A DNA stretch of 64,000 nt, taken from positions 320,001 to 384,000 of the forward strand of contig CAVXPZ010000001.1 of NCBI GenBank assembly GCA_963763775.1. Direction: 5' to 3'. Source of the stretch: an uncultured Chloroflexia bacterium (GTDB lineage: Bacteria; Chloroflexota; Limnocylindria; Limnocylindrales; CSP1-4). The position numbers and the translations under genes are program-made. The notes beneath the pieces are model-generated. The model saw only the letters and a list, made by a program, of their open reading frames with translations. It did not search any database and was not told the origin of the DNA. Shown in pieces: positions 1 to 64,000 of the stretch (its first letter is position 1; each line of letters starts with the position of its first letter).

Positions 1-709
1 GTCTCGGCCGGCACCCGCTCGCCGACGACCTTGCCGCGCCGGATGACGCGTGATCCGGTCCGCGATCTCGAGGACCTCGTAGAGCTTGTGGCTGATGAAG
101 ACGATGCTGTGGCCCTCGGCGGCGAGCCGTCGCAGGACGACGAAGATCTCCTCGGTCTCCTGCGGGGTGAGCACGGCCGTGGGCTCATCGAGGACCAGGA
201 TCTTCGCGTCCCGGTACAGCGCCTTGAGGATCTCGACGCGCTGCTGCCAGCCCACCGACAGCGACCCGACCTTCGCGTCGGGGTCGACTTCGAACCCGAA
301 CCGGCGCCCGAGGTCGACGATCCGTCGATGGGCCTCCTTCCGGTCGAGGAAGAACGGATTGGCCATCGTCTCCTCGCCGAGGACGATGTTCTCCGCGACG
401 GTGAGCACCGGGACCAGCATGAAGTGCTGGTGGACCATGCTGATGCCCCGCGCGATCGCGTCGGACGGGCCGGTCAGGTGGACCTCGGCGCCGTCGAGCA
501 GGATCTGCGCCCTCGTCCGGGCGTGCCAGCCCGTAGAGGATGTTCATGAGGGTGGTCTTGCCCGCGCCGTTCTCGCCGAGGAGGGCGTGGATCTCGCCGG
601 GCCGGATGTCGAGGTCGATGCCGTCGTTGGCGACGACCCCCGGATAGCGCTTCGTGATGCCGCGCATCTCGAGCGCGGGCGCCTGGACCGTCTCGGGCAC
701 CGCGGTCAT
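1..709 (-). CDS. Sugar/nucleoside ABC transporter ATP-binding protein (runs off the window; apparent frameshifts near 510 and 49)
   Basis: N-terminus [21 protein letters not shown]...[14 protein letters not shown] (Walker A). The adjacent frame continues with [32 protein letters not shown] and FISHKL. Confidence 0.9.
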
Positions 710-792
710 GGTCCTCTCCGGGGTGAGGCGAGGTCGTCAGGGGGAGAGGAGCGGGCCGGCCGTGATGGCCGGCCCGCGTGATCGCCTGTCGG

Positions 793-2014
793 CTACTTCG
801 TGCCGATCGGGATGCCCGTCTTCCCGCAATCGGGAGCTGGCGGGCAGGAGACCGCCGTCCCGGCCGCCAGGGCGGCGGTCGCGGCGTCGATGGTCGTCTG
901 GATGTCGGCCGGGAGCTTGCTCGCCGCATCGTAGAAGGGCGAGATGCCGATGCCGCCGTTGGAGGCGTTGAAGAAGGTCAGGCCGCCCTTGGCCGTGCCC
1001 GCACGCGATCGCCTGGATCTCGTCGGACACCGACTTGGACAGGTGCTTCTCCGCGCTCGTCAGGATGCAGGCCTGGGAGGCCGGGTACGACTCGTGCTGG
1101 TCGACGTCGACGCCGATGGCGTTGATGCCGGCTGCGCACGCGGCGTCGATGACGCCGTTGCCGGTGAGGCCGGCGACCTGGAACAGGACGTCGACGTCCT
1201 TGTTCTGCTTGAGGAACTGGTCACCGAACGTCTTGCCGGCGGCCTGATCGGCGAAGCCGACCTTGAAGTCGCTGTCGGAGACGAAGGCGGTCTTGACCTT
1301 GATGGCCGGGTTGACCGACTGCGCGCCGAGGGTGTAGCCCTGCATGTAGCGAACGCACGGTCCGCACAGGGAGACGCCGCCGATCGCGCCGATCGTGCCG
1401 GTCTTGCTCGCGTTCGCCGCCGCGATCCCGGCCAGATAGCCGGCCTGGTCCTCGGCGTAGTTGATCGCGATGTACTTCGGCAGGAGCTTCGAGACATCGC
1501 CCGAGCAGTCCGCGAACGTCGGATCGACGTCGCCCGTGGCGTTGATGCACGGGGCGTGGTCGACGCCGATGAACCAGATGTCCGGGTTGGCCTTCGCGAG
1601 CTTCGCGGTGGCCGGCACGAGGTTGAAGCCCGTGGCGACGATCACGTTGAAGCCCTGGTCGACGTAGGACTGCAGGAGCGGCTCGTAGTCCGCGTCGCTG
1701 GTCGGGACGACGACGGGCGGCACGGCTGCGCCGATCGCGGCGGCCCCGGCCTGGGCGCCCTTGTTCGTGTACTCGTTGAAGTTCTTGTCGTTGACGGTGC
1801 CGACGTCGGTGACGACGCCGATCTTGAGATCCGACGACGGCGCGGCCGACGACGGCGCGGCGGCCGACTCCGAGGGAGCGACCGACGGGGCCACGGACGG
1901 CGCGACGGACGCGGCCCCCGAGGCGGGGGCGCTCGACGTCCCAGCCGAGCTACAGGCCCCCACGATGATGGACAGTCCCGCGAACAGGACCAGTCCGGTA
2001 GAGCGGATGCGCAT
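793..2014 (-). CDS. BMP-family (nucleoside-binding) ABC substrate-binding lipoprotein; frameshift near 1003
   Basis: GGAGGAGG RBS, lipobox IVGAC, DVGTVNDKNFN, EDQAGYLAG, FQVAGLTGNGV, IGVDVDQ, TSAEK. The C-terminus lies in another frame and ends at TAG 793-795. Confidence 0.9.
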
Positions 2015-2230
2015 GTGTCCTCCTCCAGATTTCGCGGTCCATGCGTCCACGACGGGCAGCTACCCAGGGATCGCCAGGGACCGGCGCGCGGTGGCCCCGA
2101 GCGGGCGCACACCGTTGCGGGCATCGTACTGACGGCACAGGTCACCGGCAAGCGCCGACGGCACGAGGCTTCGGTTGCAGGATAGGCGCGCGGACATCCG
2201 GCTGCCGGTCGGCTGCGCTACCCTCGGCGC

Positions 2231-3163
2231 GTGACGCGCCCGATCATCCTCGACTGCGATCCCGGTCACGACGACGCCCTCGCCATCGCGCTCGCGGTGG
2301 CCCGGCCGGAGCTCGACGTGCTGGCCGTCACGACGGTCGCCGGCAACGCGCCCCTGGACCGGACGACGAGGAACGCGTTGCGGGTCCTGACCCTCCTCGA
2401 CCGGACCTCGATCCCCGTCGCGTCGGGGGCGGAACGGCCCCTCGTCCGCGACCCGTGGGTCCCCGTCGAGTTCCACGGGCCGTCCGGCCTGGACGGGGCG
2501 GACCTGCCCGAACCGGCGGTCGGAGCCGTCAGTCTGTCCGCGCTGGAGCTGGCCGCCTCGATCCTGCGGGCGGCGGACGCGCCGGTCACGATCGTGGCGA
2601 CGGGGCCGCTGACGAACGTGGCGCTCCTGCTCCGGGCCACGCCCGCGCTCCGCGACCGGATCGCCGAGATCTCGTTGATGGGCGGGTCGCTGGGGGAGGG
2701 GAACACCACCGCGGCGGCGGAGTTCAACATCTGGGCGGACCCCGAGGCCGCCGCCGTCGTGTTCGAGAGCGGGATCCCGATCCGCATGGCCGGCCTCGAC
2801 ATCACGCACCAGGCCCTCGTGCTCCCCGCGGACGTCGAGCGGCTCGAGGCGCTCGGGACGCGGCCCGGCCGGGTCTTCGCGGACCTCATGCGGTTCTTCG
2901 CTGTCCACCATCGCGACCGGTACGGCTGGGATGGACCGCCGATCCATGACGCCGTCGCGGTGGCCTGGCTCGTGGCACCGGAGCTCATCCAGGCCCGGTC
3001 GTTGCGCGTCGATGTCGAGACGGGTGGGACCGTGACCCGCGGTCGGACGGTCGCCGACCCCGAGGGTCTCTCGGGCCGGCCCACGAACGCGCTCGTCGGG
3101 ATGGCCATCGACCGGGCCGGGCTGATGGACCTGATCGTGGACGCGGTCGGGCGGTTCTCGTGA
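2231..3163 (+). CDS. Nucleoside hydrolase (IUNH/Rih family)
   Basis: DCDPGHDD motif, GPLTN, AEFNIWADPEAA, IHDA. Confidence 0.95.
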   Translation: MTRPIILDCDPGHDDALAIALAVARPELDVLAVTTVAGNAPLDRTTRNALRVLTLLDRTSIPVASGAERPLVRDPWVPVEFHGPSGLDGADLPEPAVGAVSLSALELAASILRAADAPVTIVATGPLTNVALLLRATPALRDRIAEISLMGGSLGEGNTTAAAEFNIWADPEAAAVVFESGIPIRMAGLDITHQALVLPADVERLEALGTRPGRVFADLMRFFAVHHRDRYGWDGPPIHDAVAVAWLVAPELIQARSLRVDVETGGTVTRGRTVADPEGLSGRPTNALVGMAIDRAGLMDLIVDAVGRFS

Positions 3164-3185
3164 CGGCCGCGCGGTCGGCTCGGCC

Positions 3186-4410
3186 GTGGTGACCGCGACG
3201 CCGGCCGACCTCGGGTTCGACCCGGCCGACCCGGCGTTCATCGCCGACCCGTACCCGGTGTTCCGTGAGATGCGGGAGCGCCACCCGGTCATCTACGACG
3301 AGCGGACGTCGCAGTGGCTCGTCACGCGCCACGCGGACGTCGACCGGCTGCTGCGCGACCGGCGGCTGGGCCGCTCCTACCTGCACACGGCGACCCACGA
3401 GGAGATGGGTCGAACGCCGCCGCCCGCGTGGCACGCGCCGTTCACCGAGCTGAACGGCAACGGCATGCTCGACCGCGAGCCGCCCGACCACACGCGGCTG
3501 CGACGGCTCGTGCTCAAGGCGTTCACGCCGCGCACCGTCGAAGGGCTCCGGGTGCGGATCCAGGCGCTCGTCGACGGGTACCTCGACGACCTCGAGGGCG
3601 CCGGCGAAGTGGACCTGATCGCCCAGTACATCGAACCGTTGCCGGTGACCGTCATCGCCGACCTGCTCGGCGATCCCCGAGGCGGACCGGCACCAGCTGC
3701 GACCGTGGTCGCGCGACATCTGCCTGATGTACGAGCTCAACCCGCCCGACGCGTCGGCCCGCAAGGCGGTCACCGCCAGCCTCGAGTTCTCGGCCTATCT
3801 GCGCGAGCTCCTCCGCGACCGTCGCACCCGCCCCGGCGACGACCTCATCAGCGAGCTCGCGGCGGTCGTCGACGACGGCGACAAGCTCACCGAGGACGAG
3901 CTGATCGGCACCTGCGTGCTGCTGCTCAACGCCGGCCACGAGGCGTCCGTGAACGGTGCCGGGAACGGCTGGTGGACGCTGTTCCGTCACCCGGACCAGC
4001 TCGCGCGGTTCCGGGAGGACCCGGCGCTCGCCTCGACAGCCGTCGATGAGTTGCTGCGGTTCGACACGCCGCTGGCGCTGTTCGAGCGCTGGGTGCTCGA
4101 GGACATCGAGGTCGGTGGGATGATGCTCCCGCGAGGCTCGGAGCTGGCCCTCCAGTTCGCCTCGGCGAACCGCGACCCGTCCGTCTTCGCCGCCGCGGAC
4201 GAGCTGGACCTCGGCCGGTCGCCGAACCCGCACGTGTCGTTCGGGGCCGGGATCCATTACTGCCTCGGCGCCCCGCTCGCCCGGCTCGAGTTGCAGATCG
4301 CGTTCTCGACCCTGCTGCGCCGGGCGCCCGGACTCGAACTCGTCGAGGTGCCCGAGTGGAAGCCGACGTACGTCCTGCGCGGGCTGCGCTCGCTCCTGGT
4401 CCGCTGGTGA
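3186..4410 (+). CDS. Cytochrome P450 (frameshift near 3670)
   Basis: DPYP, EPPDHTRLRRLV..AFTPR, AGHEA (I-helix), ELLR (ExxR), FGAGIHYCLGAPLAR heme motif. Split between ORFs 3186 and 3727. Confidence 0.92.
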
Positions 4411-4417
4411 GGGACCG

Positions 4418-5048
4418 GTGACCGGGACGGGCTCGGCGGCGCGGTACGTCGCGCTCGGGGACTCGTACACGATCGGGACCGCGGTGGCCGTGGCCGACCG
4501 ATTCCCGGAGCAGCTCGTTGGCCTCCTCGCGGACACGCCCACACCGCTCGACCTGGTCGCCAACCTCGGCGTCAACGGGTACACGACCGCGGATCTCATC
4601 CGCGACGAACTGCCGGTGCTCGCGGGACTCCGTCCGGCCCTCGTGACACTCCTGATCGGCGTCAACGACGTCGTCGCCGGCGTCACGGCGACGGCCTACG
4701 AAGCGAACGTCGTCACGATCCTTGACGCCATCGAGGCGACCGTGCCCGCGGAGCGGATCGTGACCGTGGCGATCCCCGACTACACGGCGACGCCGCGCGG
4801 CGCCGATTTCGGGGACCCGCGCCAGCAGCACGACGCCATCGTGGCGAACAACGCGGCGATGCGGCGAGCAGGCCGACACCCGACGCATCCCGTTCGTCGA
4901 CATCTTCGACCTCTCCCTCGCTGCCGCCGCCGACCGCTCGCTGGTCGCCGACGACGGCCTCCACCCATCCGGAGCGCAGTACAAGCGCTGGGTCGAGCGG
5001 ATCGGCCCGGTCGTCCTGGCGTCGCTCGGCCGGGAACCGGGCCGATGA
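4418..5048 (+). CDS. SGNH/GDSL hydrolase (frameshift near 4870)
   Basis: LGDSYT and GVND. The shifted frame gives DGLHPSG and stops at TGA 5046-5048. Confidence 0.85.
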
Positions 5049-5740
5049 GCGTGGTCCAACCACGGATCGAACGGGTGCGGCTTGCGATCGCGTCAGCAGA
5101 GGCTGCCGCCCTGGCCGGGCTGGCCGCCGCGGTCCTGCTGTCGTCCTCGGTCTACCTGCTCAGCCGGCAGCCGGGCGTCGGGTCGTCCCCCGACGACCTC
5201 GCGTGGTACGCCGACCCCTCGAACCGGTCGACCGTCTTCCTCGGCCTCAACCTTGCGCCGCTCGGCGTCGTCGCCCTCCTGTGGTTCATGGCCGTCATCC
5301 GGCGCCGCCTCGGCGCCCGCGAGGACCAGTTCTTCGCCACGGTGTTCCTCGGCAGCGGGATCGCCTTCGGGCTGCTGACCATCACCGCCGCCGTCTGCGC
5401 CGCCGCCCCGACCTTCGTGGTCGAGTACGGCACGATCGCCTCGCTCGAGCCCTCGACGGTCGCCCTCGCCCACGGCCTGTGGGTCGGACTCTGGAGCGTC
5501 GGCGCCTCGCGGCTGGTCGGCGTGTTCATCGCAGCGACGTCGACGATCGGGCTGCGATTCGGGGCGCTGCCCCCATGGCTCGGTCGCCTCGGCCTCGTTG
5601 TCGGGGTGATCATGAGCCTCACGGGCGCGTTCGCGGGGCCGCTCGACTTCCTCTTCGCGGCGTGGCTCGCCCTGGTCAGCTTCACGCTGTTGCTGGACGG
5701 ACGGCGCCGCCGCCGCGTGGCTGAGGCACCCTCGGGCTGA
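5045..5740 (+). CDS. Multi-pass membrane protein
   Basis: ATGA overlap with the upstream gene, ~6 hydrophobic segments, REDQFFATVFLGSG motif. Confidence 0.7.
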   Translation: MSVVQPRIERVRLAIASAEAAALAGLAAAVLLSSSVYLLSRQPGVGSSPDDLAWYADPSNRSTVFLGLNLAPLGVVALLWFMAVIRRRLGAREDQFFATVFLGSGIAFGLLTITAAVCAAAPTFVVEYGTIASLEPSTVALAHGLWVGLWSVGASRLVGVFIAATSTIGLRFGALPPWLGRLGLVVGVIMSLTGAFAGPLDFLFAAWLALVSFTLLLDGRRRRRVAEAPSG

Positions 5741-5763
5741 CGGTCGGTGCCTGGCCCGGTGCG

Positions 5764-6162
5764 TCAGCGGCCGTGGCGCTCCCGCTCGATCTCGTGGAGG
5801 CGCGCGTCGCTGATCCCGAAGTGGTGGGCGATCTCGTGGTGGACGGTGTCGGTCACGCCGGCCGCGAGGGCCTCCGGCGTCCGGTAGGACCGCATCAACG
5901 GGCCGCGGAAGATCGTGATCTTGTTCGGGACGGCGGCCAGGTCCGCCCCGTACGCGGTCCGCGGGATGCCCTGGTACAGCCCATAGAGGCCGCGCGCGCC
6001 GACCGAGGCGAGCTGCGCCGCGTTGGGTTCCTCCTCGATGACGATCGCGACGCTCCCGAGCTGGTCGGCGAAGACGGGCGGGAGCGCTTCGAGCGCATCG
6101 ATGACGAGGCCCTCGAGATCGACGGTGTCGAGCGAGGCCGAGGGTGAGACCGGGTCTTGCAC
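5764..6162 (-). CDS. Zincin-like metallopeptidase family protein
   Basis: LYGLYQGIP, PNKITIFRGPL, HHEIAHHFGISD (HExxH). Confidence 0.88.
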   Translation of the reverse strand: MQDPVSPSASLDTVDLEGLVIDALEALPPVFADQLGSVAIVIEEEPNAAQLASVGARGLYGLYQGIPRTAYGADLAAVPNKITIFRGPLMRSYRTPEALAAGVTDTVHHEIAHHFGISDARLHEIERERHGR

Positions 6163-6233
6163 CCGTCAACGATACCCGCGACGGCCGATCCAGCCTCCGG
6201 ACGAGTCCGCCGCGGGCGCGGGCGCGGGAGCCA

Positions 6234-6261
6234 TGTCGATTTCGGCCATCGCCCGTTCGAC
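6234..6261 (+). promoter_or_regulatory. Putative ECF42-type promoter
   Basis: TGTCGA-N18-CGAC upstream of the YciI-YciI-ECF operon, matching the described ECF42 -35 TGTCGA / -10 CG(A/T)C consensus. Confidence 0.6.
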
Positions 6262-6339
6262 GTCGGTATAGGAGCCGGTGAGACCGATCGAGACAGACCG
6301 GACGCGGCGCTCCCGAACAGGGATGGAGGTGACACGACG

Positions 6340-6717
6340 ATGCGAGCGATGGTCCTCATCCGGACCGACGGCCGGGATCCGGCACCGCCCGGGGCCGAGA
6401 AGGCGCCTGGCGGATCGAAGCGGTTCGATGCCGAACTCGTCCGCGCCGGGGTACTCCTGGCGTCAGAACGCGTGCGTGCCGGCGCCGAGGTGGTCCGGGT
6501 GCGGTCCGGCCAAGGGGCGCGCGCTGTCGCGACCCGGGCATCGGACGGGGCGAACGGGGCGAACGGGCCGGTGACCGGCCTGTGGCTCTGGCAGGTCCGA
6601 TCGCTCGAGGAGGCGACCGAATGGGCCATGCGCGCTCCCGAGCTGGCGACGGGCGCGATCGAGATCGAGATCCGCCAGGTCATCGAGCCCGGCGACGACC
6701 CGGGCGCGGGACGGTAG
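6340..6717 (+). CDS. YciI/DGPF-family protein (divergent)
   Basis: GGAGG RBS, ELVRAGVLLA..., GLWLWQVRSLEEATEWAMRAP, EIEIRQV. The DGPF motif is degenerate. Confidence 0.75.
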   Translation: MRAMVLIRTDGRDPAPPGAEKAPGGSKRFDAELVRAGVLLASERVRAGAEVVRVRSGQGARAVATRASDGANGANGPVTGLWLWQVRSLEEATEWAMRAPELATGAIEIEIRQVIEPGDDPGAGR

Positions 6718-6769
6718 GCTGCCCCTACCTCCCGTCGAACCCAAGCGACGAACGAAGGAGATCCTCGAG

Positions 6770-7129
6770 ATGAAGTTCTTCATGTACACGCTCGGCGACG
6801 AGAACGTGCCGATGCCACCCCCGACCCCGGAGCTCTTCGAGCGCATGGGCGCCTTCATGCAGAAGGCCGTCGAGTCGGGCGCACTGATCGAGACCGGCGG
6901 CTTCGGCCCGAGCGTCCTCGGCGCGAAGGTCAGCCTCGCGGACGGCGAGTACACCGTGACCGACGGCCCGTTCTCCGAGGCCAAGGAGCTGATCGGGGGC
7001 TGGGCCCTCGTGAACGCCGCGTCGAAGGCGGAGGCCATCGAGATGGCCAAGGAGTTCCTCTCGATCGTCGGCGGCGGTGAGTCCCGCATCCGGCAGGTCT
7101 TCGGGCCGGAGGACGGCCCGCCCCAGTGA
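6770..7129 (+). CDS. YciI/DGPF-family protein
   Basis: VTDGPFSEAKELIGGWALV, AAGGAG RBS. Confidence 0.92.
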   Translation: MKFFMYTLGDENVPMPPPTPELFERMGAFMQKAVESGALIETGGFGPSVLGAKVSLADGEYTVTDGPFSEAKELIGGWALVNAASKAEAIEMAKEFLSIVGGGESRIRQVFGPEDGPPQ

Positions 7130-8415
7130 CGGGACCCGACACGCATCGAGCGATCGATGCGGTCTGGCGGATCGAGTCGGCCCGGCTGATCGCCGGGCTG
7201 ACGCGCATCGTCCGCGATGTCGGACTCGCCGAGGACCTGGCCCAGGACGCCCTGGTCGCGGCGCTCCAGCAATGGCCCGACTCGGGCGTCCCGGACAATC
7301 CGGGGGCCTGGCTGATGGCCGTCGGACGCCGGCGCGCCATCGACGTCCTCCGCCGGCAGGCGACGCTCGACCGAAAGCACGACGAGGTCGGCCGCGACCT
7401 CCAGGTCCAGCAGGATCTGGCGATCGCCGAGCGCGAGGCCGCGACGGACGACGACGTCGGCGACGACCTGCTGCGGCTCGTCTTCGTCGCGTGCCACCCC
7501 GTGCTCTCCCTGGACGCCCGGGTCGCGTTGACGCTCCGGTTGCTCGGCGGTCTCACGACACCGGAGATCGCGCGGGCCTTCCTCGTCCCCGAAGCGACCG
7601 TCGCCCAGCGGATCGTCCGTGCGAAGCGGACACTCACTGAGGCGCGGGTGCCGTTCGAGGTCCCGCGAGCGGCCGAGCTCCCGGCTCGCCTGTCCTCCGT
7701 GCTCGGGGTCATCTACCTCATCTTCAACGAGGGGTACTCGGCGACGTCCGGCGACGACTGGATGCGACCCGGCCTGTGCGAGGACGCGCTCCGCCTCGGC
7801 CGGATCGTCGCGGAGCTGATGCCGGCGGAGTCCGAGGCCCACGGCCTGGTCGCCCTCATGGAGATCCAGGCGTCGCGCTCGACGGCGCGCGTCGGGCCGG
7901 GCGGCGAGCCGATCCTCCTGCTCGACCAGGACCGGAACCGGTGGGACCCGCTGCTCATCCGCCGCGGCCTGACCGCGCTCGAACGGGCCCAGCGGATCGG
8001 CGGCGCACTCGGCCCGTACGGCTTGCAGGCCGCGATCGCCGCGTGCCATGCGCGCGCGACGACCCCGGACGCGACCGACTGGGCGCGGATCTCGGCGCTG
8101 TACGACGCCCTGGCCGAGCTGACGCCGTCGCCCGTCGTCGAGCTGAACCGGGCCGTGGCCGTGTCGATGGCCTTCGGCCCGGCCGCCGGCCTCGAGCTCG
8201 TCGACCGGCTCACCGACGACCCCGCGCTCCGGGCCTACCACCTGCTCCCGAGCGTCCGCGGCGATCTCCTGGCGAAGCTCGGCCGGCTCGACGAGGCCAC
8301 CGCGGAGTTCGAGCGCGCCGCCGCGCTCACCCGGAACACCCGGGAACGGACGCTGCTCCTCGAGCGGGCGGAGGCGCTGGCCGGAGACGCGGGAGATCGG
8401 CCGCCGGCTCGCTAG
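7126..8415 (+). CDS. ECF sigma factor, ECF42 group (C-terminal TPR/DUF6596 extension)
   Basis: AEDLAQDAL, PGAWLMA, DDLLRLVFVACHPVL, IYLIFNEGY, PYGLQAAIAACH; 429 aa. Confidence 0.92.
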   Translation: MTGPDTHRAIDAVWRIESARLIAGLTRIVRDVGLAEDLAQDALVAALQQWPDSGVPDNPGAWLMAVGRRRAIDVLRRQATLDRKHDEVGRDLQVQQDLAIAEREAATDDDVGDDLLRLVFVACHPVLSLDARVALTLRLLGGLTTPEIARAFLVPEATVAQRIVRAKRTLTEARVPFEVPRAAELPARLSSVLGVIYLIFNEGYSATSGDDWMRPGLCEDALRLGRIVAELMPAESEAHGLVALMEIQASRSTARVGPGGEPILLLDQDRNRWDPLLIRRGLTALERAQRIGGALGPYGLQAAIAACHARATTPDATDWARISALYDALAELTPSPVVELNRAVAVSMAFGPAAGLELVDRLTDDPALRAYHLLPSVRGDLLAKLGRLDEATAEFERAAALTRNTRERTLLLERAEALAGDAGDRPPAR

Positions 8416-8497
8416 GGCGTCGTGGGTCGATGCGGATACGATGCCGACTGACGACGGATCGGCGTTCCTAGGCCGATCGCTGGACGAGGAGTGACGC

Positions 8498-9178
8498 ATG
8501 AGGATCCGGCCCGCGGCCATCGCGATCGCGATCGCGGCGAGTGCGGCTGGGGCGGTCGCCCTGGTCCGCCAGAACCACCGTGTCGCGACCGCGCGAGCCG
8601 CCGACGGCGGCGTGCTGATGGGCGACGTGGCCGCCTACGACCGGATGAGCCGATGGTTCCTCGGGTCGCTGTTCCGAGGGATCGCCGCCGATGTCGCGGG
8701 CGCCGTCCCGCCGGCCGGCCGGGTCCTCGAGGTCGGCTGTGGTCCCGGCCTCCTGTCGATCCGGTTGGCCGGGTCGCACGGACTCGACGTCACGGGCCTC
8801 GACCTCGACCCCGAGATGATCGAGCGAGCGCGCGCAAACGCGGCGGGGGTCGCGGACGCCGCCGCCCTGTCGTTCGTTGCCGGCGACGTCGCGGCCCTTC
8901 CCTTCGAGGACGCGGCGTTCGACGCGGTGGTCAGCACGATGTCGATGCACCATTGGCCGGATCGAGCCGCGGCCTTGGGCGAGATCGCGCGAGTCCTTCG
9001 ACCGGGCGGCCGCGTCCTGATCTGGGATCTCAAGCCGGGGATCCTCCCGTTCCATCCGAAGACGCATGGCGAGCACGAGGCGATGGCCGGTCTCGCGCTG
9101 CACCCGGTCGGGATCAGCGACTGGCGATGGCCCGGCCCGCTGGTCCTGACGCAGCGGTTCGAACTCGAGCGCGATTGA
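8498..9178 (+). CDS. Class I SAM-dependent methyltransferase
   Basis: VLEVGCGPG, LPFEDAAFDAVV, RVLRPGG. Confidence 0.9.
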   Translation: MRIRPAAIAIAIAASAAGAVALVRQNHRVATARAADGGVLMGDVAAYDRMSRWFLGSLFRGIAADVAGAVPPAGRVLEVGCGPGLLSIRLAGSHGLDVTGLDLDPEMIERARANAAGVADAAALSFVAGDVAALPFEDAAFDAVVSTMSMHHWPDRAAALGEIARVLRPGGRVLIWDLKPGILPFHPKTHGEHEAMAGLALHPVGISDWRWPGPLVLTQRFELERD

Positions 9179-9196
9179 AGCTGGAGGGTCAACGGC

Positions 9197-10060
9197 ATGC
9201 CTCGCCTGCAGTCCAAGAGCTTCGCGACGCCTGATGACGTCCACTCGATGCCGAAGGCGCGCTTCGAGACGGTCGGCATGGGCGATGCCACCGTCGGGCA
9301 CTGCACCTTCGAGCCCGGCTGGCGCTGGTCAGCGGACATGGCGCCGATGGTGGGGACCCGGAGCTGTCAGATGCGCCATTTCGGGTACACGATCTCCGGG
9401 GCGATGCACATCGTCATGGACGACGGCACGACGCTGGATATCGGCCCGAATGCCGTGTTCGAAGTCCCCCCGGGTCATGACAAGTGGGTGCAGGGCGATG
9501 AGCCATGGGTTTGCGTGGAGTGGGGAGGGACAGCCCGGGCGCAGAAGATGGCCTTCGACGACACCGATCAGCGGATGCTCGCGACGGTCGTGTTCACGGA
9601 CATCGTCGACTCGACTGTCACGCTCGAGCGCCTTGGGGACGAGGCCTGGCGCGCTGTGCTGGTCGCCCATAACGCACGGTTCCGCGAACAACTGAACCTG
9701 TATCGCGGTCGTGAGGTGAACACGACGGGCGACGGGTTCCTCGCGATCTTCGACAGCGCCACCCGGGCCGTGCGGTGCGCGACGGCGATGACCCGGTCGG
9801 CCGTGGACATGGATCTGCACATCCGCGCCGGGGTCCATACGGGCGAGGTCGACGTCTCGGGGGAGGACGCGCGCGGTCTCGCCGTCCACGCTGCTGCCCG
9901 GATCCTCGCCCTTGCCGGACCCGACGAGGTGCTCGTCTCATCCACGACCGGCGAATTGCTTGACGGCTCGGGCCTGGAGCTCGAGGACGCCGGAATGCAC
10001 GAGCTGAAGGGCATCGCCGGAGCTCGCCATCTGCTGCGAGTCGTCGACGCGGGGACGTAG
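9197..10060 (+). CDS. Cupin + class III adenylate/guanylate cyclase fusion
   Basis: N-terminal FEPGWRWS..C..RH..VPPGHD cupin; C-terminal FTDIVDST, TGDGF, RAGVHTGEV, AARI. Confidence 0.9.
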   Translation: MPRLQSKSFATPDDVHSMPKARFETVGMGDATVGHCTFEPGWRWSADMAPMVGTRSCQMRHFGYTISGAMHIVMDDGTTLDIGPNAVFEVPPGHDKWVQGDEPWVCVEWGGTARAQKMAFDDTDQRMLATVVFTDIVDSTVTLERLGDEAWRAVLVAHNARFREQLNLYRGREVNTTGDGFLAIFDSATRAVRCATAMTRSAVDMDLHIRAGVHTGEVDVSGEDARGLAVHAAARILALAGPDEVLVSSTTGELLDGSGLELEDAGMHELKGIAGARHLLRVVDAGT

Positions 10061-10074
10061 TCCGGAACGATCGC

Positions 10075-10911
10075 TCAGCTTTCCGCGACGTGGTCGGCCC
10101 AACGGTGGTCCGGCTCATAGCCCAGGACGCGGCGTGCGTGGTCGATCGAGAGCAGCGTCTCTCGGCCGTGGACTTCGCGGGTGATCGGGACGGACGGGAA
10201 GACCTCGGCCATCAGGTCCGCGCTTGGCCGGGTCATGACCGTCTCGGCGGCCGCCACGATGCAGATCTCGGCGCCCGTGACATCGGCGTCCAGCGCGAGT
10301 CGGCAAGCCTTCGCGACATCGCGGCAGTCGACGTATCCCCAGAGATTCCACCTGCGGATCCGCGCGTCGTCCCAATAGGAGGGGAAGGCCGCGTAGTCGT
10401 CGGGCTCCATGATGTTCGAGATCCGCAGGCCCACGAAGGGGATCCCGGTCCGGCGATTGGACTGGACGGCCATCGTCTCGGCCACCAGTTTCGAGAGGGC
10501 ATACGACGACTCGGGTCGCGGCTCGATGGTCTCGTCGATCGGGGCGAACTGCGGCGGCGTGTCGAACGGGAGGCCGAGCACGGTCTCGCTCGAGGCCCAG
10601 ACCACTCGTCGAAGGTCGTGCGCCTCGGCGGCGGCGAACACGTTGTACGTGGACAGCGCGTTGATCCGGAAGGTCTCAGCGTGTGGACGGATGTCCGGAG
10701 CGGGGATCGCCGCGAGGTGGACGACGGCCTCGGCTCGGGCAAGCGCCTCGTACGCCTGGCCGGCGTCGGCGAGATCGGCCACGAGGCACTGCCCATGCGC
10801 CGAACCGTCATGGCGCGTATCCACGTTCAGGACGTCGTGGCCGTGCTCGCGCAGGTCGCGGACGACCCACCGCCCGGCCTTGCCGCTTCCGCCTGTCACG
10901 ACGATCCGCAC
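10075..10911 (-). CDS. NAD-dependent epimerase/dehydratase
   Basis: VTGGSGKAG, VHLAA, WASS, YALSK. Confidence 0.92.
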   Translation of the reverse strand: MRIVVTGGSGKAGRWVVRDLREHGHDVLNVDTRHDGSAHGQCLVADLADAGQAYEALARAEAVVHLAAIPAPDIRPHAETFRINALSTYNVFAAAEAHDLRRVVWASSETVLGLPFDTPPQFAPIDETIEPRPESSYALSKLVAETMAVQSNRRTGIPFVGLRISNIMEPDDYAAFPSYWDDARIRRWNLWGYVDCRDVAKACRLALDADVTGAEICIVAAAETVMTRPSADLMAEVFPSVPITREVHGRETLLSIDHARRVLGYEPDHRWADHVAES

Positions 10912-11017
10912 TGGAGGCCTCCTTGCCCGGGGACGTCATTGTGCGACACGCGGTGCCCTCGGCGCGTCGACGGAAGCCGCGGCGTCGCGGCCGGCGGTCC
11001 ATGGCGACCCGTTCGAG

Positions 11018-11075
11018 CGGGCTACCACGGACCTCCCGATGACGACCTCGCCCCGAACGACTTCACGCAACTCCA
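11018..11075 (+). repeat. Degenerate copy of the dnaE promoter and 5' end (attL-like)
   Basis: CGGGCTACCAcgGACCTCCCGaTGACGACC-TCGCCCCGAACGACTTCACGCAaCTCCA matches 16034-16091 with 3 substitutions and 2 single-base indels. Confidence 0.9.
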
Positions 11076-11197
11076 GTGGTCGATAGCTCCGAGTTTGAGC
11101 GCGGTCTAGCTGCATTTGACGTCGACGCATCAACGCGCTCGTGGCAGGAGCCGACACGACGAGGGAGGTCACCCTGACTGACCGCGAGGTTGCCGTA

Positions 11198-11272
11198 CTC
11201 GCCCTTCCCGCGGGCTGGAGGTTCCAGATCGGCCTCGGCCATGAGGACATCTGGTTCGACAGCGGGCTACTC
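11198..11272 (+). pseudogene. C-terminal fragment resembling Imm33-type immunity proteins
   Basis: LALPAGWRFQIGLGHEDIWFDSGLL resembles the LxLPPGWRF...EDVWFD tail of that family. No matching N-terminus is seen. Confidence 0.45.
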
Positions 11273-11341
11273 GCCCCGGGTGACGTTCTCGCACGCTCGC
11301 GAATGTCGGCGACATTGGCCCGGGTTGCGTCCGTAGCCAGG

Positions 11342-12014
11342 TCAGGGCGACGAGCCCGTGCGGGGATTCGTCGCCGCGAAGATCGAGGCCGAGCCGATGG
11401 TCTCCAGCTCCACGTGTTCGAATGATGCCAAGAGGATCTCGCGGAGCCCCTCCTCGGTGTCATCGAGGTTGTCGAAGCCACCCTGCTTGTTGAAGGTGCC
11501 AAGGAACCTCCGTGCCAGCCACGTGTGGTGACCGGAGGTTCCCGAGGACCGATGCACCGAAGAGCACGCCATCCGGCGCAAGGACCGCGGCCACGTTGGC
11601 GACGGCCATCGCCTTGCGCGTGAGCGGCCCAGGCAGGCAATGGATGACCAGGTGCAGTGCGGCGGATTCGAACGGTCCGCTGACGGGAAGCGGCTTGAGG
11701 ACGTCGGCCTCGACCGCCGTGATGTCCAGCTGCCCCAGGCGCTGGGAGACATGACGGAGCACGTTCGGGTTGGGGTCCAGGATCGTCACCGGGCTGCCAT
11801 CGGGGAGACCGGATCGCTCGAGGAAGTAGCCGGAGCCGGGACCCACATCCAGATGGTGGCTGCGGATGCGCTGCTGGTACCGCTCTAGGAGTCGGGTCGT
11901 CGGGCAGCGCCAGACGAACCTGGCGATGGGGCCGAGGACCAGTGGGTCGTACGCGTTCAGCAGCAGCCGCGTGTAGTCCCTCTGGCCCTTGTAGGCGGGG
12001 TCGTCGCGATCCAT
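11342..12014 (-). CDS. Class I SAM-dependent methyltransferase (frameshift near 11545)
   Basis: YDPLVLG, HLDVGPGSGYFL, LDPNPNVL, HCLPG, VLAPDGVLFGA. The C-terminus FNKQGGFDNLDD lies in ORF 11342..11752. Confidence 0.82.
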
Positions 12015-12165
12015 CGGGCTCGAGCGATCCTCCACCGAGGTGGTTGCCGGTCGCGACTGTCGCGGCAGCCCCGAGGGCAGCCCGGACTGCGGCGTGGGAC
12101 GAGGACGAACATGCTACCACAACGCCGAACCATCCCGCGCCGCTCGTCGAGCCCGGTCGTCAAGG

Positions 12166-12213
12166 CGGCGGATGGTGGACCCACAGGGCAATGAGTTCTG
12201 CTTCGATCTACAG
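12166..12213 (+). pseudogene. VOC/glyoxalase C-terminal remnant
   Basis: RRMVDPQGNEFCF, the typical DPxGNEFC tail, with no upstream domain. Confidence 0.5.
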
Positions 12214-12560
12214 TGTTCCCGAGGGCGTGCGAGTGTCTGGGTCCCGCCTGTACCGAGTCGTGATCTTCATCACCGCCGACATGCGCGTCGTCGGCGGTTC
12301 CCGTGAAGGCGAGGTCGTCGAGGTGATCCTCGGCGCGGGAGATGAGCACGAGTCCGACCCTGCCGTCGCGAGCCCCACTTGGCTCGAGTGTCTTCGGAGT
12401 CTCCGACCCCATGAGGGAGCTGTGGCAGTAACGAGCCTCATCCATCGGGTCCGCGGAGCAGCACGACCAGCATTGCAGTCGAACGGACGACCGAGGTGCT
12501 GACGGCATGGGCACGCGAGAGCGGCTTCGACCTATCAGCCGGCCTGTCCGACGCTCACCG

Positions 12561-13112
12561 ATGATCACCACCGACCGACTCGAGACGCTGCCCAAGCCGC
12601 TGATCGTCACGTTTGCCGCCGACTGCGCCGAGCACGTCCTGGCGATCTTCGAGCAGGGATACCCCGACGACCCGCGGCCACGCGAGGCGATCGCCGCCGC
12701 CCGTGACTGGCTGGAAGGAAGGACCTCGAAGGAGCGTCTCGAGAGCGCCCGTGCAGGTGCCATCAAGGCCAGCGGCAAACCCATGGGCAACCATGCCGTC
12801 ACGGGGGCACCAGGGTGGTTCACCGGCCTCCTGCCGAGCGACACGGAGTCGGCGGCTGACGCCGCGGCAGGTGCCGCCTACACAGCTCTCATGGCCAACG
12901 ATGCTGGCGAGGCGGCCCGCGCCGCGAGCCGCGTCGCCGTGGACGCAGCGATGGCCGCGGTCTTCGCTTGGCGGGAGCAGTCTGGGATGGACTTTGCTGC
13001 CGCGGACGCCTACGCGTCCCCTCTCGAGCGTTCCTGGCAGGCCGACCGCCTGGCGACCCTCGAGGCGGACCATTCGGCTTGGCGCACCGGCGACCTGTCG
13101 AAGGGAGCGTGA
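12561..13112 (+). CDS. Imm5-like putative immunity protein
   Basis: FAADCAEHVLAIFE..YPDDPRPREAIAAARDW signature and ERSWQ tail. Confidence 0.75.
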   Translation: MITTDRLETLPKPLIVTFAADCAEHVLAIFEQGYPDDPRPREAIAAARDWLEGRTSKERLESARAGAIKASGKPMGNHAVTGAPGWFTGLLPSDTESAADAAAGAAYTALMANDAGEAARAASRVAVDAAMAAVFAWREQSGMDFAAADAYASPLERSWQADRLATLEADHSAWRTGDLSKGA

Positions 13113-13871
13113 AGCGAAGGCACGACCGTCGTTGACGCGCCTAGGCGTTGCGCACGGAAGTCCTCACGCCTGCCGACAGGCATTCAAAGGGTTGACCCGA
13201 AGCGCGATGCATCCGATACGGTGGCGGGGACTCCTCGCCGCCCGAGCCGGTCGAGAGGTCATCGGCGATCGTCCGATCGAGCCGGGCGTCGCGGCCGCCA
13301 ACGACGACGAGCCCGCGTACTCCAAGCTGCGGCTGGCCGATGTCCGAGACTGGCCGCCACCTGGTCCGCACGGGCCTCAAGGCGACCGAGGCGAGTGGTC
13401 GTGGTGGGTGGAAGATCGCCAGGTAGGGCGGATCGGCTGCCCGACTCGATGCCGCCCGCGGGGGAGTCACAGTCCACGTAGGGTCGCGCACGTAGCTCGG
13501 GACAGCTGCGCTGGTTCACGTCGACAATCACGACGGAGTGGTCGGCCTGACGGGACGGCATCGGCGCCGGATCATGGTCCGACTGTGCGGGACCGGCGGC
13601 TGATGATCCAGGTCATGGCCCGTCCGGCGGCAGGCACCAGCCCTGGCGTCCTCGCCACACTCCGTTCGCGCTTCCGGCGCACGGTCGGTTGATGACCGGG
13701 AGTGGTGCGGGTTGGTGCTGGACCAGGCCTCGCCGAGTTCAGCCCGCTCAGGACTGCGAGCCCGCTCAGACTCGAGGAGACGGACGCGACGACTAGGCCT
13801 CTGGCGACGCCGAGGGCCGGCGTCCCTCAGCGTCACTGAGACTCGCTCGCTCATCGGACCTCCGAGCCGGT

Positions 13872-14092
13872 GCACCGTATCTCTGCTTCCAGCGCGTTCC
13901 CGAAGCGAAGGCTGTGAAGAATCGGCTCCATCTCGACGTCTCGGTCGAGGAGGTGGACTCGGCTTGTGCCCGCATCGAGGCGCTCGGAGGTCGGCGACGG
14001 GATCACCACGACTTCCACGAGTACGGCTATTCCTGGCGGCGGATGGCGGATTCCGGCATGGGAACGAGTTCTGTCTGATCTTCGAGGCCTGA
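13872..14092 (+). pseudogene. VOC/glyoxalase-family fragment (5' half missing, frameshifted)
   Basis: LCFQRVPEAKAVKNRLHLDV...RIEALGG...WRRMAD, then GNEFCLIFEA* in a shifted frame. Confidence 0.7.
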
Positions 14093-14530
14093 GTCGTTTG
14101 TCGGGCTCGCCCACACCGGACCTTTCGAGTCGCAGGATCTCGCTCCGACGTGACGCAGCTCCGCGGCGGATTCCGATGGCTGACCGAGTTGCGCTGCAGG
14201 GACGCGTCGGGAGACAGCCCATCGTGACCGATCGGGACCGCGGCAGTCCAGGATCGACCTGCCGCCGGGCCAGCTATCATCCTCGACCCATGAGTGGCGA
14301 CACCCACATCGAGCCCGTCGTGACCCAGCTCCAGGTTCCGCCTGGAATGCTCGGGCCGGATCCGGTGACCTCGATCGGTCGAGTGTTCCTTGGGGCGGCA
14401 ACATCGCACCCGACGCCCGCCAGCTCGTCCCATGACCTTGGTTCCGTTGCGCGATCCATCGATCATGGCGACGATCGCATGAGTTCATCGAAGGCTGCGA
14501 TGCCGTCGGTCCGTACCTCAAGCCGAACTG

Positions 14531-14979
14531 ATGCCCAAGCACCCATCTGCCCGGCAGCTCGCCTTCGCCGCGGCTCTACGACCGATCGAGCCTGTTGTCG
14601 GTCGGCTCTCCGAGTCGGACGTGGTCGCACGCCTCGCCGCGGCTCTCCCGCCGGCCGAGGAGCGGGTCTATGCGGGCAGAGCGGGCGACGGTCTCGACCG
14701 CGACCTCAACAGCGCCATGTATCCGACGCGATGGCGGGGCTTGCTCGCAGCTGAGCACGCCGGCGCGGCCCGTCGATCGATACCTGCGCTCCGCCTGGAG
14801 CGCTGTGGGGTTGGGAGGTCGGTGACCTGACGTGGGCAGCGGCGCTCGACGCACTCGACGTTGCGATGCACGCAGCCGTTCTCGACGTAGAAGGCCTGCC
14901 GGTCACATCGGCGATGAAGGCCGCTCACCGTTTGGTGCTGGAGATCGCCGGTTCGTCGCTTGGAGCCGCCGGGTCCTGA
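14531..14979 (+). pseudogene. Hypothetical gene, probably frameshifted
   Basis: MPKHPSARQLAF...SAMYPTRWRGLLAA. A protein-like continuation DLTWAAALDALDVAMHAAVL...GS* lies in another frame. Confidence 0.35.
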
Positions 14980-15074
14980 ATTGTTGTCGCACCGCCGGTG
15001 CGTCGGGGCTCGTTCGACATAGCCACTTGGTCAGGCTTGCGGCCGTCGTGGAAGCCGACGAGAGTGAGCCCGAG

Positions 15075-15407
15075 ATGGAGCGCACCACATTTCACGTGAT
15101 CGGACCGACGCCGGCGTTCCTGCAGGGGCCACGACCGGACGGTGTCCGAACCTGGACCTGGGCCAACGAGATCACCCTCGAGCCCGGCACACGCCTGGGC
15201 TACCTCCGGGCCGGCGGGTACGCCGACCCCTGTTCCAGCATCTACATGGACTGGGACGAGTTCACCGTGCTCGCGGGTCCTTGGGCCGGTCGCGAGGTCT
15301 TGGTCGTGGACGCCGGAACGGTCCGCGACGAAAGGGGTTCGGCCACCCACGACGGTCCGAGACCCCGTCTCGGTCCGCCACCGACGATCGAGGCCGAGAT
15401 TCCGTGA
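15075..15407 (+). CDS. Hypothetical protein (paralog of the next gene)
   Basis: GC3-rich codons. Motifs VIG..LEPGTRL..FTVLAGPWAGR are shared with 15484..15978. Confidence 0.6.
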   Translation: MERTTFHVIGPTPAFLQGPRPDGVRTWTWANEITLEPGTRLGYLRAGGYADPCSSIYMDWDEFTVLAGPWAGREVLVVDAGTVRDERGSATHDGPRPRLGPPPTIEAEIP

Positions 15408-15483
15408 CCCGCCGCGTGGCATTGGGCGGTCATCCCGTGACACAGCTGTCGTGAGGAGCCGAGGGCAGTCGCGACCCCGGGGC

Positions 15484-15978
15484 ATGACCCCGGGCGCGGT
15501 CGTGCTCGACCGACTTCTCGGGCGACCTGACTCACCGAGACTCGATCTGGACCTCGCTGACCCGTGTGTGCTCGAGATCCCGTGCGGCCACGTCCACCAG
15601 GAAGAGGTCAACGCGAGGGTCGGGTGGTTCGGCGACGACGTCGACCCGTTGCCGCGGCTCTGGGAGGTGATCGGCGATGTGTGGGCCCAGGAGGCGACCG
15701 CGACCGGCGTCTACCGCGGGCACGTCGGAGCGCTGCCAGCCGGAACGCCGCTACGCCTCGACGCGTCCACCCTCTGGATCGTGCCGACCTCGTACATCCA
15801 CCACGTCGGGCGCGAGTACGATGCCGGGCACCGGTTCTTCGTCCTGGGCGGCGCGTTCGTCGGGCGCTGCTTCTATCTCTACGAGGTCGACGACGGGAGG
15901 GGTGCGAGGCCGGATGGGATCCGGCCGCTCGAGGTCAGCCGGCGGCCGACCGACGCCCCGACTGACTCATTCCCTTGA
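15484..15978 (+). CDS. Hypothetical protein
   Basis: GC3-rich codons; VIG..LPAGTPL..FFVLGGAFVGR. Confidence 0.6.
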   Translation: MTPGAVVLDRLLGRPDSPRLDLDLADPCVLEIPCGHVHQEEVNARVGWFGDDVDPLPRLWEVIGDVWAQEATATGVYRGHVGALPAGTPLRLDASTLWIVPTSYIHHVGREYDAGHRFFVLGGAFVGRCFYLYEVDDGRGARPDGIRPLEVSRRPTDAPTDSFP

Positions 15979-16033
15979 CGTGGCGCTCGATTCGGGTCCG
16001 TCCAGTCGGTGACCCGCCCCGGGACCGGCGTCA

Positions 16034-16091
16034 CGGGCTACCATTGACCTCCCGTGACGACCCTCGCCCCGAACGACTTCACGCACCTCCA
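16034..16091 (+). repeat. Intact copy of the direct repeat (dnaE -10 element and first codons; attR-like)
   Basis: Contains TACCAT at 16039-16044 and the GTG start at 16054. Near-identical to 11018-11075. Confidence 0.9.
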
Positions 16092-19000
16092 TGTCCACTC
16101 GGAGTTCAGCCTGCTCGACGGGCTCGGGCGGATCACGGAGCTGGTCGACGCGGCGGCGCAGCAGGGCATGGATTCGCTCGCGTTGACCGACCACGGCGCC
16201 CTCTATGGCGCCGTCGCGTTCTACCAGGCCGCGAAGAACCAGGGCATCAAGCCGATCATCGGGATCGAGACGTATGTCGCCCGCCGCTCGATGCTCGACA
16301 AGGAAGGCAAGGCCGATAGCCAGCCGTTCCACCTGATCCTGCTCGCCCAGGACTGGGTGGGCTACCAGAACCTCTGCCGGCTCGCCACGGACGCCCATCT
16401 CGACGGCTACTACTACAAGCCGCGCATCGACCGTGAGCATCTCGCCAAGCACAGCAAGGGCCTCATCGGTCTCTCCGCCTGCCTTGGCGGCGAGGTCGCG
16501 AAGGCGCTCGAGGTCGACGACTGGGAGCTGGCCCGCAAGGTGGCCGGCGAGTACGGCGACATCTTCGGCAAGGACCGGTTCTTCCTCGAGCTCCAGGACC
16601 ACGGGCTCGCGGAGCAGCGGCGACTGAACGAGCAGTTGCACCGCCTGGCCCCGGAGACCGGCCTGCCGCTGGTCGTCACCAACGACCTCCACTACGTCCG
16701 CCGCGACCAGGCCGAGGCCCAGGACGTCCTCCTCTGTATCGGCACGGGCAACAACCTCGACACGCCGAACCGGCTCCGGTTCGAATCGCCCGAGTTCTAT
16801 GTGAAGTCCGCGGCCGAGATGGCGGCGCTCTTCCCGGACGACCTCGACGCGATCCGCAACACCCGACGCATCGCCGAGATGACCGACATCTCGCTGCCGC
16901 TCGGGCAACTCCGGATCCCGCACTTCCCGGTGCCCGATGGCGAGACGGTCGAGAGCTGGCTCCGCAAGGAGTGCGAGGCCGGGCTGCGACGCCGCTACGG
17001 CGAGATCACGCCGGCCCTCCAGGAGCGCCTGGACTACGAGCTCGGCGTCATCCTCTCGATGGGGTATGCCGGCTACTTCCTGATCGTCGCGGACTTCATC
17101 CGGTTCGCCCGCGAGCAGGGCATCCAGACGACCTGCCGCGGCAGCGCGCCGGGCTCGATCGTCACGTACACCCTGGGTATCACGCCGGTCGATCCGATCC
17201 TCTACCAGCTCCCGTTCGAGCGGTTCCTCAACCCGGACCGCGTGACGATGCCCGACATCGACGTGGACTTCGAGGACGGCCGCCGCGACGAGGTCATCGC
17301 CTACGTCGGGCGCAAGTACGGCCAGGACCATGTGGCCCAGATCATCACGTTCGGCACGATGCTCGCGCGGGCGGCGATCCGCGACGTCGGCCGGGTGCTG
17401 GGCAACTCCTACGGCGAGGTCGACCGCATCGCGAAGGCGATCCCGAACCAGCTGGGGATCTCGCTCGACGAGGCCCTCAAGATCGCGCCGGCGCTCCGAG
17501 AGCAGGTCGACGCCGACCCGGGAGTCAAGCGGATCATCGACTTCGCCCGCCACCTCGAGGGCGTCGCCCGGAACGCGTCCACGCACGCGGCCGGCGTCGT
17601 CATCAGCCGCGAGCCGCTGACCGAGCTCATGCCGCTCCAGCGGGCGACGAACTCGGACGGGCTGATGACCCAGTACGAGATGCACGCGATCGAGGCGCTG
17701 GGCCTGCTCAAGTTCGACTTCCTCGGCCTCTCGAACCTGACGATCCTGCGGCAGGCCGTGGATACGGTCCGCGCCGAGCGCGGCGTCGAGATCGACCTCG
17801 ACACGATCCCCCTCGACGACGCCCGCACGTTCGAGCTGCTCGCCTCGGGCGAGACGACCGGCATCTTCCAGCTCGAGTCCGCGGGGATGCGCCGGTACAT
17901 CCGCGAGCTGCGCCCGACGTCGGTCTACGACCTGGCCGCGATGGTCGCGCTCTATCGCCCGGGACCGATGGACAACATCCCGGCCTACATCCGGCGCAAG
18001 CACGGCCAGGAGCCGGTCACGTACCTGCACCCGCTGCTCGAGCCGTACCTGGAGAAGACCTACGGGATCTTCGTGTACCAGGAGGACATCATGTCCGCGG
18101 CCGTGGCCCTCGGCGGGTTCAGCGGCCCCGAGGCCGACACGCTCGGCTACGCGATCCGCAAGAAGAAGTCCGCGGTCCTGCGCGCCCAGAAGGAGAAGTT
18201 CGTCACGCAGGCGGCCGAGCGCGGGGTCGCCGCCAAGACCATCGATGACGTCTTCGCCGCCTTCGAGCCCTTCGAGCGCTACGGGTTCAACAAGGCGCAC
18301 GCCACCTGCTACGGGCTCATCGCCTACCAGACGGCCTACCTCAAGGCCAACTACACGGTCGAGTACATGACCGCGGTCCTGACGGCGTTCCGCTCGAACG
18401 AGGAGAAGGTCGCGGCGGCCGTGGCCGAGTGCCGCCGGATGGCGATCGAGGTCCTCCCGCCCGACGTCCACCGGAGCCATCTCGAGTTCACGGTCGAAGG
18501 CCCGGCGATCCGGTTCGGCCTGCTGGCCGTCAAGAACGTCGGCCAGGGCGCGATCGAGTCGATCATCGCGGCGCGCGACGACGGTGGCACCTTCCGGTCC
18601 CTCACCGACTTCTGCACCCGGATCGACCTCCGCCTGTGCAACCGAAAGGTCCTCGAGGCGCTCATCAAGGTGGGGGCCCTGGGCGATCTGGGGCACCCGG
18701 CGCAGCTCCTCCTTGGTCTCGACGACGCCATCGCGTCCGCCCAGGCGACCCAGCGCGACCGGGTGTCGGGCCAGACCTCCCTCTTCGATCTCGGCGCGGC
18801 GGACGCGGAGGTCTTCGAGCGGCCGCTCCCCGCCGCGACCGAGGTCCCGATGCGCGAGCGACTCCGGTGGGAGAAGGAGCTGCTCGGGCTGTACCTCTCG
18901 GAGCACCCGATGGGCGAGGTCGCCGAACAGGTCGGGCGCTTCGTGAATGCGTACTCGGGCGATCTGCGGGACGAGTCGCTCGACGGCCAGCGGGTCGTCG

Positions 19001-19941
19001 TCGGCGGGATCGTGACCGGTATCCGCACGGTGGTCACGAAGAAGCAGGAATCGATGGCGATCGCGACGCTCGAGGACCTCCAGGGGACCATCGAGGTCGT
19101 CGTGTTCCCGCGCCTCTACGAGACCACGCGGGGGACCTGGCGCGACGGGCAGATCCTGCTGGTCGCTGGGCGGGTCGACCATCGAGGCGAGGAGATCTCC
19201 TTGCTCGCCGACCTTGCGGTCGACTGGGACGACGCTGCGGCTCGCGGACCCGAGGCGTTCGCCCGGGAGGTCGCCGCCGGCGACCGCGGCCGAGGTCGCG
19301 GCGGGTACGGGGGCCGCAACGGGAACGGCAATGGGAACGGGAATGGCAACGGGTTCGGGCGACCGGCCGCCCCGCCCGACGAGCGGCCGATGGTCGCGGT
19401 CGGCCCGGGTCCGGCCGTCGACGCCCCGGTCGCGGTCGGTGCCGCGGTCGCCGGCGTGCCGCCGGACGCCCCGGCGGTGCCCTTCGTCTCGCCCCTGCGC
19501 GGCGACGAGGCGGCGGCCGGCATGGCGTCACTGCCATCCATCGCGCCGGCCGAGCCGATGCCCACGTACCAGGAGCCGCCTGGCGCCACCGTCGCCGATC
19601 CCGAGGTGGAAGAGGAGCCGGCGCTGCCCGATGAAGCGAGGTCGCGTGCGGCGGATCTCGCCGCGGCGCCGACCCGCCCGATGGATGCCGGGGAGGGGAG
19701 CGTCCTCCACGTCCGGTTCTTCGGCGCGTCGGGCGACCGGCTCCTCGACGCGATGCGCGCGTTCCGGGACGTCGTGCGGGCCCGCCCCGGCGAGACCCGT
19801 GTCCTCGTCCACATCGACGTCGCCGGGAGTACGGGCCTGCCGATGGAGCTTCGGCCCGTCGCCTACGACGCCGAGCTGCTGGCCGAGGTCCGTCGACGGC
19901 TGGGGGACGGCCTCGTCGAGCTCCGGCTCGCCAGCACGTGA
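16054..19941 (+). CDS. dnaE: DNA polymerase III alpha subunit
   Basis: PHP HLHVHSEFSLLDG/TDHG, RGSAPGS, PFERFLNPDR, MPDIDVDF, GLLKFDFLGL, YGFNKAH, QTSLF clamp motif, OB fold. Confidence 0.98.
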   Translation: MTTLAPNDFTHLHVHSEFSLLDGLGRITELVDAAAQQGMDSLALTDHGALYGAVAFYQAAKNQGIKPIIGIETYVARRSMLDKEGKADSQPFHLILLAQDWVGYQNLCRLATDAHLDGYYYKPRIDREHLAKHSKGLIGLSACLGGEVAKALEVDDWELARKVAGEYGDIFGKDRFFLELQDHGLAEQRRLNEQLHRLAPETGLPLVVTNDLHYVRRDQAEAQDVLLCIGTGNNLDTPNRLRFESPEFYVKSAAEMAALFPDDLDAIRNTRRIAEMTDISLPLGQLRIPHFPVPDGETVESWLRKECEAGLRRRYGEITPALQERLDYELGVILSMGYAGYFLIVADFIRFAREQGIQTTCRGSAPGSIVTYTLGITPVDPILYQLPFERFLNPDRVTMPDIDVDFEDGRRDEVIAYVGRKYGQDHVAQIITFGTMLARAAIRDVGRVLGNSYGEVDRIAKAIPNQLGISLDEALKIAPALREQVDADPGVKRIIDFARHLEGVARNASTHAAGVVISREPLTELMPLQRATNSDGLMTQYEMHAIEALGLLKFDFLGLSNLTILRQAVDTVRAERGVEIDLDTIPLDDARTFELLASGETTGIFQLESAGMRRYIRELRPTSVYDLAAMVALYRPGPMDNIPAYIRRKHGQEPVTYLHPLLEPYLEKTYGIFVYQEDIMSAAVALGGFSGPEADTLGYAIRKKKSAVLRAQKEKFVTQAAERGVAAKTIDDVFAAFEPFERYGFNKAHATCYGLIAYQTAYLKANYTVEYMTAVLTAFRSNEEKVAAAVAECRRMAIEVLPPDVHRSHLEFTVEGPAIRFGLLAVKNVGQGAIESIIAARDDGGTFRSLTDFCTRIDLRLCNRKVLEALIKVGALGDLGHPAQLLLGLDDAIASAQATQRDRVSGQTSLFDLGAADAEVFERPLPAATEVPMRERLRWEKELLGLYLSEHPMGEVAEQVGRFVNAYSGDLRDESLDGQRVVVGGIVTGIRTVVTKKQESMAIATLEDLQGTIEVVVFPRLYETTRGTWRDGQILLVAGRVDHRGEEISLLADLAVDWDDAAARGPEAFAREVAAGDRGRGRGGYGGRNGNGNGNGNGNGFGRPAAPPDERPMVAVGPGPAVDAPVAVGAAVAGVPPDAPAVPFVSPLRGDEAAAGMASLPSIAPAEPMPTYQEPPGATVADPEVEEEPALPDEARSRAADLAAAPTRPMDAGEGSVLHVRFFGASGDRLLDAMRAFRDVVRARPGETRVLVHIDVAGSTGLPMELRPVAYDAELLAEVRRRLGDGLVELRLAST

Positions 19942-19945
19942 CGGC

Positions 19946-20971
19946 ATGACGACCCCGTCATCCTGGGTGGCGACGCGACCCGACGAGGGCATCGACGCCG
20001 ACGCGGTGATCCGGCGCTGGTGGGGCCTGTCGGCCAGGTCCGTCGAGCCGCTGCCGAGCGAACGCGACCGGAATCTGCTGATCCAGCCCGACGCCGGCGC
20101 GCCCACACTCGTGCTGAAGATCTCGAACCTCGCCGAGGACGCGGCATTCCTCGATTGCCAGGATCTCGTCGCCGGCCGCCTCGCGACGGCGGGCCTGCCG
20201 GTCGCACGGCCCATCCCCGCGCTCGACGGCCGATCCGTGGTCGGCCTGGGCGACCCGGGACCGCCCTGGGCGAGACTCCTGCCGTGGCTGCCGGGGCGTC
20301 CGCTCGCGACCGTCGCGACGCCGTCGGACGGGCTCCTCGCGGACCTCGGACGCGTGCTCGGCGGGGTCGCCGCGGCCCTCGCGGGCGTGGACCACCCGGC
20401 GGCCCATCGACCGCTCCAATGGGACGTCCTGCACGCGGTCGACGTCATCGGCGCGAACCTGCCCGACGTCGACGACCCCGACCGGCGGGCCTTGCTGGAG
20501 CGCACCCTGGCCGGGCTGCGGGACCGGCTCGTCCCCGTCCTGCCGCGACTGCGGCGGAGCCTGATCCACAACGACGCCAATGACTACAACGTGCTGGTCG
20601 ACGAGACCGGGGAGCGCGTCACGGGCCTGCTCGACTTCGGCGACCTGCTGCACTCGGTGACGGCTGCCGAGGTCACGATCGCCGCCGCCTACGCGATGTT
20701 CCATCGGGAGGATCCGATCTCGGTCCTGGGGCCGCTCGTCGGGGCGTTCGACGCCGCGTTCACGCTGACCGATGACGAGATCGACGCCGTGCCGGGCCTG
20801 GTCACGGCCCGCCTCGCCACGAGCGTGGCGATCTCGGCCCATCAGTCCCGGCTCGACCACGACCCGTACCTGCGCGTCTCCGAGGCTTCGGGTTGGACGC
20901 TGCTTGCGCAGCTGGAGGCGGTCGGCCCGGATGCCGTCCGCCGCGCCGTGCACGAGGCCGTCGGCCGATGA
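19946..20971 (+). CDS. APH-family phosphotransferase (hydroxylysine-kinase-like)
   Basis: LPSERDRN, VLKISN, IHNDANDYNVLV, LLDFGD. Confidence 0.85.
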   Translation: MTTPSSWVATRPDEGIDADAVIRRWWGLSARSVEPLPSERDRNLLIQPDAGAPTLVLKISNLAEDAAFLDCQDLVAGRLATAGLPVARPIPALDGRSVVGLGDPGPPWARLLPWLPGRPLATVATPSDGLLADLGRVLGGVAAALAGVDHPAAHRPLQWDVLHAVDVIGANLPDVDDPDRRALLERTLAGLRDRLVPVLPRLRRSLIHNDANDYNVLVDETGERVTGLLDFGDLLHSVTAAEVTIAAAYAMFHREDPISVLGPLVGAFDAAFTLTDDEIDAVPGLVTARLATSVAISAHQSRLDHDPYLRVSEASGWTLLAQLEAVGPDAVRRAVHEAVGR

Positions 20972-22281
20972 CGGCCAGGGACGCGAGCGCGGACACGGAT
21001 CTCCTCGCCCGGCGCCGCCGCGCCATCGGCCCCTCGCTGTCGCTGAGCTACCGCCGCCCGCTGACGATCGTTCGCGGCGAGGGTGCGTACCTGTACGACG
21101 CGGACGGCCGCGGCTACCTGGACCTCGTGAACAACGTCGCGCACGTCGGCCACGCGAACCCGCGGGTCGTCGAAGCCGCCGCGCGCCAGAAGGCCCTCCT
21201 CGAGACGAACACGCGCTACCTGCACCCGGCGGTCCTCGACTACGCGGACCGACTCGTCGCGACCCTCCCCGCGCCGCTCGAGGTCGCCTATCTCGTGAAC
21301 TCCGGCAGCGAGGCGAACGAGCTCGCCCTCAGGCTCGCGCGGGCCGCGACCGGCCGCCGCGACGTCGTGGCGTTCGAGGGCGCGTATCACGGCAACACGG
21401 GGGCCCTGATCGACGTCAGCCCGTACAAGTTCGACGGTCCGGGCGGGACCGGTCGACCGGAGCACGTCCACGTGGCGCCGCTCGCGGACCCGTACCGGGG
21501 TCGCTACCGCGGTACGACGGCCGAGTCTGGCGCGGCGTACGTCGCGGAGCTGCGGGCGGTCCTCGATGCCGCGGCGGCCGACGGGCGACCGGTCGGCGCC
21601 GTCATCGTCGAGTCGGCGCCCGGCACGGCGGGACAGGTCATCCCGCCGCCCGGGTTCCTGTCAGGTGCCTACCGGGCGGCGAGGGACGCCGGGGCCGTGG
21701 CGATCGCCGACGAGGTCCAGGTGGGCCTGGGTCGGGTCGGAGCCGAGTGGTGGTCGTTCCAGCTCGACGACGCGGTCCCCGACATCGTCACGATGGGCAA
21801 ACCGCTCGGGAACGGCCATCCGCTGGGCGCGGTCGTGACGACGCGCGAGATCGCCGACGCCTTCGCGAACGGGATGGAGTGGTTCAACACGTTCGGCGGG
21901 AACGCCGTGTCCGCGCGCGTCGGCCTGGCCGTCATGGACGTCATCGAGGCGGAAGGGCTCCGCCAGCACGCGACCGACGCCGGCGCCCGGTTCCTGCAGG
22001 GGTTCCGCGAGCTCGCGACTCGCCACGAGGCGATCGGCGACGTCCGCGGTCAGGGCCTGTACGTGGGGGTCGTGCTGGTCACGGACCGTGGAACGCGTCA
22101 GCCGGCGACCGCGCTGGCCGCGGACCTGCTCGAAGGGGCCCTGGAGCGCGGCATCCTCCTGAGCACCGACGGCCCGGGCCACGACAGCCTGAAGATCAAG
22201 CCCCCGCTCGTCATCGACACCGCGGACGTCGACCGGACGATCGAGACGATCGACGAGGTCCTGACGAGCCTAGGCGCCTGA
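20968..22281 (+). CDS. Class III PLP aminotransferase-family protein (phospho-lyase AGXT2L-like)
   Basis: YLDLVNNVAHVGH, NSGSEANELA, YHG, ADEVQVGLGR, TMGKPLGNG, FNTFGGN. Confidence 0.9.
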   Translation: MTARDASADTDLLARRRRAIGPSLSLSYRRPLTIVRGEGAYLYDADGRGYLDLVNNVAHVGHANPRVVEAAARQKALLETNTRYLHPAVLDYADRLVATLPAPLEVAYLVNSGSEANELALRLARAATGRRDVVAFEGAYHGNTGALIDVSPYKFDGPGGTGRPEHVHVAPLADPYRGRYRGTTAESGAAYVAELRAVLDAAAADGRPVGAVIVESAPGTAGQVIPPPGFLSGAYRAARDAGAVAIADEVQVGLGRVGAEWWSFQLDDAVPDIVTMGKPLGNGHPLGAVVTTREIADAFANGMEWFNTFGGNAVSARVGLAVMDVIEAEGLRQHATDAGARFLQGFRELATRHEAIGDVRGQGLYVGVVLVTDRGTRQPATALAADLLEGALERGILLSTDGPGHDSLKIKPPLVIDTADVDRTIETIDEVLTSLGA

Positions 22282-22857
22282 GCCTCCGGAGGCCTCGGCG
22301 ATCCGCCGGACCTCCTGGACGGCCGAGAGCTTCTCGTGGAAGTCCGCGCGGATGGCGTTGACCTGGGCGGGCTCCAGGTCGAGCTCGCGGGCGATCTCGT
22401 TGACCTCGTTGGCCTCCTCGGCCGAGATGGTCCCGTTGGCGGCCGCGATGGCGAAACAGGCGCGCAGCACGTCGAGCCGCTGCGCCTCGGTGGCGAGCTT
22501 GCGGAACTCGCGGACGACCACGTAATCCTCGGTCGCCCCGACGGTCTTCGCCTGGAGCTTGGCCATCTCGGTGACCAGCACGGCCGTGGCCTCGTCGATG
22601 CTGCTCTCCGACTGGAGGGCCGTCTCGATCGCCGCCGTCTCGTCGTCGCTGATGTCGAGGTCGGCGTTCGCGGCTCGGGCCAGCGTGTACGCAGCGGCCG
22701 CGATGAACCGCGCCTGCTCGGGCGGCATGGCCTCGAGCTTGGCCACGATCCGGCGGACGGTGGCCGTGTCGCCCGCGGCGATCGCGGCATCCGGGGCCGG
22801 TGCGGCCGGAGCCGCAGGGGCCGGGGCAGGCTTGGAGTCGAAGAATCGGTGGAACAT
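22270..22857 (-). CDS. TerB-family protein
   Basis: Two A.AD/A.ANG.IS..E helical repeats typical of TerB. Confidence 0.75.
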   Translation of the reverse strand: MFHRFFDSKPAPAPAAPAAPAPDAAIAAGDTATVRRIVAKLEAMPPEQARFIAAAAYTLARAANADLDISDDETAAIETALQSESSIDEATAVLVTEMAKLQAKTVGATEDYVVVREFRKLATEAQRLDVLRACFAIAAANGTISAEEANEVNEIARELDLEPAQVNAIRADFHEKLSAVQEVRRIAEASGGSGA

Positions 22858-22946
22858 GGAGCCCTCGGGGTCGGTGATGGGATGTCACGCGGAGGATGTC
22901 ACACGTCGCCGAGGCACGTCGGCGAGGCTGGCGCCGGAGGCTCGCG

Positions 22947-23390
22947 TCAGCGGCGCATCAGGCTGGACACCTCCGGCTCGGGTCCACGCCAGCGCTCGAT
23001 CTCCTCGGTCGCGAAGCGCCCGTAGTGGTTGATGAAATGCCCGCGCCGTGCACGCAAGATGTCGGCGACAGCCCGGGTCGGCCGTTCGCCGCGCACTCTG
23101 ACCATCAGGACCGCGCCGCCGCGTCGGACGGCGCCCTCGTACCAGGCGAAGTCGGGCAGCTGGTCCATCACGGTGAACGAGACGAGGCGCCGCAGCTTGC
23201 TGACGGGGCCGTTGGCCGCGCCGGAGCCGTCGAGCCGGTCCGCGCCCTCGCTGCCGCGGAGGATCGTGATGTCCCCGTCCGGGGTCCCGGTCGCCCGCAG
23301 GGCCGCCGCCGCCGCAGCGGCATCCGCGGGGTCGTCGAACGCGGCGAGCATCCGGTCGACCGGGTAGCCGATGAATCGGGCCTGGGTCAT
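22947..23390 (-). CDS. Hypothetical protein
   Basis: MTQARFIGYPVDRMLAAFDD...; TACGAT 7 nt upstream of the ATG; coherent codon usage. Confidence 0.7.
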   Translation of the reverse strand: MTQARFIGYPVDRMLAAFDDPADAAAAAAALRATGTPDGDITILRGSEGADRLDGSGAANGPVSKLRRLVSFTVMDQLPDFAWYEGAVRRGGAVLMVRVRGERPTRAVADILRARRGHFINHYGRFATEEIERWRGPEPEVSSLMRR

Positions 23391-24172
23391 GTCCTCGATC
23401 GTACCGCCGCGGGTCGCGGGACGAGGCCGATGGGCAGGTGGATGGTCGGCAAGGGGCGGACGGGTCGCGTGCGGCCGGCCCAGGCGATGAGCGGCAGCGA
23501 CAGGAACGTCAGGCTCGCCACGCTGTAGGTCCAGTCCATCGGCGCGTGGCGGATGACCGCCGCCCACTCCAGCCACAAGGCCCCGAACACCATCGAGGAG
23601 AGCGCCACCAGGCCGGCCATCCACCACCAGTCGCGTCGTCCGACACCGACGAGCATCAGCGGCCAGAGGCTGGGCTTGATCACGATGAGCGGGGCCGCCC
23701 AGCCGAACCGGAGACCGACGGCGAGGATCGCCCACACCCACAGGTCCGAGTTGCCGAAGATCACCGCGATGTGGCCGCGCGGAAGGATCAGCAGCGCCGC
23801 CATCAGCGGCCACGTCCACGGCGCGGGGCGCCAGGACCAGACGGTCCAGGCGATGGCGACGGCGGGCAGCGCCCACCACAGCCACGCGGGCAGGATGAGG
23901 AACGGCGTCAGCAGCAGCAGCGTCGTCGGGGGGTGCAGGAACGTGTGCGGGCCCGGCGTGAACGGCCCGGCGATCTCCGTCTCGAGGTACGGGGAACCGG
24001 ACGTGATCCAGCGTCGCGTCGCCTCGAGGTATTGCGCGAAGTCCTGCCCGACGACCCCGAGCCGGACGGCCTCTCGCCACTCAGCCTGGACGACCAGGGC
24101 GGCCACGACGATGCAGGCCAGCGCGAGGCCAAGCGCGACGGGGCGGTACCAGCGGATCGCCGATGGGCGCAC
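23387..24172 (-). CDS. Membrane protein, GT87/DUF2029-like
   Basis: DFAQY..A..W..G.PY, FLHPP, FGN, IKP motifs; multiple TM segments. The start is uncertain. Confidence 0.6.
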   Translation of the reverse strand: MRPSAIRWYRPVALGLALACIVVAALVVQAEWREAVRLGVVGQDFAQYLEATRRWITSGSPYLETEIAGPFTPGPHTFLHPPTTLLLLTPFLILPAWLWWALPAVAIAWTVWSWRPAPWTWPLMAALLILPRGHIAVIFGNSDLWVWAILAVGLRFGWAAPLIVIKPSLWPLMLVGVGRRDWWWMAGLVALSSMVFGALWLEWAAVIRHAPMDWTYSVASLTFLSLPLIAWAGRTRPVRPLPTIHLPIGLVPRPAAVRSRT

Positions 24173-24312
24173 GACCAACTCCGCAGTGGCGTCCCCGGCA
24201 GGGCGGCCGGGGCGGGGCGGACATCCTACGCCAGTCCGGTGCGGTCGGGAATGGTCGGGTGCGGCCTGGTGATGCCGGCGAGCACCGCCGGTCGGGGACC
24301 GCGCGCGGCGGA

Positions 24313-24398
24313 TGGTCCCGGAGGAGGGAGTCGAACCCTCATGCCCTTGCGGGCGGCCGATTTTGAGTCGGCTGCGTATGCCATTCCGCCACTCCGGG
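24313..24398 (-). tRNA. tRNA-Leu(CAA)
   Basis: CCCGGAG acceptor stem, GCCGA-CTCAAAA-TCGGC anticodon arm, long variable arm, GTTCGA, encoded CCA. Confidence 0.95.
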
Positions 24399-24510
24399 TG
24401 GGCCGCGGGCATCGTAGCGCCAGACGCGGCCCGGGATGGCGGCGAGCGTCGACCGATGTGCGCGCGGACGACCCGCGCGAGCCGACGACGCGGGAGTATC
24501 GTCCGCGTCG

Positions 24511-25116
24511 ATGGCCGACTTCTTCTTGCTGCTGTTCATCGCCGGGTACGTCCGCGGCGGCTGGTCGACCGGGTTCCTTCGCCGACTGATCGGTCTCGGC
24601 TACCTCGCCGCGTCGTTCGTCGTCGGTGCCTATCTTCGGGTGCCGATCGGCAACATCGTGTCCGGGTTCTTCCCGAAGATGCCGCCCGCCTATGCGGAGA
24701 TGGTGGGCTACTCGGTCGCCTTCGCGGTGCTGGTCGCCGCGCTCAACCTGATCACGGGTCCGGTCCTCAGGAACGTCGCGGTCGGCGGGGTGTCGCGGCG
24801 GCTCGACCAGGCACTCGGCGCCGTCCTCGGCGGGGTCGAGGCGATCCTGCTCATCTCGGTCGCGATCGTCATCCTCGACACGTACTTCGGGAAGGGCGGC
24901 GCGCTGGCGACCGATCCCGGCCTCGGGTTCCTCAAGGACCTCACGGTCGCGCTGGACAGCTCCACGATCGGTCAGGCGCTGATCAACACCACGGTCCCGT
25001 TCGTGCTGGCGATCCTCGGCCCGCTGCTGCCCAAGGATGTGAGCACGCTGGTTCCGACCGGTCTCCCGGGTGGCCTGCCGCCGGGCCTGCCCGTGGTGCC
25101 GCTCCCGACGTCCTAG
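24511..25116 (+). CDS. CvpA-family membrane protein
   Basis: GWSTGFLRRL, LDQALGAVLG; 4 TM segments. Confidence 0.8.
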   Translation: MADFFLLLFIAGYVRGGWSTGFLRRLIGLGYLAASFVVGAYLRVPIGNIVSGFFPKMPPAYAEMVGYSVAFAVLVAALNLITGPVLRNVAVGGVSRRLDQALGAVLGGVEAILLISVAIVILDTYFGKGGALATDPGLGFLKDLTVALDSSTIGQALINTTVPFVLAILGPLLPKDVSTLVPTGLPGGLPPGLPVVPLPTS

Positions 25117-25124
25117 GTCGCCTC

Positions 25125-25150
25125 GGAACCGCCTGCAACGTCCCGGCGTC
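25125..25150 (+). promoter_or_regulatory. Putative ECF-type autoregulatory promoter
   Basis: GGAAC-N17-CGTC upstream of the ECF sigma gene. A TAGACT -10 hexamer also lies at 25168. Confidence 0.45.
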
Positions 25151-25214
25151 TCGCCCGGGACCGATGCTAGACTCGCCCAGCCTCAGAATCGCCGTCCGGA
25201 GGGACCCCCAAGCC

Positions 25215-25823
25215 GTGGAGGACCTTCGCTCGACGACGGTCTCCGACGACCCCGTCCAGCGCCGCGACCTCATCCTCCTCGAGCGAGCCCGCGACGGCGA
25301 CCTCGGGGCATTCAACGACCTCGTCGTGCTGTACCAGGACCAGCTGTTCGCCCTCGTCGTGCGGATGGTCCCCGACCGCGACCAGGCGTCCGACGCCGTC
25401 CAGGAAGCCTTCTTCTCGGCGTTCCGCAACCTGCGCTCGTTCCGTGGCGGCAGCGTCAAGGCGTGGCTCAATCGGATCTGCGTCAACGCGGCGATGGACA
25501 CGCAGCGAGCACGGAAGCGGCGGCCGGTCCAGCCATATCCGGAGCTCGACGACGAGAGCTGGCAGCCGCCCGCCGGCGTCGACGCCGACCCGGAGCGCAC
25601 CGCGGTCCTCACGGAGCGCACGAACATCCTTCGCCGCGCGCTCGCCCAGATCACCGACGACCAGCGGACGGCCATCGTCCTGTTCGATGTCGAGGGCTAC
25701 GACTACGCGGAGATCGCCGAGATGACCGGCGTCTCGCTCGGGACCGTGAAGTCTCGGATCCACCGAGGGCGGCTGGCCCTGCGGGACCTCCTCGAGGACC
25801 GGCTGGAGCTGTTCCGTGCGTGA
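25215..25823 (+). CDS. ECF RNA polymerase sigma factor
   Basis: GDLGAFNDLV, DAVQEAF, AWLNRI..N, YAEIAE...GTVKSRIHRGR. The start is approximate. Confidence 0.93.
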   Translation: MEDLRSTTVSDDPVQRRDLILLERARDGDLGAFNDLVVLYQDQLFALVVRMVPDRDQASDAVQEAFFSAFRNLRSFRGGSVKAWLNRICVNAAMDTQRARKRRPVQPYPELDDESWQPPAGVDADPERTAVLTERTNILRRALAQITDDQRTAIVLFDVEGYDYAEIAEMTGVSLGTVKSRIHRGRLALRDLLEDRLELFRA

Positions 25824-26943
25824 CGCGCACGAGGACCACGACCTCGCCCTCGTGGTCGCCTACGCGGACGACGAGCTCGGCGGCGACGACGCCGCGGCCG
25901 CGCTGACGCTGGTCGAGACGTGCCCGAGGTGCGCGTCGCTGGTCACCGATCTGCGCTCGCTGAGCGCGGCTGACAGGGCGATCGCCACCCCGCCGCGGCC
26001 ACGCGACTTCCGCCTCACGCCGGCAGATGCCGCACGGTTGACCGCCGCGGGACCGGAACCCGATGTCGCCGCAGGTCGTCTGACGGGTGCGATGACGGAC
26101 CTCAGCCCGGCCCACGGGACGCACGACCCTCTCCTGATCGCCGCGGCCGCGGACGGGTCGCTCGAGGACGCCGACCGGACCCGCGTCGACGATTGGCTCG
26201 CCGGCTGCTCGCCGTGCGCCGAGCTCCGCGCCGACCTCGTCGCCATCGCGGCCGCGAACCGGGCGATGCCCACGCCCCCGCGGCCCCGCGACTTCCAGCT
26301 GACGCCGGCCGACGCCCAGCGGGCGACCGGTCGGGGCTGGCGCGGGTTCGTCGCCAGGATCGGGACCGCCCGCGACGGGTTCTCGCGGCCGCTCGCCGCC
26401 GGCTTGACCGCGCTCGGGCTCGCGGGACTCCTGCTCTCGGGCGGAGGGTCGCTCCTCCCCAGCTCCTCATCCGGCGCCGCGGTCCTGTCGACGGTGGGCG
26501 CCGCGATCCCGCAGCCCGAATCGAAGGGCCTGGACGGCGCATCGGCCCCGGCCGCGGTCGACGATCCGAACGTGTTCTCGGGCAGCGCCGAAGGACCGGC
26601 TGCTGCCGCCCCGTCAGCCGCGGCCTCCGCCGCGCCGGCGAACCCCTTGTCCGGCGCGGCGCCCGCGCCGCAGCCGGATGGTCCCGGTCCCGTCGAGATG
26701 CAGAACAGCGGGTCCGGGTCGACCGACGCGTACGCGGCGGCCTCCGCGGCATCGTCCGCGGCCGCGGATGACGCCAGCCGGAACGGGGGCGCGTCGCCGT
26801 CGGACGCCACCCGGTCGCTGACCGTCGAGGCGCCTGCGGCCGAAGGGCCGCCCGCCGGCGTCCTGGTGTCGGTCGGACTGCTCCTCGCGGGGCTCGCCCT
26901 GTTCGCGTTCCGCTGGGCCGCTCGGCGCCGCGAGACCACCTAG
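25816..26943 (+). CDS. Membrane-anchored anti-sigma factor with tandem zinc-finger-like domains
   Basis: Overlaps the sigma gene. Two HxxHD...CxxC...PPRPRDFxLTPADA units, a TM helix, an Ala/Ser/Pro linker and a C-terminal TM. Confidence 0.75.
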   Translation: MRDAHEDHDLALVVAYADDELGGDDAAAALTLVETCPRCASLVTDLRSLSAADRAIATPPRPRDFRLTPADAARLTAAGPEPDVAAGRLTGAMTDLSPAHGTHDPLLIAAAADGSLEDADRTRVDDWLAGCSPCAELRADLVAIAAANRAMPTPPRPRDFQLTPADAQRATGRGWRGFVARIGTARDGFSRPLAAGLTALGLAGLLLSGGGSLLPSSSSGAAVLSTVGAAIPQPESKGLDGASAPAAVDDPNVFSGSAEGPAAAAPSAAASAAPANPLSGAAPAPQPDGPGPVEMQNSGSGSTDAYAAASAASSAAADDASRNGGASPSDATRSLTVEAPAAEGPPAGVLVSVGLLLAGLALFAFRWAARRRETT

Positions 26944-27024
26944 GCCTCGGACCGGGGCGGGTCCCGCGGGTACACTGGGACCTCCATCACCCCCGTCCCA
27001 CCCGCGGGACCGTTCCCGAGGCCT
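26942..27024. repeat. Nested inverted repeats filling the polA upstream intergenic region
   Basis: AGGCCTCGG/CCGAGGCCT, GGTCCCGCGGGT/ACCCGCGGGACC and TGGGAC/GTCCCA. Confidence 0.75.
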
Positions 27025-27028
27025 GCCG

Positions 27029-29902
27029 ATGGATCGCCTGATGCTGCTCGACGGCAACGGGCTCATCTACCGCGGATACTTCGCCCTCATCGAGCAGCCC
27101 CTCACGACGTCGAAGGGCGAGCTGGTGTCGGCCGTGTTCGGGTTCACGAACATCGTGCTGCGGGCGTTCCAGGACGTGGGCCCGAGCCACGTCGCGGTCG
27201 CCTTCGACCTCCCGGCGCCGACGTTCCGACACGAGCGCTACGCGGAGTACAAGGCCACTCGGACACGGATGCCCGACGAGATGCGCGAGCAGATCCCGAA
27301 GGTCCGTCGAGTGGTCGCGGCACTCGGGATCCCGGTCTACGAGCTGTCGGGCTTCGAGGCGGACGACGTCATCGCGACGCTCGTCGGCCAGGCGGAGGCC
27401 CGCGAGCTCGACACGACGATCCTGACGGGCGACCTCGACATGCTCCAGCTCGTCTCGGAGCGCACGAAGCTCCTCGTCTCGCTTCGCGGCGGCATCGCCA
27501 ACACGGTCGCCTACGACCTCGCGAGGATCGACGAGCGCTGGGGGCTCCGGCCGGACCAGATGCTCGACTACAAGGCCCTCAAGGGCGACCCCACGGACAA
27601 CATCCCGGGTGTGCCTGGCGTCGGGGAGAAGACCGCCGCCAAGGTCGTGGCGACCTACGGCACGCTTGACGCGATGTACGAGGCCATCGACGACCTCCAG
27701 CCGGAGAAGTTGCGCGCGAAGCTGATCGACGCGAAGGACGTCGTCATCGAAAGCCGCGAGCTGATGCGCCTCGTCCGAGACCTGCCGATCACGCTCGACC
27801 TGGACGCGGGGCGCGTCGGCGAGTACGACCGAGACGAGGTGATCCGGATCTTCCGCGAGTACGAATTCCGGACGCTGATCGACCGGCTGCCGCCGCTGCG
27901 AGGCGAGGCGCCCGACGAGGCTGCGGCCCGGCTGCGCGAGATCGGCGGCACGGTCGGGGCCGCCCGGGCGCCCGGCGCACGGCCGGCGACGCCACCACGG
28001 CCGCGGCCGAGCGGCGACGGGCTCCAGCTGAGCCTCGACTTCGACACCGTCGGCGGCGGCACGACGGCGTACGAGGACCGCCCCATCGTGCCGGTGGCCC
28101 AGGGCGACCTGCCCGGGGCGCTCGCTGCCGCGGTCGAGGATCCGCGACACCTGGAGGTCCGTGGCGCCGATCGGATCGACGCGGATGTCGAGGCCTGGAT
28201 CGCGACCCAGACCGACGTGGGGGTCGCGCTCGTCGCGTCCGACCCGCGACCGCGGATGGGGGAGCCGCTCGCGTTCGCGGTGGCCGGCACGGACGGCCGG
28301 ACCATCGTCGCCGAGACGCCCGAGGCCATCGAGCGGCTGCTGGGGCTGGTCGTCGCCAGCGGGGCGCGGCTGGTCGGGCACGAGGTGAAGTCGATCCTGA
28401 CCGCGCGGTTCGCCGCCGTGCCCGGATCCGCACCCCTGCCCGTCGCCTTCGACACGCAGATCGCGGCCTACGTGCTCAATGCCTCGCTCCGCAGCCAGGC
28501 CATCGCCGACGTCGTCGCGGAGCGGCTCGACATCCAGATGCCGCTCCCCAAGGACATCGACCCCACGACCCGGGCCGGCCTCGAAGCGCTGGCGGCCACG
28601 GCCGCCCGCCCGCCGCTCGAACAGGCCCTCGCCGACGCGGGTCTTGCCCGCCTCCTCACGGAGATCGAGCTCCCGCTCATCCCCGTCCTCGCGCGGATGG
28701 AGGCGACGGGCGTCGCGCTCGACCTCGACACGCTGGGCGCCCTCGACCGCGAGTTCGCGACCGAGATCGACCGGCTCGAGCGCACGATCTACGACGCCGT
28801 CGGCCACCAGTTCACGATCGGCTCGCCCAAGCAGCTCGGCGAGGTCCTGTTCGGCGAGCTCAAGCTGCCGTATGGCCGCAAGACCAAGACCGGGTACTCG
28901 ACCGACGCGACCGTGCTCGAGGAGCTGCGGACCGTCCACCCGGTCATCGAGCCCGTGCTCGACTGGCGGACGTACACGAAGCTGCGCTCGACGTACCTCG
29001 AAGCGCTGCCGGCCCTCATCGCCGCCGACGGCCGACTCCACACGACGTTCCACCAGGCCGTCGCCGCCACCGGGCGGCTGTCCTCGTCCGACCCGAACCT
29101 GCAGAACATCCCGATCCGGAGCGACCTCGGTCGGCGCATCCGGCGGGCGTTCGTGGCCGGCAGCCCGGAGCTCACTCTCGTCGCCGCCGACTACAGCCAG
29201 ATCGAGCTGCGCATCCTTGCGCACGTGTCGGGCGACGCCCACCTCAAGGACGCGTTCGCCCGCGAGGCGGACATCCACCGCGAGACCGCGGCCCTCGTCC
29301 TCCACAAGGCGCCCGAGGACGTGACCGCCGACGAGCGCTCCATGGCCAAGATGGTCAACTTCGGGATCGCGTACGGCATGAGCGACTTCGGGCTCTCGAC
29401 GCGGGCGGGGATCAGCCGCCAGGAGGCGCAGCAGTTCATCTCGAACTACTTCGCCACGTACTCGGGGATCAGCTACTACATGCTCCACATCAAGGACGTC
29501 GCGAAGCAGCAGGGGTACGTCACGACCCTCCTCGGCCGCAAGCGGTCGATCCCCGAGCTCGAATCGAAGATCCCGGCGCTCCGCGGCGCGGGCGAGCGCA
29601 TGGCGATCAACATGCCGATCCAGGGCACAGCCGCCGACATCATGAAGATCGCGATGATCCACGTCGCCGACCGGCTCGCCGCGACCGGGTCACCGGCGCG
29701 CACGCTCCTCCAGGTCCACGACGAGCTCCTGTTCGAAGTGCCGCGCGACGGCGTGGACGCGCTCGTCGCCTTGGTGCGCGAGACGATGGAATCCGCCCTG
29801 CCGCTCGACGTTCCCCTGACCGTCGACGTCAAGTCCGGCGACGATTGGGAGTCGATGCGACCGATCCCGCGCGGGAGCACCGCGGCCATCGCCAGGGCCT
29901 GA
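27029..29902 (+). CDS. polA: DNA polymerase I
   Basis: 5'-nuclease LLDGN..YRGYFA, EADD, GDPTDNIPGVPGVGEKTA; TGRLSSSDPNLQNIP, ADYSQIELR, AKMVNFGIAYG, LLQVHDEL. Confidence 0.98.
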   Translation: MDRLMLLDGNGLIYRGYFALIEQPLTTSKGELVSAVFGFTNIVLRAFQDVGPSHVAVAFDLPAPTFRHERYAEYKATRTRMPDEMREQIPKVRRVVAALGIPVYELSGFEADDVIATLVGQAEARELDTTILTGDLDMLQLVSERTKLLVSLRGGIANTVAYDLARIDERWGLRPDQMLDYKALKGDPTDNIPGVPGVGEKTAAKVVATYGTLDAMYEAIDDLQPEKLRAKLIDAKDVVIESRELMRLVRDLPITLDLDAGRVGEYDRDEVIRIFREYEFRTLIDRLPPLRGEAPDEAAARLREIGGTVGAARAPGARPATPPRPRPSGDGLQLSLDFDTVGGGTTAYEDRPIVPVAQGDLPGALAAAVEDPRHLEVRGADRIDADVEAWIATQTDVGVALVASDPRPRMGEPLAFAVAGTDGRTIVAETPEAIERLLGLVVASGARLVGHEVKSILTARFAAVPGSAPLPVAFDTQIAAYVLNASLRSQAIADVVAERLDIQMPLPKDIDPTTRAGLEALAATAARPPLEQALADAGLARLLTEIELPLIPVLARMEATGVALDLDTLGALDREFATEIDRLERTIYDAVGHQFTIGSPKQLGEVLFGELKLPYGRKTKTGYSTDATVLEELRTVHPVIEPVLDWRTYTKLRSTYLEALPALIAADGRLHTTFHQAVAATGRLSSSDPNLQNIPIRSDLGRRIRRAFVAGSPELTLVAADYSQIELRILAHVSGDAHLKDAFAREADIHRETAALVLHKAPEDVTADERSMAKMVNFGIAYGMSDFGLSTRAGISRQEAQQFISNYFATYSGISYYMLHIKDVAKQQGYVTTLLGRKRSIPELESKIPALRGAGERMAINMPIQGTAADIMKIAMIHVADRLAATGSPARTLLQVHDELLFEVPRDGVDALVALVRETMESALPLDVPLTVDVKSGDDWESMRPIPRGSTAAIARA

Positions 29903-29913
29903 GGCGCGCGGAT

Positions 29914-30939
29914 ATGCCCGAGCTTCCTGAGGTCGAGACCGTCGCGCGCGACCTGCGACCCCACCTGGTCGGCGCGACGATCGTCGGCGCGCGCTGTTCC
30001 TGGGCCCGGACGCTCAGGACGCACACGCCTGAGGCGTTCGCGGAAGAGATCGCCGGCCGCCGGATCGAGTCGGTCGGGCGGCGCGCGAAGCAGCTCGTCT
30101 TCGAGCTGTCGGGCGACGCCGCGATGACCATCCACCTCAAGATGACCGGCCAGCTGTTCATCGTCCCTGCTGAGGCGGCGGAGGACCCCTACATCCGGCT
30201 CGTCCTCGAGCTCGCCGACGGCCGCGAGCTGCGCTTCCGCGACATCCGCAAGTTCGGCAAGGTCGGGCTCTATGGCCGCGACCCCGTCACCGGGGAGCTG
30301 GTCACCGAGGTCGGCGGCGGCGCCGTCTTCGCCGCCATCGGCCCCGAGCCGCTCGATCCGGCGTTCACGGTCCGCGAGTTCCGGCGGGGCCTGCGCCGTC
30401 GCAAGGGCCGGCTCAAGTCGCTGCTGCTCGACCAGTCGTTCATCGCCGGCGTGGGCAACATCTACGCGGACGAGGCGCTGTGGCTGTCGCGGCTGCACCC
30501 GCTCCGCTCGGCGAGGACCCTTCGGCCGCCCGACGAGCGACGGCTGTACCTCGCGATCCGCTCGATCCTCGCCGAGGCCGTCGAGCGCCGCGGTTCGTCC
30601 ATCGACGACTACACGGCGCCCGATGGCGACGGGGCGATGCAGGACCGGCTGGCCGTCTACCAGCGGACGGGCGAGCCGTGCCTCCGGTGCGGCCGCCCGC
30701 TGAAGCGCATCGTCGTCGGGGCGCGGAGCACGCACTTCTGCTCCTGGTGCCAGCGGCTCCCCGCGTCCGACCGCGCTGGCGCCCGGACCATCCTGCGCTC
30801 GATGACCGGCGGCCAGCGTCGCACCGGGCCACGCTGGAGCGAGCTGACGGACCGGACGAAGCGCGCCGCCGCGACGCGGCGAGCGGCGGCGCGGGCATCG
30901 TCCGGAGTTGCCGAGCCGGCCGTGAAGGGCCGGGCCTGA
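29914..30939 (+). CDS. mutM: Formamidopyrimidine-DNA glycosylase
   Basis: MPELPEVET, HLKMTG, RKFG, GVGNIYADE, C2-C2 zinc finger. Confidence 0.97.
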   Translation: MPELPEVETVARDLRPHLVGATIVGARCSWARTLRTHTPEAFAEEIAGRRIESVGRRAKQLVFELSGDAAMTIHLKMTGQLFIVPAEAAEDPYIRLVLELADGRELRFRDIRKFGKVGLYGRDPVTGELVTEVGGGAVFAAIGPEPLDPAFTVREFRRGLRRRKGRLKSLLLDQSFIAGVGNIYADEALWLSRLHPLRSARTLRPPDERRLYLAIRSILAEAVERRGSSIDDYTAPDGDGAMQDRLAVYQRTGEPCLRCGRPLKRIVVGARSTHFCSWCQRLPASDRAGARTILRSMTGGQRRTGPRWSELTDRTKRAAATRRAAARASSGVAEPAVKGRA

Positions 30940-32984
30940 TGTCGATCCTCCGCCTCGCCAAGGTGAGCCGGGAGGTCGGCGCGTTCGTCATCCTCGACGG
31001 CATCGAGGCCGCGATCGCCGCCGGCGACCGGATCGGCCTCGTCGGCCCCAATGGCGGCGGCAAGACGACGCTCCTTCGGCTCGCGGCCGGCCGTGACGAG
31101 CCGGATCGCGGCGAGGTCGTCCGCAAGCGCGGCCTGTCGATCGGGCTCCTGTCGCAGGAGGCGCACTTCGACGAGGTCCTGATGGCGGCGTCCGACCTGC
31201 GATCCGCGGTGCGGGCCGGGGCGGCGCATCTCGAGCGGATGGCGGCTTCGCTCGCCGAGTTCGAGCGCGACGGCCGCGTGACGGAGGCGGCCTACGCGAA
31301 CCTCCAGCACGAGTTCGAAGTGCTCGGCGGCTACACGCTCGACCAGCGCGTGGACGCGGCCCTGAGCGGTCTCGGGTTCGATCGCGACGAGTGGGCCAAG
31401 CCGCCGATGGCGATGTCCGGCGGCGAGCAGACGCGGGCCTCCCTCGCCCGGCTGGTCATCGCCGACCCGGACCTGCTGCTGCTCGACGAGCCGACGAACC
31501 ACCTCGACATCTCGGCGATCGAATGGCTCGAGGACCACCTCCGCAAGCGTCCCGGGTCGCTGCTGGTCGCGTCGCACGACCGGGCGTTCCTCGACGCGTC
31601 GGTGACGCGGATCTGGGAATTGCGGGACCGGCGGCTGACGGCCTTCCGCGGCGACTACAGCGCCTTCCACCGCCAGCGCGAGGAGCGCGATGCCCGGGCG
31701 ATCAAGGACGCCGACGTCACGGCCGAGTCGATCGCCCGCGAGCGCGAGCTCATCCAGCGCTACCGCAGCCACCGCAAGTTCAGCAAGCAGCACGAGCACG
31801 AGGCCCGGCTCGAGCGCCTGCTGGCGGAGCGGCAGGAGGCCCCGAGAGCGGGTCGCAAGCTCGCGATCCCGAACGCGTCACTCGCGGGTGGCGCCCCGAC
31901 CCGGTCCGGTGAGATCGTCGTCCGTGTGGAGGGCCTCGCCGTCGGCTACCTCCCGGGACGGGGCGCCATCGATGCCGACGGCGCCCCCGCCACCGAGTCG
32001 CGGATCGTCGCCCGGGTCCCGTTCCTCGCGGCCCAGCGTGGGGAGCGCATCGGGATCGTCGGCCCGAACGGCGCCGGGAAGACCACGCTCCTGCGCACGA
32101 TCGCGGGGGAGTTGCCGCCGCTCGACGGGGCGCTGACGTTCGGGCATGCCGTCCAGCTCGGGTATCTCGCGCAGCTCCGCGGGGCGGCGATCCCCGGCGC
32201 CACGGTCCTTGACGCCCTCCTTGAAGCGATCCCGGTCACCCCGGGCGAGGCCCGCGGGTATCTCGCCCGGTTCCTCTTCCGTGGCGACGATGTCGAGAAG
32301 GAGGTCAGGACGCTGTCGGGCGGCGAGCGGTCCCGGCTCGAACTGGCGCTCCTGGGGATCCAGCCGTCGAACCTCCTGCTGCTCGACGAGCCCACGAACC
32401 ACCTGGACATCCCGGCCCGCGAGGCCATCGAACGGTTCATGGCCGAATCGTCGGCGACCCTGCTGGTCGTGTCGCACGACCGGCGGCTCCTCGAGACCGT
32501 CTGCGAGAAGCTGTGGGTGGTGGACGGCGGGGCGGCGGCGCCATTCGACGGCGGCTATCGCGAGTGGCGAGCCGCGGTGGCCGGCGGTTGGACCGTCGCC
32601 GGGGCGATCGAGGCGGAGGCGAAGCGCCTGCGCGGTGGCGCCGCCGGCCGGGTCGGCGTCGACAAGACCACGTCTGTCGGCGTGTCGCCGTCCGACGGCC
32701 GCGCGGCCTCCCCGGTCCGGCCGGAGCCCGCGCCGGCCAAGCCGAGAGCCCGCAAGGCGGAGAAGCTCTCGAAGGACGCGTATCGCAAGCAGCGGACCGC
32801 GCTCGACGCGGAGCTCTCGCGGCTCGGCCTGCGCCGGAGCCACCTCGAACTCGCCATGGGCGACCCGAAGGTGGCCGCGAACTTCGTCGAGATGCGACGG
32901 GTGACGAGCGAGCTGGCGGATGTCGATGTCGCCCTGGCGGCCGCCGAGGACGCGTGGCTCGACCTCGAGGAGCGCGCGCCGTGA
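30939..32984 (+). CDS. ABC-F family ATPase
   Basis: Two NBDs (GPNGGGKTT, GPNGAGKTT; LDEPTNHLD twice), no TM segments, C-terminal coiled coil. Confidence 0.93.
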   Translation: MSILRLAKVSREVGAFVILDGIEAAIAAGDRIGLVGPNGGGKTTLLRLAAGRDEPDRGEVVRKRGLSIGLLSQEAHFDEVLMAASDLRSAVRAGAAHLERMAASLAEFERDGRVTEAAYANLQHEFEVLGGYTLDQRVDAALSGLGFDRDEWAKPPMAMSGGEQTRASLARLVIADPDLLLLDEPTNHLDISAIEWLEDHLRKRPGSLLVASHDRAFLDASVTRIWELRDRRLTAFRGDYSAFHRQREERDARAIKDADVTAESIARERELIQRYRSHRKFSKQHEHEARLERLLAERQEAPRAGRKLAIPNASLAGGAPTRSGEIVVRVEGLAVGYLPGRGAIDADGAPATESRIVARVPFLAAQRGERIGIVGPNGAGKTTLLRTIAGELPPLDGALTFGHAVQLGYLAQLRGAAIPGATVLDALLEAIPVTPGEARGYLARFLFRGDDVEKEVRTLSGGERSRLELALLGIQPSNLLLLDEPTNHLDIPAREAIERFMAESSATLLVVSHDRRLLETVCEKLWVVDGGAAAPFDGGYREWRAAVAGGWTVAGAIEAEAKRLRGGAAGRVGVDKTTSVGVSPSDGRAASPVRPEPAPAKPRARKAEKLSKDAYRKQRTALDAELSRLGLRRSHLELAMGDPKVAANFVEMRRVTSELADVDVALAAAEDAWLDLEERAP

Positions 32985-33594
32985 CCGTCCGCATCGGGAT
33001 CACCGGGCCGATCGGGTGCGGGAAGTCCACCGTCGCCGGGTGGCTCGGCGAGCGATCGGGCGTCGTCGTGATCGACGCGGACGTGGTCGCTCGGGAGGTG
33101 CTCGACCCAGGTCGAGCCGGCTCTTGGTGCCGTGTTCGCGCGGTTCGGCGAGAAGGTCCGGGTCGCCGACGGGTCGCTCGACCGCGCCGCGCTCGGTCGC
33201 ATCGTGTTCGCTGACCCGGCCGCGCTGCGCGACCTCGAGGCCATCGTCCATCCGGCTGTCCGCCCGCGGATCCTCGCGGCGATCGACGAGGGCGAGCGCC
33301 GCGGGGCGGTCGCGGTCGTCGTCGAGGCGATCAAGCTGGTCGAGGGTGGCCTCGCCGACCTGTGCGACGAGGTCTGGCTGGTGACCTGCGATCCCGGCCG
33401 TGCAGCTCGAGCGCGTCGCGGGGCGGGGGAGCGACCCGGCCGACGCAGCCGCACGGATCGCGGCGCAGGGCGACCTGGCGGCCCGGCTTCGCCCCGCGGC
33501 GACTCGCGTCATCGACACGACCGGGAGCGCCGAGACGACGCGGACCGAGGTCGGCAGGCTCCTCGCAGCGGTGATCGCCGAGCCGCCGATCTGA
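32981..33594 (+). CDS. coaE: Dephospho-CoA kinase (frameshifts near 33115 and 33398)
   Basis: IGITGPIGCGKSTV, IDAD, LDRAALGRIVF..LEAIVHP, RIAAQ, VIDTTG across three frames. Confidence 0.9.
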
Positions 33595-33634
33595 GAGCGG
33601 CACTACGACACGGTCGTGACGGCCGCCGTGAGAC

Positions 33635-33648
33635 CGAACGCCCGTTCG
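33635..33648. promoter_or_regulatory. LexA (SOS) box
   Basis: CGAAC-GCCC-GTTCG upstream of uvrB. Confidence 0.8.
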
Positions 33649-33682
33649 GTTCCGCGGCGGGATGCGATAGACTGGACCGCTG

Positions 33683-36032
33683 ATGCCCGACTTCAAGTTC
33701 GTCGCCCCGTTCGAGCCGACCGGTGACCAGCCAGCGGCGATCGAGCGCCTGAGCGAGGGCCTCGCCCGCGGCGTCCGGCACCAGACCCTGCTCGGAGCGA
33801 CCGGGAACGGGCAAGACGGCGACCCTCGCCTGGACCATCGCCCGGCACAACAAGCCCACCCTCGTCCTGGCCCACAACAAGACGCTGGCGGCCCAGCTGT
33901 ACGCGGAGTTCCGCGAGTTCTTCCCGGAGAACGCGGTCGAGTACTTCGTGAGCTACTTCGACTACTACCAGCCCGAGGCGTACCTGCCTCGGAGCGACAC
34001 GTACATCGAGAAGGACTCGTCGCGCAACGACGAGATCGACCGGCTCCGGCACGCGGCCACGCACGCGTTGTTCGAACGGCGGGACGTGATCATCGTCGCG
34101 AGCGTCAGCTGCATCTACGGCCTGGGCGCCCCGGTCGACTACGGCGCCACCGTCCTGAAACTCCGTGTCGGGGGGCAATACCGGCGCGACGCCGTGCTCC
34201 GCCACCTCGTCGACCTCCAGTACCAGCGCAACGACCAGGCGCTGACGCGCGCCCGGTTCCGGGTCCGCGGCGACACGCTGGAGCTCCAGCCGGCGTCGGA
34301 GGAGACGCTCATCCGAGTCGAGTTCTTCGGCGACGAGGTCGAGCGGATCACCGAGCTGGACCCGCTGACCGGTGAGCTCCTGGCGGAGCGCCGCGAGACC
34401 AACGTCTACCCCGCGACCCACTACGTGACGCCCAACGACAAGCTCAAGGAAGCCATCGTCGACATCGACGCCGAGATGGAGCTGCGTGTCGGCCAGCTCG
34501 AGGCGGAGGGCCGAGCGCTCGAGGGCGCGCGGCTCCGTCAACGCACGACGTTCGACCTGGAGATGATGCGCGAGCTCGGCTACTGCACCGGCATCGAGAA
34601 CTACTCGCGGCATCTCTCGCGCCGCGAGGCCGGCAGCCGGCCGTGGACGCTGCTCGACTATTTCCCGCCGGACTGGCTCCTCGTGGTCGACGAGTCGCAC
34701 ATGACGATCCCGCAGGTCGTCGGCATGTACAAGAACGACCGGACCCGCAAGGAGATCCTCGTCGACTTCGGGTTCCGGCTGCCGTCGGCGCTCGACAACC
34801 GGCCGCTGACGTTCGAGGAGTTCGAGGCCACGGTCCACCAGGCCGTCTACATGAGCGCGACGCCCGGTCCGTACGAGCTGGAGCGGAGCGAGACGATCGT
34901 CCAGCAGCTCATCCGACCGACGGGCGTCGTCGACCCGAAGATCACGGTGCGTCCGACCGACGGGCAGATCGACGACCTGCTCGAGGAGATCCGCGTCCGG
35001 GCGGAACGCGGCGAGCGTGCCCTGGTCACGACGCTCACGAAGAAGATGGCCGAGGACCTGACCGACTACCTCAAGGAGCTCGGGATCAAGGTCCAGTACC
35101 TCCACAGCGAGGTCGACACCCTCGAGCGCGTCGCGATCCTGCGGGACCTGCGGCTCGGCGTCTTCGACGTGCTCGTCGGCATCAACCTCCTCCGGGAGGG
35201 CATCGACCTGCCCGAGGTGACCCTGGTCGCGATCCTCGACGCCGACAAGGAGGGGTTCCTGCGCTCGGCGTGGTCGCTGATCCAGATGATCGGCCGCGCG
35301 GCCCGGAACATCGGCGGCGAGGTCGTGATGTACGCCGACAGGATCACCGAGTCGATGAAGGTCGCGATGGACGAGACCGAGCGCCGACGCACGATCCAGA
35401 CCGCCTATAACACCGAGCACGGCATCGAGCCGACGACGATCGTCAAGGGCATCCACGACCTGAACCAGCGGCTGCGCGCGGTCGCGGAGTCGACGGTCGT
35501 CTACAGCTCGGAGCGGGGCGGCGAGCTGACCGAGGCCGACCGGGCGAAGGTCGAGGCGCTCGTCGGGCGGATGGAGGCCGAGATGAAGTCGGCCGCGAAA
35601 CAGCTGGAGTTCGAGCGGGCGGCGGCACTCCGCGACGAGATCCAGCAGATCCGACTCCGCGTGCTCGAGCAGGACGCGTCGGTCATCGTCGGCAAGGCCG
35701 CCGAGCGCGCGGGTCGCGAGAGCCGCGGTCTGACCGGGGCGGCGGATCGTGCCCGTGGCCGGCGTGCCGACGACGCGGCGGCGCTCCTCTCGACGATGGA
35801 AGTCACGAGCGTCGAGGTCCTGCCCGCCGACGAGGAGCCGGCTGGCGCCGCCGACGGCGAGCCCGGCATCGACGAGAACACCGCCGCGGACTGGCTTCCG
35901 GGCATCCGGGACGAGCATGACGATGGCGGCGGCACGCAGGCACGCTGGCTCGAGCGACCGACCTGGGACCGGACCGTGACCCCCAACATCCGCAAGCGGA
36001 CGGGCCAGCGGCCGGGTCGGCGTCGCTTCTAA
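33683..36032 (+). CDS. uvrB: Excinuclease ABC subunit B (frameshift near 33806)
   Basis: [42 protein letters not shown]-terminal UVR domain. Confidence 0.97.
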
Positions 36033-36150
36033 GACGCAGTCGTCCGGAACCGACCTGCGGCGTGGTGCTCCGCATCTGGTGGTGCGCGGACGCGCCGGAA
36101 TCGTGTCCGGACCGGTAGGGGTCCGGTGTGGTTGGGACTAGATTGGTTCG

Positions 36151-36465
36151 GTGCCCCTGCGCCTCGCGACGCTGGTCCTCGCGCAGTCCCTCGACCTCGC
36201 CACGTTCTGGGTGATGGTCGGACGGCGAGGGGTGGCCGCCGAGATGAATCCGCTGGTCGGCGGGATGTACCTGCAGTTCGGGATGACCGCGATCGTGGCG
36301 GCCAAGGTCCTGCTCGTCACGCTGATCGCGGCGCTCGCCGTGGCGGCCTGGGCCCGCGGTGGACGGGGCGTGTGGTCGCTGGTCGGCGCCGTTCCGCTGG
36401 CGATGGCCATCGCGTTCGGCGTCATCGGCGGCTACACCAACACGCTCGCCTACCTGGGCGGCTGA
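36151..36465 (+). CDS. Small membrane protein (DUF5658-like)
   Basis: Q.LDLATF, E.NPL, AAKV; 3 TM segments; TAGATT 6 nt upstream of the GTG. Confidence 0.7.
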
Positions 36466-36514
36466 CCGCCTCCGAGCCCGGCGTCGCGGGCGCGACATGG
36501 GCCCGCGGTGGACG

Positions 36515-36528
36515 AGAACGGGTGTTCT
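36515..36528. promoter_or_regulatory. LexA (SOS) box
   Basis: AGAAC-GGGT-GTTCT, 11 nt before the uvrA ATG. Confidence 0.85.
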
Positions 36529-36539
36529 ATTCCACCCGG

Positions 36540-39500
36540 ATGCCGTACACTTCGGACGTGCCCCAGGACCGACTCGTCGTGCGCGGAGCGCGCGAACACA
36601 ACCTCAAGAACGTCGACGTCGCGTTCCCGCGCGACCGCCTCGTCGTCATCACGGGCCTGTCGGGATCGGGCAAGAGCAGCCTCGCCTTCGACACGATCTA
36701 CGCCGAGGGCCAGCGCCGCTACGTCGAGAGCCTCAGCGCCTACGCCCGGCAGTTCCTGGGACAGATGGAGAAGCCGGACGTCGACCAGATCGACGGCCTG
36801 TCGCCGGCGATCTCCATCGACCAGAAGGGCGCGTCGCGGAACCCGCGGTCCACGGTCGGGACGGTCACCGAGATCTACGACCACCTGCGGCTGCTGTTCG
36901 CGCGGATCGGGGTCCCGCACTGCCCCAACGGCCATGCGATCGAGCGGCAGACCGTCCAGCAGATCGTGGACCAGGTCCTCGCGCTGCCGGAGGGCACGCG
37001 CCTCCTGGTCCTGGGCCCGCTCATCAAGGACCGCAAGACCGAGGGTGACCGCGTCTTCGACGCCGCACGCCGGCAGGGCTTCGTCCGCGTCCGCGTCGAC
37101 GGGGAGATGGTGGACATCGCCGAAGCCCCGAAGCTCGACAAGTACAAGCGGCATTCGATCGAGGTCGTCGTCGACCGGTACGTCGTGCGCCATGCGGAAG
37201 CCCCCGACGGCGCAGCGCTCGCGGCCGACGGCCGACCGATCGACCCGGAGACCGGGCTTCGCGATCCCGGATCCCGACGCCGGCCGACTCGCCGACTCGA
37301 TCGAGACGGCGCTGCGGCTCGGCGAGGGCGTCGTGCTGATCGCCCCGGCCCCGCGGGACGACGAGCCAGCCGCGTTCGAGGAGCAGCGATACAGCGAGAA
37401 GTACAGCTGCCCGTACGACGGGTTCACGGTCGAGGAGCTCGAGCCGCGCACGTTCTCGTTCAACTCCCCGCACGGGGCGTGCCCGTCCTGCACGGGCCTC
37501 GGGACACGCCTCGAGATCGACCCGGACCTCGTCGTCCCGGACCGCGCCAAGAGCCTCGCGGCCGGCGCGCTCGTGCCGTGGGCGAAGATGCCGACGGACG
37601 CCTCCTGGCGGCTCAAGATCCTCGAGGCCATCACGGCGTCGCACGGCTGGGACTTCAAGGCCGCGTTCCGCGACCTCCCGCGCCGACGCCGTCCAGTACG
37701 TGCTCTACGCGGCCAAGGACGAGAAGGTCGTCGTCCGCTACCGCCACGAGCGCGGCGAGAACACGTACAACGCCACGTTCGAGGGCGTCGTCACGAACCT
37801 CGAGCGCCGCTATCGCGAGACGGACTCGGACTACATCAAGACCGAGCTCGAGAAGTACATGGTCACGCGGCCATGCCCGACCTGCGGCGGCAAGCGTCTC
37901 CGGCCCGGAGATCCTCGCGGTCACGATCGGCGACCGGAACGTGTGGGACGTCTCGACGATGTCGATCACCGCGGCACTCGACTGGGCGGCAGGGCTGGCC
38001 GGCACCCTCAGCGAGCGCGAGCGGACCATCGCGGTCCAGGTCGTCAAGGAGATCGTCGCGCGGCTCGGCTTCCTCGTCGACGTCGGGCTCGACTACCTGA
38101 CCCTCGATCGGACCAGCGTGACGCTGTCGGGTGGCGAGGCCCAGCGGATCCGGCTGGCGACCCAGATCGGGACCACGCTGATGGGCGTCCTGTACATCCT
38201 CGACGAGCCGTCGATCGGCCTGCATCAACGCGACAACGCCAAGCTCATCGCCACGCTCACGCGGCTGCGCGACCTGGGGAACACCGTCCTCGTCGTCGAG
38301 CATGACGAGGAGACGATCCGGACCGCGGACTGGGTCATCGACATCGGCCCGGGCGCCGGGGAGCACGGCGGCGAGATCATCGCGAACGGCCCCCTCGAGG
38401 CCGTGTTGGCCGAGCCGCGATCCATCACCGGCGCGTTCCTGCGAGGCGAGCGCGAGGTCGCCGTCCCGAAGCGGCGGCGGCCGGGCAACGGCAAGTCGCT
38501 CGTCGTCAAGGGCGCCCGTGAGCACAACCTGCACGATCTCGATCTGCGCGTGCCGCTCGGCACGTTCGTCGCGGTGACGGGCGTGTCGGGGAGCGGCAAG
38601 AGCACGCTCGTCACCGAGGTCCTGTACCGGGCGCTGGCCCGGGAGCTCAACGGCTCGCGCGAGCCGGTCGGGGCGCACGACTCGCTCGACGGCGCCCAGC
38701 ACGTCGACAAGATCATCGAGATCGACCAGAGCCCGATCGGGCGGACGCCCCGCTCGAACCCGGCGACCTACGTCGGGTTGTTCACCCCGATCCGGGAGCT
38801 GTTCGCGGGGGTCCCGGAGGCGCGCGTCCGCGGCTACACGCCCGGCCGGTTCAGCTTCAACGTCAAGGGCGGCCGGTGCGAGCACTGCAAGGGCGACGGG
38901 ATCCTCAAGATCGAGATGCAGTTCCTCCCGGACGTCTACGTCCCGTGCGAGGTCTGCAAGGGCAAGCGCTACAACCGCGAGGCCCTGGAGATCCACTACA
39001 AGGGCAAGTCCATCGCGGACGTGCTCGAGATGACCATCGCGGAAGCGCTCGAGTTCTTCGGCGCCGTCCCGAACGTGCGGACGAAGCTCCAGACCCTGTT
39101 CGATGTCGGGCTCGGCTATGTCCACCTCGGCCAGCCGGCGACGACACTGTCGGGCGGCGAGGCCCAGCGGGTCAAGCTCTCGACCGAGCTCTCGCGACGA
39201 GCCACGGGCCGGACGTTCTACGTCCTCGACGAGCCCACGACCGGACTCCACTTCGCGGACGTCGAGAAGCTGCTCGAGGTGCTCCACCGGCTCGTCGACG
39301 GTGGGAACACCGTGTTGGTCATCGAGCACAACCTCGATGTCATCAAGACCGCGGACTGGATCGTCGACCTCGGTCCGGAGGGCGGCGACCGCGGCGGACG
39401 GATCATCGCCGAGGGCACGCCCGAGCAGGTCGCCAAGGTCCGGGCGTCGGCCACGGCCGAATACCTCGCCCGCGTCCTGCGCGGGGAGCCGCTCGTCCCG

Positions 39501-39629
39501 CTCAGCGACGTCACCTTCGCGGACGAAGCGGGCCGAGGAGGCCGGCGGAACGGCAACGGCAAGACGGCTCCGGAGATCACGATCGCGCCGTCGCGCAAGC
39601 GCGCCGCGGCTGCGACGAGATCGCGCTGA
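36540..39629 (+). CDS. uvrA: Excinuclease ABC subunit A (frameshifts near 37260, 37681 and 37903)
   Basis: [48 protein letters not shown], zinc fingers, [11 protein letters not shown]. Confidence 0.97.
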
Positions 39630-39691
39630 TCCGCGCTCGCCCGTCCCGCCGCGGACGTTCCGCCGCGTTGCCCAGCGGCTAGCATACGGAC

Positions 39692-40147
39692 GTGCCGGAC
39701 ATCGACTTCGCCTTCCTGGCCGACGCCGCGGAGACCATCCCCGGGCAGAAGTTCCACGTCCTCGGCGGTGGCATCGCGCGGATCGGCGGCCGTCGGTTCC
39801 CGTTGCGGCACCCGCACCTGGCGCTCGTGATCGGCCTGCAGGTGACCGCGCCCGAGACCGAGCGCGAACACGAGATCCGGTTCGTCCTGCTCGGGCCCGA
39901 CGGCGCGGAGGTGGCCGGGGCGACCGGGAGCCTCGTGGCGCGCAGCCAGCGTGACGGGCGTGACGCGACGCTGACGTTCTCGATCGACCTGTGGAACCTG
40001 ACCTTCCCGGCGCCGGGCGACTACTCGTTCCGGATCCTCGTCAACGGGTCGGAGCGCAAGCGGCTGCCGCTGCTGCTGCTCGCGCCCACCGACGATGCGG
40101 GCACCGGCAAGGGCGGGACGACGGTGACGCGACCATCGGATGACTGA
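39692..40147 (+). CDS. Hypothetical beta-sandwich protein (DUF6941-like)
   Basis: AFLADAA....K..VLGGG, FPAPGDYSFRILVNG. Confidence 0.7.
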   Translation: MPDIDFAFLADAAETIPGQKFHVLGGGIARIGGRRFPLRHPHLALVIGLQVTAPETEREHEIRFVLLGPDGAEVAGATGSLVARSQRDGRDATLTFSIDLWNLTFPAPGDYSFRILVNGSERKRLPLLLLAPTDDAGTGKGGTTVTRPSDD

Positions 40148-40496
40148 CGCCCGTAGCGGCGGCCCGTCGACGACCAGGGCGTCCGGAGGCCGCCCGCCGG
40201 CGCGACACGAGCGACCGGCCATCGACGCGCTAGGACTGGAGGCCGCGCGGCATGCCGACCGGTTGGTGCAGGCGGCGCAGGATCTCGGTGTCACGCGCTG
40301 GGCGACCTACCTCGAGCCGTTGCCCGAGCACCTCCGCGACGACGAGCCGGCGGCACTACGGCGGACCGCGATGCGCGCCAGGGCCGCCTACGGCCCGAAG
40401 GACTCGATCCGCGACGCGCTCCCGGCCGACCTGACGGAGCCGTTCCTCGACGCCATCGACCGCCTCCTGCGCGAGCTCAACCGATCGAGAGGATAA
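40140..40496 (+). CDS. Hypothetical protein
   Basis: Overlaps the upstream stop; helical protein-like ORF (YGPKDSIRDALP). Confidence 0.65.
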   Translation: MTDARSGGPSTTRASGGRPPARHERPAIDALGLEAARHADRLVQAAQDLGVTRWATYLEPLPEHLRDDEPAALRRTAMRARAAYGPKDSIRDALPADLTEPFLDAIDRLLRELNRSRG

Positions 40497-40623
40497 GCCG
40501 CCGGTCCGGCACGTTCATCCGCCTCGGGTGACATCGCGGTCCGATCGACCCGGTACCGTGACGCCGAGCCCGGCTGACCCTCAGGAAGAGGGGATGCAGG
40601 ATGGGCTGCACGTTGGAGGGGAG

Positions 40624-41511
40624 ATGGCGAACGAGGCGCTGACAAGCTGGCGCGAGGGCTCAGCCAAGCAGGCGATCCTGGACTTCGTCACGGCCGTGAC
40701 GACGCCGGGGCCGGCCTTCGTCGCGGTCGCCGACCGGATCGCCGCGTTCGACAACGACGGGACGCTCTGGGTCGAGCAGCCGCTGCCACCCCAGTTCGAT
40801 TTCGTGTTCCGCAAGTGGGCCGCGGAGGTCAAGGCGGATCCGTCGCTCGCCGAGCGGCAGCCCTACAAGGCCGTCATCACTCGGGACCAGTCGTTCTTCG
40901 CGGGCGTGGCGGGCCAGGATCCCGAGGCGGTCGGTGCGCTCATGACGGCTTTTGCGCGGTCGTGGCAGGGGACCACCCCCGCGGCATTCGAGTCGCAGGT
41001 CCGCGAGTGGCTGACGACCGTGGAGCAACCGCAACTCGGCCGGCGGTATATCGAGCTGGTCTACAGGCCGATGCTGGAGCTCTTCGACCTCCTCAAGGCC
41101 AATGACTTCCGCGTATTCGTGTGCTCCGGCGGTGGCCGCGACTTCATGCGCGTCTTCGCCGAGGAGACCTGGGGGATCTACCGCGAGAATGTCATCGGGA
41201 CGGCCGCCGAGTACCACTACACCGACGGCCGCATCGTCCGGGGCGAGCATGCCCTCGGCGGGCTCGACATCGGTCCCGGCAAGCCGGAGCACATCTTCGC
41301 CCGGACCGGGCGACTCCCGGTGTTCGCCGGCGGCAACGCGGACGTCGACATCGAGATGCTCGAGTCCGCGACGTTCTCGATCCTCGTCAACCATGACGAC
41401 GCGGATCGCGAGTTCGCCTACACGAGCGGTGGCGAGGCGTCGCTCGCCAAGGCGGCGGCGCTGGGCTGGACCGTCGTGAGCATGAAGGACGACTGGCTCA
41501 CCGTGTTCTAG
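40624..41511 (+). CDS. HAD-family hydrolase
   Basis: AAFDNDGTLWVEQP, CSGGGRDF, GK, GGNADVD..ML, VSMKDDW. Confidence 0.9.
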   Translation: MANEALTSWREGSAKQAILDFVTAVTTPGPAFVAVADRIAAFDNDGTLWVEQPLPPQFDFVFRKWAAEVKADPSLAERQPYKAVITRDQSFFAGVAGQDPEAVGALMTAFARSWQGTTPAAFESQVREWLTTVEQPQLGRRYIELVYRPMLELFDLLKANDFRVFVCSGGGRDFMRVFAEETWGIYRENVIGTAAEYHYTDGRIVRGEHALGGLDIGPGKPEHIFARTGRLPVFAGGNADVDIEMLESATFSILVNHDDADREFAYTSGGEASLAKAAALGWTVVSMKDDWLTVF

Positions 41512-41560
41512 GAAGGGACCAGCGCTCGCCTTCCAGGCGGCCGGATCGGTCGGCGCGACC

Positions 41561-42040
41561 TCAACCGACCCAAGGGATGAGCCGGCGAGTCCGCGCCCGA
41601 TACGCCGGGTAGTCCGGGAACCGCTCGACCAGCCACACCTCCTCGCGCATCGACTTGGCGGTGAAGTACATCCACACGACACCGGCGAGGACGAGGGCCG
41701 GGATCGAGGCGGTCGCCAGCGCCCACCCGGCGGATGCCAGCACGATGCCGCCGTAGATCGGATGGCGGACCCTCGCGTAGACGCCGGCCTGCACGAGGGT
41801 GGCGCCATCGCGTGGCCGAGGGAAGGGCGTGAGGTTCTCTTGCAGGTCCCGGGTGCCGCGTATGGCGAGCACCGCACCAGCCACGATGAGGGCCACCCCG
41901 ACGAGCGCGCCGGCGACGCGAGCCAGCCCGCTCCAGCTCGGACCGCCGAACCAGCCCGCGAGGGCCACCAGCAGCAGGAGGATCGCCTGGATCGCGACCC
42001 AGCCTTCGCCGCGTGGTCCGAGTGACGGCATCCTCGTCAT
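41561..42040 (-). CDS. Isoprenylcysteine carboxylmethyltransferase/PEMT-family membrane protein
   Basis: LTPFPRP, GVYARVRHPIYGG, REE, Y..Y..RT.RLIP. Confidence 0.88.
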   Translation of the reverse strand: MTRMPSLGPRGEGWVAIQAILLLLVALAGWFGGPSWSGLARVAGALVGVALIVAGAVLAIRGTRDLQENLTPFPRPRDGATLVQAGVYARVRHPIYGGIVLASAGWALATASIPALVLAGVVWMYFTAKSMREEVWLVERFPDYPAYRARTRRLIPWVG

Positions 42041-43669
42041 CCTGGCATCGTAGCCCCGAGGCCGAGCTCCTCGGTCGCTGAAGGCCTCGAGGAGGAACGG
42101 CGACGGCCCCGCGGGGTCGTACAGGATCGTCAGGGTTCGTCGCGCCCGCGTCCAGGCGACGTACGCCAGCCGACGCTCCTCCTCGTACGCCCGGGCCGGG
42201 TCGGCCGCGCTGTCGACGGCTCGGGCGCTCGGGAACCGGGCGGCCTCCATGCCGAGGATGATCACGTGGTCGAACTCGAGGCCCTTGGTGGCGTGGGCCG
42301 TGGCCAGCGTCAACGCGGCGTCGTCCCGCCGCAGCTCGCTCAGGCGCTGACGCGCCGCGCGGACGGCGTCGGCGAAGGTCGTGACATCGGCGTACGCCGG
42401 GGCCCAGACGAGCAACGCCGTCGCGAGGCGGGCTTCGACTTCGTCGACGGCAGTGGATCGGATCTGGTCGATGGCGAGGAGCAAGGGCAGGCGGACCGCC
42501 GTCATCGCCGCCTCGGCCTCGAGGCGAACGAGCATTCCTTCGAGCGCCGGGTCCTCGAGCGGCAGCTCGAGCCTGGCGGCCCGGAACGGCGTCCCGGTCG
42601 CGATGGCCACGACGACGGCCGGGATGAGCTCGCGGTTCGTGCGGGCCAGCACCGCGCGGGTGCTGTCGTCCTCCGGCCACGTGCGCATCGCCCGCTCCAG
42701 CCGGACCGGGTCATCCGCCGCATCGGGGGCAAGGACCAGGCGACCCCTCGCGTCCGGTCCCGGGCGGATCCGCTTCACGAAACGCTCCGTGTTGTGGGCG
42801 ACGAGGCGGACGGCCCGCTCGACGACCGGCTCGGGACAGCGGTAGTTGACCTCGAGGTCGATCCGGCGGAGTCCCGGCAACGAGGCGTCCAGTCCGAGGA
42901 CTCGGCGCACGTCGGCGAGGCGCCATCCGTAGATCGATTGGTCGTCGTCGCCGACGAGCAGGATCCGATCCGCCGGCGCGGCGAGGGTCAGGGCCATCTC
43001 GAGTTGCGTCCGGTCGACGTCCTGGACCTCGTCAACGAGCAGGTGCCCGCAGCGGCGCCGCCAGCGGTCCAGCAGGGAAGCGTCGTCCTCGAGCGCCGCC
43101 AGCGCCCGCAGCACCAGGTCGTCGAAGTCCGCCCCGCCCAGCTCCGCGATGGCGCGCTCATACGCAACGAACGTCAGCGCGATCGGCCCCGCCTCCGGGT
43201 CAGCGGCGACCGCCTCGGCCGTCACGCCCAACTCGACCTTCAACCGCGACACCGCCCCGTCGAGCTCGACCAGCTCGGCGTCGTCCGCGTCCGGCCGGAG
43301 GGTCTGCAGCAGCTCGTGGCGGTCGATGAGCGGCTCGACCGAGGCTCCGGCGTCACGCAGGATCTCCAGCCCCAGGGCGTGGAACGTCCGGACTCGCACG
43401 CCGCCCGCGTGGATGCCGAGCGGGGCCAGGGCCGCGTCGAGCCGCTCGCCGAGTTCGACCGCCGCCCGCCGGTTGAACGTGATGGCCGCGATCGTGTCCG
43501 CCGGAGTGCCCGTCGCCACGAGCCACGCGATCCGGGCGACGAGGGTCGTGGTCTTGCCGCTCCCGGCCGGTGCGACGACCAGGACCGGACCTGGAGCGGC
43601 CGTCGCCGCCGCGCGCTGGTCGGGGGCAAGACGCGCGAGGCGTTCGGCGACCGAGGGAGGCAGGTCCAC
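42037..43669 (-). CDS. Compact UvrD/Rep-family helicase (apparent fusion to the next gene caused by a +1 error near 42072)
   Basis: APAGSGKTT, TFN, TFHAL, VDEVQD, VGDDDQSIYGWR, NYRC, ARTN, TAHATKGLEF, EERRLAYVAWTRAR. Confidence 0.9.
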
Positions 43670-43743
43670 GCGACGATGGTGCCCGTGGCGGATCATCGGC
43701 CGGACAACGGGCGCCCACCGCCGAGTTGCCCTAGCATCGAGCG

Positions 43744-45594
43744 GTGACCCCATCCCTCGAAGCGACCCTCCAGGGACTCCCGGACCGGCCCGGCGTCTAC
43801 CTCATGAAGGACGACCGCGGGGACGTCGTCTATGTCGGGAAGGCGCAGAGCCTGCGCAGCCGCGTGCGGTCGTACTGGCAGAAGGCGACGCCCGCCGGCG
43901 ACATCCACCGCATCCGCAGCGTCATCGACCGCGTGGCCGAGGTGGAGTACACGCTGACCGACTCCGTCTCGGAGGCGCTGCTGCTCGAGGCGAACCTCAT
44001 CAAGCGGTTCAAGCCGCGGTTCAACGTCCGGCTGAAGGACGACAAGAGCTACCCGTACATCAAGATCACGCTCGGCGACGACTTCCCGCGGGTCGAGCGG
44101 ACTCGCAAGCTCCCCAACGACGGGAGCCGGTACTTCGGGCCGTACGCGTCCGCGGTGAGCGTGGACGAGTCGATGAACCTCGTGCGGCGACTGTTCCCGT
44201 TCCGCACCTGCACGATCGATATCAAGGAAGGCGAGCGCGCCCTCCAACGGCCATGCCTCCTGTACCACATCAAGCGCTGTCAGGGCCCCTGCATCGAGGC
44301 GATCTCGAAGGTGGACTACCGCGCGGACATCGAGCAAGTGGAGCTCTTCCTCGAAGGCCGGCAGGAGACCCTCGTGAAGGCGCTCGGCCGCGAGATGACG
44401 GCGGCCGCCGACCGGACCGATTACGAGCGCGCCGCGGTCGTGCGCGACAAGATCCGCGCCATCGAGCGGACGATGGAGAGCCAGAAGATGGCCGCGTTCG
44501 CGAAGACCGAGCTCGACCTCGTCGGCCTGGCACGCCAGGACAACCAGGCGGCGGTGCAGCTCTTCGTGATCCGCGACGGGAAGATGATCGGCCGCGACGT
44601 CTTCCTCCTCGACGCCGCGCGCGAGGCCTCCGACGACGAAGTGCTCGTCAGCTTCCTCGAGCAGTATTACGCCCGCGCGACGTCGATCCCGCGCGAGGTG
44701 TACCTGCCGCGGCTGGCCGAGGACGTCGGGGACATCGAGGCGTTCCTCGCGGACCGCCGCGCCGGGCCCGTCCATCTCAAGGTCGCCCAGCGCGGCGAGA
44801 AGCGGCAGCTCATGGAGCTCGCGACCCGCAACGCGGCCGAGACGCTGGCGAAGGAGCAGGCGCGCTGGCTCGCGGACCAGGGCAAGACCCTCGCGGCGCT
44901 CGAGGAACTCGCCGACGCCCTCGGCCTGCCCGGGCCGCCAGCCCGCATCGAGTGCTACGACATCAGCAACTTCCAGGGCAGCGAATTGGTCGGGAGCATG
45001 GTCGTCTTCGAGGACGGCAAGCCGCGGAGTGGCGAGTACCGCCGGTTCCGCATCCGGACCGTGCAAGGTCCGAACGACTTCGCGAGCCACCAGGAGGTGC
45101 TGCGCCGCCGGTTCCGGGCGACCAAGCCGGGACAGGAGGGGAGCGAGGAGGAGCGCCGCTGGGCGATGCCCGACCTCGTGGTCATCGACGGCGGCCGCGG
45201 TCAGGTGAGTGCGGCCAAGGAGGTCCTGGACGAACTCGGCCTGCACGACCTGCCGATGGCCGGGCTCGCCAAGGAGCGCGAGGAGCTGTTCCTGCCGCAT
45301 CGGGCGGAGCCGGTCGTGCTGCCCGCGACGTCACCGGCGCTCTACCTCGTGCAGCGGCTCCGCGACGAGGCGCATCGGTTCGCGATCACCTATCACCGGG
45401 ACCTCCGGGCCAAACGTCAGGTCCGCTCCGCGTTCGACGATCTGCCGGGGGTCGGACCGAAGCGCAAGCGCGAGCTGCTCAAGGTCTTCGGGTCGATCAA
45501 GCGCGTCCGCGACGCTCCGGTCGAGCAGATCGCGGCGGTCCCCGGGATCGGTCGGGCGCTGGCGGAGCGGATCAAGGCGACGCTGGAGGCCTGA
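43744..45594 (+). CDS. uvrC: Excinuclease ABC subunit C
   Basis: GIY-YIG (PGVYLMKD..YVGKA), DDKSYPY, IECYDIS, IDGG, RDEAHRFA, HhH. Confidence 0.98.
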   Translation: MTPSLEATLQGLPDRPGVYLMKDDRGDVVYVGKAQSLRSRVRSYWQKATPAGDIHRIRSVIDRVAEVEYTLTDSVSEALLLEANLIKRFKPRFNVRLKDDKSYPYIKITLGDDFPRVERTRKLPNDGSRYFGPYASAVSVDESMNLVRRLFPFRTCTIDIKEGERALQRPCLLYHIKRCQGPCIEAISKVDYRADIEQVELFLEGRQETLVKALGREMTAAADRTDYERAAVVRDKIRAIERTMESQKMAAFAKTELDLVGLARQDNQAAVQLFVIRDGKMIGRDVFLLDAAREASDDEVLVSFLEQYYARATSIPREVYLPRLAEDVGDIEAFLADRRAGPVHLKVAQRGEKRQLMELATRNAAETLAKEQARWLADQGKTLAALEELADALGLPGPPARIECYDISNFQGSELVGSMVVFEDGKPRSGEYRRFRIRTVQGPNDFASHQEVLRRRFRATKPGQEGSEEERRWAMPDLVVIDGGRGQVSAAKEVLDELGLHDLPMAGLAKEREELFLPHRAEPVVLPATSPALYLVQRLRDEAHRFAITYHRDLRAKRQVRSAFDDLPGVGPKRKRELLKVFGSIKRVRDAPVEQIAAVPGIGRALAERIKATLEA

Positions 45595-45636
45595 CCGGCG
45601 GCGGTCCGTGGGCGTTCCGTGTAACATCCCGCCTCG

Positions 45637-46992
45637 ATGCGCAGAGCCGGACCGATCCTCATCATCCTCATCGGTATCGCCGCCCTCTTCGTCGTCTTCT
45701 TCCCCGGGCTCAAGGTGCCGGATGCCACGGCGGCCTCGGGAAGTCGGCCGATCGAGACGAAGCTGGGCCTCGACCTGTCCGGCGGCCTGCGCGTCGAGTA
45801 CCAGGCCCAACAAGTCGACGGGAAGTCGCCGACGCCCGCGGACATGGCGATCATCAAGTCGATCGTCGAACGCCGTGTCAATGGCACCGGCGTCTCGGAG
45901 CCGGTCGTCGTCACCCAGGGCTCCGACCGCGTCGTCGTCGAGCTCCCGGGCGTCACGGATCCAGACTCCGTCCGCCAGCTGGTCGGCCAGACCGGCCGCC
46001 TCGACTTCGTCCCGCTCGGCAGCACCCAGGTCCAGGAAGGCCAGGTGCTCGACCTCAAGACGTTCCCGCCGCTCTTCTCGGGTGACCAGGTCCAGTCCGC
46101 GTCGCTGGGCCAGAACCAGCAGGGCGGCCTGACCGTCGACTTCGTCCTGAAGGGCGACGGCTCGAACCTCTTCGCGGACTACACCGCCAAGCACATCGGC
46201 GAGTTCTTCGCGATCACCCTCGACGGGTCCGTCATCTCGGCGCCGGTCATCAAGAGCTCGATCCCGAACGGCCAGGTCCAGATCGAATCGGGCGGCATCG
46301 GAGGCTTCCCCGCGAAGGAGGCCAACAACCTCGTCACGATCCTGAAGTTCGGCTCGCTGCCGTTCCCGATCAAGGAGATCTCGAGCGAGCAGATCAGCGC
46401 CACGCTCGGCGCGCAGTTCCTGAACCAGAGCCTCCTGGCGGGCGTCCTCGGGATCCTGCTCGTCATCGCCTTCATGGTCATCTACTACCGCGCCATCGGC
46501 CTGATCGCGAGCTTCGCGCTCGTCTACTACACGCTCGTGGTCGTCGCGATCTTCCGGTTGATCCCGGTGACGCTGACCCTCGCCGGCATCGCGGGTTTCG
46601 TGCTCTCGGTGGGCATGGCGGTCGACGCCAACATCCTGATCTTCGAGCGGATGAAGGAGGAGCTGCGGCTCGGGAAGACGCTGCCGGCCGCGGTCGAGGC
46701 CGGCTTCAACCGGGCCTGGAACTCCATCCTCGACTCGAACGTGTCGAGCCTCATCACCGCCACGATCCTGTACACCTTCGGCTCGTCCGTGATCCGCGGG
46801 TTCGCCCTCGTCCTGATCATCGGCGTCCTGGTCTCGATGTTCAGCGCGATCGTCGTGACGCGCTCGATCATGCGGGTGATGGTCCGCCAGCCGTGGGCCC
46901 GTCGCGCGCGCCTGTACGGGCTGCGCGAGGACGAGTTCATGGCCAAGGCCCCGGCTCGGCCCTCGCGTCGTGAGGCCGTCGAGCGTGTTTGA
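45637..46992 (+). CDS. secD: Protein translocase subunit SecD
   Basis: LGLDLSGG, GVSEP, GSLP, GMAVDANILIFER, ILDSN, GFA. Confidence 0.96.
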   Translation: MRRAGPILIILIGIAALFVVFFPGLKVPDATAASGSRPIETKLGLDLSGGLRVEYQAQQVDGKSPTPADMAIIKSIVERRVNGTGVSEPVVVTQGSDRVVVELPGVTDPDSVRQLVGQTGRLDFVPLGSTQVQEGQVLDLKTFPPLFSGDQVQSASLGQNQQGGLTVDFVLKGDGSNLFADYTAKHIGEFFAITLDGSVISAPVIKSSIPNGQVQIESGGIGGFPAKEANNLVTILKFGSLPFPIKEISSEQISATLGAQFLNQSLLAGVLGILLVIAFMVIYYRAIGLIASFALVYYTLVVVAIFRLIPVTLTLAGIAGFVLSVGMAVDANILIFERMKEELRLGKTLPAAVEAGFNRAWNSILDSNVSSLITATILYTFGSSVIRGFALVLIIGVLVSMFSAIVVTRSIMRVMVRQPWARRARLYGLREDEFMAKAPARPSRREAVERV

Positions 46993-48124
46993 CATCATCG
47001 CCCACCGTCGGTGGTTCTACGCGATCTCGCTGATCGCGACGATCCCGGGCCTGATCTTCATCCTGCTGACCCCGTTCACCGACCTCGGCCTCCAATTCAC
47101 CATCGACTACACCGGCGGCACGAAGTGGGAGATCAAGTTCGAGAACCCGGCGGTGACGCCGGACCAGGTGGAGGCGGTCTTCAAGGAGCAGGGCCTCGAC
47201 GCCACCGCTGTCACCACGGGCTCCGGCTTCATCGAGATCAAGACCGAGCCGATCGGGCTCGTGGCGGAAGTCCCGACGGCGACACCGGTCGCGACGCTCG
47301 CCCCGAGCGCCGGAAGCTCCGGGTCGCCGGGTGCGAGTGCCAGCGCGGGCGCGAGTGCCAGCGCAGCGCCGAGCGCCAGCCCGAGTCCGGCCCCAAGCGC
47401 CAGCCCATCGCCGTCGGCGTCGCCGGCCGCCGCCGCGGGCAACACGGACCTGCCGACGACCGGCAAGCTCGGTGAGGTCCGGACGGCGCTCGAGGCGACC
47501 CTCGGACCGATCGCCGCCCAGAACAGCCTGACGACCATCGGTCCGGTGGTGAGCTCCGACCTCGTGACGCAAGCCCTGATCCTGATCCTCGTCGGCTCGA
47601 TCGGGATCCTCCTCTGGATCACCTACCGGTTCCGCGACGTGAAGTTCGGCGTGACCGCCCTGGTCGCGCTGCTCCACGACGTCATCGTCGTCGTCGGCGT
47701 CTTCGCGATCCTCGGCACGTTCTGGGGCGTCGAGGTGGACGCCCTCTTCGTGACCGCGATGCTCACGGTCATCGGCTTCAGCGTGCACGACACCATCGTC
47801 GTGTTCGACCGGGTCCGGGAGAACAAGGCGCGGCATGTCGGCGAGCCGTTCCCCGACATCGTGAACCACTCGATCCTGCAGACCTTCGGGCGGTCGATCT
47901 CGACCAGCCTGACGGTCGTCCTGACCCTGCTCGCCCTGTTGTTGTTCGGCGGCTCCGCCATCAGCGAGTTCATCCTGACGCTGCTCATCGGCATCATCTC
48001 GGGGACGTACTCGTCGATCTTCGTGGCCAGTCTGTTGCTCGTGGACTGGCAGCTTCGCGATGACCGGCGACGAGGCCGCGTCGCCGTGATGCGGGCACCC
48101 CGGGTCCGCCGGACCGCTCCCTGA
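46985..48124 (+). CDS. secF: Protein translocase subunit SecF
   Basis: IDYTGG, IGP, LLHDV, GFSVHDTIVVFDRVREN, GTYSSIF. Confidence 0.96.
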   Translation: MFDIIAHRRWFYAISLIATIPGLIFILLTPFTDLGLQFTIDYTGGTKWEIKFENPAVTPDQVEAVFKEQGLDATAVTTGSGFIEIKTEPIGLVAEVPTATPVATLAPSAGSSGSPGASASAGASASAAPSASPSPAPSASPSPSASPAAAAGNTDLPTTGKLGEVRTALEATLGPIAAQNSLTTIGPVVSSDLVTQALILILVGSIGILLWITYRFRDVKFGVTALVALLHDVIVVVGVFAILGTFWGVEVDALFVTAMLTVIGFSVHDTIVVFDRVRENKARHVGEPFPDIVNHSILQTFGRSISTSLTVVLTLLALLLFGGSAISEFILTLLIGIISGTYSSIFVASLLLVDWQLRDDRRRGRVAVMRAPRVRRTAP

Positions 48125-48179
48125 CCCGCGGTCGGCGGGTGGCCAGCGAACTCGTGGTGCAGACCTCCGTGGCATCCTG

Positions 48180-49985
48180 ATGGGCGTGGTCGAACCGCGC
48201 TTCCGATGGACGTTCCCGGCCCCCGTCGACGTCTCGACCTCGCTGGCCGCGGCGGCATCGGCGCGTGGCCTGTCCGACCGGTTCGTCCGAGTCCTGGCTG
48301 CGCGCGGTGTGACCGACGTGGCGTCGCTCGATGCCTGGTTCGCCGACCCGCTGGATGCGCTCCACGATCCGATGCGACTCCCGGACATCGATCGGCTGCT
48401 CGCGAGGCTGCACACGGCTCGCGACCAGGGCGAGCGCGTGATGGTGTTCGGCGACTTCGATGCGGATGGGCTGACCGGACTGACGATCCTCGTCGAGGCC
48501 CTGACGCGGTTCGGGATCGTCGCGGACCCGTACGTCCCGAGTCGGCTGGAGGAGGGCCACGGCCTCTCGGTCGCGGCGATCGAGTCCGCCATCGCGGCCG
48601 GGACCACGGTCATCGTCACCGTCGACTGCGGCACGACGAGCCACGCGGAGATCGCGATCGCGCGGGACCGCGGCATCGACGTCATCGTCACCGACCACCA
48701 CCGCGTCCCGCCCGAGCTGCCGCCCGCCATCGCGGTCGTGAACCCGCACCGGCCCGACTCCGGGTACCCGGACTCGAGGCTCGCGGGGAGCGGCGTCGCC
48801 TTCAAGGTGGCGCAGTCGTTGCTCGCCGACCTTCCTGGGGGAGCCGTGGCGGCGCTCGACCTCGCGGACCTGGCCACGATCGGGAGCGTGGCGGACGTCA
48901 CTCCGATGGTGGGCGAGAACCGCGCGATCGCGCGGATCGGGCTCGAGCGGATCCGCCGTGGGCCGCGGCCGGGCGTCGCCGCGCTGCTGGCCCGCGCCCG
49001 CGTGGACCCGGCGGCCGCGGACCTCGAGACCGTGGCCTTCGCGATCGCGCCCCGGCTCAACGCCGCTGGCCGCATGGGCGAGGCGACCGAGGCGGCGCGC
49101 CTCCTGCTCTCGACGACGATGGAGGACGCCGACCGGCACGCCGACGTCCTCGAGGCCGCGAACCTCGAGCGGCGAGACCTCATGAAGCGGAGCGTCGCCG
49201 AGGCCCGCGCCCTGGTGGACGAGACCATCGCCCCGTCGGCGACCATCGTCCGCGGGCCGTGGAGCGTCGGGATCGTGGGGCTCGTCGCCGCCAGGCTCGC
49301 GGAGGACCTGAGCCGTCCTGCCGTCGTCGGCGCCGAGCTTGGGGACGTCGTCCGGGCCTCGTGCCGCAGCGACGGCAAGCTCGACCTCGGTGCCGCACTC
49401 GAGCGCTGCGCCGACCTCTTCATCCGGTTCGGCGGGCACGCCGGCGCGGCCGGGTTCGAGATCGAGGCGGCCAAGTGGCCGGCGTTCACCGAGCGGTTCC
49501 TCGGACTGGCGGCGACCTCCGCGCCTCGCGACCCGCGCGCGCCGCTGGCCATCGACCTCGCGGTGCCGGCCCTCGACGTCGACTACGCGCTCCTGCGCGA
49601 GCTCGGCGGGCTGGCGCCGACCGGCCCGGGCAATCCGGACCCGCTCGTCGCCGTGCTCGGCCTGACCGTGACGCGGGTCCGCGCGGCGACCGGCGGTCAC
49701 AGCCAGCTCACGCTTCGCCGCCGGCTCGACGTCCTCGACGGGATCGCCTTCGGGCGCCCCGACCTGGCCGAGACGGTCCGCGAGGGGGACACCCTCGACG
49801 TGGTGGCCCGGCTCGTGAGCCGGACGTTCGGCGGGTTCGAGACGCTCCAGCTCGAGATCCGCGATGCCGCGACGGCCGGGATGCATGCCCATGCCGTGGA
49901 AGCGGGCACGCGGACAGGCGCTGGCTCGGTCGGCGCCGCGTCGCCGACCGACTCGACGCCTGCCCTCGCCGGGACCGCCCCGTGA
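48180..49985 (+). CDS. recJ: Single-stranded-DNA-specific exonuclease
   Basis: GDFDADG, TVDCG, TDHH, PRLNAAGR, GGHAGAAG. Confidence 0.93.
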   Translation: MGVVEPRFRWTFPAPVDVSTSLAAAASARGLSDRFVRVLAARGVTDVASLDAWFADPLDALHDPMRLPDIDRLLARLHTARDQGERVMVFGDFDADGLTGLTILVEALTRFGIVADPYVPSRLEEGHGLSVAAIESAIAAGTTVIVTVDCGTTSHAEIAIARDRGIDVIVTDHHRVPPELPPAIAVVNPHRPDSGYPDSRLAGSGVAFKVAQSLLADLPGGAVAALDLADLATIGSVADVTPMVGENRAIARIGLERIRRGPRPGVAALLARARVDPAAADLETVAFAIAPRLNAAGRMGEATEAARLLLSTTMEDADRHADVLEAANLERRDLMKRSVAEARALVDETIAPSATIVRGPWSVGIVGLVAARLAEDLSRPAVVGAELGDVVRASCRSDGKLDLGAALERCADLFIRFGGHAGAAGFEIEAAKWPAFTERFLGLAATSAPRDPRAPLAIDLAVPALDVDYALLRELGGLAPTGPGNPDPLVAVLGLTVTRVRAATGGHSQLTLRRRLDVLDGIAFGRPDLAETVREGDTLDVVARLVSRTFGGFETLQLEIRDAATAGMHAHAVEAGTRTGAGSVGAASPTDSTPALAGTAP

Positions 49986-51238
49986 CCGGTTCCGCGCGCC
50001 CGCCACGGGCGTCCGACCCGTACGGGGTCGGCCCCGTCCGCTCGCTCGTGACGCCCATCCTGGCGGTCGTCGGGCTCGTCCTCGTGGCGGTGTTCACGTT
50101 CAATCTACTCAACGGCGATGTGCCGTTCGTCGGCGGTCCGAAGGCCTCGAACGGCCAGAACGGGAACGGGAATGGCAACGGCGGACCTGAGCTGACCCCG
50201 GCGCCATCGAACGTCGTCATCGTCGAGCCCGACGCGGCCTTCAAGGGCTCGATCGTCTACGCGAAGGCCGGGAACATCTGGGTCCAGTCGGGCAAGGACG
50301 TGAAGCAGGTGACCACGGATGGCGGCGCGTCCATGCCGTCCTGGTCCCCGGACGGCGAGTACATCTACTACATCCGGCTGGAACGCAACCAGAAGGGCTT
50401 CTGGCCGGAGAAGGGCGTCCCGACCCACTACGTGCTCGATGTCCCGGACCTCATGCGGGTCAAGGCCGACGGCAGCGCGCCGCCTGAGCAGCTCGCGACG
50501 GGCAAGTTCAAGCAGGGCCGATACACCTGGTCGTACTGGATCCGGCAACCGGTGGCGTCGCCCGACGGCAAGTCCATCGCGCTCGTCTCGGATGCGCCGA
50601 ACCCCGACCAGAACGACGTCGTCCTCCAGTTCTTCAACCCGGCCACCGGGAAGATCCGGAACGCGGGCGCCTCGGAGTCCGGGTTCCTCGGCCACCAGGA
50701 CCCCGACTGGCGGCCGGACGGTCAAGCCGTCGCGTACGTCCGCAACGGCAAGGACGGGCCCCAGGGGAAGCCCACGATCGTGCGGTACGACCTCGCCACG
50801 AAGAAGACCCGGGCCCTGACCTCGGGCGGGTACTCGACACCGGCCTACTCGCCCGACGGCAAGTACATCGCGGCCACGAGGACGACCAACCTCGGCACGG
50901 ACGTCGTCATCCTCGACGGCGAGAACGGGCGCGAGCTGCTGCGGATCACGAACGACGGGTCCTCCTTCTCGCCGACCTGGTCGCCGGCGGGCGACGCGAT
51001 CGCCTACCTCGACCTGCAGGGGCAGACGGTCGACCTCCGGCTGGCCCAGCTGGACGGCGTCGGCCCCGACTGGACCGTGAAGGACACGACCGCACTGACC
51101 GAGGTATCGGGGCTGGATGCGAGCTCCAAGCCGCACTGGTTCATCCCCGCGAGCGACCTGCCACCGCCCACGCCGGCACCGACCGCCTCCCCGACGCCGC
51201 GCGCGAGTGTCGCGCCGAGCGGCAGCACCGCCCCCTGA
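49982..51238 (+). CDS. Membrane-anchored TolB/PD40 beta-propeller protein
   Basis: N-terminal TM; repeated PSWSPDG/SPDGK/PDWRPDG/PTWSPAG. Confidence 0.85.
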   Translation: MTGSARPPRASDPYGVGPVRSLVTPILAVVGLVLVAVFTFNLLNGDVPFVGGPKASNGQNGNGNGNGGPELTPAPSNVVIVEPDAAFKGSIVYAKAGNIWVQSGKDVKQVTTDGGASMPSWSPDGEYIYYIRLERNQKGFWPEKGVPTHYVLDVPDLMRVKADGSAPPEQLATGKFKQGRYTWSYWIRQPVASPDGKSIALVSDAPNPDQNDVVLQFFNPATGKIRNAGASESGFLGHQDPDWRPDGQAVAYVRNGKDGPQGKPTIVRYDLATKKTRALTSGGYSTPAYSPDGKYIAATRTTNLGTDVVILDGENGRELLRITNDGSSFSPTWSPAGDAIAYLDLQGQTVDLRLAQLDGVGPDWTVKDTTALTEVSGLDASSKPHWFIPASDLPPPTPAPTASPTPRASVAPSGSTAP

Positions 51239-51249
51239 GCCGGGTCCGC

Positions 51250-52122
51250 GTGGCGACCTATCTCGAGCGCCTGGCCGCCCGCTCCGCGGCCACTGGGACC
51301 GTCCTGTGCCTCGGCATCGACCCCGACCCCGCCTCGTTGCCGGCCGGGTTCAGCCCGGACCTCGCCGGCGTCGAACGGTTTGCCGCGCTGCTGGTCGAGG
51401 CGGCGGCGCCGTACGCGGCGGCCGTCAAGCCGAACCTCGCCTTCTTCGAGGCGTTCGGGTCGGCGGGGATCGCGGCCCTCGAGCGCCTGCGGGCCAGCCT
51501 CCCGAGCGGCCTCCCGCTCGTCGCCGATGCGAAGCGCGGGGATATCGGGTCGACCGCCGCCCGCCAGGCCACGGCGCTGTTCGACGTCCTGGGCGCCGAC
51601 GCCGTCACGGTCAATCCGTACCTCGGAGCAGAAGCCATCGGGCCACTCCTGGAACGCCCGGACCGCTTCGCCTACGTGCTCTGCCGGACGTCGAACCCCG
51701 GGGCGGGGGAGCTCCAGGACCTGACGATGCTCGCCGACGCGGACCGGGCGTTCCCGGCTGAATCGCTCCATCGACGGGTCGCGCGGCTGGCGGCCGGCTG
51801 GGGTCCCGGTGGCACGGTCGGACTGGTCGTCGGCGCCACGGCCCCGGCGGAACTCGAGGGCATCCGATCGATCGCCCCGGGTCTGGCCTTCCTGGTCCCC
51901 GGCGTCGGCGCGCAGGGCGGCGAGGTCGAACCGGTCCTGCAGCACGGACCAGCGACGACGACCCCGGCCGGCGGACGGCCCGGCGGCGGGCTGCTGGTGA
52001 ACGTGTCGCGCGGCATCGCCGGTGCGGCCACGGCCGTCGCCGGCGAGGGGCCAGCCGACCCCTTCGAGCGGGTCGCCGCGGCCGCCGCCGACTGGGCGCG
52101 GCGACTCCCTGTGCTACCCTAG
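51250..52122 (+). CDS. pyrF: Orotidine-5'-phosphate decarboxylase
   Basis: LCLGIDP, KPNLAFF, DAKRGDIGST, RTSNPG, LVPGVGAQGG, VNVSR. Confidence 0.95.
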   Translation: MATYLERLAARSAATGTVLCLGIDPDPASLPAGFSPDLAGVERFAALLVEAAAPYAAAVKPNLAFFEAFGSAGIAALERLRASLPSGLPLVADAKRGDIGSTAARQATALFDVLGADAVTVNPYLGAEAIGPLLERPDRFAYVLCRTSNPGAGELQDLTMLADADRAFPAESLHRRVARLAAGWGPGGTVGLVVGATAPAELEGIRSIAPGLAFLVPGVGAQGGEVEPVLQHGPATTTPAGGRPGGGLLVNVSRGIAGAATAVAGEGPADPFERVAAAAADWARRLPVLP

Positions 52123-52205
52123 CCGCCGCACGAACGGGCTGCGAAACCCCCCATTCGACGAGGGGACGGAGCCGAACTCGCCGTTCACAGGAGCACCGCG
52201 TAACG

Positions 52206-52636
52206 ATGCCGAACATCGGAGCCCCAGAGCTCATCGTCATCCTGGTGATCGCGCTTCTCATCCTCGGGCCGGGCAAATTGCCGGAGGTCGGGGCGTCGAT
52301 CGGCAAGAGCATCAAGGAATTCCGCAAGGCGTCGTCCGACGTCCAGGACAGCATGAACATCGATACCTCGCCGCTGCCGCCGGCCGCCGCCCCGGCAGCC
52401 GCCGTCGCCGCGCCGGCCGCGGTCGTCGCCGCTGCCGCAGCGCCTGTCGCCGCGGCGCCGTCGCCGCAGCGCCCGTCGCCGAGGCGCCCGCGCCGGCCGC
52501 CGCGGTCGAGGCGGCTCCCGAACCGGTCGCCGCAGCGGCGGCTCCGGTCGAGGCCGCCGTGGCCCCAGCGCCGGTCCCGGCCGCCGCCGTTCCCGCCGCC
52601 CCGGCGGCCAGCGAGCCGACGCCCGGCAACGACTAG
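52206..52636 (+). CDS. tatA: Twin-arginine translocase TatA (frameshift within the Ala/Pro tail)
   Basis: IGAPELIVILVIALLILGPGKLPEVGASIGKSIKEFRKA. Confidence 0.92.
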
Positions 52637-52660
52637 CCCGCCGCGTCCGACTCCGTCCAG

Positions 52661-53465
52661 ATGGCCGACGCGGACGCCCTTCGCGATCCCGGGGTGACCG
52701 GCGTCCCGGCGACGCCCGAGCCCGCCCCACCTCCGGTCGGCGCGCCGAGCGACGGATCGGTGATGTCGCTCGTCGACCACCTCGGCGAGCTCCGCTCGCG
52801 CCTCTTCAAGGCGATCCTCGCCGTCGCGGTCGGTTCCGTCGGTCGGCTACATCGTTGCCCCGACGGTCCGGAACAAGCTGATCGAGCTCCTGCCCCCGAA
52901 CCCGCAGACCGGCGTCGCCTCGGTCCAGGTCCTCGGGCTCGGTGACGCGTTCATCATCCAGCTCAAGATCTCGATCGTGATCGGGGTCATCCTGGCGATG
53001 CCGGTCCTGCTCTACCAGCTGTGGGCCTTCATCGCGCCCGGTCTCACGCCGTCGGAGCGGCGGACGGTCCGACCCTGGATCCCACTGGCCCTGCTGTTCT
53101 TCGCCCTCGGCGTGGCGATCGCCTATGTCGTGTTGCCGTTCGCGATCCAGTTCCTCCTCGGCTACACCGACGAGCATCTCGTGGAAGGCATCGCCGCCGG
53201 TCCGTACTTCGAGTTCGTCACGACGATGTTCCTGGCGTTCGGCCTCGTCATGGAGTTCCCGATCGTCATGGTCGGGCTGTCTCGCGTGGGCATCCTGACG
53301 TCGGAGCGGCTCGCGGGTTCGCGCCGGATGATCATCCTCGGCATCGCGATCTTCGCCGCGGTCGCGACGCCGGGCGGCGACCTCGTGAGCCCCTTCGTCC
53401 TCGGAGGGACGATGTACATCCTGTTCGAGCTGACCACGCTCTTCATCAAGCGATCCGGCCGGTGA
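52661..53465 (+). CDS. tatC: Twin-arginine translocase TatC (frameshift near 52841)
   Basis: MSLVDHLGELRSRL, YQLWAFIAPGL...E, FG..EFP, TPGGD. Confidence 0.93.
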
Positions 53466-54370
53466 CCGAGCGTCCGGAGGCCGGTGCCACGGGCGAGACC
53501 GCGGCCGAGCCACTCGTCGTCATCGTGAGCGGACTGTCCGGCGGCGGCAAGACCGCGGCCGCCAAGCTGTTCGAGGACATCGGGTACACGGTGGTCGACA
53601 ACCTGCCGGGCGAGCTGCTGCCGGACCTCGCCGAACTCGTGTCGTCCGACCGCGACCGGTTCGCCCGTGTCGCGATCGTCCTCGATGTCCGCGCCGGCGA
53701 CCCCAACCTCGCCCTCGCCGCGATGCGCGGCGCGCTGGAGGGCCGCGGGATCCGGCCGCGCGTCGTCTTCCTCGAGGCCCGCGACGACGTCCTGATCCGT
53801 CGGTTCAGCGAAACGCGCCACCGCCACCCGCTCGGCGCCGACCAGGGGATCGCGAGCTCGATCGCGCAGGAGCGGGCCATCCTCGAGCCGTTGCGCGCCG
53901 AGGCCGACCTCGTCCTGGACACCTCGGACCTCTCGTTGCGAGAGCTCCGCGAACGGCTCTTCGCCCAGGTCGCGACCGCGGCCCGCTCGGACCAGCTTGC
54001 GGTCCAGCTCATCAGCTTCGGGTTCAAGTACGGCCTGCCGCTCGAGTCGGACCTCGTGTTCGACGTCCGGTTCATGGAGAACCCGTTCTACATCGCCGAC
54101 CTGCGGCCGCTCTCCGGCCTCACAGAAGAGGTCCGGACGTTCGTGCTCGACCAGCCGGTCGCCGCGCGGTTCCTGGAGTTCCTGTTCGGGTTCCTCGAGT
54201 TCGCGATCCCGGCCTACGTCTCCGAGGGCAAGACCCGCCTGACGATCGCGGTCGGCTGCACCGGGGGCTACCACCGGTCGATCGTCGTGACCGAGGAACT
54301 CGCGACCTGGCTGCGCGACCGCGACGTCGGTCCGATCGCGGTCTTCCACCGGGAGCTCGAACGGCGATGA
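53462..54370 (+). CDS. rapZ: RNase adapter / P-loop NTPase RapZ (YvcJ)
   Basis: SGLSGGGKT, VDNLP, RFSETRHRHPL, SFGFKYG, DVRF..NP, GCTGG.HRS. Confidence 0.95.
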   Translation: MTERPEAGATGETAAEPLVVIVSGLSGGGKTAAAKLFEDIGYTVVDNLPGELLPDLAELVSSDRDRFARVAIVLDVRAGDPNLALAAMRGALEGRGIRPRVVFLEARDDVLIRRFSETRHRHPLGADQGIASSIAQERAILEPLRAEADLVLDTSDLSLRELRERLFAQVATAARSDQLAVQLISFGFKYGLPLESDLVFDVRFMENPFYIADLRPLSGLTEEVRTFVLDQPVAARFLEFLFGFLEFAIPAYVSEGKTRLTIAVGCTGGYHRSIVVTEELATWLRDRDVGPIAVFHRELERR

Positions 54371-55698
54371 ACCTGCGGCGCTGGCTGACGCCGGGGATCG
54401 GCATCAAGCGCTGGCTGCTCGTGGTGTTCGTCGGGATGCTGGTCCTCGCGCTCGCGGTGGCGCACACGCTGCGCCAGGTCAGCCAGGACCTCGAGCCGGG
54501 GGGCGTCGCGGGCAGCATCCTGGACCTGCTGACGCTCCAGTTCCTTCCGTACCCGCTCCGCGGGCTGATCGTCGGGGTGGTCGGCGTGGCGATCGTGGTG
54601 GTGGGCTCGATCCGTGTCATCCGCGCGTTCATGGACCCGTTCCGCACGACGGACGGGGATCAGCCCCTCGTCGAGGTCATCTACCAGAAGCGGTTCCTCG
54701 CCCGCGGGCCGCGGATCGTCGCGATCGGCGGCGGCACGGGGCTCTCCACGTTGCTGCGCGGGCTCAAGGAGCACACGAGCAACCTGACCGCCGTGGTCAC
54801 GGTCGCCGATGACGGGGGCTCGTCCGGCGTGCTGCGCGACGGGCTCGGGATCCCGCCGGTGGGCGACATCCGCAACTGCATCGCCGCGCTCGCCGATGCC
54901 GAGCCGCTCATGAGCGAGGTCCTCCAATACCGCTTCCCGGTCACCGGGGACGTCGACGCGCCCGGAGTTCCGGGGCTTGGCGGCCACGCCGTCGGGAACC
55001 TGTTGATCGCGGCGATGACCGCGGTCGAGGGCGGGGACTTCGAGGAGGGGATCCGAACCCTGAACCGGATCCTCGCGGTGCGCGGACAGGTCCTTCCTGT
55101 CACCGCGACGCCGCTCACGCTCCACGCCCGCCTCGACGACGGGACCACCGTCGACGGCCAGTCGCTGATCATGCGCACGTCCCACATCGAGCGGGTGTGG
55201 CTCAGTCCCGACGGCGTCGAGCCGTCCGAGGACGTCCTCGCAGCCATCGCCGAGGCCGACGTGATCGTCCTCGGACCGGGCAGCCTCTTCACCAGCCTGC
55301 TGCCGAGCCTTCTGATCCCCGGCCTGTGCGAGGCGATCCTCGCCTCGAGCGCATTGCGCCTCTACGTGTGCAACGTCGCCACCCAGGAAGGCGAGACCGA
55401 GGACCTCGATCTCGCGGGCCACGTCGAGGCCCTCGTGGCGCACACGGCGCCGGGGATCGTCGACGTCGTCCTCGCGAACAACCAGTTCGAAGCGCGCGTG
55501 CCGGAGGGCTGGCCTTCGCGCCCGGTCCGACTGCGCTGGCCGCCCGCCACGACCCCGGTCCCGAAGCTGGTCCTCGACGCGGTGGTCGACCCGGACAACG
55601 CGCACCACCACGACCCGGCAAGCCTCGCCGACAGCATCCTGCACGCCGTCGACGCCGAGGGCGGCGCCCGACGCCGAGCCGTGGCCCGCACCGCGTGA
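54367..55698 (+). CDS. yvcK: YvcK/GlmR/CofD-like protein with N-terminal TM segments
   Basis: IGGGTGLS, VADDGGSSG, GDIRN, GH..GN, GPGSLFTS. Confidence 0.92.
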   Translation: MNLRRWLTPGIGIKRWLLVVFVGMLVLALAVAHTLRQVSQDLEPGGVAGSILDLLTLQFLPYPLRGLIVGVVGVAIVVVGSIRVIRAFMDPFRTTDGDQPLVEVIYQKRFLARGPRIVAIGGGTGLSTLLRGLKEHTSNLTAVVTVADDGGSSGVLRDGLGIPPVGDIRNCIAALADAEPLMSEVLQYRFPVTGDVDAPGVPGLGGHAVGNLLIAAMTAVEGGDFEEGIRTLNRILAVRGQVLPVTATPLTLHARLDDGTTVDGQSLIMRTSHIERVWLSPDGVEPSEDVLAAIAEADVIVLGPGSLFTSLLPSLLIPGLCEAILASSALRLYVCNVATQEGETEDLDLAGHVEALVAHTAPGIVDVVLANNQFEARVPEGWPSRPVRLRWPPATTPVPKLVLDAVVDPDNAHHHDPASLADSILHAVDAEGGARRRAVARTA

Positions 55699-56555
55699 CA
55701 CGCTCCGAGCGCGACCTCGTGTCGGCCCTGCGCGCGGAACTCGCGGCCATCGATCCGGCACGGCCGTGCGATCGCGCCGCCGAGGCGCTCGGACTCGGCG
55801 CGAGCGGTCTGGCCGCCGCGTCCGATGCCCCGCCGCCGACCCTTCGCGATGGACCGGTCGCGCGCCTGGCCGTCCGCCTGCGCCGGGGCGCGGATGACGG
55901 CGGCCCGGAGTTCGACTGGCCGGCGGCGCCCGAGCACTGCCGGACGGCCTGGCTGCGCGGCCGATTCCTCGCGCGGGGATCGCTGAGCCTGGCCGGCGGC
56001 CGCACCCACCTCGAGTTCGTCGTGCCGGCGGATGAGGCCCCGATGCTCGCCGCACGCCTCGCCGACATCGACCTGCCGGCGTCGTGGCGGATCCGGCGCG
56101 GCCGCGGCGTGGTGACCTGGAAGAGCGGCGAGGCCGTCGGCACGTTCCTGCGGCGGATCGGCGGCGGCGGCTCGCTCCTGGAACTCGAGGCCCGCCAGGT
56201 CTCGCGAGCGCTCCGCGGTGACCTGAACCGGGTCCTGAACGCCGAGTCGGCCAACCTCCAACGAGCCGTCAGCGCGGCGGGTCGCCAGCTCGACGCGATC
56301 GCGATCCTCGATGCGGACGGTCGACTCGCCCGGCAGCCGGCCGTGGTCCGGGCCGTGGCGGCGGCTCGCCGCGAGACGCCGGAAGCCACCCTGACGGAGC
56401 TCGCCGAGCGGCTGGCGATCCATCGGTCGCAGGTCCAGCGCTCCCTCGAACGCCTGGAGCGACTGGCGGTGCAGAGCGACGATGACGCCACCGATCGGCC
56501 GGGTGGCCGCCCGACCGCGCCGTCCACCCGCCGCCGATCCGCCGCTCTGGCATGA
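55695..56555 (+). CDS. whiA: DNA-binding protein WhiA
   Basis: WLRGRFLARGS, HLEF, NRVLNAESANL, C-terminal HTH; conserved synteny. Confidence 0.88.
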   Translation: MTRSERDLVSALRAELAAIDPARPCDRAAEALGLGASGLAAASDAPPPTLRDGPVARLAVRLRRGADDGGPEFDWPAAPEHCRTAWLRGRFLARGSLSLAGGRTHLEFVVPADEAPMLAARLADIDLPASWRIRRGRGVVTWKSGEAVGTFLRRIGGGGSLLELEARQVSRALRGDLNRVLNAESANLQRAVSAAGRQLDAIAILDADGRLARQPAVVRAVAAARRETPEATLTELAERLAIHRSQVQRSLERLERLAVQSDDDATDRPGGRPTAPSTRRRSAALA

Positions 56556-56564
56556 TTCGCCACG

Positions 56565-57353
56565 ATGCGTGACGTGATCGTGGCCGCCAACTGGAAGATG
56601 CACACGACCCCGGCCGATGCCGGTGAACTCGCCCGCACGATCGCCGGCCGAACGCGCGAACCGGGCGTGATCCGGGTCATCTGCCCGCCGTATGTCTGCC
56701 TCGCGGCCGTCCGTGACGCGCTGGCGGCCACGGACCCCGACGTCGGCGTCGGGGCGCAGAACGTCCACCACGAGCTCGCGGGCGCCTATACGGGCGAGAT
56801 CGCCGCCCCGATGCTGGTCGGTCTCGCGGGCTGGGTCATCGTCGGGCACTCCGAGCGACGCCGCGATGCCGCGGAGTCCGACGAGCTCATCGGCCGGAAG
56901 CTCGGCCGCGCGGTCGACGCGGGTCTGCGGCCGATCCTGTGCGTCGGCGAGCAACTCGCCGAGCGCGAGGCGGGCCGAGCCGTCGAGGTGGTGGGAGCCC
57001 AGCTGGCCGGCGCGCTGGCGGGCCATGACGCGGCCGAGCTGGCCGCCGCGGGCCTCGTCATCGCCTATGAGCCCGTCTGGGCGATCGGCACGGGCCGCAA
57101 TGCTGTCGGGTCGGACGCGGCGGCGATGGCCGATGCGATCCGCTCCGCACTGGAACGCCTCGGGTGGGGGAGGTCCGCCGCCGACGTGCCGGTCCTCTAC
57201 GGAGGGAGCGTCACGTCCGCCAACATCGGGGAGTTCCTCGCGGAGCCCTCGATCGACGGTGCCCTCGTCGGTGGCGCATCGCTCAAGCCCGACGAGATGG
57301 CCGGGATCGTCGCCCGGGCCGGCATGACCGCCCGCGCTCGCGCCGCGGCGTGA
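56565..57353 (+). CDS. tpiA: Triosephosphate isomerase
   Basis: ANWKM, GAYTGE, GHSERR, AYEPVWAIGTG, YGGSV, LVGGASL. Confidence 0.98.
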   Translation: MRDVIVAANWKMHTTPADAGELARTIAGRTREPGVIRVICPPYVCLAAVRDALAATDPDVGVGAQNVHHELAGAYTGEIAAPMLVGLAGWVIVGHSERRRDAAESDELIGRKLGRAVDAGLRPILCVGEQLAEREAGRAVEVVGAQLAGALAGHDAAELAAAGLVIAYEPVWAIGTGRNAVGSDAAAMADAIRSALERLGWGRSAADVPVLYGGSVTSANIGEFLAEPSIDGALVGGASLKPDEMAGIVARAGMTARARAAA

Positions 57354-58936
57354 CCTCGCCGAACGCGACGCGTCCCCGCCCGATCGTCCTCGTCGTCCTC
57401 GATGGGTTCGGGATCGGGCATGACGCCGCGGCCGACGCCATCGCGGCCGCCCCGATGCCGACGTGGCGCGGGCTCCTCGAGCGCTGGCCCCACGCGGTCC
57501 TCGGGGCCTCGGAAGGGGACGTCGGCCTGCCCGTCGGCCAGATGGGCAACTCCGAGGTCGGCCACCTCAACCTCGGGGCCGGCCGCCCGGTCCTCCAGGA
57601 CCTGCCCCGCATCGACGCGGCGATCGCCGACGGGTCGTTCTTCGAGCGGCCGGCCTTCCTCCTGGCGTGCGACCGTGCCATGGCGTCGTCCGGCACGCTC
57701 CACCTCGTGAGTCTCGTCGGCCCGGGCGGCGTCCACGCCAACGATCGGCACCTCGTCGCGCTCGTCGAGCTCGCCGCCCGCCGCCGGGTCCCGCGGGTCC
57801 GTGTCCACGCCTTGCTCGACGGCCGCGACACGCCGCCGTCGTCGGGGCTCGAGTTCGTCCGCGACCTCGAGTCGCGGCTCGCGCTCGCGCATCCGGACGC
57901 GCGCATCGCGTCGGTGGGCGGCCGCTACTTCGCGATGGACCGCGACCAGCGCTGGGACCGGATCGAGCGCGGGTACGACGCCATCGTCCACGCCGAGGCG
58001 GACCACCGCGCCCGATCGGCCACTGCGGCGGTCGAGGCCGCCTACGCGCGCGGCGAGACCGACGAGTTCGTCACCCCGACGGTGGTCGACGGCACCGACG
58101 GCGCGGTCCGCGACGGTGACGCGGTCATCCACGCGAACTTCCGGGCCGATCGCGCCCGCCAGCTCACGCATGCGCTCGCCGACGGCGCCACATTCGGCGC
58201 GTTCGATCGCGCCTCGCCGACCGGCCGACCCGCGCCCGACGGGCTCCTGGTCGTCACGATGACCGAGTACGAGGAGGGCCTGCCGGTCACCGTGGCCTTT
58301 CCGCCGGAGATCGTGCGGTCGTTGGCGGACGCGGTCGCCGACGCCGGCTGGCGCCAGTTCCACGTCGCGGAGACCGAGAAATACGCGCACGTGACGTACT
58401 TCTTCAACGGCGGGGCGGAGGCGCCGCATCCCGGCGAGGACCGGCGCCTGATCCCGAGCCAGAAGGTGGCGACCTACGACCTGGCGCCGGAGATGAGCGC
58501 CGCGGGCGTCGCCGACGCGCTCGTCGAGGCGATCGGGTCCGGGTCATACGACGTCATCGTCGCGAACTTCGCCAACCCCGACATGGTCGGCCACACCGGG
58601 GTCTGGGATGCCACCGTCCAGGCCCTCGAGACCATCGACGCGTGTCTCGCCCGCGTGGTCGCGGCGATCGAGGCGGTGGACGCAGACGACCCGGCCGGGC
58701 CGGGGGCCGTGCTCGCGATCACCGCGGATCACGGCAACGCGGACCACCTGCGCGATGCGGGCGGCCATCCGGTGACGGCCCACTCGCTGAACCCGGTGCC
58801 GTTCGTCCTCGTCGGTCGCGCGGCGGAAGGCCGACGACTCCGGGACGGGGTCCTGGCCGACGTCGCCCCCACGCTGCTCGAGCTGGCCGGACTGCCGCGC
58901 TGGGAAGGGATGACCGGCCGAAGCCTCATCCTGTGA
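57350..58936 (+). CDS. gpmI: 2,3-bisphosphoglycerate-independent phosphoglycerate mutase
   Basis: GQMGNSEVGH, DGRD, GRYFAMDRD, NFRADR, AETEKYAHVT, DMVGHTG, ADHGN. Confidence 0.97.
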   Translation: MTSPNATRPRPIVLVVLDGFGIGHDAAADAIAAAPMPTWRGLLERWPHAVLGASEGDVGLPVGQMGNSEVGHLNLGAGRPVLQDLPRIDAAIADGSFFERPAFLLACDRAMASSGTLHLVSLVGPGGVHANDRHLVALVELAARRRVPRVRVHALLDGRDTPPSSGLEFVRDLESRLALAHPDARIASVGGRYFAMDRDQRWDRIERGYDAIVHAEADHRARSATAAVEAAYARGETDEFVTPTVVDGTDGAVRDGDAVIHANFRADRARQLTHALADGATFGAFDRASPTGRPAPDGLLVVTMTEYEEGLPVTVAFPPEIVRSLADAVADAGWRQFHVAETEKYAHVTYFFNGGAEAPHPGEDRRLIPSQKVATYDLAPEMSAAGVADALVEAIGSGSYDVIVANFANPDMVGHTGVWDATVQALETIDACLARVVAAIEAVDADDPAGPGAVLAITADHGNADHLRDAGGHPVTAHSLNPVPFVLVGRAAEGRRLRDGVLADVAPTLLELAGLPRWEGMTGRSLIL

Positions 58937-58975
58937 TAGCATCCGACGCCGTTACCGCTGAGAGGTCGTCGACCC

Positions 58976-59206
58976 GTGAATTCGCTCCTGGCGTTCGGCC
59001 AGATCATCGTGAGCATCGCGCTCATCGTCGCCATCCTGCTCCAGGCGCAGGGGACCGGCCTGTCCGGGACCTTCGGCGGCGACTCGTCCGTCTACCGTAG
59101 CCGTCGCGGCGTCGAACGCCGCCTGTGGCAGTTCACGGTCGTCCTCCTCATCCTCTTCGTGGTCTTCTCGCTCGCCTCGTTCATCTTCGCCCCGTCCACC
59201 GCGTAG
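58976..59206 (+). CDS. secG: Preprotein translocase subunit SecG
   Basis: ILLQ..G.GLSGTFGG...RRG.E; two TM segments. Confidence 0.93.
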   Translation: MNSLLAFGQIIVSIALIVAILLQAQGTGLSGTFGGDSSVYRSRRGVERRLWQFTVVLLILFVVFSLASFIFAPSTA

Positions 59207-59254
59207 CCCGGTGACCCGGCCGCGGCGAGCGGCGAACCACGTGCACGGAGCCCG

Positions 59255-60991
59255 ATGACCCGGAAAGACACCGCCGTGGTCGGGGCGCTCGTCGTACTGC
59301 TCGCGGTCATCGCGGGCCTCGTCGGCATCCCGGCCCTGCAGGCCACCACCGCCAGTCCCAGCTCGTCGCCCGCGGCGTCCGGCTACGCCGAATCACGGGC
59401 GTATCGCGAGGGCATCGTCGGGCACCCGGTCTCGATCAGCCCGCTGACCGCGCAGACCCAGGCCGATCGCGACCTCGTCGCGCTGATCTTCTCGGGCCTC
59501 GTCCGCAACGGCCCGGACGGGACGATCGTGCCGGACCTCGCCGAGCGCTGGTCGGTCGACCCGGACGGGCGCGTCTGGACCTTCGACCTCCGGCCCGACG
59601 CCCGCTGGCACGACGGCGAGCCCGTCACCGCGGACGACGTCGTCTTCACGATCCAGACGCTCCAGGACTCCGCCTACACCGGTCCGGGCGCCACGTCGTG
59701 GTCCGAGGTGGAGGTCCAGGCCGTCTCGCCGACCGAGGTGACGTTCACGCTGGACACGCCCCTCGGCGGGTTCCTCCAGGCGGCGACCCAGCCGATCGCC
59801 CCCGCTCACCTCCTTGGCGAGGTGCCGATCGACCTCCTCCCGGACCATCCCTTCGGGCAGCAGCCGGTGGGCTCGGGGCCGTTCGCGTTGGCGACACTCG
59901 ACGACCAGCATGCGGAGCTGATCCCGGCCGAGACCGCCATCCCGCCGTCCGCCGTGGCCCCGGACCCGTCGGCCGCGCCGACGGATTCGCTCACGACCGC
60001 CTCGCCGACGATGCGCCCGGAGCGGCCCACGCCCTACCTGTCCGGCATCGAATTCAAGTTCTACGACACGGCCCAGGACCTCGCCGCCGCGTACCGGGCG
60101 GGGGACGTGGACGCCGCTTCCGGGCTTGCGCCGGCCGTCGCCTCGGAGCTGGCATCGTCGAGCGACAGCCGCCTGCTCCGCTATCCGGGCTCGACGCTCA
60201 CGGCCGTCCTGCTGAACCTGAGCCCCGACCACCCCGAGTTCCACGACCCGAGCGTGCGGACCGCGCTCCTGGCCGCGATCGACCGGGTCGGCATGATCGA
60301 CACGGTCTATGCCTCGGCGGCCGCGACCGCGCCCGGCCCGATCCCGCCGAGCTCGCCGCTGTTCGACCCGGCCGCGGAACCGCCGGTGATGTACTCCCTC
60401 GCCGACGCGTCGAAGGCCCTCAAGAAGGCCGACTGGACCCGGAAGGACGACGGCTGGTACCCGCCCGGGGCGAAGAAGCCACTGACCATCGAGGTCCTCA
60501 GCCCCGAGGAGGAGGCCAACCCGGCCGCGTTCGGGGCCGCCGAGGCCGTCGTCGCGGGGTGGAAGGCCCTGGGCCTCGGGGCCACCCACGTGGCCCTGCC
60601 GGCCTCGACGTTCGTGACGGACCGCCTGACGCCGGGCGACTTCCAGGCCGCCGTCACCGACGTGACGATCGGCCTCGACCCCGATCTCTACCCGCTCTTC
60701 GCCTCGAGCCAGACGCGGACCGGCGGCTCCAACGTCGCCGGCATCCAGGATCCGGACCTCGACAAGCTGCTCGTGGCGGCGCGGGCGCCGGGCACGCCGG
60801 CCGAGCGCTACAACGCGTATTCCGCGCTCCAGGCGCAACTCGGCAAGGGCCGATACCTGCTGCCGCTGGTGTTCCAGGACGAGTCCGTCGTCGTCCGCGA
60901 CCGGGTCACGGGACCGGTCGTCCGGCAGGTCGCCGGACCGGAGGACCGATTCTGGGACGTGCTAACATGGCGCCTCGCAGCCGACCGGTAG
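59255..60991 (+). CDS. Peptide/nickel ABC substrate-binding protein (family 5), stand-alone
   Basis: LIFSGLV, PDLAERW, WHDGEPVTADDVVFT, PVGSGPF, VRTAL..AIDR. Confidence 0.9.
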   Translation: MTRKDTAVVGALVVLLAVIAGLVGIPALQATTASPSSSPAASGYAESRAYREGIVGHPVSISPLTAQTQADRDLVALIFSGLVRNGPDGTIVPDLAERWSVDPDGRVWTFDLRPDARWHDGEPVTADDVVFTIQTLQDSAYTGPGATSWSEVEVQAVSPTEVTFTLDTPLGGFLQAATQPIAPAHLLGEVPIDLLPDHPFGQQPVGSGPFALATLDDQHAELIPAETAIPPSAVAPDPSAAPTDSLTTASPTMRPERPTPYLSGIEFKFYDTAQDLAAAYRAGDVDAASGLAPAVASELASSSDSRLLRYPGSTLTAVLLNLSPDHPEFHDPSVRTALLAAIDRVGMIDTVYASAAATAPGPIPPSSPLFDPAAEPPVMYSLADASKALKKADWTRKDDGWYPPGAKKPLTIEVLSPEEEANPAAFGAAEAVVAGWKALGLGATHVALPASTFVTDRLTPGDFQAAVTDVTIGLDPDLYPLFASSQTRTGGSNVAGIQDPDLDKLLVAARAPGTPAERYNAYSALQAQLGKGRYLLPLVFQDESVVVRDRVTGPVVRQVAGPEDRFWDVLTWRLAADR

Positions 60992-61011
60992 GCCGGTCGG
61001 CACGGGTCCAC

Positions 61012-61098
61012 GCCGAGGTGGCGGAATAGGCAGACGCGCTGGTTTCAGGTACCAGTGGCCGCAAGGTCGTGTGGGTTCAAGTCCCTCCCTCGGTACCA
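61012..61098 (+). tRNA. tRNA-Leu(CAG)
   Basis: CTGGT-TTCAGGT-ACCAG anticodon arm, long variable arm, CCA. Confidence 0.95.
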
Positions 61099-61134
61099 AC
61101 TCTCCCTCTCGGACCCGGCGACGGCAGGCACCTT

Positions 61135-61219
61135 GCCCAGGTGGCGGAATTGGTATACGCGTACGTTTGAGGGGCGTATGAGGCAACTCATCCGGGTTCA
61201 AGTCCCGGCCTGGGCACCA
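61135..61219 (+). tRNA. tRNA-Leu(GAG)
   Basis: TACGT-TTGAGGG-GCGTA anticodon arm, CCA. Confidence 0.95.
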
Positions 61220-61234
61220 CACTCGCGATCTTCC

Positions 61235-61263
61235 ATGACGACCGCCTTCCGGGCGGTCGTCAT
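61235..61263. terminator. Hairpin between tRNAs (terminator-like, no U-tract)
   Basis: ATGACGACCGCC-TTCCG-GGCGGTCGTCAT, perfect 12-bp stem. Confidence 0.55.
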
Positions 61264-61272
61264 ACTGTGTCC

Positions 61273-61349
<77 letters not shown>

Positions 61350-61457
61350 TCGCCGCGTGCCGGCATCCGCCAAGGGAGGCGATCGGCCGACGGCGTGGGA
61401 CGACGCTGTATGCTGATGCCACGGGCGCCGCGGAGGGTGGCCCCCACGGAGGAACGC

Positions 61458-62027
61458 ATGAACCCGACGATCATCATCATCCTCGTGGTCGTGGTGGTCC
61501 TGGTCGTCGTCGCGATCGGGATCTACAACGGCCTCGTGCAGCGACGGCTGCGCGTCGACGAGGCGTTCGCCCAGATCGAGGTCCAGCTCAAGCGACGCCA
61601 CGACCTGATCCCGAACCTCGTGGAAGCCGTCAAGGGCTACATGGGCTTCGAGCAGAAGGTCCTGACGGACGTCACGAACGCTCGAGCCCAGGCGGTGTCC
61701 GCCGGAGCCCAGGGACCGGCCCAGCAGGCCGCGGCCGAGAATGCCCTGACCGGCACGCTGCGCTCGCTGTTCGCGGTCGTCGAGAACTATCCGGAACTCA
61801 AGGCGAACGAGAACGTCCTGGCCCTGCAGGAGCAGCTGACCACGACCGAGAACCAGATCTCGTTCTCACGGCAGCACTACAACGCGACGGTCCTCGACTA
61901 CAACACGTCGATCGCCACCTTCCCGAACGCCCTCCTGGCAGGCCCATTCGGCTTCACGAAGCGCGAGTTCTTCGATGCCGAGCCTGAGGCGTCCGAGGTC
62001 CCCAAGGTCGACCTCAGTCTGAGCTGA
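61458..62027 (+). CDS. lemA: LemA family protein
   Basis: YNGLV, IEVQLKRRHDLIPNLV, ENYPELKAN, TENQI..SRQ.YN, FP. Confidence 0.96.
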   Translation: MNPTIIIILVVVVVLVVVAIGIYNGLVQRRLRVDEAFAQIEVQLKRRHDLIPNLVEAVKGYMGFEQKVLTDVTNARAQAVSAGAQGPAQQAAAENALTGTLRSLFAVVENYPELKANENVLALQEQLTTTENQISFSRQHYNATVLDYNTSIATFPNALLAGPFGFTKREFFDAEPEASEVPKVDLSLS

Positions 62028-62049
62028 TCGCCGGTCCTCAGGAGGGACC

Positions 62050-63034
62050 GTGGCCGGGTCTTCGTTCTACCAACAGATCGCCGCGAACCGGCGGAACTCG
62101 TTCCTGATGGCGTTGCTCGTCGTCGCCCTGCTCGGCGCGCTCGGGTTCTCCATCGGGTACGTCATCTTCGGCACCCCGGCGGGCGGCATCGCGACCACCG
62201 TCTTCGCGATCGCCCTCGGCGGGATCTCCGGGGCGTTCACGTACTTCGAGGGCGACAAGCTGGTCCTGGCGGTCAGTGCCGCGCGGGCGGTCGACGACAC
62301 CAGCGCACCGCAGCTCATGAACGTCGTTCGTGAGATGGCCATCGCGGCGAATGTCCCGATGCCGGCCGTCTACACCATCGATGACACGGCCCCGAACGCC
62401 TTCGCGACCGGCCGTGACCCCGCGCACGCGTCGCTGGCGATCACCACCGGCCTGCTCGAGAAGCTCGACCGCGAGGAGCTCCAGGGCGTCATCGGCCACG
62501 AGCTCTCCCACGTTCGCAACTACGACATCCGCTTCTCACTGGTCGTCGGCGTGATGGTCGGGGCGATCGCGCATCCTCGCCGACTTCTTCCTGCGCTTCA
62601 CGTTCTGGGGCGGCGTCGGCGGACGCTCCCGCGACCGCGACAGCAGCGGCGGCAACGGCGCGCAGGCGATCGTCCTGGCCATCGCCATCGCCCTCGCCAT
62701 CCTCGCGCCGCTCATCAGCCGGTTCATCCAGCTGGCCGTGAGCCGCCAGCGCGAGTACCTCGCGGACGCATCGTCCGTGGAGCTCACCCGGAACCCCTAC
62801 GGGCTGGAGCGTGCGCTCGCGAAGATCGGCGCCGACAAGGAGGTCCTCGAGGTGGCCAACCGCGGGACCCAGCACATGTACTTCACGAACCCGATCAAGA
62901 AGTTCGAGGCACGGTCCTCGAACCTGATGTCGACGCATCCACCGATCCTCGACCGGATCAATCGGCTGCGGGAGCTGACCGGCGATGCGCCGCTTGACGC
63001 GGCCGATTCGACGGGTCTGGCCGGCCTGGAGTAG
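62050..63034 (+). CDS. htpX: M48 zinc protease HtpX (frameshift near 62571)
   Basis: PNAFATG, GHELSHV.NYD, SRQREYLAD, STHPP...RI. Confidence 0.92.
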
Positions 63035-63138
63035 GGGAGGCGACGCCATCGGCGGACGGCTCGGCGTTGACCCTCGGGCGGTCGCTCGTGGTATCCTCCG
63101 CTGCGCCGACGGACAGTCGCAGGCTGGTTGGCCATCGG

Positions 63139-63214
63139 GCCGAGATAGCTCAGTTGGTAGAGCACGCGACTGAAAATCGCGGTGTCGCCAGTTCGAATCT
63201 GGCTCTCGGCACCA
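63139..63214 (+). tRNA. tRNA-Phe(GAA)
   Basis: CGCGA-CTGAAAA-TCGCG anticodon arm, CCA. Confidence 0.97.
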
Positions 63215-63239
63215 TCACTCCGGTGATCGGGCAATACGG

Positions 63240-63315
63240 GCGGAAGTGGCTCAGTTGGTAGAGCATCACCTTGCCAAGGTGAGGGTCGCGGGTTCGAGTC
63301 CCGTCTTCCGCTCCA
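63240..63315 (+). tRNA. tRNA-Gly(GCC)
   Basis: TCACC-TTGCCAA-GGTGA anticodon arm, TCCA. Confidence 0.97.
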
Positions 63316-63335
63316 TTCCTTCCCCTGCGGACCGC

Positions 63336-63409
63336 TGCCCCTTCGTCTAGTGGTAGGACAGCGGACTTTGGATCCGTGAACCGAGGTTCGAATCCTCGAG
63401 GGGCAGCCA
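63336..63409 (+). tRNA. tRNA-Gln(TTG)
   Basis: GCGGA-CTTTGGA-TCCGT anticodon arm, U1-A72, GCCA. Confidence 0.96.
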
Positions 63410-63443
63410 ACATCCGGTCGGGGTCGGGCCCCGAACCGACATC

Positions 63444-63520
63444 GGCGACGTGGTGAAGTGGCTCAACACGGAGGTCTGCAAAACCTCTATTCACCGGTTC
63501 GAATCCGGTCGTCGCCTCCA
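63444..63520 (+). tRNA. tRNA-Cys(GCA)
   Basis: GAGGT-CTGCAAA-ACCTC anticodon arm, TCCA. Confidence 0.96.
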
Positions 63521-63535
63521 AGACCTGCCATGAAC

Positions 63536-63565
63536 GAAGCCCGCTGATCGCTCAGCGGGCTTCTT
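63536..63565 (+). terminator. Intrinsic terminator after the tRNA cluster
   Basis: GAAGCCCGCTGA-TCGC-TCAGCGGGCTTC followed by TT. Confidence 0.75.
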
Positions 63566-63780
63566 GATGCCAAGAGGCAATTCAGGGGACCTGCGGGGGC
63601 AAGTCCCCTGACGCCGCGTCCGCACTCGGCCGAGGCCGGGCGAGGTTGCCGAAGGCGACGTCAGCTGGGCCATAGGGGATGGTTGGCACGACGTCGTCCC
63701 CGTATGTAATGACGTCGGCGAGGGGTCGAATTGTTCAATCTTCGTCCCGCGGCGAACGCCACCGGCTACGCTGGTGCGGC

Positions 63781-63867
63781 GCCGGAGTGGCGGAACGGCA
63801 GACGCAGCGGACTTAAACTCCGCGGCCCGCAAGGGCGTCCGAGTTCGAAATCTCGGCTCCGGCACCA
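63781..63867 (+). tRNA. tRNA-Leu(TAA)
   Basis: GCGGA-CTTAAAC-TCCGC anticodon arm and long variable arm. The T-loop has one extra A. TACGCT lies upstream. Confidence 0.9.
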
Positions 63868-64000
63868 CCACAAGCGCCCGGCGTCGTCCGTTCATCGGCC
63901 CCTGGTCATCTGTCGTGGAGCGCCGCGACCCCGGCTGACGGGACGATCGCGACCAGACCGGGCGAGGCGCTGACGGCGACCGTCTTGGCTCGCCGACCGT

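Follow-up and report, generated by a model that had tools for sequence, protein, structure and literature searches.

In an uncultured Chloroflexia bacterium of the Candidatus Limnocylindria type, foreign DNA has entered dnaE right at its start and a displaced copy of the gene's 5' end has stayed behind, and the same arrangement with different cargo is found upstream of dnaE in six other genomes of related Chloroflexota. The window analysed here, by which we mean the whole stretch of 64,000 nt, carries a 5-kb island between the two copies. We tentatively interpret the left copy as an attL-like scar and propose, with a probability of roughly 0.45, that integrase-less cassettes and islands enter dnaE at about codon 13 across the clade. 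An insertion at this point had been proposed for the window in a preliminary description; the clade-wide recurrence and a conserved signature arm are additions to that account.

The recurrence of the scar with different cargo points to an undescribed route for placing genes before an essential gene, and full-text searches on dnaE integration sites and on Limnocylindria gave, among the matches listed, no paper that describes dnaE as an attachment site. If our interpretation is true, accessory genes would have a lasting and safe landing site in an essential replication gene, and this throughout an entire class of uncultured bacteria that are abundant in soil and freshwater. The dnaE promoter and first dozen codons would then be exchangeable between lineages, which bears on dnaE as a marker. 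The observations also bear on the origin of hot spots without visible mobile-element genes, and units that contain no recombinase raise the testable question of which enzyme recognises their core of ~50 nt.

The repeat pair and the island

The two copies of the dnaE 5' end (Table 1) form a genuine imperfect direct repeat of 58 bp, as first described. When positions 10500-16599 were compared by blastn with the whole window, the copies aligned at 91.5% identity over 59 columns with E 2.5e-15 (54 matches, 3 mismatches and two 1-nt indels), and the next best non-self match had E 0.008. In a repeat search the indels divide the pair into three parts, D1, D6 and D12, and nhmmer matches the left copy at 11015-11110 with E 3.8e-22. 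The reported hexamer change, TACCAT (16040-16045) against TACCAC (11024-11029), is confirmed. Read in the dnaE-like frame, the left copy gives LAPNDFTQLQ followed by a TAG stop at 11107-11109; these codons are out of frame with the copy's own ATG (11039), whose frame ends at TAG 11084-11086, again in agreement with the description. Two other points are less secure. The hexamer had been labelled a -10 element, and TACCAT-like hexamers do lie at a fixed distance ahead of the dnaE start codons of relatives, but a sigma-70 consensus scan of both copies found no promoter. The possible similarity further upstream is only patchy in a global alignment and may not exceed chance.

Table 1. Predicted features of the window around the dnaE start
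Feature	Coordinates	Strand	Remarks
Zincin_1 gene	5764..6165	-	Pfam
NAD-dependent epimerase	10075..10935	-	Pfam Epimerase, E 3e-29
Left (displaced) copy of dnaE 5' end	11018..11075	+	TACCAC hexamer, ATG, ~12 dnaE-like codons
Signature arm after displaced copy	11076..11102	+	holds GTCGATAGCTCCGAGTT at 11079-11095
Class I SAM methyltransferase, first cargo gene	11348..12014	-	3' end faces signature
Imm5-like putative immunity protein, 183 aa	12561..13112	+	Pfam Imm5_like, E 1.2e-13
Glyoxalase_6 fragment	13797..14075	+	Pfam, profile positions 35-97 of 106 only
Gene A, 110 aa, no family	15075..15407	+	GC3 ~0.82 in frame
Gene B, 164 aa, no family	15484..15978	+	GC3 0.84-0.92, host-like codon use
Right copy, live dnaE 5' end	16034..16091	+	TACCAT, GTG start 16054, codons 1-13
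dnaE, 1295 aa, intact	16054..19941	+	Pfam PHP, DNA_pol3_alpha, finger, HHH_6 and OB domains

To the left, the displaced copy adjoins the epimerase gene, which is transcribed away from it, and on the other side the target gene dnaE is whole after the insertion, with every domain present. It had further been suggested that the insert supplies the window's present promoter and N-terminus. This suggestion finds no direct support: the left copy is as close to the window's own dnaE, which ranks 1 (tied) among 29 dnaE genes compared with it, as to any other. The displaced copy is not dispersed within the 64-kb window. A decayed dnaE paralogue was rejected as a candidate, tblastn of the island with DnaE returning only the 17-aa N-terminus (E 0.8) and chance matches. 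A transposon, IS or MITE was also rejected: no inverted repeat joins the ends of the island, the duplication measures 58 nt, and six-frame searches found no transposase domain.

The cargo is only partly decayed, which qualifies the earlier suggestion of a decayed island. The methyltransferase gene is frameshifted near 11540, residues 1-159 corresponding to 12014-11538 (91%) and residues 158-222 to 11542-11348 in another frame; its match to PHROG 2132 is divided over two ORFs, and the protein is annotated with 184 aa in the record of the window, compared with 223-230 aa in cluster mates. The frameshift could reflect either a pseudogene or a long-read error. The ~1.9 kb at 13113-15070, which include the Glyoxalase_6 fragment, have little coding periodicity and a flat GC3 frame plot. 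On the other hand, the Imm5-like gene is apparently intact, its product (P0002, 183 aa) having full-length homologues of 165-180 aa at 56-73% identity, and gene B looks intact as well. The latter stops 55 nt short of the right copy and falls into one 90% cluster of four members on four contigs, with a representative that is 95% identical. Gene A has no match in Pfam, NCBIfam or PHROG.

The scar in related Chloroflexota

Seven of 32 related sources, the window among them, have extra dnaE 5' ends, the 32 being those rows of the dnaE tree whose upstream sequence is 1 kb or longer; a single copy is present in the other 25. An nhmmer search of 80 loci and the window gave nine matches with E<1e-3 off the dnaE starts, namely one each in the window, L005, L024, L029 and L034 and two each in L012 and L038 (L numbers denote loci). 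All nine lie upstream of dnaE and share its strand. The comparison with relatives that the preliminary description had proposed thus finds the same repeats enclosing variable cargo in six other genomes. The distance from copy to dnaE is 0.8 to 8 kb, and the cargo, unrelated between genomes, includes immunity-like proteins, hydrolases, acetyltransferases, regulators and two-component systems. Misassembly, named at the outset as a possible refutation, is ruled out by the recurrence in independent assemblies. The window and many loci do resemble long-read MAG assemblies, in which frameshifts occur, yet with the E value of the repeat pair and the same structure in six other independent assemblies we regard an assembly artefact or chance similarity as practically out of the question.

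Eight of the nine extra copies are followed directly after the dnaE-like part by a signature of ~30 nt that dnaE itself does not have. A degenerate form of this signature has a single match in the window, at the arm listed in Table 1 and with 0 mismatches, and one match each in L012, L024, L029, L034 and L038, with no others among the 80 loci. Columns from ACTTC to GAGTTC are conserved in 7-8 of 8 copies and background level is reached within ~12 nt beyond; both edges of the conserved stretch are sharp. Over the 300 nt past the signature, 27 of 28 pairs are unrelated (z at most 4.0), L024/L034 being the sole related pair (z 72). In this orthologous pair a core of ~50 nt is ~88% identical and the intergenic DNA is near random. 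The signature also survives longer than the dnaE-like part in old copies (the second copy of L012, and L034). One signature variant only contains an imperfect inverted repeat, CTCCACC/GGTGGGAG, of 7-8 nt with an 8-nt spacer. The alignments, judged by eye, showed nothing like a conserved arm ahead of the right copies, and single-strand DNA folds of five copies on both strands revealed no attC-like hairpin (z -0.7 to +1.4). The displaced copies gave no RNA family match and no consensus promoter or terminator, and searches of plasmid and phage collections produced only chance matches of 21-26 nt, with no excised circle or attP-bearing replicon.

The units differ in size and number. The two copies of L029 agree at 54 of 55 aligned columns and delimit a 1.2-kb unit with one hydrolase gene only. 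Where copies form tandem arrays, in L012 and L038, the better-preserved copy adjoins dnaE. The displaced 5' end L038B has no signature and its junction lies at about codon 35-40; therefore, non-specific events occur at the dnaE start too. Compared with the 29 dnaE genes, five of eight displaced copies rank their own genome's dnaE 1, 3, 1, 2 and 1, and the L024 copy, for which it ranks 26, is the only clear type swap. In several displaced copies an in-frame stop is soon reached.

Sister locus L001 (88% nucleotide identity in dnaE) consists of a cyclase gene, 48 nt and dnaE, with neither scar nor island. As the empty site that had been sought among relatives, L001 is only an approximate case: it has a single copy and lacks the island, but the epimerase is absent there as well. 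Across the clade, the region upstream of dnaE is hypervariable and is bounded by Zincin_1, a conserved backbone gene found 1.1 to 9 kb from dnaE in 13 loci; the Zincin_1-dnaE interval is a hot spot also in loci without a visible scar. One 8-kb cargo unit is common to two distant lineages, against the dnaE tree. Nucleotide identity in dnaE is 70.7% for L024-L034 and 81.1% for L034-L021, whereas amino acid identity in the cargo gene adjoining dnaE is 91.4% and 68.4% for the same pairs, and the collinear L024/L034 block begins at the scar. Judged from these identities, one cargo unit has moved horizontally.

Mechanism and competing explanations

Profile searches of 80 six-frame ORFs of the window island (57 with 60 aa or more and 23 with 35-59 aa), in which NCBIfam was applied to 32 as well, detected no integrase, recombinase or transposase, and 25 other ORFs of the window yielded none either. 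The six-frame HMM check suggested earlier thus leaves the island without a recombinase remnant. Among 53 and 94 ORFs of scar-bearing loci there was no recombinase, nor in any of the nine units, the survey reaching units of up to 10 kb. In 22 further loci, the ORFs upstream of dnaE that passed a GC3 filter (sets of 128 ORFs from 21 loci and 121 ORFs from 19 loci) gave the same result, although the filter could miss foreign genes. The idea of a resident site-specific integrase as the agent therefore finds no support in the nine units or in the filtered ORFs of the further loci.

We propose that the scar consists of a displaced -10-like hexamer, the start codon and the first ~12 codons of dnaE, joined at ~codon 13 to the ~30-nt signature, and that it would mark the outer edge of horizontally acquired DNA inserted into the dnaE start. 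The insert would arrive with a second, working dnaE 5' end, because of which dnaE remains intact, and since the right copy reads as target again, further insertions would be allowed. The window's 5-kb island would be one member of a Ca. Limnocylindria family of integrase-less units, ranging from single-gene cassettes to 8-kb islands, that share one fixed entry point and may stack in tandem with the youngest adjoining dnaE. Entry and exit would take place by site-specific recombination at the ~50-nt core spanning the junction, and the recombinase would be supplied in trans, either host-encoded or from an unseen autonomous relative. We infer this enzymology, as well as which copy is native in the window. 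In favour of the proposal are the recurrence of the scar, the signature that dnaE lacks, the sharp edges, the core kept in L024/L034, the horizontal movement of one unit, sister L001 without scar or island, the order of copies in tandem arrays, and the mosaic dnaE 5' ends together with the type swap of L024. Against it stand the lack of a recombinase, the deviating junction of L038B, the failure to see an arm ahead of the right copies, an inverted repeat confined to one signature variant, the lack of an excised circle or attP-bearing replicon among the matches, and displaced copies that usually match their own genome's dnaE, which a foreign attP would predict only via close-kin donors or later gene conversion. 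Another view, which we consider unlikely, takes the dnaE start as an integron-like cassette platform where each insertion renews the promoter and N-terminus and the old one moves outward. Cassettes of one to few genes would carry a sequence-conserved site of ~95 nt (an additional dnaE 5' end followed by the signature) and would be inserted at codon ~13 by a recombinase encoded elsewhere; with an essential gene as the entry point the site could thus never be lost, and dnaE 5' ends would travel horizontally along with the cassettes.

The main rival explanation, which we judge rather unlikely without dismissing it, invokes homologous recombination only: one ancient displaced 5' fragment with its signature would have been reused as a homology arm, the scar being a portable left arm of ~50 nt and dnaE the long right arm, and RecA would add a donor's scar, cargo and dnaE 5' part with no dedicated enzyme. 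The lack of a recombinase in the window, the scar-bearing loci and the further loci agrees with this model, and so do displaced copies that mostly carry the host's own dnaE variants, L038B as a non-specific displaced 5' end arising at the dnaE start, and a Zincin_1-dnaE interval that is a hot spot even without a visible scar. It is also consistent with dnaE 5' ends that are mosaic, the first 60 aligned dnaE columns of the window being 96% identical to distant L013 and 86% to sister L001. However, the model does not need the signature, which is nevertheless retained at ~88% amid non-coding DNA that has become random and which outlives the dnaE-like part in old copies. Moreover, at least seven unrelated cargos begin within ~12 nt of one point past the signature, for which homology alone is insufficient.

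The option of a decayed element, raised in the preliminary description, would make the units classical dnaE-targeting islands or phage-like elements that once carried an integrase and lost it by deletion in every case seen. Such elements would account for the attL/attR-like architecture, the conserved arm, the rebuilt target gene and the partly decayed cargo of the window. They would also have a precedent in SXT/R391 ICEs, described in PMC5812530 as inserted in the 5' extremity of prfC, with tandem arrays possible at the site. This explanation is nonetheless improbable in our view, considering that an integrase gene is missing from all nine units in seven genomes, that six-frame searches of the window island gave no remnant of one, and that the near-identical copies of L029 enclose a single hydrolase gene. 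We have still greater doubts about a host cis-element, that is, an old duplicated dnaE 5' end with its signature that is under selection and inherited vertically (possibly as a decoy promoter or operator, or as a stop for transcripts or peptides from the beheaded start), the cargo reflecting ordinary gain and loss. A core conserved amid a decayed background, its invariable location on the dnaE strand and the early in-frame stops of several copies would fit. Against it, the element is missing in 25 of 32 related genomes, the sister species included, some genomes have two copies, the cargo phylogeny conflicts with the dnaE phylogeny, and the copies show no RNA family, structure or consensus promoter or terminator.

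Comparison with known systems

The units at dnaE share features with several known systems. CIMEs of Streptococcus thermophilus, reportedly described by Pavlovic in 2004 and Bellanger in 2011, are said to be att-flanked islands without recombination genes that are mobilised in cis via accretion with a related ICE. The dnaE units are likewise bounded by att-like repeats, integrase-less and stacked at one site, but no related integrase-bearing element was found for them. SXT reportedly supplies prfC with a new promoter and N-terminal codons, a result attributed to Hochhut and Waldor in 1999. The dnaE units resemble SXT/R391 in targeting the 5' end of a housekeeping gene and in forming tandem arrays. 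In contrast, SXT is ~100 kb long with its own tyrosine integrase and conjugation genes, whereas the units described here measure 0.8-8 kb and have no recombinase, their target is dnaE, and the repeat is ~58 nt plus a conserved arm.

PMC6449649 and PMC13141974 describe Xer-dependent elements and dif modules of Acinetobacter plasmids as having small cargo, short conserved sites and no recombinase of their own, and as thought to move by host XerC/XerD. The dnaE units are similarly small, often with one gene, and have no recombinase inside, but their site is embedded in a coding 5' end and has to restore the gene, and their repeats are direct rather than in alternating orientations. A dif site comprises two 11-nt arms around a 6-nt spacer; the imperfect inverted repeat of the one signature variant has 7-8 nt and an 8-nt spacer. 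Like integron cassettes, L012, L038 and L029 have single-gene units with a ~95-nt site at the 3' end of the gene, stacked beside a fixed entry point in such an order that the newest lies closest. An integron itself was rejected: dnaE adjoins the site, no intI lies upstream in the loci scanned, and there is no attC-like hairpin; the site is conserved in sequence and the entry point is the start of an essential gene. In homology-facilitated illegitimate recombination during natural transformation, a long homologous anchor and a second joint of short homology or microhomology add foreign DNA. Such a process leaves the conserved signature and the fixed junction unexplained, but dnaE could be the anchor, and L038B resembles such a product.

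The repeated dnaE start and the island behind it

A blastn comparison of positions 10500-16599 with the whole window aligned the left and right copies of the dnaE 5' end at 91.5% identity over 59 columns (E 2.5e-15; 54 columns match, 3 are mismatched and two are single-base indels), which bears out the imperfect direct repeat of the preliminary description. The runner-up non-self match in the same search had an E-value of 0.008, and an independent repeat search recovered the pair (11018/16034), broken at both indels. The authentic dnaE start lies in the right copy: translation from GTG at 16054 gives a 1295-aa product, in which PHP, pol III alpha, finger, HHH and OB domains are recognized. Direct reading of the left copy likewise agrees with what had first been noticed: its hexamer is TACCAC where dnaE has TACCAT, it translates as LAPNDFTQLQ in the dnaE-like frame with a TAG stop at 11107-11109, and its ATG at 11039 lies out of that frame and ends at TAG 11084-11086. 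The hexamer is at most a candidate -10 element: a TAnnnT-like hexamer keeps a fixed distance from the start codon in relatives, but a consensus scan found neither a sigma-70 promoter nor an intrinsic terminator at the copies. The further upstream similarity that had been suspected is patchy only.

The TACCAT-like hexamer lies ~8 nt before the GTG or ATG, both in the window (16040-16056) and at the dnaE starts of relatives, and CCTCCC, which is not a Shine-Dalgarno sequence, stands between hexamer and start codon. This arrangement suggests that dnaE mRNA in the clade may be leaderless or near-leaderless.

The ~5-kb island between the two copies has a G+C content of 68.1% compared to 71.1% for the window, and none of the ORFs within 10936-16048 reaches the GC3 level of ordinary window genes (>0.82). 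Its methyltransferase shares 91% identity with a 223-aa family that is frequent in Limnocylindrales, with a less conserved C-terminal part (71% vs 91%), and its frameshift could be a long-read homopolymer error instead of a mark of a true pseudogene. The Imm5-like protein has full-length homologues of 56-73% identity; these two genes are the sole matches of the island ORFs in NCBIfam and PHROGs. The recognizable small genes of the island (11141-11425, 12561-13112) are immunity-like, the Imm5_like assignment being firm and an Imm33-like one weak (E 9e-4). Their companions are genes A and B (15075-15978), both small and family-less; no gene for a toxin is near, so the group resembles a collection of orphan immunity genes. 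Gene B belongs to a 90% cluster of four members on four contigs, and its top score in the ESM Atlas (0.85) was uninformative. The very different spreads of neighboring genes, with no 90% cluster mate for the cyclase gene, 61 members for the epimerase and four for gene B, are as expected for a mosaic region.

Features of the window and of dnaE loci in related genomes (L-numbers; L001, the sister species, has no extra copy)
Locus	Feature	Position	Strand	Remarks
Window	cyclase gene	9179-10060		
Window	epimerase gene	10075-10935		beside cyclase; cluster on many environmental contigs
Window	left (displaced) copy	11018-11075		profile match at 11015
Window	signature arm	11076-11102		leftmost island part
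Window	class I SAM methyltransferase	11348-12014	minus	frameshifted near 11540
Window	Imm5-like putative immunity gene	12561-13112		183 aa, apparently intact
Window	low-coding-periodicity stretch			~1.9 kb, contains Glyoxalase_6 fragment
Window	gene A	15075-15407		family-less
Window	gene B	15484-15978		family-less, GC3 host-like
Window	right copy (dnaE start)	16034-16091		
Window	DnaE C-terminal extension	19200-19941		~240 aa, low-complexity: GRGRGGYGGRNGNGNGNGNGNGFG run and Pro/Ala-rich stretch, then conserved-looking end; local G+C 0.75-0.78
Window	two tRNA clusters	61012-63867		8 genes (Leu, Leu, Val; Phe, Gly, Gln, Cys, Leu); LemA ORF frame 61239-62027 overlaps tRNA-Val 61273-61349
L005	extra copy	3210		
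L012	extra copies	9013, 8051		cargo: two single-gene units in tandem (DUF6518, GNAT)
L024	extra copy	1960		cargo, with L034: 8-kb block of response regulator, histidine kinase, DctP, second kinase, unknown gene
L029	extra copy	8790		cargo: one alpha/beta hydrolase
L034	extra copy	2035		cargo as in L024
L034	HTH_28-type protein	1614-1979	minus	122 aa, E 1.5e-5; abuts left side of scar, beside AHSA1 gene
L038	extra copies	8927, 2033		cargo: subtilase-DUF2207-AraC-glyoxalase unit, then 1-kb unit
L043	Phd/PIN toxin-antitoxin pair	9141-9893		directly upstream of dnaE, no scar detected
L032	DNA methylase and GmrSD-type nuclease	6976-9297		directly upstream of dnaE, no scar detected

The preliminary description recognized no integrase or transposase inside the island, and six-frame searches concur: no integrase, recombinase or transposase domain was found by Pfam and PHROGs in the 57 island ORFs of at least 60 aa, or by NCBIfam in 32 of these, and the 23 ORFs of 35-59 aa had none either. 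Outside the island the window consists of core chromosomal DNA (polA, uvrABC, secDF, recJ, tatC), with no recombinase among 25 ORFs scanned. The island is not a decayed second dnaE, since a tblastn search with DnaE gives no further similarity within it. No RNA family was found at either copy or in the island by Rfam, whether in the whole window at the gathering threshold or in 10800-16300 at E up to 1; tRNA genes are far from both copies and from the island. No inverted repeats joining the island ends were found.

Displaced copies in related genomes

The best 80 of at least 598 DnaE matches in a species-representative genome collection, taken with 10 kb of flank per locus, place the nearest relatives among Chloroflexota MAGs labelled Candidatus Limnocylindria or Limnocylindrales. 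The dnaE tree places L001 as the sister of the window (88% nucleotide identity), with L029 and L003 next. An nhmmer profile of the extra copies, searched over the 80 loci and the window and counting matches with E<1e-3 that are not a dnaE start, found nine extra copies, all of them upstream of dnaE on the same strand at 0.8 to 8 kb; weaker matches in L037 (E 0.08), L008 (0.33), L007 (1.1) and L022 (1.7) were not counted. A copy is present in 7 of the 32 dnaE-tree rows that have at least 1 kb of upstream sequence. The L029 copy begins 28 nt from the start codon of Zincin_1, and in L001 the cyclase gene is followed after 48 nt by dnaE, without epimerase, scar (displaced copy) or island. Many loci are long-read MAGs with frameshifts; dnaE is split into several ORFs in L029 and L038 and read through in L001 (9953-14548, a 1532-aa stop-to-stop ORF). 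These anomalies are likely indel errors of long-read assemblies, which makes ORF-based scans of those loci imperfect.

In eight of the nine copies the ~47-nt dnaE-like part is directly followed by a shared sequence that has no counterpart in dnaE. Where dnaE reads CTCCAC GTCCACTCGGAGTTC AGCCTG, the copies read CTCCAC c(g/t) GTC(A/G)ATAG(G/C)T(G/C)(G/C)(G/C)AGTT CGCGCAC, which is 5 nt longer. The degenerate signature has a single match in the window (11079-11095), one apiece in L012, L024, L029, L034 and L038, and no other in the 80 loci. A signature common to the copies, with a single match per locus, shows that they form a lineage of their own and did not arise as independent duplications. 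Column conservation peaks at 7-8 of 8 copies from ACTTC through GAGTTC, falls to background within ~12 nt past GAGTTC and also drops upstream of the hexamer; in the 300 nt after the signature 27 of 28 pairs are unrelated (z at most 4.0), the exception being L024/L034 (z 72). The ninth copy (L038B) has no signature and continues as true dnaE sequence to about codon 35-40.

The copies differ in age. The L029 pair is identical at 54 of 55 aligned columns, and in the second L012 copy and the L034 copy the dnaE-like part has decayed while the core is well kept. The dnaE-like part is usually closest to the dnaE of its own genome, which ranks 1, 3, 26, 1, 2, 6, 1 and 7 of 29 for the displaced copies. 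The extra copies were rejected as real protein starts, their downstream translations being un-protein-like and conserved no further than the DNA-level signature, and folding gave no attC-like or other stable structure in them. A well-preserved copy, used as query against plasmid and phage collections, gave only chance matches, and no conserved arm was seen by eye upstream of the right copies.

Cargo and its movement between lineages

The clade has a backbone order of nucleoside hydrolase, GDSL lipase, Zincin_1, a hypervariable stretch and dnaE. The stretch contains toxin-antitoxin pairs, GmrSD with a methylase, aquaporin, hydrolases and glyoxalases; as L043 and L032 illustrate, this hot spot gathers defence genes too. 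The cargo differs in every genome with a scar. No recombinase was found in 53 and 94 ORFs from the units of loci with scars. Further loci gave none either, whether among the 128 ORFs that lie no more than 4.5 kb upstream of dnaE (21 loci) or among 121 ORFs farther upstream (19 loci); foreign or short genes could escape these last two scans, which were filtered by GC3 and length and left out L037 and L039. HTH_28 is found in transposase N-termini too; the HTH_28-type protein beside the L034 scar is probably an ordinary regulator.

From the scar onward, dnaE included, L024 and L034 are collinear, and they share nothing to the left of the scar; the intergenic DNA is near random in their alignment and the ~50-nt scar core about 88% identical. 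Nucleotide identity of dnaE is 81.1% between L034 and L021 and 70.7% between L034 and L024, whereas the cargo gene adjoining dnaE shows the reverse (amino acid identity 68.4% and 91.4%, respectively). The unit has therefore been transferred between distant lineages, arriving at the same place. In L038 and L033 the AraC and glyoxalase genes are 81-83% identical at the nucleotide level and dnaE 72%. Decoupling from the remainder of the gene is also seen in the first 60 aligned dnaE columns: the window matches L013 at 96% there and 80% just after, and its sister L001 at 86% and 93%, while the sisters L024 and L038 match at 84% and then at 90-94% in the next three windows. Because the region is so short, this decoupling is only suggestive.

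Possible mechanisms and known systems

CIMEs are att-flanked islands without an integrase, and they are among the closest analogues of the dnaE-start units, together with integron cassettes and Xer-dependent dif modules. SXT/R391 elements, which sit in the 5' end of prfC (PMC5812530), are a further close analogue. The units have neither intI nor an attC fold and hence failed as integrons, assignment to transposons failed as well, and the island cannot be classified as an autonomous integrative element. Full-text literature searches turned up no account of an attachment site in dnaE.

The topology common to the units is firm, namely that the point of entry is near dnaE codon 13. The incoming DNA would bring its own working dnaE 5' end, and the older one would be displaced outward with the signature attached. 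Site-specific recombination with the junction at its centre is the favoured process, because the junction is fixed, its edges are sharp on both sides and the core is conserved where neutral DNA has decayed. As no unit holds a recombinase, a trans-acting enzyme would be required. The foremost rival explanation needs RecA only: homology would be provided on the left by the scar, a portable arm of 50 nt, and on the right by dnaE. It suits the lack of a recombinase, the ninth copy and the finding that most displaced copies carry variants of the host type, but it leaves unexplained both the conservation of the signature and the common starting point of at least seven unrelated cargos. Conservation of the core would also suit a cis-acting function of the copy in the host, which ranks below RecA alone given that the copy is absent from 25 of 32 relatives and that neither the double copies nor the cargo phylogeny fits. 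Nine independent losses of an integrase are unlikely and rank below RecA alone too, as the very young one-gene unit of L029 speaks against them.
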